A stretch of DNA of 64,000 nt from Utricularia gibba (taxonomy: Eukaryota; Plantae; Magnoliophyta), in assembly GCA_002189035.1 (NCBI GenBank), contig NEEC01000007.1, positions 3,162,001 through 3,226,000 of the forward strand. The letters are read 5' to 3'. Numbering within the stretch: the first letter of the stretch is position 1; every line of letters begins with the position of its first letter. Made by a program: the position numbers and the translations under genes. Shown in pieces: positions 1 to 64,000 of the stretch. The notes beneath the pieces were generated by a model. It had not been told where the DNA came from. It worked only from the letters and a program-made list of their open reading frames with translations, and searched no databases.

Positions 1-379
1 TTATACCAAAATATGTAATTTAAAAAATAAGCATGTTTTGAATAAAGTTTTATTTAATATATGATTATTTATAGTGTATTTTATAAGAATTTTTATAATT
101 TGATTTATATTTAATTTTACTAAAATACTCTGTCATTTTTAGTTAATTATTAGATATTATTATATATTAATCTAATGTTAAGTTATCCAATTTAGGATTT
201 ATATTAATAAATATTGTATTTCCTTAGAAAAATATTATTTTCCTATTTTGTATATATTTTCTGTCTTTTTTTCGTGCACTTTGACTAAGACATATCAGGA
301 GATTGTCGTGGGTCAGACTCTGACTTTTCGTGTCTTGTACATGATTTGGAACGATTGCGAATGGAAGATTGACACCAGT

Positions 380-2700
380 CAAGGCCTCTAATTTAGGGCA
401 TGTCAGAGTTTGCAGAAATGATTGAGTGCTCACTTATACGCAAAGGAAAGTTACTAGCACACGCAAGACCGAAGTAATGATGGAAAAGGGATTCAAAGGA
501 GTTAATGCATGTTGAGAGTGATATAAAAGCAATTTGAAGCAATCTATTTCGAACCTTTGCCATTTTCTTTCTAAACTTAAAACTTTTGAGTTCTTTCTTC
601 CCTCCAAGGAAGAAGAACACTTAGCTTTCATTTTCATTATGTTTTTACGACCCTTTGTAGCTAAAACCCTTAAGTTTCTGGGAGAAGATGAAGTTTCCTT
701 CCAAGTCTTGAGCAATACACTCGGTTCTTCGCTAAATTCATTTCGGATTCTGCATACACTCAGTTCCTCCCCTCCAATGCGTCTTATTACAGTCTTTCTG
801 TAATGACTCCAAGTCAAGGTCCATGAGCAGCAGGCTACTCCTCGTGGATTTTGGTGAAGATCAAGGTGAAGATCACCAACTCCAACCCTGCCGGTTTGAG
901 GGAAGTAGTGTATTGTTTGCGACCTAGGTACAGCGACAGTGGACAGGTTGTGATCTCAAACCTACCACTGGCCATTGGCAACAGATGGGTATACGTGCAC
1001 AATTCGGTTTTGAAGGCAATCGACGGCAATCTTCTTGTCTTCTTAATCATCCAAGGGGGAATCACGTGAGGCTATTCTTGTGCCTCCTTGTCAATCAAAG
1101 TGTAAGGGAGAGTAGGTTATTCCTTGCTCCTATAACCAGCTATTCGGAAGAAATAAGTAAAAATCAAGGTAAAGAAAGACAAAGGAAGGAAACGAAAAAA
1201 AATTTTACTTGGTGCCCATCACTTAGGTTATATATTTTATTTATGCATTTCACAAACACCCTTTTATAAAACCGTGACATTTTGTAGAAGTTTCTTACAA
1301 AACACTTTTCATGAAAAACAACTCTCTGAGATTAATACTTGTACTACGCTTTTTGGTGTTATACGTTTTAAATATTTAAAATTTGTTGAGTAAACGACAT
1401 GCAACACTCACATTTGAATATATTTTTATATAAATAGTGTGCTTCCAATTAACGAGAAAGATAGGTCTAAATATTGAATTTTTACAACCTTTCTACCATT
1501 TAAAAATTTTGATGGATACATTCAAATTAAGTTTATATATATATTTTTTTTCATTATGTTGTGGTTTAAAATCGGTTTAAGGGTAGTATCGCTGATGTTT
1601 AAGGGTAAATCAATAATTGGATGATTTACCAAGTGGCATTCCTATTTTGATATTTTGAAAGCGGTAAAGGTGGGGGTGAAGACTTTTTATATGAAAATCA
1701 TCATAATGAAAAACCATGAAGTTGAGGGAACTTACCGAAAGAAATTGGTTTTATTATGGAAAAAGGGAGAAAATTATAAGGGGCGACATGACTGCAGAAT
1801 ATGGAATCCTCGTCTCTTGAAGTGGAACTCGTATTTATAGGGGAGCCCACCTGACTGACTTTGAAAGAATCAGTAGCTTTCTACACATGACAGGATATGC
1901 TGGTCTGATTTGTGGTTCTACTTATAGATAACCAATGTCTGCTTGGAATTCCCGTAGGTCGGTGGCCGTTCATGCTATTATGAATTCCTACAACCATTGT
2001 AGATTGTCCATAACCTTTTCTTGCCCCCTTCAAAGCTGTATCCAACTTTCCGAGAACATTTGAGCCAACAAGATGATGACATACATTTGAAGAATATTAA
2101 GGATATTGTACAAGTGGATACTTTGGATATCAAGATTATTTCACTTGAACTAATAACGAGTAAGAGTAATAAGATTGAAGCAACACTCAAGTGTCTACTC
2201 AACAATATTGGATTACATATTGGATATAAAGGGTTGCCACTAAAAAAGTTTAACTACTTCAAAGTAGATCTATTTTAGGGCCCAAAACATGTTATCTTTG
2301 ATATTTGTTATTGGGCTTGTTAATCTTTCCTTTTTATTTGGTTAGGAATTACTAATGTTAGAACCCAATTCTAGAATCTAAATACTCTATAAACGTATTC
2401 TTTGAAAGACCTTTAACTTATTTCATAAATTTTATGAGGATTTTCCTCTTTTTTAAATGTTGGAACACTCTTAACTAATCAAGTTTTTGAACTTATGATG
2501 TCTGAAGATTATTACTTCTAATTACTTCTCTATATGAAATGTGGCTCCTTATTATCCCTTGTTTTAATAGACTGGTTGCAAGAGTTTTATTCTCTTAAAA
2601 GTAGATTTGGATGTGTTTCTTTCTAAGCACTAAATATTATAATTATGATTTGTGTTCACCTTCATAATTTCATTAGGATTTTTAATGTGAATGATTCTTA
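380..2700. mobile_element. Probable degenerate LTR-retrotransposon relics (unclassified)
   Basis: Moderately GC-rich, non-genic blocks with an LTR-like GTATTTATAG at ~1826 (TATAAATAC on the minus strand). A segment at ~2150-2200 translates as ELITSKSNKIEATLK, resembling the PITRS/RAKK tail at the 3' end of chromovirus elements. No intact domain was recognised. Confidence 0.25.
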
Positions 2701-3593
2701 TGACACTAGTAATATAGTATTAATGATGATTTTATTGAGAATCTTGATGCATCGGTTACTTGGGTAGTTTCATATAATCAAATGATAATTACAATCATTA
2801 ATGAATGGTTAGTTTGATTTGGCAAATGATAATTTTGCTTTCTGCCTACTATAAAATATATTTTTTATTGTCATTATCATCTTTTGAAATTTCTTTTGGC
2901 AAATGAACAGGTCGATTTGATAAGTAAAAATGATGAATTTGAATTGTTTATAGAAAGTGATTTATGCATTGACAATGATACCTTATATTCATGTTTTTCA
3001 TTGTTGAAATGAAATTATGTAATTTTTATATTTCATTGTTTTTTTTTCATGTATTATATTATTTTAAAATGCATATGATTCTACATGATGTCAAAGATAA
3101 GAAAAATAAATATTATTTAAATATGATTAAATAGAAATGATCATTTTTTCAATAAAAAACAAGTTATTTATCATAACCACTACTACAACATATGTAAAAA
3201 AATAAAATAAAATAGTGCATTTATTTAACACTACAAAATGAGAAAAATCATATTTATCTAATATTTCAAAAGTAATATCATTATAACATGAAAACTACAT
3301 ATTCATCTTCTTCAACATTGCATTCATCTCTTCTTTACCTTTATTCCTGAGGTTTAAAAATATATAAAGAGTTCGTTGATCTACCAAAATATCTTTCGTG
3401 ACCTCAACACGTTGCACCACATCCATATACGGAGACATTTGTGCTAAAATTGTAACAGCTTGTCTTTACTTCACATGCAAATCATGTTTGTATTTATTCT
3501 TATAGAAAGTTATTTGATTTGGGCTATCTAATTGTTCACACCATATGCAATGATAGTTATTAAATCTTATGTTGGATTAATATGATGTTTTCC

Positions 3594-5020
3594 TGATAAA
3601 TGGGAATTTCCTAATATCGTTGTAAATAAAAATAGAAAATCCGTATCAAATAAATTTATAGTCCCTAATCTACACAAAATACAAATTTAGAAAACTTGTA
3701 TAGTGGGTATCGGGGTTGATCACGAAGAGCTTGTACTTGCTAACTATTTTAGTAGATACAAGATTTCAGATAATAGTAGGTGTTAGTCTAAACTCGGACT
3801 AACAGTGGTAAACAAGTTCAGTAAACAAGGTAGGTAAGCAATATCAGGTTTCTACGCTAAGGTACCAGGTACTGGTTTTGACTCAAACTAATACGAGGAC
3901 GCCTTAAGGATCTGCGGGTGGTGTTATGCTAAGCTTCCTAACTTAATTTATTATCTTCCTACACTCACAACTTCAAATAACCTAAGTCTACCCAGGTCAT
4001 TCATGATATTTTTGGCTTAAGCTAGTCCCCAATATCATAACCAACATTGCAATTAGGTCTACCCGCATGCAAGTCATATAGAACTAGGTCTATCTGGTTC
4101 TATTGGTTCTACCCTGGACTAACACCGACTGATCTTATCTTAGTTTGTTGGTCTACCTCTAAACCAAGCATCTAAGTTGTGAAACTACTTGCTCCTCTCC
4201 TTAGGTCTACCCATGGTTTGATAGAAACATGAGTTAAGGAAGACAACTAAATTTCATCATCAACCTAAGCACATACCACCCGCTTTTCCTTAAGGCATCC
4301 CTAAGACTCTAGCCACTCATGCTTTGGAAATAAAACACGATTTCATTCATATAAGTTGGCCAAAATGGCAGAAACATTGTAAACAAGTAAAATGCAGAAA
4401 GTCGAAATGTTCAGAAAACTAGAAAGTAAATAAAGATTGTTCTTCCGCCCGTTAGCTACTGTTCACAGCCCGGAACAGTAGCACTGGACTGGGCTCCAGT
4501 GCTATTCTTGATGATGAAGGCGTTTCTTCCCCCTTCTGGTTGGTTTTTCGCGTTGGGGAAGAAGACCCCTTGCGTCCCCCGCCCCCCCCCCCCCCCCGGT
4601 CGCTTCACTTCTCGCTCTCTCCTCTTTTTCGAAAATAAATTTCCCCTTTCCTTCACTCCATTGCACTATTGCTGTCTGCCAGTACTGTTCCCGACCGCCA
4701 GCACTATTCTCGGCCTGAACTTGCAGACTGCGGTGACGGCAGAACAGTGCTCTTTGTCCTTCTCCGGATTTTGCACCCCTTTTTTGCTTGTTTTACACGT
4801 TTGCAAGTCTGATTTTCGGCTCATCTCCCTACTGAACTTACTGAAACATTAGTAACAAGAGTTGTGGACTAAATCAAAGGATTTAGTTCACTTTTCAACA
4901 TAATCACATAGGATTAACATAAACACCACTAGAGCATGAAAAAACACATTTATCTAACCTAAATCATGATAAAATATAGCTATTTTGTGTTATGAATTTT
5001 AGGAAAAATGTGTGTTATCA
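3594..5020 (-). repeat. Athila 3' LTR (1427 bp)
   Basis: Direct repeat of 13429-14849. About 37 substitutions counted by eye plus a net 6-bp length difference in a poly-C run (~97% identity). Confidence 0.95.
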
Positions 5021-5037
5021 CACTATGCTACAACGAC
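5021..5037 (-). other. tRNA-Asp 5'-end-like 17-mer at the position of the polypurine tract
   Basis: Minus strand reads GTCGTTGTAGCATAGTG immediately before the TG of the 3' LTR. Plant tRNA-Asp(GUC) begins GTCGTTGTAGTATAGTG (recalled), giving 16/17 identity. Confidence 0.8.
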
Positions 5038-5919
5038 ACGAGACTTGTCTCCAAGTCCTAGCTAAGACTAACAGGAAACTAACTTTGTCAGCGCCAATGA
5101 TAAACAGAAACAACTTTGACAAAATTCGGATGCGTGAGCTATAGGAGTGCTAGTGTGCATGTCATGTATCACTCAATGTGCATGAATAAATTTCCCTTTG
5201 GGAGTGTTTTCGAAGATTAATTCCTCAAGTTGATTCGTTCAAAACCGCTTAGGACTAGGGTTGCCAACTCTTTTCTTTCCTCTCTTTTTTTTCTTTTTTT
5301 GGTAGTGAAGGGCAGCTCGTTCTGGATTGATCCGAGCATAATGTCATGGCCTTTCTTGTGAAAGAGTGTTTGCCAAGCACCCAAACCTTATAACTCCAGG
5401 CCTCCTTCTACTCCTCCGGATCAATCCATCCCTCCTTACCCATTCACCACTGATTGAGTCCGCACATGCTTTTCTATTATGTGCTGCTTTTCAGGACTTT
5501 GATCTCAACATTTTTTTTTTCGGTACTGCTTTTCATTTCTTCTTTTTTTTTTCTAAGCTGGCAACCTGTCCCAAGACGATTATCAAGTCCATCAACTCAA
5601 TTTAAGCTAATCTAGATTACACTCCCTAGGTTCCTCTATTCATGCGCATGCTCTCATAAAATAGAAGGTAAAAACATGCTCCCAAGTATATAAAAGGCAT
5701 AGAAAGCTCTCACATCCAAATAATCTCATAGTTGTAATGTACAATCATGTGGCCATTCAAAGTAGTTCACTGACGGGAAACAAAACAGATAAGCAAGTTC
5801 TCGACTATTTCTAGCATAGACTAAAAGACACATACCCGAACAGCATCCTAAGTAAAAGTAAAACTAATAAATAAAAATAAAAATAAAATAAAACTACGCA
5901 AAATAAGTTCAGCAGCAAG

Positions 5920-7710
5920 TTACTTGCTCAGGGAGGAGTCTTTCACTCCCTGTTTCAATTCTTGCACTTCACGAATTAAATCAGACATTTTCTCATTCAA
6001 TTCTTTGATCGTTTCCGGGCAGCAGCATCCTGTGCTGTTGTGCTTGGAGGTTGCAAGAGCAGGGGCATTTGTGTTGCCTTCTTCAGGGATAGACTATCCG
6101 CAAAGACCTGCCAAAGATCTAAAAACAAACCCACTTCCTTGGGCTTCAATTAGTCTTGCCACTTTCAAGAAATATGCATCTAAAGGCATTGTCTTAGACT
6201 CAACATGAAAATATTCCAATTCAGACAGTTTCTCAAGGCATAAAGTATGAGCAATATGCGTAATAATGTTTCCAAAACTCAAATGTTGAATTTTTGTACG
6301 CCTATAGTCTCTAGTCATTTGCTCAGCAATCATGGCACCTAAGTTCAGGGATCGTTTGTTCATGATACACCACATAACAAATAATTCACGCTTATAAAGG
6401 GAATTAAATCCTACTGTTCGTCCAAAGAGGGTGGTGATAACAAGGATATGAACATAACGCATAATCGGATCAACAAACAAATCTGCCTTAGTCCCTTTTG
6501 CCTTAAACTCTATAGCATGCTGGTCGGTCAGAATCGCATAAATTTCCTCAGCATCAAATTCATCAGGATAATGAAAAAGGGATGCAGCAAACTCATGAGA
6601 ATCCACATCATTTTCTGAACAAAATCCTAGAGCTACGTTCCACTCAGCTAATGAAAAAGAAAATTCAATCCCCATTAACCTAAAAGAAATAGCAGCAGGG
6701 TCCAGCACAGTTTCAGGAATTTCATACACAAAAGTGGAAGCAAATTCATAAGAAAGTTCAATATATGCAGGGAATTTCATTTCAAATAAATTCATGAATG
6801 TTGTTCCTTCAAACAGGGAAGAAATTCTATCAGCAATTCCTAATTCTTCCAAAATATCATGATCAATATGACGACATGGTGTTACCTTTGCACCCTTGAC
6901 CTCACCGTACCGTTCAGCTTGCATTTCTTCTGTGAAAGTCAGGTATCGGGTGTTCAACATGTCTGCGTGATGCTTGAAGTATGGTATCCCCTTGCGCGTC
7001 ATTTGCCTATGAAATTTCTCCTTTTCATGCGCAAACTTCCCTGCTTTCAAATACAAAGGCACCAGTCAAGGTAAAAATTTATTTTTCTTAATTGCACCTT
7101 CATTTTCCTTTCCTGTTGTGCTTTTGAGTGGCTGCTCCTCTGCTTCCTCAATCTCCTCATTCTGATTTTCTTGATTTTTGCCCTCATTTCTGTCCATTAG
7201 ATTTTCTTCCTCAGCAGCTTGTTCTTCCTCTGGTCTCTCCATTTCATCTCCTGATTTTTCAGTGTTTTTCTCTGGAGCAGGTGTTGCTGGTTCTTGGGGC
7301 GTGACATCCTCTTCTTCAGGGGTAGGTTCGTCCAGTGGTACTCTCTGCTTTTTCTTCCTGCCCTTCCCTTTCTTCTTCTTCGTCAAGACTTGTGGCTCTA
7401 TCAGCAGTTCCTCCACTGGTGTTTTTCTTTTGTAGCTCTTCTGCATGTCTCTCAATCTTTGTTGGAGGCTGACATTGTCCATGTTGGTGTTGTCAGATGG
7501 TTCTCCCATTTGAGCGGCCTGAAGGATCACGTCCACTCCCTGGAAATTTTCTGCAGAGGCAACAGTAGGCAAATTTCCTTCTTCTAGGGTTGGAGCAGCA
7601 GTGATTTCTGCTTCTGCGGTTCCAGCACCTCCCTTTGGTTGATCCATTTGTATTTTCTTCCGGCTGGGTCTCTCCTTTGCGGCTTTTCTTCCACTTCTTG
7701 TTGCAGGCAT
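5920..7710 (-). pseudogene. Athila env-like/accessory ORF (~596 aa) interrupted by two in-frame stops
   Basis: ORFs 7066..7710, 6094..7062 and an open 5920..6093 tail share one frame, with TGA at 7068-7066 and TAG at 6096-6094. The product has a K/E-rich N-terminus, a central domain resembling ATHILA ORF-1/plant transposon protein, and a C-terminal coiled coil. A candidate splice acceptor TTACAG lies 13 nt upstream of the ATG. Confidence 0.75.
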
Positions 7711-7994
7711 GTTGTTTCTACCGCTGTAATTTCTCAGAAAAATTTACAAAAGAAACGGTTGAAGTGAGGAACAAAGAAACTGCTCCTCCAATTCATTTCA
7801 AGCTGCGGGGATGTTTCTGTCATTTCCTTGGGTTCGACTTCCCACTTCCCTCAACGGTTGAATTTTTATGTAACTCCTAATGCTTAATTTCCCTTGAGTT
7901 AAGCACCCATCCTTGCCCAGCAGCACAAAACATGGCAAAAATCCTAAAAAAACATTAAAACAGAAATAAAATGCATAAATTAAAAGAGTTAACC

Positions 7995-8030
7995 ATGGGT
8001 TGCTTCCCACAAGCGCCCTTGTTTAAAGTC
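7995..8030 (-). promoter_or_regulatory. Conserved Athila post-pol motif
   Basis: GACTTTAAACAAGGGCGCTTGTGGGAAGCAACCCAT lies just after the integrase stop. It resembles the recalled GCGCT..GGGAGGCAACCC motif of Athila elements and can fold as a hairpin. Confidence 0.5.
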
Positions 8031-8052
8031 TTAGACTCGACTTCTTGTGTGG

Positions 8053-11000
8053 CTACGTTTTTTGTGAATCCATCAGCTTGATCACCTCCAGACTTCCTGT
8101 GATCATGTTAGCATTTTCATAGAACATTTTTAATCTATGGCCATTTACCAAAAATCCCTTGTTTGAGTCTCCATCAAATATTTCTACAGCACCATTTGGA
8201 AAAATTTCCTTCACAATAAAAGGCGCTATCCATCTTGATTTCAGCTTCCCAGAATGCAATTTCAACCTGGATTGAAATAATAAGCATTTCTGGCCAATCT
8301 CGAAATTTCTCCTGGAAATGTGCGCGTCATGATATCTCTTAGTCCGAGCCTTGAATAGTTTTGAGCTCTCGTACGTGTCATTTCTCAACTCTTCCAGTTC
8401 CGAAAGCTGGAGTTTTCCTGTGGCTTGCACTAAGGTCTCTATCCAAATTTAACTTCTTCACAGCCCACCAGACCTTGTGCTCAAGAGCTGCTGGTAATCT
8501 ACAAGGCTTCCCATAGACCAACCAAAATGGAGAGGTTCCAATGGGAGTCTTGTATGCTGTCCGTATAACCCAAAGTGCATCTTTCAACCTCATGCTCCAG
8601 TCCCTTCTGCTTGGGTTCACAACTTTCTCTAGAATTTATTTGATTTCCCTGTTGGAGACTTCAATTTGTCTATTGGTTTGTGGATGATATGCTGTAGAAG
8701 GCTTGTACCAAACATTAAAATGATTCAAAACACTCCTTAAGGCCTGATTATAAAAATGTGTTCCCCTATCACTGATCAGTGCCTTAGGAGTCCCATATCT
8801 CGTGAAGATGTTGTTGCGCAAGAAATTAATCATAGTTTTTGCACCATCAGTCCTCGTAGGGATTGCCTCAATCCATTTGGACACATAATCAACAGTAACC
8901 AAAATATAATTGTAACCTGCTGAAGTAGGAAATGGTCCAACAAAATCTATACCCCATACATCAAATAATTCACATACCAGGATTCCTTGCTGGGGCATTT
9001 CATTTCGGTTTGATAAATTTCCTACCCTTTGGCATGGTTCACAACCTTTGCAATGAGCATAACAATCTCTGAAAATATGTAGCCAATAAAATCTGTAATC
9101 TAGAATTTTTCTTGCTGTTCTATTTGGTCCATGATGTCCATCAAAAGGTATTGCATGACAAGAATCAATTATTTTTGGAATTTCATTTTCATGAACACAC
9201 CTTCGAATGACACCATCATTGCATCTCTTCCATAAATATGGGTCATCCCATATGTAGTATTTGGCATCACTCTTAATCTTGTTCCTCGCATGATAGTCCA
9301 TTCCAGGTGGCATCACCCCTGTGGAAACAAAGTTTGCAAGATCAGCAAACCACGGTTCACATATACTAGTCTGAACTGAGAATAGCTGTTCATCCGGGAA
9401 CGTTTCAATAATGATTCCATCCCCTTCACTTCCTTCAATCCTGCTGAGATGATCAGCCACAAGGTTCTCCCTTCCAGGCCTGTCCTTTATCTCAACATCA
9501 AACTCTTGAACAAGAAGGACTCATCTAATGAGTCTTGGTTTGGAGTCCTTCTTCTCCATTAAGTGCTTCACCACCGAATGATCAGTGTACACCACCACCT
9601 TGCTACCTAAAAGATAAGAATGAAATTTTTTCAAAGCAAAAATAACAGCAAGAAATTCCCTTTCAGTGATGGTATAATTTTTCTGGGCCTCATCCAAAGT
9701 TTTCGAAGCATAAGAGATAACATGGTGCTTTCCTTCAATTTTCTGTCCCAAAACAGCACCCACAGCATGATTACTTGCATCATACATGATCTCAAAATCA
9801 TATTTCCAATCAGGTGGTTGCATAACAGGTGCAATAGTAACAGCCTTTTTTAAAGAATTAAAAGCTTGCTTACATGAATCATCAAAATCAAAGGCAATAT
9901 CATTATGCAACAACCTACTAAGAGGCAAGGCAATTTTCGAAAAATTCTTAATAAACTCCTATAAAAACTAACATGTCCTAAAAATGATCTAATACCTTTC
10001 ACATCAATAGGATAAGGAAGTTCAGACATAATCTCAATTTTTGCCTTATCTACCTCAATGCCTTTTTTAGAAATCACATGGCCTAAAACAATTCCATGAT
10101 CCACCATAAAATGACATTTTTCAAAATTTAAAACCAAATTCTTTTCCATACATTTCTTTAAAACCTGATCTAAATGGTCTAAGCATGACTCAAAATTCTC
10201 TCCATATACAGTAAAATCATCCATAAATATTTCAATAAAATCATCACCAAAATTAGAGAAAATACTAGTCATACACCTCTGAAATGTGGCTAGGGCATTA
10301 TATAATCCGAAGGGCATCCTCCTATATGCATAAGTTCCAAATGGGCATGTGAAGGTTGTCTTATCTTGGTCCTGTCCTGAAATAGGAACCTGATTATATC
10401 CAGAATATTCATCCAAAAAACAATAAAATGATTTTCCAGCCAATTTTTCCAACATTTGATCAATAAAGGGCAAAGGATAATGGTCTTTCTTTGTCACTTC
10501 ATTTAATTTTCGATAATCAATGCAAACGCACCATCCATTTTGCACCCTTTGTGGAACAAGCTCGCCTTTCTCATTCTCCACCACAGTCATCCCTGTCTTC
10601 TTTGGCACCACGTGAATGGGGCTCACCCATACACTACCTGTGATAGAGTAAATAATCCCTGCATCATGGAGTTTAACAATTTCTTTTCTTAACACCTCCA
10701 TCATGTTTGGGTTGAGGCGTCTTTGAGGTTGGCGAACTGGTTTTGCACAATCCTCCAGAAAAATTCTGTGCATGCATATGGATGGGCAGATCCCCTAAAT
10801 GTCATCAAGCGTCCAACCTATTGCTTTCTTGTTTCTGTTCAGGACCTCGAGCAGTTGCGACTCTTTGTCTGAGCTCAAACCAGTGGAGATGATAACCGGG
10901 TTCCTGAACTCTGCGTCAAGAAAAACGTATTTCAAATGATTAGGCAATGGTTTTAATTCAGCTAACCTCTCTTCCTGAGTGTTGGCTTGCACCACATTTA

Positions 11001-13379
11001 ATTGCTCGAATTTTTCTTCAGCTTCTAATTTTGCAAATAAAGATTCTTCATGAGCCTCTTCCTTTTCTTGAATTTCTTTCTTCAAGTGCTCCTCAATTAG
11101 TCCATCCATGACATCCACAGCACAAATGCTCTCAAAATCACTGGGATAATTCTTCACATCCTTCATGTCCAGTGTGATTTTGTCTTCATCAAAAGAAAGC
11201 TCAATGGTCCCCATCTTCACGTTGATAATAGCATTAGAAGTGCTCAAGAATGGTCTCCCAAGATAATGGTCGTGTCTTTTGATCCTCCAGTGGGCATGTT
11301 CACCACATAAAAATCAGATGGGAATACAAGATGCTCAATTTTCACCAAAACATCCTCTACTAGGCCCTCGGGAGAGATCACTCTCCTATCCGCTAACTCA
11401 ATTTGCACACCCGACGCTTGCAAAGGTCCCAACCTATGTGCCTCATAAACAGAATTCGACATGACATTTATAGAAGCTCCCAAGTCTGCCATAGCTCTCC
11501 TAATGCACAAATCTCCTATTTTGCATGGAATAAAAAATGTACCCGGATCCTTACGCTTCTCGGGTAATTTCCATGTAAGAAGTGCTGAGCAGCTTTCACT
11601 CAACTTCACCTTGCCCTTCTCCTTCAGCTTCGGTTTGGACATACACAATTGCTTCAAATATTTAACACTCTTCGGCACAAGATCAATATACTCCAAAAGA
11701 GTCAAATTCAATTGAGTGTTTCCCAATGCTTTCAACATTTTCTCCTTCTCGGATTGCTCTTCTTTCAGCTTCAGCCTTCCTGGAAAAGGAGGCTGAGTCA
11801 CCTTCACCGTGAAAGGTTCTGGTAGCACCTCGACTTCATCCTCACTCTGTACAACAACTTCATACTCTTTTGTCTCGTTCTCCTTAGTCTCGGGCTGGAA
11901 TAATTCTCCTCCAGGCTTCTCTTTTCCACTCCTAAGTGTCATGGCGCTGATGTTCGGCCCTCCACTGGAATTTGGATTTGGCTTGGGTTGAGATGGCAAA
12001 CTCCCTTTCTGTTTTAGGTCTCCGAGCTCTGCTGCTAGCTGACTCACTTGAACCTCCAAATTCCAGATTGCTTGTTGATTTTCAGCTTGATTCTTAATTG
12101 ATTGCACCATGAATGTCTTCAACATATCTTCCAACGAATTTCCAGAATTCACTCCAGCATTTCCTTGATTTGAGACTTGAAATGGCTGCTGGTTTTGTTG
12201 GTTTGGCCTTCGAAATGGAGGCGCCTGATAAGATCTTTGCTCCTGAAAATTTTGCTGCCCCATGGTTGAGCTTTCTCCTTTGTAAGAATTTTCATTGTTG
12301 CTCCAACGAAAATTTGGATGATCCCTCTAGCCTGGGTTGTAAGTGTTAGAATAAGGGCCATATTTCTTCCTTTACTGGGGCTCCAAGTATCCCATAGCCT
12401 TGACATGCTCTTCTTCAAATAAATCTAGGCACTTGTCCGCAACATGCCTTGTTTTGTGGCAGTTTCCGCATGGCATGTTCTTAGCCTGGAATAAGAATAG
12501 CTCCTTCATCATTTCTGACATAGCAGCAACATTTTTTGTGAGCTCATTTTCTGAACCTCCGGGCTTGCTCTCCAGTTCATACACCCTCTTGTTTGAGGCT
12601 TGCTTCCTGATGATATGCCTCAAATGCTCAGCCAACTCCTCAAGCAAGGAAAGTGCTTCGATTGGTGTCTTCTTTCTTAGAAATCCTCCTACCGCTGAAT
12701 CTACCATTGCTCGGTCAGTGCATAATAATCCATCATAGAAGTATTTGACCAAAGCATTGGTCTGAAAACCATGGTGTGGGCAGGATCCCAAAAGATGGTT
12801 AAATCTCACCCAATATTCGTGCAATGATTCTCGACTCATTTGTTCAACATCACTGATTTCTTTTCTAATTCCTTCAGCCTTGGAAGCTGGAAAATACTTG
12901 CTCAAAAACACTTTCTTCATTCCAGCCCAATCGATTATGCTTCAAGGCCTTAGTGAGTTGAACCATGTTTTAGCTCCTCCTTCCAAAGTGAACTGGAAGG
13001 CTCTCAAACAAATAGAATCTTCAATCATTCCTGCTCCCTTGAATGAAGTGCATACCGCTGTTACATTGTCTAGATGCTCATGGGGGTTCTCTCCAATTTT
13101 TCCATAAAACTTGGGCAAAAAATTGATCATCGCTGGTTTCAGCTCATTCACTCCATCCTCTGGAAATCTAATGCACAAACCCCTGTACGTGTGATCAGCA
13201 GCATCCAATTCATTTAAGGTCTTCTCAGGTTCAACCATTGTGAAATTTTTGTTAGTCTCGGGTGAGAGTTGTCTCGATCTTCTCACTTCCCTAACTCTTA
13301 CCCTGTTCTTGCTTATAGCTCTCTCAATTTCTGGAAGGAAAGTGAGATTACCTACAGCAAAAGAATGTAAATGCATCAA
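8053..13379 (-). pseudogene. Athila gag-pol (gag, aspartic protease, RT, RNase H, integrase), multiple stops and frameshifts
   Basis: gag LPKFYGKIGENPHEHL; protease AMADLGASINVM; RT SVWVSPIHVVPKK, IDYRKLN, FMDDF; RNase [14 protein letters not shown]; integrase [39 protein letters not shown]. Confidence 0.93.
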
Positions 13380-13407
13380 CTAAAAACACAAAACAATTAA
13401 ACACTGC

Positions 13408-13425
13408 TCCCCGGCAACGGTGCCA
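13408..13425 (-). other. Primer-binding site complementary to the tRNA-Asp(GUC) 3' end
   Basis: Minus strand reads TGGCACCGTTGCCGGGGA, 17/18 to TGGCGCCGTTGCCGGGGA, the complement of the recalled plant tRNA-Asp 3' end ...TCCCCGGCAACGGCGCCA. This is the typical Athila primer. Confidence 0.92.
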
Positions 13426-13428
13426 ATT

Positions 13429-14849
13429 TGATAAATGGGAATTTCCTAATATCGTTGTAAATAAAAATAGAAAATCCGTATCAAATAAATTTATAGTCCC
13501 TAATCTACATAAAATACAAATTTAGAAAACTTGTATAGTGGGTATCGGGGTCGATCACGAACAACTTGTGCTTGCTAACTATTTTAGTAGATACAAGATT
13601 TCAGATAACAGTAGGTCTTAGTCTGAACTCGGACTAACAGTGGTAAACAAGTTCAGTAAACAAGGTAGGTAAGCAATATCAGGTTTCTACGCTAAGGTAC
13701 CAGGTACTGGTTTTAACTCAGACTAATACGAGGACGCCTTAAGGATCTGCGGGTGGTGTTATGCTAAGCTTCCTAACTTAATTTAATATCTTCCTACACT
13801 CACAACTTCAAATAACCTAAGTCTACCCAGGTCATTCATGATATTTTTGGCTTAAGCTAGTCCCCAATATCATAACCAACATTGCAATTAGGTCTACCCG
13901 CATGCAAGTCATATAGAACTAGGTCTATCTGGTTCTATTGGTTCTACCCTGGACTAACACCGACTGATCCTATCTTGGTTTGTTGGTCTACCTCTAAACC
14001 AAGCATCTAAGTTGTGAAACTACTTGCTCCCCTCCTTAGGTCTACCCATGGTTTGATAGAAACATGAGTTAAGGAAGACAACTAAATTTCATCATCAACC
14101 TAAGCACATACCACCCACTTCTCCTTAAGGCATCCCTAAGACTCTAGCCACTCATGCTTTGGAAATAAAACACGATTTCATTCATATAAGTTGGCCAAAA
14201 TGGCAGAAACAATGTAAACAAATAAAATGCAGAAAGTCGAAATGTTCAGAAAACTAGAAAGTAAATAAAGATTGTTCTTCCACCCATTAGCTACTGTTCA
14301 TAGCCCGGAATAGTAGCGCTGGACTGGGCTCCAGTGCTATTCTTGATGATGAAGGCGTTTCTTCCCCCTTCTGGTTGGTTTTTCGCGTTGGGGAAGAAGA
14401 CCCCTTGCGTCCCCCCCCCCCCCACCCGTCGCTTCACTTCCCGCTCTCTCCTCTTTTTCGAAAATAAATTTTCCCTTTCCTTCACTCCATTGCACTATTG
14501 CTGTCTGCCAGTACTGTTCCCGACCGCTAGCACTGTTCCCGGCCTGAACTTGCAGACTGCGGTGAAGGCAGAACAGTGCTCTTTGTCCTTCTCCGGATTT
14601 TGCGCCCCTTTTTTGCTTGTTTTACATGTTTGCAAGTTTGATTTTCGGCTCATCTCCCTGCTGAACTTACTGAAACATTAGTAACAAGAGTTGTGGACTA
14701 AATCAAAGGATTTAGTCCACTTTTCAACATAATCACATAGGATTAACATAAACACCACTAAAGCATGAAAAACCACATTTATCTAACCTAAATCATGATA
14801 AAATATAGCTATTTTGTATTATGAATTTTAGGAAAAATGTGTGTTATCA
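13429..14849 (-). repeat. Athila 5' LTR (1421 bp)
   Basis: Direct repeat of 3594-5020. On the minus strand it is followed by AAT and then the PBS. Confidence 0.95.
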
Positions 14850-16439
14850 TTTCCCTTCTCATCAATGAGATATATCACATGAATTGTATCCAAATCACGT
14901 ATGTTTTCAAATGACCTTGTCTTTCCTTTATTTCATTTCAATTTTCATGTTTTCAAATGGATCAAAGTTGTCAATAAAATGCAAATCTTTGAAGATATTT
15001 GCTGTTGCAGAATGCAAATCAATAGCCATATATCATGCAACACGATTTTTACCAAATATCTAAATCTTATTTGCATACTAATGAATTGATTTGTTATTTA
15101 CTTTCTGTAGAGTAGTATGACCTTCAACTCAATGAAAATTATTTTATACAAGAAAAAATTTCAGACAAATAAATAAAAACAAATTCATACTTTTATAATC
15201 AATTGATTCTTGACATGGGCAACACACATGATAAATGTATATAGTTTGCTTACTAGTCATGAATTCTTTACTAAATGTGCACTATCACATGCAAGCTCAA
15301 TTTTGACATGTGACTAACTTGATTTGAACATATTTTCAAATTTTCATCTGATACTAATAATCGCTTTTATGACTTAAAGTAATAATTTCTCTTTAAGTAG
15401 TAATCATGATCATCTTTTTCCTTTCTTCATCTTGATGTTTTCTTTCTCTTTACTTCTACCATATTATAGCATCAAATCTTTAGATATATACAAACAATTA
15501 CAAGACTAATAAAAAGTAATCCTAATTTATTGACATAAAAAGAAGAGAAGAAAAATGATAATTGGAAGGCAAACTTTTTTATAAAAGAAAAAGATAATAT
15601 TGTATTTTAATATTGTGGTATTAGGAAAAACTATATAATACATAAGTTTGTATTTTACTATTCATAAAGTGTTAAATAATAATTCTATTACGATATGTAA
15701 TTTATAATATTATATAATATTACATATCTAATATATGATTAAAATATATTATTTAAAACATTACAATCTTACACCTTTTATCAAACAAGCCCTAGAGTTA
15801 ATAAAAAATTATTTTGAAAGTTAACTTGAACACTATATTAAAGTTTTTGCTAAGTACTGAAACCTATTTTATATTTATGTGATATTCTTCCTCGGAAACT
15901 TATGTATAATAATGTTGCAAAATTCGAATCAAAGTTTAAATATTTTAAAGTACAGTGAAAACCTTCTACTTATATATTTCTTATTTTATGATTAATAATC
16001 TTGACGTATATGGTGATGATGTTTAAATGAATTTGTTGTAGCTTTGTTTTAGGATTTTTTAATGTTATCTATAATTTTATAACAAAAAGATATGGATCAA
16101 GTACAAAATTATATTGTTTATTTTGGTATTTTAAAATTATATAGGTGCACTTAACGAATCTTATTTTGATATATTAGTTAGCCAACAACTAGTGATAAGG
16201 TTTTGTCATCAAAAAAGCACATCCACCAACATCTTTCGTGTTTATGATAGCCAAGTTCTACATGATGTTGTTAGTCATAATTTCAGTGTACAAAAAGGTT
16301 AGTTATGCATATTATTTTATTATTTAATGCGAATCATTTAGAATACTTATATCACACAATCACAAGTTATTATTATCTTTTTATGATGAGTTTTTAATTC
16401 CTTATTGAGGTGTTCATTATTATCTAAAAGAATGAAAAC

Positions 16440-16700
16440 AAAGGATTTTGAGGATCTTAAAATGTAAGGAAATATTTCAATATGCGATAGTCATCGTAAT
16501 TGAAAGGACTTATAGTATTAATGAAAATGGGATAGAGTGTTCTATGCATTGTAAATTTCTATTAAATAAAACTATAAATGGAAATATTAGGGCTCATATA
16601 TTTTTTTTTTTACATAATTTCATTAGAAATGATTGACCAAATGATCACGTGGAAGGTAGGTTGTCAAAAGATTTTGTTAATCTTGATCCCAAAGATAATA
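16440..16700 (+). mobile_element. PIF/Harbinger transposase C-terminal relic
   Basis: Translation VIERTYSI...FLHNFIRND resembles the VIERxFGxLK...C.LHNFIR motifs of Harbinger DDE transposases. Heavily decayed. Confidence 0.35.
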
Positions 16701-17249
16701 ACAATATTGAGGATGAAATCTCCACGATTATAATATCCCAAGAATGAATCATGTGATGAGGTGATCTTACAAATAGCATATATAAAAAATGAAGTAGCAT
16801 AAGAAGTAAAAGAAGATATAGAGACCATTGAATAAATATTTAAATTATATGTTATTTCTTAAAATATGTATGACATGTGTCTAGTGTTTGAATAGATATT
16901 ATTTATGATAATGTTTTACGAAGAATTGTGATGTTTGCATGATTTTCTTATTTAATAGTAGTGGAGGAAGCATTGTAAATGCACAATTGTCATTTTTTAT
17001 ACTCATTGTGCAAACACTACAAAATTGTGATGCTTAATTTATTAATTGTTAATTTATGATTGAATCAAGCTAAAGCCACAATAACAAAATATCAAAAAAA
17101 TGAGAGTTATTTTCATGATATCTCAAGAAATTACCTCTACTATTATCTGCATTTTAATGTCTGAACTTTTATGAAATATTTGCATTTTCACAAAATACAA
17201 TTTTTACACTTATTGTTTAGTGGATTTTGGGTTGATAACAAGAAGCGAA

Positions 17250-18240
17250 TGTTTGCTATTAATCTTAGTAGATGTAGAATCACAGAATAACTTTACTCTT
17301 AGTTTTAGATCAAACTAATATTGATATATATGACAAGTAATTCAAATCAAATAACAATGCAGTAAGTAGATAATTTGACTCTTACATAAAAAAAATGTAA
17401 TGCCTCAAGGTATTCAGGTAGTGTGGTAAACCAACTCCTATATTCTTTCATGAAATTTCACACTTTCATAACTTCAAACAGCCTAAATCTACCCAAGTCA
17501 TTTGCTACATCTTCACCTACAATACTCCCTAGTATCCCAACCCATTTCATGCATGGCTTTACCAAAACACATAAAACTAAGTACTTAGTTCTACCCAAGA
17601 GAACACCTATTAGGCTTGTCTCAACTCCTTGGTCTACTTTTAAATTGAGGATCTGAGTTATGCAACTGGTTTGTTTATTCCTTAGGTTTACTTGAGGCAT
17701 AGTAACACATACAAAAGTTGTGTGAGAATTACAATTAAAATAAACATTCATCTTATACCACCTTCATTACTCTTAGACATCTCCTAGGTTTAGTCACTCA
17801 TAATTGGTGCACTAAGCATGCTTTCGTAGATATAAATTGAAAATATCATCACAACTATTATAAGAGAAACAGTAACAAAAGTAAAGTATTCAACAAAAAA
17901 GAATAAAGTAAAATACGTTTCTGCTTCCATTTGCTACTGTTCACATCTCGAAATAGTAGCATTGAACTAAGTGTCGATGGTTAATCTTCACGTATAAGGT
18001 TCTTCTCTTGGAAAAATCGTTTTATTCTTTCTTGGTGTTCATCCTTGAAGTCCCTGCCCAAGCTCTCTATGTGTGTTGGTGAAGACACTTTGTTTCTTTT
18101 CTCTCTCCAGACTACTTCTATGAGTATTGTGACTAAGGTTTTATACTCACCTTCAGTGTTGGATCTTGCAATGGTATATTGTATTCAACTCTTCCATCCA
18201 ATCAAACTACTACAAAAATAAATGCAAAAACCTATCACTC
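17250..18240 (-). mobile_element. Old, diverged Athila-family LTR relic
   Basis: Colinear matches to the 3594-5020 LTR, e.g. AACTTCAAACAGCCTAAATCTACCCAAGTCATT vs AACTTCAAATAACCTAAGTCTACCCAGGTCATT, and GCTACTGTTCACATCTCGAAATAGTAGCA vs GCTACTGTTCACAGCCCGGAACAGTAGCA. Boundaries approximate. Confidence 0.6.
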
Positions 18241-20255
18241 AGCGTCTTGTAATGGGATCAGTAGCCCAATCAATGTCATAATAAGCCACTATGGCGTTTA
18301 AATACAAATATTGTGAATTATCCCCATGTAGTGTCAATCTTTCCTATATGCTACCACGTACAAAGTGAAGAATGCGCTTTAAGGTGTTGAAGTGTTCTAG
18401 GTGAGTTGATGTATGTGTTGACAAACATTGTTCACACTATATGCTACTAATTTGTTTTAAATGCAGCAGCAAAGTCTTATAATTAAGGGGGCAAGAGAAG
18501 AATTTTGTGCAGCCATCAATCAATTGACATGCGGCACAAAAGGGAAGACAATGAATGCAACTTTCCAATGATTTAGATCGAGCTGAACATCTTGCACTAA
18601 GCAATTAAATTGGTCAATAAATTTCCTCAAGCTTTCCTTTCGGTGATCATATCGAAATGAGTACAATTCTATCAATATTGACTATATATCGGATTATGAA
18701 TAGCAGAACTAGCTTCCAATAAGATTTCAAGCGAACATGCGAACAACTTACACTTTATGCCTTTAGAGCATCACATAGCCATCATCCTCATATCAAAATG
18801 AATCACATGGGATATGAGTTCCTCTTTTACGTGATAAGTCAACAAATTATTTGGGATCCTCAATCCCCTCTTTGGTTCTACCTTGTTCAAATCATTTGAC
18901 ATGAATCAAAACATGACATCGACATTCTTGAGAGTCCGTCAAAATTATTCTTCAAAGCCGCATTGATATCGGTCATTATATCTCCGTGTCCGGTATACAC
19001 ATTTTGTTCAAACGCATCTCTAAATCCCCGTGATTCCCACGTTGCTCGATTGTTCTATCCGCCATTCGATTTACCTCTTCATCAACATGATTTCTTCCAC
19101 CTCAATTTCCCTTTTACCTAGGACATCTCTCACCTTTTCCTTCCTCTTCGTAGATAACTCTCTTGCGCCTTTTCCTTCTCTCTTCCTCAAATTCTAATTT
19201 AGTCTCAATTTTTGAAGGACATTTAGGTATCATTGGCTCCTTTCCAACTCTTCAAGTTGTTTTCGGTGTTTTCTCCTGCACATTTGAGTTGAGCTCTAGT
19301 GAGGTCTTTATATCAAAGAAACTTTTTGTGATTTAATGCCTTGAGTTGTTCTTGGTTTATCAACATCAAACCTAGCTTGTGCATATCAATATTGTAACCA
19401 TTATTGACATTCATAATAGCAGTTAGTTTCACCATATTGAATGTTTGGCAAATGATTTTTGTGGATTCTCAAGTGGGACAATAGATCTATCCCATGGTGG
19501 GCACTAAAATTTTGTGGATAGAAATCAACTGTAGGATGAGTGGCTGATTTTCAATGGATAAGTCGATAACCTACTGATTTGTATTACTTAGGTTTTATTC
19601 TCTCATTAGTATGAATGCAATAAAGAAGGCAAGGGTTTCTTACGTGGAAACCATCATAAAAAAAAACCATAAAATTGGGGGAGCTTGTTGGAGAAAATGG
19701 ATTTGCTAAGTGAAATGGGCAAAGTTACAAGGTGTGCATTAGATGTAGAATGCTACTCTCCAAATTTGGGCTCTTATTTAAAGAGAAGTCCTGATTGATC
19801 GATTATGTAGGGGTTAGGTACTTTTTGTATCTGATAGGATTTGTCTTATCTTGCTAGTATTCCTGATGATAGATAATCGTCTCATGTTCAGTCTTTCTAT
19901 AGTTTAGCAGCTTTTTAGACTATTTGACAATAGTTGCAGACGGACATTAACTCTTTTCTATCCCCCCCCTCATGATATGCATCTGATTTGCTAATTACGT
20001 CTAGACCATCTTATTGCTGATGGGTGAATCCATTACTTAGTCTTGGTTTAATCAATATATTCCTTAATTGATTCTTCCAATCCATTTCCCTTCTTTTATG
20101 TCAATTTCTAAGCTTAGGTCTTATTGTTGAGTATTTTTCGTACATCCACCTTAAAATATCAATTTTGGCCACCATGATTATGCATAGGAAAAATGGCATT
20201 GCATCCAGAACTTCATAGTTTCAAGGGAGTCTTAAATCGACCATGAAGTAAAGCA

Positions 20256-23200
20256 TGTGCTAAAGATATACTTCAGGCTATGTTGATCCGTAGAGAGCTC
20301 GCACTGCACGCCATAAAGGTAGTGTCACCATGCCTTCAAAGCAAAGATAACTACAACCAACTCCAAGTCTTGCACCGGAGTATTCCTCTCGTGATCCTTC
20401 AATTGTCTCAAGGCATAAGTGATGACCATATCATCCTATATCAATACCGCTCCAAGTCCTTTACCACTAGCATCCGTATAGACCACATACTGATTCCTTT
20501 CCTGAGGTAGCGTTAGGACAGGGGTTGTAGTGAGCTCCTTCTTCAACCTTGTGAAGCTCTCCTGGCATTGATTTGTCCATGTGAACATCTTCCCTTTTCA
20601 TAATAGCTCCTTTAGGGTTGGGCTTTCTGAGAAAAAGACTTGATAAATCGTCTGTTGTAGGCAATAAGACCCAAGAAACTCCGTACATCCCCAACGTTCT
20701 TAGATCTCGGCCATGCCACCACTACCTCCACCTTTTTTGGGTCCTCCTCGACCCTCTTGCCACTAATAACATGTCCAAGGAATCTAATACTCGATAAATA
20801 AAACACATTTTCTCGCCTTAGCATGTAGTTTCTTTTCACGAAGCTGGTCAAGCACAACCCATAGGTGTTCGTCATGGGTGTCTTTATCCAAGGACTACAC
20901 CAGTATGTCGTCTATGAAGACAACCATGAAGCTATCGAGATAATGTTACAAGACCCTTTCATCAAGTCCATGACTACAGGGGCATTGGTGAGGCCAAAAG
21001 GTAGTACCATGATTTCAAAGTATCCATATCTCATCCGAAACACCGTCTTAGGAATGTTACCCTCTCGTATCTTCAACTGATGATAACCAGACCACAAATT
21101 GATCTTGGAGAATACCGTCACCCGCTTCAACTGATCGAAGAGGTCATCGATTCTTGATAGTGGATACTTATTCTTGATCATCACCTTGTTGATCTCCTGA
21201 TAGTCCACACATAATCTCAACGTCCCCTCCTTCATGAACAACACTGGGGCGCCCCATGGTGAGGTGCTGGGGTGTATAAATCCTTTTGCCTGAAGGTCCT
21301 CCAATTGTGCCTTGAGTTCCTTCACCTCTATTGGTGCCATTCGGTAGGGTGCTCGTGAGATAGGTCTGGCCCTCGGTACTAGGTCAATCCCAAACTCAAT
21401 CTCCTGATCAGGCATGTGACCTAATAGCTCTTCCGAAAAGACATCGCAATACTCCTGGATAAGGGTCTTCGCCCTCTCTACCAGTACCCCTTCGCTGCCC
21501 ATTTATGGGACATATGCTAGTAGGTAACATCCCACTTCGTCCTCTTTTTATACCATTTCTAGAATGTTCCTATTTGGATGATATTCCCATATGCGTCCTC
21601 TATCATCTTCAAGTTCCACAGTTCTATCTATACAATTGATTCGTGTCTTGTACTTACATAGTCAATCCAGCCCCAAAATGACGTCCATCTCTTTTATCTC
21701 CAGCCCTATTAGTGCTAGTGTTGCTTCCATATCCCCTATCTGAATACTGACTTCCGGATACCATCATTTACCTCTCAAAATCCCACCTTTTGGGGTCCTA
21801 GCCTGGAACTCGAACCTTAACTTTTCTCCCACCAAACTCAATCATTCCGCATAATGCTCCGATATAAATGAGTGTGTAGCTCCACAATCAAATAAAGTGA
21901 TAACTTCAATATTAAAGAGTTTGGTCGTATCTATGATGGCCTTGTCGTCACGCTTTGCCTCAGTGTGGTCTAGGTAATAAACACGCCCACTCTTGCGGTT
22001 GCCCTCCTGCACTACTAGTCCCATTGCACGTGTGGGGCAGTTCCTTGCAAGGTGTCCACCCTGCCCACACACGTAGCTTGCATGGCACTCCCCTGCGTGT
22101 TTCCTTCCACACATCACATATGTCAGATTTGAGTTCCATCTGCTTTCCTTCCTTGGCTGGTTCACAATTTTGACCTTCCTCTCACCAGTGATCATGCACT
22201 TGTTGCGACCCTCATTCAATGCTGCCAACTCAGTTCCACTAGCAAGGTTGACCTCAGTAATTTACCCATTGTCTCTACTGCCACTATGATGATTCTCTTA
22301 CGAAGTCGGGGCATCAGAGCCTGTCGAAACTTCAGCACCATCAATTGCTCTCCCCCTTGTCAATCTAGGCACCACCGTGCCAGACATTGATAACAAGTGT
22401 GGAAGTCATACAGTGTCTCCCCACTTCGCTGCCGAATAGCCTCAAACTCGACCACCTTCTGGGTGATCACCACTGTGGGGTAGTAGCGAACGAGAAATTT
22501 CTTGCAGAAATCATCCCAGTTCACGGGCTCATCTGAAGCCCCAAGGCTCCTCCACCATCTCGCAGCATCACCCACCAAGAAGTCAGCGGCAATTCACCCA
22601 TGTAATTCCCTTGGGGTGTTGTGGATCCGGTTGTTTTGTTCTAGCTCCATAATCCAAGAGTCCGCCTCATCAGGAATCCCTCCTCCGAATGTAACCATGC
22701 GTCTCTTCTTAACACACAGATAGTGGTTTCTCTCTTCTTCTTCATGAGACTTCCATTGTTCCACATTGGGTGTACGTGCACCCACTACAACCACGATAGG
22801 TGCTGCTAATTGTTCCATCCCGCTAGGTGGAGTCTCCACATTCCCTGCAACTGAATTCTGCTCCTCCTTGTTCGTTAATGGTGTCATTACTTGCACCATC
22901 CCCATATGCCTATCACACGACTTAACTCATTAGCATCATCGTACTTACCTGGATGTCCCGGTTGCGTGACGGAGGACTAAAGGGGTGATTGAGTGAAACT
23001 AGATCTAATATCAAAATGTAACGACCCAAGAAGGCGGCCTGGTAGCCCTGGTCGTTACCCCACCCAAAAACATGGCATGTCTTTTGGGTGGCTTTGATCT
23101 GATTCGTTTAACCCGCGTGGACACAAGATTATTGAGGATTATCTTATTCATAAATATGAGAAAACCATTCAACATAATGCATGAAAAACACATCAAACAG

Positions 23201-23530
23201 AAGACAATTCACCAACTTTCTATTCCCCAGTCCCCTCGGACCTCTAGATTCACTCCGCTAGCCCTTCTGCCTCTACACCAGTCTCCACATGACCAGAACC
23301 TTCACCTACATATAAGTTCGTAAGGGGATCAACATATACATAGGTGGAGCACATAACCAACCATAATCACATCATCATAAGCATGACACACATCATCATA
23401 AGCACAATATCAACACATATCATCGTAAGAGCATAAACACATATATCATAAGGACCCGTCGGTCACAAGGGCGTGCATCCCATGATAGCACATCACGTTA
23501 CCATCGGGAGGGATCCCAGCCACGGTGATC
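20256..23530 (-). mobile_element. Truncated Tekay/Del-type chromovirus (Ty3/gypsy): part of 5' LTR, gag, protease, RT, RNase H
   Basis: LTR edge TGTAACGACCC at 23017 next to a degenerate Met PBS (GATCTAATATCA vs GCTCTGATACCA). gag VGDAARWW; CCHC knuckle CGQGGHLARNC; protease LFDCGATHSFIS; [13 protein letters not shown]...SPWGAPVLF...PFGLTNAP; RNase H YTDASGKGLGAVL. Integrase absent. Confidence 0.88.
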
Positions 23531-23764
23531 TGTCTCAACCCTGCTCCCTTTGAAGCTCATGGCAAAATCTATCCCCAATCTCATGTTCGATTGCCATCAG
23601 AGATACCTCAGGCAAGGGTCCGACCCTATCCCTTCGGGCTCATCATCTTACCACTCTTTGGCCCTTATTCATATGCTCTCGCTCATGCTTCCCCTTACCT
23701 TCATGTGGCTCCTTGCTCTTCTTCCAAAATGTGACCTTCTCCTTCCGTATCTTCTTTGATTTTC

Positions 23765-24275
23765 CATAACTTAGATGCTTGATTTAGAGGTAGACCAATA
23801 AATCAAGGTGGAAATAGAAGATGGTAATTTTGAGTACAACCAGTAGAGTCGGGTAGACCTAATTCTACATATTTCACACATGGATAGATTTAAGTATGGG
23901 ATGATTAGTGACATTAGAGGCTATCTTAACCAAAACATGAGAAATGATCAAGATAGACTTAGGTTGTTTGCAGTTGTGAGTATCTTAGTGCCATATCACC
24001 TAGACTACCTTAAGCGTCATAGTATTAGATTGTACACCAAACCTGTACTTGTTACCTTTTGCATTGTGATTTGATTTTCTTTCTTGAATTCACATACCGC
24101 TATTAGTTTGAACTTAGATTAAGAGAAATATTTATTCTGAATTCTGTAACTACTAAAATACACAACAAACACTTAACTCTTGTGATCGAATTGTATTTTT
24201 TGAGGACTAGGATTTATAAATTTATTTGATACGAAAATTCAATTTCTTGCAATGACTTAGTAATTTTTGTTTATT
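23765..24275 (+). mobile_element. Diverged Athila-family LTR fragment (3' half), opposite orientation
   Basis: ACTTAGATGCTTGATTTAGAGGTAGACCAATAAA and TATAAATTTATTTGATACG match the reverse complement of the 3594-4180 part of the intact LTR. Confidence 0.65.
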
Positions 24276-24573
24276 AAGTATGTTTGCCTAAGTGGCAAGG
24301 GTGACATAGAAAATTGAATATGAGAAGAATCAATAGGAATTAATTTTTTATTGCATAAAGAGCTTAATGTGTTGAAATTATAATTACTGAACGTTCATGC
24401 CATTGTCTGATACAAAACAAGAGATAGAATAAAATTGAGAAACAAAAGCCGAGAGAGGCTCCAGGTTATGACTCTAATCAAGATAATAGAGGTGACCCCG
24501 ACATGTTCCCTTAATAAGTGGAATACTAGACACTAGATCCTTTTGAAAAATAGGAGTAAAGGTACAATCAGCA

Positions 24574-25990
24574 TTAAATTGAGAAAGCAATAAAAAAAAT
24601 GGACAACAAATTCAACTTAAGAGTGGGGACCAAGAAAATGTTAGGGATAAGGATAGACTCATGAGATGTTTCTAGTTTAATAAACCCATCGTGCATGATG
24701 ATGTGATTAGTGTAATTTCTAGTGAAAATAAATCCATTCCTAGAGTAAGGTTGCATTGAATAAAATTTACCTGTACCATCAATCACATGCACAACCACTC
24801 CGCTCTCTAGAACCCATCCAAATTCATTGGAATTAATATTCATCTTCTGCAAAAGAGCAATAGCCTCATTGTTCATCGGATAGTTTGGAGGATCATAAGT
24901 CATTGATGGAATAGAAGATACTTGAAACTAATTTTGTGAAGCTGTGGCAGAATTGAAACCTAGTATGGAAGAAGGATTAAACTCATTAAATTGTTCTAGT
25001 GTCGGAAAATTCTGTAGGTAATTTGCCTAAAAACCACAAATATCATTTGTATTTGTCATAGCAACGATTAGCACCATGTTCCATTCTATTGTAAATTTGA
25101 CATTGAATAACTCAAGATTGCTTGAGCAACCTCCTCGCTACAAAAAACGACCACCATGTAATTGATAAGGTTGTCTATGTCCACCATAACCAATAAAATA
25201 TTATGTATAAGATTGTTGCAATTGCTGAAAATTATTTGTAACAAGTGAATTATGGTCATGTCACCCACATCTAGGATCATTGTAATATGGATAGTCACCA
25301 CGATTCCACAATCATGAAAACCCTAAAAGTTAGTTGCTAACACCTAAGATTCAATATTGATATTAGACTTAAGTTGGCCTCACTTTGTAAATCTTTACTC
25401 TCCAATAAGAAAAATCTCTAAAATATTATCAAAAGATGACAAAGGTTGTTGCACATGAACTACACTAATCTTACTCTAATAACAATCATGAAGGACATCC
25501 GTAAAATACATAACATGATCTATGGATTTTACTGTTTCACCAAGAATTTGTCTGATTGCACAACGATTTTACCTCATTTTACAAACTTTGAACAAATCAC
25601 CTTGCTTCATACAAGATATTTGGCGATTCAATTGAATGATTTTAGCCTTTGTATGAACCATGTAGGTATCCTTAAGAAAATCCCAAAGATCGATAGATAT
25701 ATTAATGTCAAGAACTCGCATTAATATTTCCTTAGTAAGTGTAGATTTTATCCAAGACACCACTTGGAAATTATTAACAATCCAATTTTCATATGTTGGA
25801 TTCACAACCTCAACTTCTTCATTCTTATTTTCGACCTTCTTCACCTTGACTATAGTCTTTTGTGGTGCCAAAATATATCTATCAACAAACCAACCCTTCG
25901 TTGACTCGCTAAGAAAGTACACATCAAATTCTGCTACATCATATAATTACTTACATTAAATTTAATCAAAACAACTTGTTTCATAAAACG
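24574..25990 (-). mobile_element. Ty1/copia gag-protease relic
   Basis: Copia gag-like VVSWIKSTLTKEIL...LWDFLKDTY...KIIQLNRQI...KQGD. Protease-like WVLESGVVVHV...IPNIFLVPTLKLNLLSI. Confidence 0.8.
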
Positions 25991-26370
25991 AGGAAAGGAT
26001 ATATCTGATGATAAACTTTGTATCTTCACTTAAGAGACTACAAAGATCAAAACTTTATCAATAGTGATGAATCATAATAGAGAATCTAAAATTGATAATA
26101 AAAGAGACAATTAAATAATTTTCGATCTCACTTTCAATACCATGATAAATTGGATGTTTCTGTGATTGTTAAATATATAAGGAAGAATATATAAGGAAGA
26201 ATAGGGCAACAAAGATTAGGGTTACTATACAAAATTACAGCAATGCCATTATTTAATTCCAACTCTACCATACCATACTTGTTTTAAGTATTTGTTGTAA
26301 AATGAAAAAATAAATTAATCATTTAATTAATAATATTGGGTCTCCCACAAGCTCAATTTGATTGGAATGA

Positions 26371-26407
26371 GGCCCATAAAATTAGCGGCCCTTACGATGT
26401 CAGCCCA
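26371..26407 (+). promoter_or_regulatory. Site II (TGGGCY) elements upstream of the small gene
   Basis: GGCCCA at 26371 and AGCCCA at 26402, about 170-200 bp upstream of the ATG. These are TCP-bound elements common in promoters of mitochondrial and ribosomal protein genes. Confidence 0.45.
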
Positions 26408-26571
26408 TTAAAGCCATCTACTGCCCAGATTCTCAGAAATTTCCCTTCCAGTGGAGTCTCCGTGGTCGGTGCCTTTTTCCGGATTTGATTCTGATCCGGC
26501 TTAGGGGACAGTGTATCAAAATTCAGAATATAGGTGACTGAATTCGGTAATTGTAGCTGAAACCGGTGTGC

Positions 26572-27014
26572 ATGGCAAGCGGTTGGAGGAATACGTTGGG
26601 GAATTTGAGATCGTTCGTTGGGAATTCGTTGGGAGGCTTGAGGGGTGGATCAAGTTTAGGGTCGTGGGCAGTTGCCGGAACCCTAGCTTACTTCCTCTGG
26701 GTTCGCCCTTCGCAGCAGCTAAGAAGGGAGCAAGAGGCAAGTACGTCGTTTCCCTGTAATCCAGAGTTAATCATTCGGTTTCTGAATTGCATTCCCGCTT
26801 TTAGGAACGCGCGGCTATTGCGGCAGCATCTCCGGACCCTTATCGATATGTTGAAAAGAGAAGACCGATTCCCGATCCACAGGTTATTGTTGTCAAGATT
26901 TCTGCTCTCGGTTTCTCTTTCAAATGGATCAATTGAAATGGGATTGATTTGTTTTGGATATAGGAAACAGGATTGATAGTTGGATCAAAGAATGATTCCA
27001 GAAACTCGGATTAG
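26572..27014 (+). CDS. Conserved small plant single-pass membrane protein, uncharacterised (97 aa, 3 exons)
   Basis: Exons 26572-26736, 26805-26882 and 26964-27014 splice in frame to MASGWRNTLGNLRSFVGNSLGGLRGGSSLGSWAVAGTLAYFLWVRPSQQLRREQE-ERAAIAAASPDPYRYVEKRRPIPDPQ-ETGLIVGSKNDSRNSD*. Intron 1 is GC-AG. Resembles a small conserved plant protein family that I recall but cannot name. Confidence 0.85.
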
Positions 27015-29245
27015 ATTTCGAGAGGATATATCGTGATGCATGTAAGAAACAGGGATCGGATAATTACAAAGTTTGCACTGTTTTACCTTAAGCGCACTCG
27101 TCACGACTTGAATACCCTCTTCCAGTCCCTGTAATTTTTGATGTCATCCCTGAATAATTAATGCTCTTGGTTGAGTAACATATGATAGACCGATTCTTAT
27201 GTCGATGTAACCAGTAATGACTTACAGGGATAATAAGTGGCATTGGTGATCGTCTTCTCGTTGCTGTTCTTGTTTTCTTGTGCTATGTTTGTGTACCAAA
27301 TGCTGATTACCTTGTCCAAATGCTAATCTGGAGGATAAATATGTTTTGAGAGACCCCCTCTTGTGTTTCTGATTCCTCGTTGGTATCTTTTGCTTCTGTT
27401 ACTTTGGTGTATTGATGGCTAATCATCTTGGTCCAAACGTTAACCACGACATTCCGGCTGTCAACCTGTGTTCACTAAGCTGTGTTCAGGTGATAGTGTG
27501 GTGGCACATAAAAAGGATGCTATTTTGAAACACGGATACATTGAGATGTGCACACTGATCTACCTTGAGCCGTTTGCCGTGTAGGATATTCCTGGAGACT
27601 GAGGCCTTTCCATAGCAGAGATTATAAGGTCAGTAGCTTCGATGCTTTTGGAAAACCGTATGCCTTTTGTATCTACGGTCTGATGACACACATAATTGTC
27701 TGATTCTAACTCCCACCAACCCTGCTCAAGACTTCAACCACTGTGCACTTGTTGAAACAGTCATGGTCTTCATTAATAACTCAATTCACCATGTTTTGAA
27801 ATCTCCTCAACTGCTCTAGAGAAAAATTGTGGCTGATGCCCCCATGGAGACTAAGTCGTTTGGAGGAAAAACTATCATCACAGGTGATGATTGTTGCCTA
27901 CTGGACAAGGGAGGTTTGGTTCTGTTATGAACTGGTTAGGGGTGGACTACAATTATTGATGAATTCCGGAATAATTAATTTAAAAATTCTTCCAAAATCC
28001 GATGAAATGGCACCGTGGGGGTGGGGTGCCACCATCTGCCAAGTTGCGGCCCCCGTGCCATTTTTCTTTACATAAAGCTGATTTTAATTATTGCCTATTA
28101 AAGTAATAAGTTCAACCATCTTATGATGTAATAAGCCATGATTAATAAGCTTCTTGAAGTATATTTGGGCAAAATTGCGGAAAAAGTAAAATAGTGATAA
28201 AATGGACGAGTCAAGACTTTCTGTTCCCATGCGTGGAAATGGTTCTCTTGAGGGAAACGACGACTTCCGTAGTTCACCGTCGATCGATGCGAGAAATTGA
28301 CTTCTTGAGATAATATCTTATTGTCCGTGTCACTAACGGCGTTGTAACGGCGTTGTAACGGCGTTGTCTGATGTTGATATGTTTGTGAAGGGATCGGGGG
28401 CGAAATTGCCTCCTTTTAGAGAGGCTTCTAATGACGCGGTGTAGTAGTTTTTGTATATGAGGTAATGGTAAAAAGGCGGTGGGGGACACGAGACTGGCCC
28501 GAGGGTAGTCCAAATCGGCGGCCTCTATGTTTAAAGTAATGCTAAAATATCACATTTTTCTTTGTGGACGGAGATGCACGCCAGCTGTTTGATCAACGGG
28601 CCGTGAAGGAAAGAAGAAAAACAAGTACAGGGTAAATGTGAAACGGGGATAACCAGTACACTGAACCTGATGCACAACGCATACGGAGAAAAGTAGAGGT
28701 TTTACGCGTTGGTTGATGTGTGTACCGAAAGGAGAAAGAGTGCAAGATAGAGAGAGAGGGGGGGGAGTTTCTGAGGTACCTTCTCTTTACCTTCTCGACG
28801 GGTCTCTTCGTTGGCTGCAGATCTCAACTTTTTTCTTCGTAGGCAGAAGTTATTGATGTCAACCAGAAACTGGTTGTAGCTGAAGATTTGGGAATCTTGA
28901 ATGAATAAGAGTTTGGAAATAGATCTGACTGAGATTTTGAAATCAACCGTACTCTGGATGGAATCTGCAAACCCATAAAGGTTCCATCTTTCCTAATTTT
29001 TGCTAGCTTTTCACTTGGGTATTCATCTGGGTGAATTTAAGTTTGCTCAGTTGTGAGGCAAAATTAAGTCTTGCTTCTTTTGGCCTGCCCAGAATTGTTG
29101 TTTCCTTCGCTTAGTTATCAGGTGTGGCTTAGGGATGCAATCTTTATGATTGGCTAGCCGTATGCTTCTTTTGTGAAAAGTCTCCTGTTTGTCTGATGCG
29201 CAGGAGCTGTTCTATTAGCGTGTTGTTAAGAAGCCTTCTGAGAAG

Positions 29246-32200
29246 ATGGAAGAGGCAGGCGGCCAAGTAATTACTCCAATTGCAGACTATCAAAATTTGG
29301 TTGGAAGGTTTTGTGATTCATATCCAACCTCGAAAAAACGTGGTGTTAGCGTTCACGCACCAAATGCTGCTTATCCTGACACTTCTGAGACCTGGAATGC
29401 TAATTCTTGGGATTGGGATCCTACAAGGTTTGTCGCGAAACCTTTGCAATGTGATGACGTTATAGTGGTCGGTGGTCAAGGAATATTGAGGAGAAACGAT
29501 GATCAAAGCAACGACTCAAATCCAAGGATGGTTCACCCCACGAGAGAAGACCAAGAAAATATTTTTTTGAAACTTGGAGGGGATAGTTCTGCTAAAAGTG
29601 GGACTAGTGGTGAGACAGATTCAGAAGAATTACAGCCATCGTCTAAACCTGTGAAACGAGTAAGAGCCGGTTCTCCTGGCGGTGCTAACTATCCTGTTTG
29701 CCAAGTTGACGGTTGCAAAGAAAATCTATCGGCAGCAAAGGATTATCATAGGCGGCACAAGGTATGTGGCATCCATAGCAAGACTGCGGAGGCGATGGTT
29801 GGTAGACAGATTCAAAGATTCTGCCAGCAGTGTAGCAGGTTTGTAATTTCTGGTTTGATTTCTGAAACAGCTGCGCCTGTATTGCTTTCTAAAACTTGAA
29901 TAATCTTTTCCCTTTTAAGATTCATTTACTCTGATCTGGACTATAATTTTAGGCTGCCATTTCTATATTTTATGATGTTTTGGTGAAGCTGAAGATGCAG
30001 ATGAGCTTGCTTAATCTATGGCTGAGCTCTATGTTTGTTTTTTTATAAAAGCCATCGTTTTATTATGGCTATATATGAGGATATTTGAGATGCATGTCTG
30101 GAAAGAAGTAGGTGCTTTAAAAAATGAATATGATTTTGTTTCATTTTCCCAGGTTCCACCTTCTCAGAGAGTTTGATGCTGGTAAAAGAAGCTGTAGACG
30201 CAGGCTTGCTGGCCATAACCGTAGGAGGAGAAAGATTCATTCAGAAGACAGTAACACACAGCTGCTAGCTCCTCAAAACCGTGACAAAAATATCAGCGAT
30301 GTTGACCTTGTCAATCTTCTGGCAATGTTATCACAGGCACAACATAACAACCGTGACACTAATAGATCATTTCCAAACAAGGACCAGCTTGCCCAAATTA
30401 TTGGTAATATGAATTCATCTTTGCCAGAGACACTGGGACCTAAACTGAAGGGGTGTGTTCCAAGGCATGTTAACAGTGTGAATCAGAACTCAACTGACAA
30501 AGAAAATACTTCTCTACCATCAACCAGGGACTTGCTTGCAGTTCTGACAGCCACTTCACCTGCTCCTCGCACACATGATAGTCAATCTGATCAAACAAGT
30601 GCTGAAGGAAGTGAATCAGAGAAGAGCAAATCAAGTTGTGTTAATGAAGTAGCACACCTGAATTTTCACAGCGGAGTAACAAGAGAATTTCCCTTTGTTG
30701 GTCAGAGCAGTAGAATAACTTCCAGCCCTCCACTAGGGGATGGAGAACTCAATGTTATTGAGACACCTCCGAGTTTACCTTTGCAATTGTTCAGCAGCTC
30801 TCATGATGATCAACATTTGAGAAAGGGCCAAGATTGTAATGTGCTTTCAGCTCAATTCAAAAATCCTTCACGAGAGGCCTTCCAGTTATCCTCAAAACTG
30901 GTTGTACATGATTTCTTTGCAATGCATAGCTCAAGGGAGAACCCGAAGGATGGCAATCTTCCAAGTGGTGAAGTTGAATTGCCATATTTACGAGGAAATA
31001 CAAGCAACTTCTGTAGTACATCACTTCAGCTATATGGTGGCCCTAGTCGACTTGGTGAAAATGTTTCATTTCAGGAATCACATAACCATATGGAGCAACC
31101 ATCTACTTCGGGTTCCTATTATTCAACTGCTCTAAAGTCTGACTGTCAGGTAATGTTCATCATTAATCTTTTGTCCGAGGAGATTTTCTTGGTCCCTTAT
31201 GATTTGACATGTTTTTTTTTTCTTTATAGGATCAGACTGGTCGCATTATCTTCAAACTATTTGACAAAGACCCCAGTCATCTGCCGGGGTCATTACGAAC
31301 TCAGGTCTGCAACTCTTGTTTCCTTTTTCTCATTATTATAATTTTCTCCTTGCTGATATGTGGGATATATCCTTTTCCTATCTTTACAGATATACAATTG
31401 GCTGTCAAACAGTCCTTCTGACATGGAAAGCTACATCAGACCTGGCTGCATCCTATTATCTGTATATGTTGCAATGTCACCAATCGAGTGGGATAAAGTG
31501 AGTTGTTTTATGATCAAAGACTTTACACATGGATGTTGAATAAATATTTCATGGTATTATCCTTGCAGCTTGAAGAAAACCTTCTCAATTATTTGAAAAT
31601 GTTAGTGGATGTCATTGATTCTCGGTTTTGGGGAGCTGGTCGATTTTTGGTTCACACAAACAGACAAATGGCTATCTCTAATGGGGGTAACTCCCTCCCT
31701 ATTTATAAATTTTTTGCTGTCGATTGAAATATTCCCAATAAACGTAAGTCTGCATGTGTGTACACCAACTGAAATTTTCATACGTCAATCTTCAGGGAGA
31801 ATCCGCCTCTGCAAATCTGGGAGAGCTGGGAGTGTGCCGCAATTGATCTCAGTCTCTCCTCTGGCTGTTGTCTCTACAGAGGAAACTTCTATTTTACTGA
31901 AGGGGACAAGATTGCTGGCTTCAAGCACCATGTATGATGTTACATTCAATACAACGAATACTGTTATCTTATTTCCTTGATTGAACATTGTTGTTTGTTA
32001 TAGGATTCACTGCACGCATGCAATGGGGTATTGCATAGAGAAGCACACATCATCATCTCAAAACTCGATGTATGATGAGATACTCTTGGTTGGCTTCAAG
32101 GTTGAGGGGCATCAACAAATCGCCTTGGTCGTTGTTTCATTGAGGTATCACTTGATTGAACATGTATTGAAGAATTTGAATGGAGTTTCCAGTTACAAAT

Positions 32201-33350
32201 ATTTTGATTTCAGGTCGAAAATGGTTCAAGAGCTGCAAGTTTCCCGATCATCATAGCAGATAAAGCCATCTGCCAGGAATTGAAATTCCTTGAACCTGAG
32301 ATTGATTGTCGTCTTGAAATTGGTGATGGTATTCCAACTTATGTTGCTGAGGATGAAGATCGGTCTGATTCTAGAGAGTGGGCCCTTCATTTCTTGAATG
32401 AACTTGGATGGTTGTTTCAGAGAAAGAATAATTCTTCTCCATCTGCTTTTCAGGACTACAGTCTCACTCGCTTAAAATTTCTTCTCATGTTTTCTGTCGA
32501 ACATGACTTTTGTGCTGTAGTCAAAACACTCTTGGACATTCTGGCAGAGATGAACCTCTGTCAAGAAGGGTTAGTTGGGGATTCTTTGGAGATGCTGTCA
32601 GAGATTCAACTTTTGACGAGGGCTGTGAGAAGGAGGTGCCAAGGCATGGTTAATAAGCTTATTCATTACTCTATCATTGATCCAGTAGATAATTCGAAGA
32701 AATACATTTTTCGATCTGATGTGGCCGGGCCTGGTGGCATTACGCCTTTACACTTGGCTGCTTCTTTGCCAAATGCAGCTTCCATTGTTGATGCTCTAAC
32801 ATGTGATCCGCTGGAGGTATTTTCCCTTTCACTCCCAATGTTTTTTGAAACCTGTTCTTGCTCTCTGTTATGTGCCTGCCATTCGCTGCGCCATTTTCAA
32901 CTTGGAGATTTTCGTTTTTTGTAGGTTGGACTGAGAAGCTGGGGATCTGTCCTTGACGAACAAGGACTCTCCCCATTGGAATATGCGTCAGTGAGCAACA
33001 ATCATTCCTACAACTCCCTAGTTGCTCAGAAGCTTGCAGACAAGAGTAATGATCAAGCCTCAATATCAATTGATAATGCTGAACAACTTTCAGTGGAAAT
33101 AGATGGTCACAAGAATCCCTCAAACTTGAGGCCAGGAACACAACCATGTTCCAAATGTGCAGTAGTTGCAGCACTTGGCTACAGCAGAAAGATCTCAGGT
33201 CCTCCAGCTTTGCTTCATCGTTCCTACATCCATTCAATCCTGGTCGTTGCGGCGGTTTGCGTGTGTGTATGTCTGCTCCTCAGAGGGCGCCCGTTTGTTG
33301 GTTATAGCCCACCGTTTGCATGGGAAACCTTGGATTACGGTGCATTCTAG
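29246..33350 (+). CDS. SPL14: SQUAMOSA promoter-binding-like protein, SPL14/SPL16 clade (SBP domain, ankyrin-like region, C-terminal TM)
   Basis: [10 protein letters not shown] motif; SBP domain CQVDGC...HRRHKVC...RFCQQCSR|FH...[17 protein letters not shown], split at the conserved intron 29839-30152; [16 protein letters not shown]; IRPGC; [12 protein letters not shown]; TM tail [17 protein letters not shown]. Nine coding exons inferred with GT-AG sites. Paralogue number is tentative. Confidence 0.93.
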
Positions 33351-34429
33351 TTCCTGAGTCGCCCATCTTCTAGAGGATTTCAAATTCTGTTGCTGATTGA
33401 CCCACCTCGTGGCTGGCTGCCCACTGCAAGTGAAAAACGGCTTCTCCATGGGGCCTTTGATGGACTGCTTGAGTCTTGGATCTGATGTTGTAAAGAGCTC
33501 ACTCCTCGTCATGGAAGCTTCTTCAGGTACACCTGGCCCTGTTGGTTCTACGCTGCCGTTCGCAGCATCTCCTTCAGCCGATTCTCACGGCGTGGCAGCT
33601 CTGCTGCGCAACCTGAGACGTCATTCGCTTCTGTTCCGCCAATTGCTTCCGCCGGAGGGAGGAAACGACGACCCTTTCCCGGAGTAGAGGCTTCAATAAG
33701 CAGATTTATTTGAGGGATGAATTATTCCTTGTTTTATTTGTTGATCTTCTCTTCTCCATGTAAAATACACACGCTTGTAGTTTTATTTTCATTTTCCAAT
33801 TAAATTTGTTTTTGTTTTGAAAAATAATCATTTATTGGTTTCTTTTTAACTATTGTCCTACCTGATCATAATTCTTTAAGTGCATATAAATCGTTGAATT
33901 AATAAAATAAAATTGTATCTATACAGAATTATTATTGAAATTTTTTTTTTAAACAAAAACTCAAAAAGATTGAAAATAAAAGATAAATTTGGTTTTAAAA
34001 ACAATAAAAAAAATTGGCTTCGAATATAGGATACACCTTGTTTAAAACTCATTCAAACTTGTGTGTATAAACCTTGAAGATTGATCTGTTTGCGCAAGTT
34101 CTGTGGGTGTTATTTTAAAATAATGCTACTCGCTAGCCGTTATAACACCGTTCCTTGTGTAGTAGGATTATAGAATCAACCATGCCACTATTTCACCTCT
34201 TATGATAACCCGTGTTTTCCCCACACCCAAACCTAACCCCTACACCTCACACCTCGCAGACATATTAGACAGAATGTGTCTTGTTAACGATGTCCGATTG
34301 AGCCTTTTTCCTTAAGTTCTTGAGGGTAACCTTTGATTCTTTCATACTTCCTTCGAGTTATGTAATACTAAAGAATACGTTGGTAAAAAAAAGGTTGTGA
34401 AAAATAAAATCAAACTTCAATTTAAATGT

Positions 34430-34800
34430 CGAAAAACATAGTGAAACAATCACTCGAGTAGGACTTGCACAAGTAAGTTTTCACCGTAGATCCTCAATCG
34501 CAAGCACCTATATGCACAGACTCGACTCTAACATGAAAATAAGAAAATATAAAAAAAAAAAGTGGTCAAAGACATCTCTAATGATTGAGAGAATGGGGTA
34601 TTTATAGGAGAGTAGATCAAAGTCTTCGTATTGGACTGTTTGATGGGTTTGGATAAGATCTTCTATCTAAATCTTTGAAGATCATCTTCATATCTCTATC
34701 TTAACCATAAATCTTTGACCAAATTTTCATCGTTTGATCGAATCTTGGGCTGAGATTCGTGGCTCATCAAGTTCATAATTTGGTGGGTCTTGATTTCTCT
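34430..34800. repeat. Dispersed LTR-like repeat, copy 1
   Basis: Its reverse complement matches 48780-49130 in several blocks (e.g. AAGATCTTATCCAAACCCATCAAACA, CACGAATCTCAGCCCAAGA, TTTTCATGTTAGAGTC). Contains a TATA-like TATTTATAGG. Confidence 0.6.
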
Positions 34801-36404
34801 TCAAATTGATCCACAAATGTCCTAAAAATCCATAAAATACAATTTCTCTTCAAAAAGATAAGTAATGTGAAAGATACAAAATCAATTAAAAATAATGAGA
34901 AATTAAAATTTAAAATAAATAAAAACAAAATTCAAGAGTAATGGAAAAATATGTTTTGGAACGATACAAAATCATTTATCACTATACCTCAATTTTGCAA
35001 TAACCTGTCCAAAGAACTACATGTTGGTTGAGGTAATTGGGGTTAAGAATAACCCAAATAAAATCATTTGGATTCACATGAATCAATTTTGAAGTATTTG
35101 TAAACTTAAAAAAAATAAAATAATTAATATTTTAAAATATGAAATATCTTTAAAATAATTTTCAAATGAGTATGTGCATTGAGTGTGGACAAAAAATCTT
35201 GTAAACTAACTATTTACCATATGTAAAAGAATAATTTTTCAGACTAATATTGTAAACTCAATGGGCACGACTTGATTTGCCTCGAGTAGTGACACATGTT
35301 GTCCTCGTATTTGTGTTATATTGATTAATAAAATATTTTGAAGCTTTTCTATCCAATCTAATATATCTCAAGTAATGTTTTTCCATAGATGTCGTTCTTG
35401 TTTCAAACGATTTATCTATTTTCGATATTCTTGAAAGTAATCTAGACAATGCAAAAACGTGGCATATGCAATAGCTGTAGAAGTTAGTCAATGAACACCT
35501 TACATTGTTCATGATCTTTGACCAATTTGACATTGTAGATTTATACCTACATAATTGATGTTAGTAATTATAATGACTAAAAATAAGGATACAAAAATAC
35601 CACATGTTGTATTTGATCTTCTTCAACTATTGATGTGCTTCTTCATTTATTTTTCGAATATTTTCTATGATACTATTAAACTTTCTTACATCTTTAGTAT
35701 ATACAGTTAACCATGTCATGCTTTTCAAATAAGAATTTTTGAATTTATCCATGAAGTTGGATATCACATATCATGTACAAAACCGATGACAACCTTCACA
35801 TTCATTAAATTCAGTAATGTAGGGTAGAGCCTCTATTAAACAAGAGATTCAATCAAATATAAGACATGCCTTTCATTATCCTTGAATAATATGTGTACTA
35901 AGGAAATTAAGAAACCAACACTATAAATATTTCGATTCCTTATCAAAAAAAAAACAAAATCTAATGATAAAATATGACCAGTAATATCAAAAACTGTAGC
36001 AATATGAAGTTTGCATTGATAATTTGATTGTAAATATATCGCATCAACTGTAATAAATGGTCAACAATGTTTATATACATCAATACATAAACCAAATGTT
36101 TAGCAAATAAAATACATCATTGAACTGACATTCTCTAAAGATATATTATCATCAATAATGAACAAAATGAAATATTGAAATATAACATTGTATGTTTTCA
36201 CACCAAAATCATGTTATACCTCGATAATTATATTGATGTTTTTATCCATAATTAGATAGTGGTCAATATTGTTGGGGGTGGAAGGGAGGGAGAGGGGATT
36301 TTATAAAGGTAAGAGGGTGTGATATTTGGGGGAATTGAAATATTTTTGGCATACAAGGTGTACTATACATCAATACCTTTTGCGCTATTATTCTTCCGTT
36401 GCAG

Positions 36405-37751
36405 CGTGTCCTCTATGTTGATATTGACATTCATCATGGAGATGGGGTGGAGGAGGCTTTTTACACCACGGACAGAGTGATGACTGTTTCTTTTCATAAA
36501 TTTGGAGATTATTTTCCCGGTACTGGTGACATTCGTGACATAGGATATGGGAAAGGAAAATATTACTCCCTAAATGTTCCATTGGATGATGGGATTGATG
36601 ATGAAAGCTACCAGTCTCTCTTCAAGCCAATAATTGGGAAAGTTATGGAAGTTTTTAGGCCGGGTGCTGTCGTACTACAATGTGGTGCAGACTCTCTTTC
36701 GGGTGATCGGTTAGGCTGCTTCAATCTTTCGATTAAAGGGCATGCAGAGTGTGTAAGATTTATGAGATCTTTTAACGTGCCCCTACTATTGCTGGGGGGA
36801 GGTGGTTATACTATACGCAATGTTGCTCGTTGCTGGTGTTACGAGGTAAGCTTATAAATTCGTTGCCAGAAATTGTAACAAACTGGATTTGTACATGCCA
36901 CCAAGACTGAGCCAATGTATTAAAACAGACTGGTGTAGCTCTTGGTATCGAACTGGATGACAAGATGCCACAGCATGAATACTACGAGTACTTTGGCCCC
37001 GACTATACACTGCATGTTGCTCCAAGTAACATGGAAAACAAGAACTCTCGCCATTTATTAGAAGATATAAGGTCAAGGCTCCTGGATAATCTTTCTAAGC
37101 TTCAGCATGCACCGAGTGTCCAGTTCCAGGAGCGACCACCCGATACCGAACTGCCCGAGGTTTCATTTTCTCCTACCCTTATCCTTTAGCAAGACTTCTA
37201 GTGTGAAGTTTTTCAGATAGTGGCATCGCTTTTTTTTTTTAATGAAGCAAGTATTGTTTGATGTCCTGCTTTTAACATCAAACTATACCACTACTTCATG
37301 GTGTGCGTAGAAGAATTCATGGTATCTATTTTAGCAAGTCTTTTGGAAATCCCACTTACATGACACTCGGGATCTAAGGCATTCACACTTTCATCAGATG
37401 GAAGAAAACGATGCCGGGCCTGATGAAAGATTGGATCCGGACTCGGATATGGACGTCGATCGGTGAGCATGCTATTCTTCTCTCAATTTTCGACACCTTG
37501 TGTTTCTTCTTATTCCGTGCTTACAAGGGGACTGTTTTGTTTGCGTTATGCAGCAAGTCTTCGACTGGTAGAGTGAAGGTTGAATTCTCGGAAGCCGAGG
37601 ACAACACTATGGTACTGTTAAAGCAGTGTCATGTAATGGGATTGTTCTAACTGCCACTCAATGTGTATCCACATTCCTTTTTCAGGCTGATGTGAAAGAA
37701 AGTGAGCTTCATGGGGACCTCGAGATGAAATGCTCCGAAAAGCTGGACTAA
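36405..37751 (+). pseudogene. HDA19: HDA19-like (RPD3/class I) histone deacetylase, 5'-truncated: five downstream exons only
   Basis: Exons 36405-36845, 36929-37159, 37398-37462, 37554-37611 and 37686-37751 encode [19 protein letters not shown]...[17 protein letters not shown]...[14 protein letters not shown]...HAPSVQFQERPPD...*, with no internal stops. No N-terminal exon (GGLHHAKK region) was found upstream. Confidence 0.8.
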
Positions 37752-38709
37752 GTCTTGGCTTGCGCCTGATATGTTTCCCTGTCACTCACTACACGGAAAT
37801 TATAAGCGTAGGCCTGATCGAAGATTTACGCTTTATACGTGGAGGCATGACCTGCTCTTCCAATGTTTTTTCCTCCATGCCCACGGAGATACATTCATGG
37901 AGGCATAAACTGCTTTTGTTTTTAAGATTGATAATTTCTCATAATATTTGCTGTTATTATAAAGTTTAGGTTGTTTCTATATTAGGTTATTCAGTAATAT
38001 TTTTAATTGTAATTTTGATATTGCTGTTTTTTTTAGTCAATGTTTTAAGGTGAAGATAATCTTTGAAAATTTATATTTGATTGTTGCTATTTTGTCGTGA
38101 ACAAAAAGCACTAGCATACAAGTTGTCGTGTTAGTAATAAATAATATTATTTTTAGTTATATTAATATTTTTTTGTTATATGAGGTATTATAAAATGGTT
38201 GTTTATCATATTTAATGAATACATTATATAGTATCAATTTTATGGAGAAAAAGGATATTGTCGATTAGGACAGGAATCCATGAACTTGCTGCTGTTTCTC
38301 GTTCCACTTGCAATACGTACAGTGTTGAATGGCTTAACGTGTTGCAATTGCAAAGCAGCATGATGACTTTGCTCTCTCGCTGTTCAGAATGCTTCCACGA
38401 TTCCCTGAACAAAATGGCATGTGAATGAAGGTCCTGAGAGTATGCAGGACCTTTGATCAACATTACTGCGTATGTACTTGTGGGTGCAGTAATAACCAGC
38501 ACTTCCGCTGCCGCGCAAGTGAGCACTGACTTGCTCGACACCAGGCTGGCCTGCCTCCCGTGGATTTCCTTGCTGGGTAGCATTGACAAATTACTATGCT
38601 TCTAACAACTTCAGAAACAGCAACAACAACAGCCATTTGGATATTGAATTAAGTTGGCAGTTGATCTCTCCACATGTCCTCCAACTCTTCGAAAGTGGGG
38701 TAGTATACT

Positions 38710-40500
38710 GGCGAAACAGATCACATAAATCCATCAGGACCAACAATTCACAAAATTGGCAACACCAACTGAATGGACACACACAATTATGCAACTGATG
38801 AAGAAGTGAAGAGTAGAGTGAGCAACAAAAAATGAGGATTCATTTAGACGGCAAAAGGTACTCTGTGTTTTAGTTTCAGAATTTAAATACATAGGCATAT
38901 ATATGGGTTCAACTATATACGCCAAATGAAGTGATCAAAATACTGATGAATTTTTTCAATCCAAAAAACAAACGTTTTTTTTTTCTTCACTTTCACTCTC
39001 ATTTCTCTCTTGCAACAGTCAGCGGTTCATGTCCTTTTCGTCTCCAACACTCCCCCTCGGATCAAGCACAATAAGCTTCTTAAAGTTCTCAACATCAATC
39101 AATTGGTGCTTCATCCTAATTTCTTCAACGTAAACATAACAATCTCTTTGTTCTTTATAAATTCTATGAGAACACGTAACTTGATTTTCATATGCTTTGC
39201 ATTGCTGAAATGCATAGGTTCCTTTACTATTGAAATAGCTGCCATAATATCAATCAACAATTCAGTTGTGTCTTTCTGTTGAAAAACCAGATCCTCAAGA
39301 ACCTGCCTCTGTGAGATGCAGAAATTAACTCCTTATGATGCTGATATGTATTTGACTTTTGCAATAGACTGGATAACCATGCTAGGGGACGACTGTTTAG
39401 GTAAAATATGATGCTGATGTGCTTTCAGCATCTTGTGATACTGCAAAATCATTGTCTAAGTAGCATTTCATTTCAATACCTTGATATTAATTGAATAAGG
39501 ATAGTAGAGCCCAAGATCTATTGTGTTTTTGATCTATTGGTTGCTTCATGAATCTTGATAAAATATTAACTGAATAATTGATATTGGATTTGGTTTGGAC
39601 CAAATAGATACAAATCCCTACTATGCTTATGTATGGTGTTAGATTGACATTTTTCCCATTTTTGCAATATGTCAAAACCATTTTATAATCGTTGAGAGTC
39701 TTAGTTGGTTTATATTCTTCCATTTCAAGATTCTAAATCAATTTATAGTGATTGTGAGAAATGAATATATATTTTCCAGAAGATAAAATAATTTTTATTT
39801 TCAAATAGAAAATCATCAAGTCAATATCATTTATTTTGAATTCACTTATGAGAAAATGCTTGAAATGTTGAGCCATTTTTGAGTTGTAAACTATGATTAA
39901 CAGATCATCAACATAGAGATTGATAATTCACACATTGTCCTCATCTCGTTTGACATACAGAGAAAAATCATGGTTCTCAAGCAATTGGCACCAATAAGGA
40001 ACGAATTAATTCGTTCATTTGAAGCTCTAGGATTTTGTATCATGTCTTTAATGATTTTTTGGTTACATTTTTTTCTTTTCTAGGTATCTCAAATCCAGAA
40101 GGTTGTAGCATGTTGTAAACTTCATGCAAAATCTCATTAAAGAAGGGTGTTTTAACTTCAAGGTGATGTACAAGCCACTTTAGATTAGTAGTAATAGCCA
40201 ATTTTATTTTAATTGCCTCAAACCTAAAAGCAGATGCAAAAATATCATGATAATTTACATCTTTAGCTTGAGAATATCATTTTACCACTAATCTTGCCTT
40301 ATACTTATTGATAAAGACATCACAATTCAATTTTGTTTTGTAAATTCACTTGAGCCTAATTGGTTTGAGGTCTTTTCTCATTGGCTGTTCAACTAATCTT
40401 CAAGTTAGATTTTCTTCAATAGATTTCAGCTCCTCATTCATGGCATAAAGTTTTTTTTACATCTTCTGAAAAGTCAAAATGATACCTCATATTCAAGCAT
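38710..40500 (-). mobile_element. Ty1/copia RT-RNase H relic with PPT and probable 3' LTR
   Basis: RT LYVDDLLI at ~39896-39922; RNase H PMHFSNAKHMKIK at ~39170-39220; PPT GAGGGGGAG followed by TGTTGG at 39048. The LTR's left boundary is uncertain. Confidence 0.75.
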
Positions 40501-42751
40501 GCTAGTATTGTAAATCAACTTGTTTTGTATTTTTAATTATATCAGATACATTTCTAATGCATGTGCCATCACATTCATCATCACTATAATCAGAATTATT
40601 AGAGAAATGAGTACTACTTTTACTATATTCATCATCATGTATTTTATAGTATTCTTCATATCACATATCCTGAATAAGAATCATAATAAATTTTATCATT
40701 CAATAATGTATAATTTCTTTCTATCTTCATCAAGAGTAACATGCATACTGATAATTCACAATTAAATATATATATATTATATATATGTATACATATATAA
40801 TATGAGTTGACTTTGGTCAAACTCAAGTAAAAAAATATTTGACTCGACTCGTATTCGTTAAATATGAATACGAACCACACATACACATTTTGTACAAGTC
40901 AACTCGTACTTATGCCTAGGACTAATGTCACTCACATCCTTGCATGCATACCATTTGATAATCTAATACCAAGAGACAGAAAACCCTCACAAAATATTAT
41001 GGTAATTTGTGATTTTAATCATGATATCACTTTTTGTCTAGAAGATGTATAAGATTATGAACATGATTTATGTATAATTAGAGAGACTATACAAAATAGA
41101 AGAAGGAAGTTTTCAATGCCACGAAATGGTGTACCCATTTTTAAATATTTTATGATAATAGAAATTACATGAATGATTATTATTGTTTTACGAGAAAATA
41201 CTATGTAATATACTTTGAATATTCAAACATGTTAAGATTTCTAACTCCTTATAAAGGCATACATTATCATCTTTCACAGTTTGCTAATACCTATTGCAAC
41301 CCGGGTGAGCTTTTCAATCATCATTATTTAAAACTACGTTTGATCATCGAAAGAATCATATGAATGTGGAAACAAAGTTATGCAGTATAACTTCTATAAA
41401 AAGAAAGACCGTTATTTTGACATAAGTGGCACTCGTATTACCTACGATAGTTGTACATGATTTCATTTGTTTGGTAAATAAAATAGATCCTACGTTTTGG
41501 AAATAGATAAATATAACAAAAAAAAGCTAGAGTAAGAATAGATGTTAGTGTGAATGAACTAATACATGATAAATATATAAATGGTATTAAAGATCAAGTC
41601 CATAGAGCTATTGTTCCTTGTAGAATTGTTCTACATCAATGCGAACATTAATTATTCAAGATTTTAGTATAAGTTAATTTTAGTAGAGGATTTTTGTTTG
41701 TTTTAGATGGCAAGTTTAGTTTTTAATTTTTTTATATTCTTTTTAAATGTGTTATAATATTATTAATTATTTAACACATATATTTATAATATTTATTTTA
41801 ATATATTCAGTTAATTTTAGTATTATATTTAAATGTTTTTCAATGATAATAACATTGTATTTAAAGTAGTATAATATTTGTACAAAGGTTAATTTATATA
41901 AATTATGTTTATTTGATTGATGTTTCACCAAATAATTTCATAGTCATATTCAATTAAATCTATGTTGATAGAACTACTATTTCAACTGATCTCATCTCAC
42001 CGTAAGTTTGGAACTACAATTCCAAACAACCCCAATGACTCCTTGATGGTCATATCAAGTGATATCAAAACCAATATTTGGTTTCTTGGTCACATATCCT
42101 TTTACATTCTTAATGTTATAAAAAAATATCTTTATTATATTATTTATTACTCTTTGTGGTAATAAAAAAGTGTGACTTTTCTTCTTTTGGTAGTATTTGT
42201 GTTCTTATTGATATTAAAAAAACAAAAAGTATATTTGAAGTAGAAAAGAAGGAGAATATTCTAATTTTATTGACTTTCCTACTTTAACAGCAATATTCTT
42301 TTTATTTAACAAGCAATCTTCTTTAAAAAAATGTTCTTATGGATATAATGCTAATGGAAACAAAGATAGAAAGGTTTATGATTCATTTTAAAAATCTAAC
42401 AAATGTTGGACAAAAAAAATTAGGTAACCTTGATATTAGTAAAAAAATGGGAGAGAATTTTTATATAAAACCATAAGTTAGAGAGATTGTTCATTGGTTG
42501 ATTGGTTTGTCAAACATACCATTTTTTTATTACAACAAACATAGTAATGATATTATTATTATCTCTTTAAAATAGAGTGAAAGTAAATATTTATTTCATA
42601 GCTCCAGACGGGAAGACGCCCAAATTTCACTACCGATTTCACACCACTCAGCTTTATTTATTTTATTAAATAAAACACAAGGGTGAATAAAAATTAATAA
42701 AAAAAAAAGAAAAGAACAGGCGAAGGGACGGTTGTGAAATACTGGTGGCTT

Positions 42752-42780
42752 GGCGGGAAAACTGAGAGCATTTTCCCGCC
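42752..42780 (+). promoter_or_regulatory. Paired E2F-binding sites in the MCM6 promoter
   Basis: GGCGGGAAAA (42752-42761) and TTTTCCCGCC (42771-42780) form a perfect inverted pair matching the plant E2F consensus. MCM genes are established E2F targets. Confidence 0.8.
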
Positions 42781-42959
42781 GCATTCTTCACGATAGGGCA
42801 TGGGAACCATAACCACCAACCGTAATTCGCCGTTCCTGCCTGTGGTTAGCATCGCCGGCGACGGGTCCGCCGGAATCTAGGGTCCTACGAAACCGTTGGG
42901 CACCCAATCTTCTTTCTGTGGCAGGATATCAAAGGATTCAATTTCAGGGACTCACAGAA

Positions 42960-46881
<3,922 letters not shown>

Positions 46882-48779
46882 CCATATACTGTCATTTTTA
46901 GGTAGGCGGGATTTGTGATTTCAATCAATATATTATTACTGCATCTTTATCAATTTCCGAAAGCCATTAAAGCCACTTCAGTTTTATTAAGTTCTCGGCA
47001 CCCAACAAATCACATTTTTTTTCCTGTATAACAATTTTTGGAGACTATTCTTTTATAAAATATTATTATAATTATAACTAGGTAAAATCATATTTTTGGT
47101 ATATCAAATTTGCCAAAAGTTACCCCCATAATGTATCGTGTTTAAAAAATTATGAAAAAATCCATCACGTTGCAAAAAATATTGAAATAGTTTCTTGTTT
47201 CAAAAGTTAGCTTAACAATGCATTATTAAAAATGATTTAAACAAGACATCACGTCTCAAAAATTACACTATTTGAGCATCACGTTTAAGACATTACTTTC
47301 TTTTCACAAATTATTTTGTTAATGTATCGCATTTTAAAAAGTAATTCTGACAATGTGAACGTTTCAAAAATGATAGTTTTGGTTTTTTAATTTTACAAAA
47401 ATCAATACATTTTAAAAATTATGAAATCAAATTTGTATGATATATATTTTAAAGATACATTTCTATAAAATTATATATATTATTTTGACAACATTTTGAA
47501 TTTTAAATTTTTACTTTAAATATACAACAAATTTAGTTAAAAATTCACCCGATATTATAAAAATACGAAATCACTTTTATTTGAAAACTACATTTCATAA
47601 GTATCTTCTAAAAAAAGTTAGTTTCAATCCAATATTATGAAATTTCATATTTTGCTTTGATATCGATTAAATAAAATATGTTCATTATTTAAAGAATGAA
47701 TTTAAAATAGATCATATTCACATGTCAAATATTTAAATCCACGTGTAAATCATTTAGTAATGAAAAATGGTATAAAATATTTAAATAATCATTTGCACCT
47801 AACATTCCAAAAAAATATATCAAATCTAAATATCTTCAAAAGCTACTACTACTAACATGATAGTATATTTATAATTTTCTCCACATTTAAAGTTGTATTG
47901 TCATGCTACTTGGAATTTTTTTCATCCTAATACATACAATCTACAATTCCAATCATTCGGAAGTCTCTAGATTCCCCCCATGCTAACAAGCATTCCAAGT
48001 TTTATACCATTAGTATTGTCAAATATTAATCTGCAAAACAAGAGCAAATAATAATAACAAAATGATGAATGCATTGAAGAGAAGTCATTTCTCTAATCCT
48101 GATATATTCATCAACATTATTAATACTATATCTATGTATCGACATTCAAATGACTGCCATGTACTTTTGTGAAGTGTTCAAGCTTAGATAACCAATGAAG
48201 TCTAATTTATCTTAAAAACACGAATGTCAATGTCACAATTTTGATTATTCACTCAAATAAAAAAAAACATTTCATACAAAATCATCTTCAAAATTGCTTA
48301 TGTGTATGTTGCATCATTACAAAAATAATCAGCCACCTTTTTTCATGGCCACATTCGTGGTTATACTCAATATATTGTTGTGGTAGTGGTTGTTTAGAGG
48401 TTTGTTATTGCTATTCATTGAAGTCATTGGAAAGATTGAATCCTTATTGCATAATTGATTTGTAATCTATATCATCTTCTGCAAACGTATATATTAAAAG
48501 TGTTTGCTTGATCTGAATCAATGTTTGAGAAAATAGAGAATATCTATTTATTTATAAATAATAAATTTACCTACCAATTTAATTTTTAATTACTATATGA
48601 TAATTGATTTTGTATCATTTTAAAATATGTTCTTTCATTACTTTTGAGTGTTATTTTTGCTTATTTTAAACTCCACTTTCTCGTTATTTTCAATTGATTT
48701 GTATTTTTTACATTACTTTGATCTTTTTGAAAATAAATTATATTTTATAAATTTTTAAGGTATTTTTGAATCAATTTGA

Positions 48780-49130
48780 GGATAAATAAATACTCAACAA
48801 ATTATGGGTTTGATAAGTCACGAATCTTAGCCCAAGACTCAATTAAAGGATAAGGACTTGGTTTAAGATTCATCGATAAAATAAAGAATTGAAAATGATC
48901 TTGGAAGATCTTATTCAAACCCATCAAACAAACCCAATATGTCAAATTTGCTCTATTATAAATACTCCATTTTCTAAATCATTAGAAACATTTTTGGATC
49001 AATTTTCCTTTGTATTTTTTTCTATTTTCGTGTTTATTTTCATGTTAGAGTCAAACATACGTATGTAGGCATTTGTGGCTAAAGATTTTTGGTAACGTCT
49101 TACTTGCGCAAGTTCTGCACATGTGACTAA
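48780..49130. repeat. Dispersed LTR-like repeat, copy 2 (inverted relative to 34430-34800)
   Basis: Block matches to the reverse complement of copy 1; TATA-like TATTATAAATACTCC. Confidence 0.6.
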
Positions 49131-50118
49131 TTTACCATATTTTTTATATTTAATTTGATGTTTGATTCTATTTTTTGCAAAGTTTTTTTTACCAACATGC
49201 CATTTAGTATTATATAACCCAATGAAATGTGGGAAAATCTCAGATTAGTCTCAAGCACCTAAGAAAAATAACTCAATCGAACATTGTTAGTGAGGTACAT
49301 TAGGTACATTCTATCTAATTTGTCTGCAAGGTGTAAGGTGTAGGGATTAAATTTGAGTATGAGAAAAGCATAAATTATCACAAAAGGAGAAATGACTCTA
49401 ATAATATAATTGATTCTATAATCTCATTAAATGATAAATGGTGATATAATAGTTATCGAGTATCATTATTTTAGAATAATACTTTTAAAATTTACACAAA
49501 TAGATCAATCCTTAAGGTTTACATATATAGGTATAGTCAAATTTTGAATAAGATAGATTCTAGATCTAAAGCCACTTTTTATGTTGTTTTTAAAACTAAA
49601 CTTTTGCTTTATTTTCATTTTTTTGAGTTATTGTTTTGAAAGAAAATTCTAATAACATTTTACTATAAATATAATCTTATTTTATTTTTTCAATGGATTT
49701 TGTACAATTGCATAATTATCATCATTAAATTCAATTTTTGTCTTCTATATTCAATTCCCATATATTTATTCATTTCTCAACTACCATATTCAAGTCTATA
49801 TGTGAAGTCATATTCATTTGTATACTTCTGCCATAAAAAATTTTCAAAACATAATACCCAAAATTCAATTCATACCATACAATGGTTCTCCATCAAAACA
49901 AGTGACTTAGTTCAACTTAATACATTAAAACACAAGTCAAATGCATCAAAACAAGTGAACTTAATTCAATCTAATACATAAAACATAAGTGAAATACATG
50001 AAAAAAATACATCTATTTCAATTTTTATCAGAAAGGTTCACTTAGAGATTATCTTCCCGCATCTAGAAAGTGCTATAAGATTCGTTGGATAATTTAGTAT
50101 TTGCAATGCCATAATATG

Positions 50119-50475
50119 CTAAATCATGCATTGATATATCTGATTGAATTGCCACAATAAGTGATTCGTTTGGCAACATTCTTGAATCATTTCCCTCATA
50201 CCTTTCAAATAATCATTTATGACTGAAATGTCTCTAAATCTCCCATCATGTTTTTCCTTTATCTTATATTTTACTGCTTTTTTCCCTAATGATCTTTCTT
50301 CTTGTATTGAATCCGGTGAAGGACTGTCTTGATTCAATGAAGAAATATTGATTGAATCCAAGTTTTTAGGAGGTTTGTTTGATAATCCCATTGCCTTGAA
50401 AAAATACAAATAAACTATGAACAAAGTATTTACACAATAATGATCAACATAAGGAAAGTTTATACCGATTCCCAT
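50119..50475 (-). mobile_element. PIF/Harbinger Myb/NAM-associated ORF relic
   Basis: Translation ...SPDSIQEERSLGKKAVKYKIK resembles the ERPxGxKAAK tail of Harbinger ORF2 proteins. Confidence 0.35.
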
Positions 50476-50991
50476 TTCGGCTCATGGCATAAAACCTCCT
50501 AGTCTTTCATATTGAGGAAGACTTTCTTTTGCTCGGTTTTGCTAACATTAATGACTCATATTATCTCACTTTCTTCTTATAGTGTCTGTAGTACTCAAAA
50601 TGGTTGTTTGTGATGCATGATAATAATCTACAATATTTAGTCAAAGACTATTCCCTTTTTAAAATGTTAGTTTTTCAGAATCTTTACTCACATTTAACTA
50701 AACCCAAACAAGAATAATTTTGTCTTCATTACACCACCCTTGAGATACCAATATTCTATTGACCATTTACTTTATTGTCTTCTCACCACCTAAGTGTATA
50801 CAACAAAAATAAATACAGATCATCAAAACTAAACAAAAAATACCAAGAAAATATATACACATTCCCAATAACACTGGGAAATCAAATTAAGATGCCCTTA
50901 TACTGTGTGGATGTCAAGTGGGGCTTTTTCTAAAATTAAGATAAATATTGGGGCCACATATCGAAATAATAGTAATACTGAAAAGTGAAGC

Positions 50992-53900
50992 CTACTCCAC
51001 GATCTTCCTGAACTTCATACTTGCCTCATCCAGAACCGCCATTTGCTTTCTTTTTTGGGAAAACTTGGGGGCATCCGCGAACTGAGAAGCAGTTTTAGCG
51101 CGCAGGTCCTCCAGAGTCTCTCCTTCCTTCGCCAGTTCCAGAACCTGCAACACCAAAGCCGAAGCCAATCAAACAAGGGAGCGGTTCAGTGGCCGCTGCG
51201 TGATCCTCCAGCACTTACCAAGTGACGACCGTAGAGATGTGTATTTGAAAGAGCCTCCAGCGCACTGCGTGCTTCTTGCTTCGTCACATACTCCACGAAC
51301 GCGAAGCCTCTGTGCTTCCCAATCCGCGTGGGCAGCCGCAATCTCTTTATCTGCAGGGGTCCAGATTCAGCTGGTTGGATAAGTACGCATCCCCAGCGTC
51401 AGATAGACTACAGAAGGAAACTGGGAGTTTGGCCCAACTTGGGATATTGCGTACCTGACCGAATGGAGAGAAAAGTTGTTTAAGATCCTTTTCTGTGGCC
51501 TCAAAAGCTACATTTTTCACGATCAGTTTCGTGGAGCTGTCAGTTTTGGTCTTGGGCAACGACTCGTCCTTTTTAACATGGCACAGTTGTAATAAAAGAG
51601 CATGCCCATCTAGAACAGTTCCCTGCAAAAGAAACAGTACATGGTTTGGAAAGCTGCTGAAAGAGGGAGAGGGTGCGTGATCCATTGTCGTCAACCATGT
51701 AACCTGCAGGTCCTTGCAAGCCTTCACCGCAGAGTCCACGGAATCAAACTCCAGGAAGCCGAACCCCATGGAGACATTCTTCCCGTTTTTTAGATGCTTC
51801 TTCACCTGTAGTGAAGTAAAAACCAGTAAGGAAGAAGGATGTAACGGCCATTAACAAACTGAAAAAGGAATACTATACCCTGGCACTGAGTATCTTTCCT
51901 TCCTTCATATGCTCCAGGAAATGTGCTTTCAAGTTCTCCTCAGAAGTTCTGAAGTTTAGGTTCTTGACATACAGCGAACGTGACTGCAATGGAAGGCAGA
52001 GATGACTTCAGGAATTCTGGATAATAAAGTAATGACACCATGTTGTGCAGTTTATATTCTGGGTAATATACGTGTTGCAGGTGGCTTGTTGCAGCACACG
52101 GAAAAAAATAAAAAGTTTAAGAATGCACTGCAACCATAGCTACCTCAACTCGATCTGGATCAATATCTGCATCTTCTACTGACCCAACTTCCCGCTCTAG
52201 CAAAGCCCTCCTCAAATTAACATCACCCGAGATTTTGCTATCGTTGGGAGGTGAATCTTGATTGAGAATATCAGCAGGTGCCCATTCCAGGTACAGTGGC
52301 CTGTCCCTGAGATTACAGAAGCCAATTTAAAAATGAAGCATCACACGCATGCACACACAACCAGCATATTCACCAACTGCCAAACCCCAAGGCACTGAAA
52401 CAACTCAAATCACCAGCAAATTCACCAAGGCATAAAAGACTTCCTAGAGCAGTAAAACTCAAATCATCTAAAATTTCTTTGATGATATTATCACTTAAGC
52501 CACCGAAAAAACTTACTTGTAGCGCTTGTATGCTAAACCCTTGAAAGCAGCACGAGCTTCTGCGGGCTCTAGAAAGATGGCCTGGTTATTATAATGTTCA
52601 GAAAGCACAAAATTAGTATTTGAGACAAGTAAATTCCACAGTAGTTCCATCACTAAAATATTGACAAAAAATAGTCATAAATGAACTTATCCTTTAAGAA
52701 AAAAGGAAAGAAATAATTCATTGTGGTATATTCAGCATATGCACATAGGTTAAGGAAGCAGAACTGGGATACCATTGTGGGTGCTTTGCTTTGACTATTT
52801 TTACATCAAGTAGTTAAAACAAGAACCTACAATTAAACGAATGGCACAGGTACAAAAAAAACAAACCCCTTACCAAAGCCAAGGTTTTAGTACGAGGCAA
52901 AATAATTTTGTCCAAGCTGCCAAATTTGCTGAACATATCTGATAGTTCGCTTTCCATGGAAACATAAGGCAAATTTTTCACCAGAATGACATGGTTGCTT
53001 CTTTTGAAGCCATCAGTTCTACCAGCAGCGCATTCCTCCAGCAAGGAGACATTAACACCAGCAGATGCCAGGGCCTTTTTTGTCTCAGCAATAACCTGGG
53101 TCTCTCCTAGTGCAATTTTCACAGCAAGTTCATCGGACTCTCTGTCTAACAGTTCACTTTTACTGATTCCAACCTTTCTTGCAATGTTTTCAACAACCTG
53201 CAATGATAAAGAATCCAACGTTGTAACAATAGCAAGCCTCTTCACAATAATGAATCAGTAAGAAGGAAAAAAGCTTGAACCAGTCCATATTTTCATGCGC
53301 ATCAAAAGAAGAAGAGTATCATATGCGAAACAAATCACCATCTAGGGGGCATTGAACTTACAGTATCTGGGTGCATAAACATACTGTTCCATGCTCGTGT
53401 ATTTCCACTTGCTTCTGATGCTTTTCTTTCGGATTTTCTCTGTTGCTTGAAAGTTTTTGGATAAAGCTTGTCATCACTGTCACTCACGTCAAATGAGGCA
53501 GTATCAATACACTCTCCAAGAAAAGGGCAGTGAATTCTACATGAACTAATACCTTTGAACATCAGGAAAATGGACTTTCTGTTTAGCAGGCATAACATGC
53601 AATAGCCGCCCTTGGAAAATGGAACAATCCATTTCTTCGAGCGCACTGGGAGTAAGCAACAAAAATAAGAAATAACATAAGCAAATAAATTAACATATCT
53701 AAAACTGGATATCATAGAGTGTTGTTATAGACTCAACGGGGTTCACTTAAAAAATGAAGAAGAACAAGAAAGAGCACAAGTTTTCCTCATAGCATTCGAA
53801 GACAGTTTGATGTGAGAAAGACATCAGCCAACAGTAGAATTTTATTATTAGTATACAACTGTATGTCTGCTCCATGACGCTTTTTTATTCAACTGATGAA

Positions 53901-55402
53901 TTTTACCTTGCAGCGGATTCTGGAAGAGCAAACTGAATGTAACCAATTCCCTTGGAGTGCCTTGTAGTCTTATCTATAACAATATGAACCTGCGATATGG
54001 CACCATACTTTCTAAAATGCTCTTCCAGCTCTTCCTCGCTGTCCCAAATTACAGTGTCAGTGAAACAGCAATGAATTAGCAAGGACACTTTCAAAGTCGT
54101 GAGTGCAAACACAACTTATGTGCAAGGATTCAAATACACGTGTTCGTGGCAAGCATGCTAAAAAAAAATAAGATGCTGCAATACACAGAAGAATCTTAGG
54201 ATGAACCAAAAATCATGGCACACATACGTTGCAGTATATGGAAGGTTGCGAATGAAGAGGCGGCCAGACTCCAAAACCTCATTTTTTTCCTCAGGACTTG
54301 AAGTATCTGCCATGTCATTAATCTTTTGTTCTGCAGAAAATTCATATTCGGCCTTCACTTCAGGAACATCAAGTTCAAGTTCGTTCCTCAAAGGGTCATT
54401 ACAAGGTTTTTCCTGAGAACCATGAGAGCTTCTGTCATCAGCAGCATCCTCACTGTCAGTGCTTTCGGAATCTGACCATCCCTTCTTGATTCTGCTCTTA
54501 AAATAATCAGCATCTGAAACAAATTCGTCATTGATAGGATTCTGCATCTCCTGTTCATCATTTACTCTCCTCCCATCAACATCAGCTTCATCAGGCTCAG
54601 AAAAATTTTTATTTATTTTTGGTATCTCCTGTTTAGTATCTAAAGCGTTATTACATTGGCCAACTAAGGGAATAGGAGCTGCAATTGTATCGTCCGCCCA
54701 CACTTTAGACATGCTACGGTGCTGCATGACCTCAAGGAACTCTTGAAGTTGGGGGTCGTCCTTAACATTTTCCTCCTTATTCTGTTGTTTGCGTTCCACG
54801 ACCTTTGCACCACTCGACTTCTTCTCTCCTGAAGAGTTTTCCTTTTTCGTCGAGTGACGACTCCAAGGGCGTGGGATGTTAGAATCTCCAACTTTCAACG
54901 CAATCTAGCATGTAGTACGAAGAGTCACAAGCGGGAATTTCCTTTAAATTCTAATGAACAACACAATACATTTCACAGAAAAACCACAATGTGAAGATGC
55001 CTGGTGCAAACCTCACAGCTGATTCTGAAAGCATCCATGAAAGACTTGTTGAAGTATTTAATAGCCTCCTCTGCCTCACGCTCTGTCCTATAACCTACAA
55101 ACCCAAATTGCCTGCTCCTTCCGTCTCTGCACCAATACTGAAGGTTAAGTAAAAAACTACAACAAAATACAAAAAGAAAACGCCGATGACAGCAACATTA
55201 TTACTTGGTACGCATAACTTTGGCATCCGTTACTTCCCCTTTCTGCGAGAAAAAATCTCTGAGGCGGTCCTCAGACACATGCTTCGGCAGGTTTTTCACG
55301 CAAATTCGTGACCTTCAAAGACCATCAGAAACTATAATCCAAGGGAAGCGTTCTTTTTTATTTTGCTATTGCAGAAAAATGAAAGCACGAATCAACTTAC
55401 AT
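50992..55402 (-). CDS. RBM19: Multiple RNA-binding domain-containing protein 1 (RBM19/MRD1, 18S rRNA processing)
   Basis: [13 protein letters not shown]...DAKVMRT; [11 protein letters not shown]; [12 protein letters not shown]; [17 protein letters not shown]; [12 protein letters not shown]; SMGFGFLEF; [13 protein letters not shown]; C-terminus [20 protein letters not shown]. The ATG is split AT|G by intron 55313-55400. Confidence 0.94.
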
Positions 55403-56798
55403 GGCGCCAATATAGGAATCGAGGTTTGGAGAATCAATTCACCGCCGTCGTTAAAGCGCCGCCGTATGAGCTTCCCGCTGTATCTAAGCAAAGTAAACAG
55501 ATCCGGCGGGCTTCCGACATGGACTACATCCACAAGGCGGACCAAGATTACAATTTAAGCAATAAACGACCTTAATGGGCTCCAACATGGAGTCCATTGG
55601 CTTCTTTACTGGGCTTTATTTTAAACATTTTTATAAATATCCAATACAACTAAAATTACTAATATTGAATATTAAATTAGGATTCAACTAATATAATGTT
55701 TCAATTTGTTTATGACTGACTATAATAATGTGTTTCGGATAATTTTTGGGTGAAATTTTTATTTCTATTTTTACTACAATAATTTTACACATAACAGTTC
55801 TTATTTTTATGTATGCTTTTTATAAAAATAATTTTCGAATATAATTAAAAATGAGACATAATTAAAAATAAAAAAACTACTTCTAGTTTTTATTTTTAAT
55901 TTTAACATTCGATTTCTGAAAATATTTTTCATCCTCAAACTCCCAATCTATATTATTCAAAAATCCACTTAATAATCTAATCACAAATTTTCCATATTTG
56001 GAAAATATTTTTTGATCTGTTTCTGTAATTTTTTCAAAACATATTATTTATATGTCTATTTTTTCAAAAAATTTCTACTTCGATTTTTACTTTTTTTCAA
56101 ATATAAAAACAATATTAAAAAATTTTCCATAATACTCCTTAAATGTTGTTAGACATTGTTACTTGAAAAAAGAATGGTGATTGCTATAAATTGTTGTAAT
56201 TAAATTTTTATATATAATTATTAAAATATGTACAATTCAAAGTACACAAAAAAGATTACTTCTTTTGATAAGGGAAAAATCGGTCAAGGGTAATCGGTTC
56301 CTAAAAGGTTGCCAAAAGAGATCCCGAGGGGATAACGCCAGACGACAGATCGACGTTTGTCAGAAATCTGACAGGTATGGCCATATGACACAGTCTGAAA
56401 AGCGGCCGAATTACGGTATAATAGGCGGCCGATATCTGAAAAGCGAGATCGTATAGCAAAAGCAGAAAGCAACCGATATTTGCAGACACCAAAATTCAGT
56501 CAGAGTGAGCTCTCCTATAAATAGACGAAATTATGACAAGAAAGGGATTGGACTAAAAAAGATTTCTTCAATTTGTATTCTCCTCTTAGCGATCTCCATC
56601 TAGTGAAACTCTTTTCCAGCGAGCTCTGGTAGCTCCGTGGTTTTTCCACTTTCCGGCGGTTTCCACGTAAAAAATCCTTGCTCATTCTTATTTCAATCGC
56701 ACCAACCGTGAAGAACGTGACCAAGCGTGGCATTCCCGACCGCGCCTATCACCTGAAACCGGCCCCCCAACGGATACCGATTTCACCCATAACATATT

Positions 56799-56816
56799 TA
56801 GCGCCCACTGTGGGGC
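56799..56816 (+). other. PBS complementary to the tRNA-Lys 3' end
   Basis: TAGCGCCCACTGTGGGGC vs expected TGGCGCCCACCGTGGGGC (two transitions), 4 nt after the LTR end. Confidence 0.75.
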
Positions 56817-56872
56817 TGCGTTCCACAGTCCCATTTGAGAAACCCACAGGAGCCACTCGCTAATCACGAGTC

Positions 56873-59800
56873 ATGGTGGAAAATAGCACAGCCACCAACC
56901 CGGCTCATGACGGAAGTGCCGACGCGCGAGACCCCGGCCTTATGATCACTAGCAAGGAGCAACTGAAAGCCTTGCTAACGGAAATCCTTACCGACTTCCG
57001 GGCACCTTCAGGTCTCAACTCCAACGCCCAGGAGAGAACACCCGAAACCGCACCACGAACGGCGAAGCAACCTCTTATTCTGGAGTACCCCAGATACGGA
57101 GACTGAATCCGAAACCGAAGAGGAGATGCTACGGAGAAAGAGGCTCAACCAAGTCGTGTATGAGCCAGGTGCTGATAGGGAAAACATGACTAGCAAAATC
57201 TTGGAAGAAAGAGAAGAAGAGTTGAAGAGAGAGTTAGACCAGATCCGCGAGAGGAAAAGATTTATCGACAAGCGGATGTTGGCAGGGAGAAGAGAGGATA
57301 GAGGCTTCAAGGACGTTTTCGATCAGAACGTATCCACTAGGAGAGGAGATGTTTTGGCCGATATTGCTTTGGCCTTAAAGAGTGGAGTTGAGGGAGCGAC
57401 TGGAACCACAACGCTGCGTTTTGACCCTTTCTCAGACGATTTAGTCGGAGAAGAGCCCGAGAGAGGATTTAGAGTCCCAGACGGATTACCCACGTATGAC
57501 GAAAAAGGGGACCCCATATCGCATGTAACCGACTTCGATAAGAGGATGTCCACAGTTCGACATTTAGAGGCCATGAAGTGTAAGCTGTTTGCTTGCTCGC
57601 TCCAAAAAGGAGCGAAGACTTGGTTTAAACAGTTAGAACCATGTAGCGTGGCATCTTATCGGGAATTAGTATTGCTCTTCACTACTCGATACATTGTTAA
57701 CATTGAAGCTCCACCTTTGAAGGCATCACTATACTCTATTCGGTACGATCACCGAAAATAGAGCTTGCGAAGATTCATCGATCGATTCAACTGCTTGGCG
57801 CAGGATGTCCAATTGGATTTAAAAGAAAGGGTGGAAATAATGAAGCGGGCCTTAGGAACGTCGAAATTGGGACAGAGTCTATCGAAGTCCCCACCAAAGA
57901 ATCTCGGAAAATTGCTAAGGAAAATCATGAAATACATCCGAGTGGACGACGACCTCAGGGCCGAGATGAAAAGTCGTGTGGAGATTCGTCCAGTCCCACA
58001 GCAGGAGACCCAACTTAACCGGGGACCCAGGCCGAATAAGCGCCGTGAAGTATATCAGGTGGAACCAACCAGAACAGATGCCTACTGCGAAATACACAAG
58101 ACCACCGGGCATGATACTGCCCACTGCCAACTGATGAAGAGGATGATCAAGCAGTATCATGCTGGTCAAGGGATGAACAACGTGATGCGGAACCCCGCAT
58201 CAATGACGGACTGGAAAAGAGGACGTAACGAGCGAACGGGGAACGAAGGGAACCGATATCCGAAATTCCTTCCGAAACCGGGGATGGCGAACTTGCAAGC
58301 CAACAGGGAACCGAATCTTGGAGGAGGACAAGACCTATCAGAAAGTTCACGGAGTGCCCATCAAATGCAGGGTAGTCCCCCCTATATTCGGGAAATCCAT
58401 ATGATATCCGGAGGAACCGAGATGGATGTGTCCGGAAAGGAACGGAAGAGATATTTGGATGAAGCTAGAAGAGGAGAAGTTTTTGAAATCGGAAATGGTC
58501 CGACTGAGAAAGCTGCTTGGGAAAAGGAAGAGATCAGCTTCTCCGACAAAGATGTCCCGACCGGCCCAGCCATGAGAGATGAGCCTTTGGTGGTGTCAGG
58601 AATATGTGGGAGCACCAAAGTAAGGAGGATTCTTATCGATCAAGGATCCTCGTGCAACATCATGAAGAAGGAAGTGGTCGAGTTATTGGCGTCATCTAAC
58701 GAGGGAAATATTCGCCTTGTGCACATGGAGTTGTACACATTCGACCAGCGGGCCGTGCAAACTATCGGGAAAATAACCCTGCCTGTAACATTCGAAGCGC
58801 CAGGGCGGAGTCGAACCGAGAGGTTGGAATTCTTAATCCTCGTACAACATCATCCTCGGGCGACCCGACATCAACAAATTCGGTATGTTACCCTCCACTG
58901 TGCATTTGAGAATCAAATTCCCAACGTCGAAGGGCATTTGTACGATGGGTATCGACCGACCAACTGCCCAGTCCTGTTACGTATCTTCCTTTCGGGACCC
59001 TTGCGCGAAAAAGTCGAGAGTGATGATGGTAGAAAAGGAACCCCGAGAACCCCCTAGGCAAGCAATGGAACCAATAGGGTACAAGTCGGTGCAACTAATA
59101 CCAGAAGATGCGCAGAAAGCCACCCACATCGGTGCCAATCTAGACGCTGGATTCGAGAAAAGGTTAGTTCAACTTTTGATGAAGAACATCGATATTTTTG
59201 CCTGGACTGCTACGGATTTTGTAGGCATCGATCGATCCGTCGCCGAACATCACATTGATACCTACCCGGGGACAAAACCGATTCGGCAGAAGCAACGACA
59301 TTTCTCAGAGGAAAAGTGCCAAATTATCAAAGAAAAAACAAGAGAGCTCTTGGAAGCTGGTTATGTGAAGGAGATCTAGTACTCCGAATGGGTAGCCAAC
59401 CCGATCATCGTCCCGAAGCTCGGGGGAAAATGGAGGATGTGCATTGACTTCACCGACCTCAACGCCTGCTGCGAAAGAGACCCTTATCCTTTGCCAAAGA
59501 TCGACAAGCTAGTAGACGCCATTGCCGGATCCCGATTCCTTAGCACCATGGATGCCTATTCGGAGTATCATCAAATTTTCGTTGCAGAGAAAGACCAACC
59601 GAAAACCACCTTCTACACTAAGGATGGGGTTTACTGCTACGTGGCAATGCCTTTCGGATTGAAGAATGCTGGGGCGACTTACCAGAGGTTGGTAAATAAA
59701 ATATTCTCTTCTGAAATCGGTACCTCAATGGAGGTGTATGTGAACGATATGATCGTGAAATCTATGAATGAAGAAGGCCATTTAGCGTATTTGGATTCGT

Positions 59801-61845
59801 GTTTCTCTTTATGTTGGTCATACGGGTTAAAGCTCAACCCATTGAAATGTTGCTTCGGGGTGCAAAGTGGAAAATTCCTTGGGTATCATGTATCAGAGAG
59901 AGGAATCGAGGCTGACCCCGAGAAGATTAAGGCAATATGCGAAATGCAACCCCCGAGGACAATCAAGGAGTATTAGAGCCTTACGGGTAAATTGGTTGCC
60001 CTCAGCCGTTTCATATCTCGGTCAGCCGATAAGTCGGCATCCTTCTTCAAGGTCTTGCAAAAGGGAAGCGCTTTAGAATGGAACGAAGATTGCCGGATTG
60101 CTTTTGAGAAACTCAAGGAATATCTCTCATCACCCTGCTTCTTGTGGCTCCGAAAGTAGGAGAGCCCTTAGGGTATTATGTAAGCAAAGTTTTGTTACCG
60201 GCCGAAACTCGCTATACGGTGACAGAAAAATTCATCTTGGCTCTCAAGATGGCAGCTACCAAATTGAGGTCATATTTCCAAGATCCACATTGTGGTATTC
60301 ACCAATCAGCCTCTTGAGGTCATATTTCCAAGATTTTCGGAAGGGTTACCAAATGGGCAGTTGAATTAAGTACAATGGATATTGAGTTTAAGTCGAGAAC
60401 AGCAATCAAGGCCCAACCTCTTGCCGATTTTGTGGTCGAAATGACCAGGCCTATAGACCGTTTCATGGAAGCCAATGATCGATGAGCTATGCACGTGGAT
60501 GGCTCAACATACAACGGCGCCGGAGGAGGGATAGACATTAGAACCCGAGAAGGAGAGCATATTTATATTACGGTGAAATTCTTATTCCCTACCTCCAACA
60601 ATGTGGCCGAATATGAAGCCCTGATCGAGGGAATGAAAATCGCCAAGGAGCTGGGCGTGGCAGAACTCAACATTTACACCGACTCGCGGCTTGTGCAAGG
60701 GCAGTTTTCGGGAGAATACGAAACCCATGACTCCCTCATGGCTCTGTACCGTGTCTAGGAGAAGGAATTGGCTAAAACCTTCAAGGAGTTCACCCTGTTG
60801 CACATAGCACGTGAGAAAAACGGGTCCACGGATAGCCTCGCCCGATTCGCAGCAGGGTTTCACGAGTTAAGAGAAGTGTGACAATTCGGTTGCGAGACCA
60901 ACCTTCGGTGAGCCTACGAGCCGTGAATCATATCACCCAGCAACCGGGAAACAGTATTTCTTCACAACTGAGTCTCCTTGATGACTGGACGATGCCCTAC
61001 ATCCGTTATTTACAAAATGGGAAAACCCCATCTGATAAGCCGAAAGCCCGACAGTTAGAGACTAGAGTGAAGAGGTATACGTTGGTGAATGGAATTCTCT
61101 ATCGCAAATCCTTAGATGGACCCTTATTGAGGTGCATCGGGGCAAAGCATTTTCAAGAACTCATAACCGATCTACATGAGGGTGAATGCGGCAGCCATAT
61201 TGGAACACGATCCTTATGCCGGAAAGTTCTAAGAACCGGGTACTACTCGCCAACTATCAAGCACAACTTCACCTCAGTATATCACCCGCAAAGCAATGGC
61301 CTCACAGAGGTAACGAACCGAACGCTCCAACTAGGTATGAAGACTAAGCTCGAAGATTTTGAGGGGTCATGGGCAGATCACTTAGATGAGGTACTGTGGT
61401 CATATCGCACTACCCCTCGAACCACCATGGAAGAGTCCCCATTCTTATTGGTTTACGGTTCAGAAGCCATATGCCCTATCGAATTGACCTTGAAGAGCTA
61501 CCGGGTAGAGCATTATAACGAAGAAGAGAATACTGAACTCCGAAAACTGGAATTGGAGCTATTGGAAGAGAAGCGACGAAGCATCTATAGCCGACTAGGG
61601 GCTTATCAGAGAAGAACGGAGAAGAGTTACAACCACTCGGTATCCCCAAGGGAATTCTCCGAGGGAGATTTGGTGCTCCGAAGCATCCAACCACAAAGAC
61701 ACGTCGGGAAATTAGACCGCAACTGGGAAGGCCCTTTTGGATTTCAAGGGTGATCGGAAAAGGAGCATATCGCCTAGAACAATTAGATGGCGTGGAACTC
61801 CCAAGGTCGTGGAACGCATCGCATCTAAAGAAGTTCTACGCCTAA
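56873..61845 (+). pseudogene. Retand gag-pol with stops, frameshifts and internal deletions
   Basis: gag YDEKGDPISHV...CKLFACSLQKGAKTWF; protease RILIDQGSSCNIM; RT KWRMCIDFTDLN...DPYPLPKID...MPFGLKNAGATYQR...YVNDM; archaeal-type RNase H VDGS...SNNVAEYEALIEG...TDSRLV; integrase H..C zinc-finger start, HPQSNG, WSYRTT, GAYRL...WNASHLKKFYA*. Confidence 0.9.
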
Positions 61846-62492
61846 CCGACTCAATATCAATCTCTGTCACAGGATTCGGCATTCTCTTCCCCAAAACGCT
61901 CATGCACCTATAAATTCCTCCAAAATGCAGATGGGAAAACAAAACACAAGCCTTGGCTGAATCGCGTAAGCCCAGGCAGACCATCAAAGATCTAAAGCTC
62001 TGGCCAAGTAACGTAAGCCCAGGCGAATCTCCTAAATCGGAGTCCCCTACGGGATATAGCAAATCGACTCGGAGTCTCCCACGATATATATATGCGATCC
62101 ACCAACCCAGGCGTCAATAGCAAGAAAAAGCCCTGGTACGATTCGGGCACCAAAGGCAAAAGTCAATAGACACAACAAACCAACTCGAGGCTTCCCCTGA
62201 AATGTGAACGTCACCAAAGGCAAAAGTGATGCACAAAAAACAGAGTAAATTAGAAGGAAACCCCGAACCGGGAGACCAAAATTATCCAAAAAGCCCCACA
62301 GTAGGGTGAAAAACATCAAGTCAAAAATTACTAAAGTACAGGAGGGGATGTGGGATTATCGGGAGGATTGGCAGAGGAACCGGTATGTCGTTCCATCCTT
62401 GCCCTCAGCTTGACGTCATTCTCTCGCCCTATCCTCGCCCGAATTAGCGCAATCAGTCGCTCCCGATCAGCTTCGAACCCGAACTCCGAGGC

Positions 62493-64000
62493 CTAGAAAG
62501 TATCCGCGATAACATCAAACATGTTCTCATCCTTCGTCAAGGGGTTTATCCTGTCGAAGTGCGGATCCATGATTGAAAGCCCAAATTCTCGGCTGAACTG
62601 TCGTCTCTGACAGTATAGAAGTAAGCCGATTAAATCTCCTGCATAGATATCGGAGAGTTCGGCAAAACAGGCCGAGTTGACAAAGTCATCCAGAAGACCC
62701 TGCCGAGATGCTTGTCGATCAAGTAATTCGGCCTCCAATGCTGAAATGCGGCCCCTGGCATGCTCTAACTCCGCTTCTGCCTCTTCAAATCGGACTTTGA
62801 AGTCCTCTCTCTCTGATTGAGCGTCGTCAACCACCTTTCCCATTTCCTCGATCACATTTCGCAGTTCTTCCTCCTGGCGGCTGCATTTCCCTAAAACGAT
62901 TTTCAACGAACTCCCCTCCTCCTCCAACAACTTTATCTGGGCGCTCTGAGCCACAACTTTCTCTCTGATTGAGCCTCCGATTGAGAGCCAATCTCTCTAA
63001 CCATTCCCCACCCAAGAGTCAGACCCTGAAAGAATATCCCAAGTCAAGGATCGACTACTTAGAATTTAGAAGAGGAAACGGGATACGTACCTGCCAGATC
63101 CCTTCAAGTACCTTCTCCGGCTGAACACCCGAGGTACTAGACATAGCTCCATCCAGGATTCCCCTTAGTTCAGCTAGGACTGAAGGTAGAGGAAGCACCG
63201 GGTTGTCCTTTACTTCTACGAGGGCAGAATCCCTCTGTAACTCGATTGGAAGAGCCGATGTTGAAGCACCAGCCGAAAAGAATCTTGCATCAGGAATAGG
63301 AGTATCGCTGAGATCGGGTGATGGAGGAAGTTTCTCTTTCCCTTTCCCGGCTGAAGGACGGGGAGTCAACTCCCGGATCTCGAAGACTTCTACTACTTGA
63401 TCCTCTGCCGAGGAAGGATCAGCGGCGTCCAGCTGAGCTCCAATCGTATCAGCCTGAAAGAAAAACCGAAAAAAAGGTTATAATCGGGAATTCGCAGTAA
63501 CTGTTAAATAGGAGACATACTGGTGCAGGGGAGGGATCCTTGGGTTCCTGCATCCTTTGCATCTCGGTAGAGAACCACGCCATCACCGAATCTTCCAGAG
63601 AGCTTCTTCGAGCCATCTCTTCAGCTGAAAACGAAAGAAGGAAAAGCAATAAGGCATAGTGTCGATTCTGAGACTCGGGAAAGCTGAACCCGACTACCTC
63701 TTTGCCTCTTTGAGGGTTTGTGCGCAACTGCCTTAACCCTTTTCTTTTTCTTGGGGGCCCCGGTTTGAACAGGTGGGGGAATCGGAGGTGAAGCCGGAAC
63801 AAGAGGGAAGGATGAAGAGGGGCTAAGAGGAAGGCTCCTCGAATCGGTGCCGTCGAAAGGAATGATATCGGGCCAATGGAGGTCTCGGGAACGACCGATA
63901 ATACATGATCTTTTCAACGACTCACCCGAGAACATCAAGGCACGAGACTCATACCGAACTGAGCCCCGACTAAGCCTCTCATAAAGGACTTCGCGAGATT
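62493..64000 (-). CDS. Spliced antisense accessory gene of the Retand element (partial; one apparent frameshift near the 3' end)
   Basis: Exons >64000-63698, 63624-63521, 63453-63091 and 63025-62493 are joined by GT-AG introns of 73, 67 and 65 nt, all phase-compatible. The product is Pro/Lys-rich, then acidic, with a C-terminal coiled coil. Confidence 0.7.

What the first reader, a model, noticed from the sequence alone, without database searches (positions are those of the whole stretch)
5021..5037. Athila element carries the 5' end of its primer tRNA-Asp exactly where the polypurine tract should be: possible dual-tRNA priming
Seen: on the element's sense (minus) strand, the 17 nt directly before the TG of the 3' LTR are GTCGTTGTAGCATAGTG. 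There is no purine or G run at the junction; the nearest purine-rich tract is ~250 bp away (5271-5300). Established: plant tRNA-Asp(GUC) starts GTCGTTGTAGTATAGTG, the PBS at 13408-13425 is complementary to the 3' end of the same tRNA, and plus-strand DNA is normally primed from a PPT abutting the 3' LTR. The match starts at tRNA nucleotide 1, covers the D-arm as well as the acceptor stem, and ends at the LTR edge. The single mismatch would be a tolerated U:G pair against minus-strand DNA. Inference: minus-strand cDNA is complementary to the tRNA 5' arm at this site. The 5' arm of the primer tRNA, freed when its acceptor stem melts onto the PBS, or a host 5' tRNA fragment, could anneal here, tether both ends of the intermediate and, after cleavage near nt 14-17, prime plus-strand synthesis. 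One tRNA would then prime both strands. I do not recall this arrangement being described, but cannot exclude it.
Basis: partly seen in the sequence, partly recalled or inferred. Interest (0 to 1): 0.88.

Follow-up and report, generated by a model that had tools for sequence, protein, structure and literature searches.

The report
Primer-tRNA patch replaces retrotransposon's polypurine tract
In one old, broken Athila-type plant retrotransposon, the short purine-rich signal that normally starts second-strand DNA synthesis has been replaced, base for base, by the first 17 bases of the tRNA the element uses to start its first strand; eleven relatives keep the normal signal, so this is a real but so far isolated oddity.

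Summary
The element lies on the minus strand at 3594-14849, with 1.42-kb LTRs (97.3% identical), TG..CA ends and a GGAAA target duplication. The 17 bases before the 3' LTR (5037..5021) match 16 of 17 bases of a published plant tRNA-Asp 5' end. Bases 1-7 pair 7/7 with the acceptor strand implied by the element's own PBS. Chance at a fixed site is about 3e-9.

The junction has no G run. In 11 Athila-lineage relatives, from a grass to Arabidopsis suecica, all with the same tRNA-Asp-type PBS core, none carries the 17-mer. Nine keep a run of four or more G before the LTR. The window keeps the upstream hairpin and its spacing, so the tRNA-like stretch replaces the usual tract length for length.

Best reading: a piece of the packaged primer tRNA was copied into the cDNA by a reverse-transcriptase template switch. 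The exact LTR edges show that plus-strand DNA started right after the junction at least once. Dual-tRNA priming is not a feature of the sampled relatives. It cannot be excluded for this family, because no sister copies could be reached.

The parts
3594..14849 (-). Whole Athila-lineage LTR retrotransposon, 11,256 bp
   Evidence: LTR pair and target duplication; Pfam gag, RVT_1, RT_RNaseH, integrase and ATHILA ORF-1 family
13429..14849 (-). 5' LTR (starts TGATAAC, ends TTTATCA)
   Evidence: Local alignment with the 3' LTR: 97.3% over 1421 columns
3594..5020 (-). 3' LTR
14850..14854 (-). Target-site duplication GGAAA, upstream copy
3589..3593 (-). Target-site duplication GGAAA, downstream copy
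13408..13425 (-). Primer binding site of tRNA-Asp type, 3 nt (AAT) after the 5' LTR; one G>A difference from relatives' PBS
5021..5037 (-). 17-mer equal to bases 1-17 of plant tRNA-Asp (16/17), in the slot of the polypurine tract and abutting the 3' LTR
5042..5057 (-). Small stem-loop GACTTG-GAGA-CAAGTC, shared in position with relatives, 4 nt upstream of the 17-mer
5268..5300 (-). 33-nt pure purine run about 280 nt before the 3' LTR; four relatives have comparable runs at similar distances
8053..13379 (-). gag-pol remnant (gag, RT, RNase H, integrase). Broken: split into at least eight ORF pieces; against intact relatives, 2-3 frame changes and 1-9 in-frame stops depending on the comparator
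6094..7710 (-). Extra ORF downstream of pol (Pfam ATHILA ORF-1 family / PF20167), in two pieces separated by one in-frame stop

Best explanation
The 17-mer is a captured copy of bases 1-17 of the element's own primer, tRNA-Asp. It overwrote the 15-17-nt polypurine module found before the 3' LTR in most sampled Athila-lineage relatives, from a grass to Arabidopsis.

Most likely origin (inferred): during minus-strand synthesis, reverse transcriptase finished copying U3, switched onto a packaged tRNA-Asp near base 17, and copied it to its 5' end. There it was forced to switch again and resumed on the genomic RNA just upstream of the tract. The patch begins at base 1 of the mature tRNA, which points to an RNA template rather than a tRNA gene.

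Shown: both LTRs of this copy begin at exactly the same base, so plus-strand DNA was started directly after the junction in the cycle that made this copy.

Not decided: whether that primer was an RNA oligo from a parent genome that already carried the patch, or the 5' part of the tRNA left on, or annealed to, the minus-strand DNA. The relatives give no sign of an evolved two-strand tRNA priming system.
For: The match is 16/17 to the published tRNA-Asp 5' end and starts at base 1. Bases 1-7 pair 7/7 with the acceptor strand implied by the PBS. Chance is 3e-9.

In the 11 relatives the last 17 nt are only 3-9/17 identical to the tRNA, and 9 of 11 have a run of four or more G in the last 12 nt. 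Six of 11 have the pentamer CTAAG just upstream, and none has the 17-mer within 3 mismatches anywhere in its locus.

The window keeps the upstream hairpin and a spacing of 21 nt to the LTR (relatives: 16-22 nt). It therefore looks like a replacement, not an insertion. The LTR edges and target duplication are intact.
Against: Only one copy is available, so a heritable, functional feature of a whole family cannot be told from a one-off event. An equal-length replacement (17 for 15-17 nt) is not what a random template switch predicts. Seeing a rare one-off event in a single window is unlikely a priori, which favours a family-wide trait. The proposed microhomologies are seen only in individual relatives, such as a GTG before the LTR in Hibiscus and GT-rich octamers in Malus and Vitis. 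The C at position 11 is unexplained.
Confidence: 0.55

Rival explanations
1. Heritable dual-tRNA priming. In this family the plus strand is primed by the 5' arm of tRNA-Asp, either the primer still attached to the minus strand or a free 5' fragment. It anneals to the minus-strand DNA at this site and is cut near base 17.
For: The match starts at tRNA base 1 and ends at the base where the plus strand must begin. The stretch is only 9/17 purine with no G run, so an RNase H-resistant primer of the usual kind is not expected. The patch has the same length as the tract it replaces, and the spacing to the upstream hairpin is preserved, which hints at selection for function. From my own knowledge, not tested here: retroviral RNase H cuts 13-19 nt from a recessed RNA 5' end, which would fit a cut near base 17.
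Against: None of 11 relatives with the same PBS core shows the arrangement. There is no evidence that any other copy has it. The plant 5' tRNA-Asp fragments printed in the papers read are 19-24 nt, not 17, and would leave an unpaired 3' end. Position 11 is a mismatch (a G-U pair at best). The element is degenerate.
Confidence: 0.2
2. Change at the DNA level after integration. A break at the junction was repaired with filler copied from a tRNA-Asp gene or cDNA, so reverse transcription of the parent element was entirely ordinary.
For: Only this one copy is known. The copy is old enough to have collected damage: 2.7% LTR divergence and several breaks in its genes.
Against: The patch starts at base 1 of the mature tRNA and ends exactly at the LTR edge. 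It is the same length as the stretch it replaces and shows no flanking deletion or duplication. A gene-derived filler would have arbitrary ends.
Confidence: 0.05
3. Chance resemblance, or gradual drift of the tract towards a tRNA-like sequence.
For: Malus and Vitis relatives have GT-rich octamers at the homologous place, up to 9/17 identical to the tRNA overall.
Against: Chance is 3e-9 at the fixed site. Relatives score 3-9/17 against 16/17 here. The same tRNA is independently implied by the PBS.
Confidence: 0.01

Closest known systems
Usual Athila-lineage junction between the internal region and the 3' LTR (the 'PPT-3' LTR seed' of ATHILAfinder, preprint 10.64898/2026.03.20.713144)
   Same: Same slot: it lies directly before the LTR TG and 16-22 nt after a small conserved hairpin. 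The LTR starts TGAT in 9 of 11 relatives and in the window. The PBS is of the same tRNA-Asp type.
   Different: Relatives read, for example, CTAAGTTTGGGGGAGT (A. suecica) or CTAAGCTTGGGGGGAGT (Lolium) before the LTR. The window has no G run and reads like tRNA-Asp bases 1-17 instead.
Ty3 bipartite primer binding site (review PMC5371799)
   Same: Parts of the primer tRNA other than its 3' end have a counterpart near the 3' end of the genome, which links the two genome ends through one tRNA.
   Different: In Ty3 the genomic RNA is complementary to the T and D arms, the site lies in U3, and it serves minus-strand initiation. Here the genome is identical to the tRNA's 5' arm, not complementary, and the site lies in the tract slot. 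Ty3 keeps a normal purine tract.
tRNA mimicry in the HIV-1 5' UTR (tRNA-like element; PMC5689005, PMC10730233)
   Same: A retroelement genome carries a stretch that copies, rather than complements, part of its primer tRNA.
   Different: The HIV-1 element mimics the anticodon arm, sits next to the PBS and binds the synthetase. Here the copied part is the acceptor 5' strand plus the D arm, next to the 3' LTR. No protein partner is known.
tRNA-like sequence in HIV-1 U3-R that aids minus-strand transfer (Piekna-Przybylska et al. 2010; recalled from my own knowledge, not found in the held library)
   Same: A tRNA-related stretch near the 3' end of a retroelement genome, thought to have been captured from the primer tRNA.
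   Different: As I recall it, that stretch is complementary to the tRNA and acts in the first strand transfer. This could not be checked here.
5' tRNA fragments that target Athila transcripts in Arabidopsis pollen (Martinez et al. 2017, PMC5605234)
   Same: It involves 5' tRNA fragments of about 19 nt and Athila elements.
   Different: Targeting needs complementarity between the fragment and the element's mRNA. Here the sense RNA is identical to the fragment, so only the minus-strand DNA or an antisense RNA could pair with it.

Membership tests
Athila lineage of Ty3/gypsy LTR retrotransposons | LTRs with TG..CA ends and a 5-bp target duplication | tested here: met
Athila lineage of Ty3/gypsy LTR retrotransposons | PBS of tRNA-Asp type a few bases after the 5' LTR | tested here: met
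   one G>A difference
Athila lineage of Ty3/gypsy LTR retrotransposons | gag, then RT, RNase H, integrase in that order, plus an extra ORF after pol of the ATHILA ORF-1 family | tested here: met
   (all broken)
Athila lineage of Ty3/gypsy LTR retrotransposons | Conserved G-run junction before the 3' LTR | tested here: not met
   present in 9 of 11 relatives, absent in the window
Canonical polypurine tract | Abuts the first base of U3 | tested here: met
Canonical polypurine tract | Purine-rich, usually with a G run at its 3' end | tested here: not met
   9/17 purines, longest G run 1
Canonical polypurine tract | Resists RNase H and primes the plus strand | not testable with these tools
   The exact LTR edge only shows that priming once began at this base
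Ty3-type bipartite PBS | A stretch near the genome's 3' end that is complementary to the primer tRNA's D or T arm | tested here: not met
   The 17-mer is identical to the tRNA, not complementary. The best antisense match to bases 1-17 in the last 300 nt is 10/17. The T arm could not be tested because no full tRNA sequence was at hand
tRNA gene or tRNA-derived SINE | Cloverleaf, or at least both halves of a tRNA | tested here: not met
   ARAGORN found none in the window; Rfam found none in 4800-6100
tRF-5 target site in a transposon mRNA | Transcript complementary to a 5' tRNA fragment | tested here: not met
   The sense strand equals the fragment
   0 of 11
   All relatives reached use the same PBS type
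   No sister copy was reachable

The most novel reading that the evidence does not exclude
An Athila family has given up the lineage's G-run polypurine tract and starts its plus strand from the first 17 bases of the tRNA-Asp that primes its minus strand. That primer would be either the tRNA still attached to the cDNA or a free 5' fragment. One host tRNA would then define both LTR edges.
Probability: 0.18. Interest if true: 0.9.

Novelty: new variant of a known kind. Interest (0 to 1): 0.6.

Why it matters
The polypurine tract is among the most constant non-coding signals of retroviruses and LTR retrotransposons. In the elements sampled here, its module recurs in relatives from a grass to Arabidopsis. 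A copy in which it is replaced exactly by the 5' end of the element's own primer tRNA, and which still has precise LTR edges, has two possible meanings. It may record a rare capture of a packaged tRNA by reverse transcriptase at a critical site. Or it may point to a way of starting the plus strand that does not need a purine tract. The second reading would change a textbook step of reverse transcription, and it can be checked simply by counting junction types in the host genome.

Tried and rejected
Sister copies could not be found.
- A protein search with the 3' ORF found nothing.
- Integrase and RT searches gave at best 60-68% identity.
- Ten exact window ORFs are not in the collection.
- The junction pattern gave 0 hits in viral contigs and 2 chance hits in a non-plant metagenome.
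- The RT query found nothing in viral contigs.

The host species was not identified. The SBP-box gene gave only 39% hits, probably because of the length filter.

Paper text searches for the junction string and for a C11 variant of the tRNA fragment found nothing. The ATHILAfinder seed sequences exist only as figures.

I rejected four other readings.
- A tRNA gene or SINE: excluded.
- Read-through of the primer tRNA by plus-strand strong-stop DNA: this would give the antisense orientation, and next to the PBS.
- A two-LTR circle junction: this would also give the antisense orientation.
- The upstream purine run as a displaced tract: four relatives also have such a run, three of them together with a G-run tract at the LTR. 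Priming from it would also have lengthened the LTR, which it did not.

Folding of the junction RNA is not significant (z = -1.4).

- In early private reasoning I recalled a few short textbook sequences from memory.
- Consensus lines printed by the alignment tool were not used.

Full report
**What is there.** The window holds one complete but degenerate LTR retrotransposon on the minus strand, at 3594-14849 (11,256 bp). Its LTRs (14849..13429 and 5020..3594) align over 1421 columns at 97.3% identity. Both begin TGATAAC and end TTTATCA, and the element is flanked by the 5-bp duplication GGAAA.

Pfam finds gag, RVT_1, RT-RNase H and integrase in the Ty3/gypsy order. It also finds an extra ORF after pol that matches the ATHILA ORF-1 family. 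Calling it an Athila-lineage element is therefore justified.

The genes are broken. The gag-pol region is split into at least eight ORF pieces. Against intact relatives it shows 2-3 frame changes and 1-9 in-frame stops, depending on the comparator. The extra ORF is split by one in-frame stop. With published plant substitution rates (from my own knowledge), 2.7% LTR divergence suggests an age of roughly one to two million years.

**The observation.** On the sense strand, the 17 bases before the 3' LTR are GTCGTTGTAGCATAGTG (5037..5021). They are followed directly by the LTR's TG. The LTR alignment and the target duplication fix that edge, not the 17-mer.

I took the tRNA sequence from papers, not from memory. 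PMC6521008 prints an 18-nt primer named tRNA-Asp_1F for Nicotiana benthamiana. Small RNAs from soybean and okra share its first 18 bases. The 17-mer matches its first 17 bases at 16 positions, with C for T at position 11.

The PBS (13425..13408, 3 nt after the 5' LTR) is of the type described for tRNA-Asp in Athila, Calypso and Diaspora. A check that needs no outside sequence gives the same answer. The acceptor 3' strand implied by the PBS pairs 7/7 with bases 1-7 of the 17-mer, against a chance of 2.4e-4.

The chance of one mismatch or fewer at one fixed 17-nt site is 3e-9. The stretch has 9/17 purines and no G run. The nearest long purine run is 33 nt, at 5268-5300.

**Relatives.** No sister copy of this family could be reached. 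The best protein identities were 60-68%. The 3' ORF found nothing, exact window ORFs are not in the collection, and pattern scans found only two chance hits in a non-plant metagenome. The host species stayed unidentified.

I therefore fetched Athila-lineage elements from other plants by protein and resolved their LTR pairs. The species are Rhodiola kirilowii, Gossypium arboreum, Hibiscus cannabinus, Malus baccata, Vitis vinifera, Sesamum radiatum, Cichorium intybus, Silene latifolia, Arabidopsis suecica, Lolium multiflorum and Argentina anserina (names). The A. suecica element is an ATHILA inside a ~179-bp satellite array.

All eleven have the tRNA-Asp-type PBS core: the 13-nt core is exact in eight, and three carry small changes. 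The A. suecica element shows exactly the 5' junction that the ATHILAfinder preprint calls the commonest in Brassicaceae: TATCA, then ATT, then the 13-nt PBS.

None has the 17-mer within three mismatches anywhere in its locus. Their last 17 bases before the 3' LTR are 3-9/17 identical to the tRNA. Nine of eleven have a run of four or more G within the last 12 bases, and six of eleven have the pentamer CTAAG just upstream. Examples are CTAAGTTTGGGGGAGT in A. suecica and CTAAGCTTGGGGGGAGT in Lolium.

This fits the preprint's statement that the internal-3' LTR junction is conserved in 97% of Brassicaceae ATHILA, with variable positions 1 (C/T) and 6 (T/C) upstream of the tract. The preprint's seeds are shown only as an image, so the fit is my inference. 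On this sample, the G-run module recurs from a grass to eudicots.

**Anatomy of the change.** A small stem-loop lies 16-22 nt before the LTR in the window (5042-5057) and in most relatives. In an alignment of ten sequences, 83% of cells are paired against 20-53% in slid controls, and three of six pairs change on both sides. The window keeps this hairpin and a spacing of 21 nt to the LTR.

Similarity to relatives stops just before tRNA base 1 and resumes at the LTR's TG. The tRNA-like 17 bases therefore replace the 15-17-nt tract module length for length. They are not an added insertion.

Purine runs of 14-27 nt lie 270-430 nt upstream in Gossypium, Hibiscus, Vitis and Silene, and the first three of these also have a G-run tract at the LTR. 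The window's distant purine run is therefore not a displaced tract. Priming from it would also have lengthened the LTR, which it did not.

**How it most likely arose and works.** The sense orientation next to U3 rules out two simple artefacts of reverse transcription. Read-through of the primer tRNA by plus-strand strong-stop DNA, and a two-LTR circle junction, would both place the antisense of the tRNA.

A patch that starts at base 1 of the mature tRNA points to an RNA template, because a reverse transcriptase that reaches the 5' end of a template must switch. My best reading is therefore as follows. During minus-strand synthesis the enzyme left the genomic RNA at the U3 edge. It copied packaged tRNA-Asp from about base 17 to base 1, and then returned to the genomic RNA upstream of the tract. 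This is inference.

What is shown is that both LTRs begin at the same base. Plus-strand DNA therefore started directly after the junction in the cycle that produced this insertion. That primer has two possible sources. If the parent already carried the patch, it was an oligo of genomic RNA of unusual composition. If not, it was the 5' part of tRNA-Asp lying on the minus-strand DNA.

From my own knowledge, retroviral RNase H cuts 13-19 nt from a recessed RNA 5' end.

Two arguments favour a heritable, working feature. The replacement is of equal length with preserved spacing. And a rare one-off event is unlikely to turn up in a single window.

Four arguments go the other way. None of eleven relatives shows the arrangement. 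The copy is degenerate. There is a mismatch at position 11. And the plant 5' tRNA-Asp fragments printed in the papers read are 19-24 nt rather than 17.

**Comparison with what is known.** The closest known arrangement is the Ty3 bipartite PBS. There, the primer tRNA's T and D arms pair with sequences in U3 and bridge the genome ends (PMC5371799). In Ty3, however, the genome is complementary to the tRNA, the site serves minus-strand initiation, and a normal purine tract is kept.

[quoted passage not shown] That element mimics the anticodon arm next to the PBS.

Five-prime tRNA fragments are known to target Athila mRNAs by complementarity (PMC5605234). Here the sense RNA is identical to the fragment.

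I found no description of a tRNA 5' end in the tract slot. The library is incomplete, so this is absence of evidence only.

**Verdict.** The feature is real and not due to chance, and it sits at a mechanistically critical site. I file it as a new variant of a known kind: an Athila-lineage element whose polypurine tract is replaced by a patch from its primer tRNA.

The dual-priming mechanism is not supported as a feature of the sampled relatives, and it remains an open, minority possibility for this family (about 0.18). A census of junctions among sister copies in the host genome would settle most of the question.

Noticed in passing
window 5042-5057 (minus strand); also L012, L013, L014, L002, L005, L007, L001, L008 and L009 just upstream of their 3' LTRs: A small stem-loop (6 bp, purine-rich tetraloop) lies 16-22 nt before the 3' LTR and is shared from Lolium to Arabidopsis. 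83% of cells are paired against 20-53% in slid controls, and 3 of 6 pairs change on both sides. Its position suggests a role in marking the plus-strand primer site.
   Followed up: partly
window 5268-5300 (minus strand): A 33-nt pure purine run lies about 280 nt before the 3' LTR. Runs of 14-27 nt at 270-430 nt upstream also occur in the Gossypium, Hibiscus, Vitis and Silene relatives. This may be a second, internal purine tract of the lineage.
   Followed up: partly
window 13408-13425: The PBS differs from that of all relatives by one G>A change inside a CpG. This is the kind of change expected from decay of methylated DNA after insertion.
   Followed up: no
window about 29246-33000 (+): Pieces of an SBP-box (SPL-type) transcription factor gene. 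The best database matches were only 39% identical, probably because the length filter excluded full-length relatives. The host species stayed unidentified.
   Followed up: partly
window about 57126-61753 (+): Remnant of a second retroelement (Pfam gag match, long ORFs). It has no LTR pair and no tRNA-Asp-type PBS in the window.
   Followed up: no
L012 3296-8306 and 19278-22318: The Arabidopsis suecica ATHILA used as a comparator is inserted in an array of about 179-bp satellite repeats and has a GATCC target duplication.
   Followed up: no
L009 15604-17230: In the Cichorium relative, the LTR that follows the internal region is itself followed by a second PBS and more internal sequence. This gives an LTR-internal-LTR-internal arrangement, either tandem or recombinant.
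   Followed up: no
window 49891-50004: A short tandem repeat: 53-bp unit, 2.2 copies, 85% matches.
   Followed up: no
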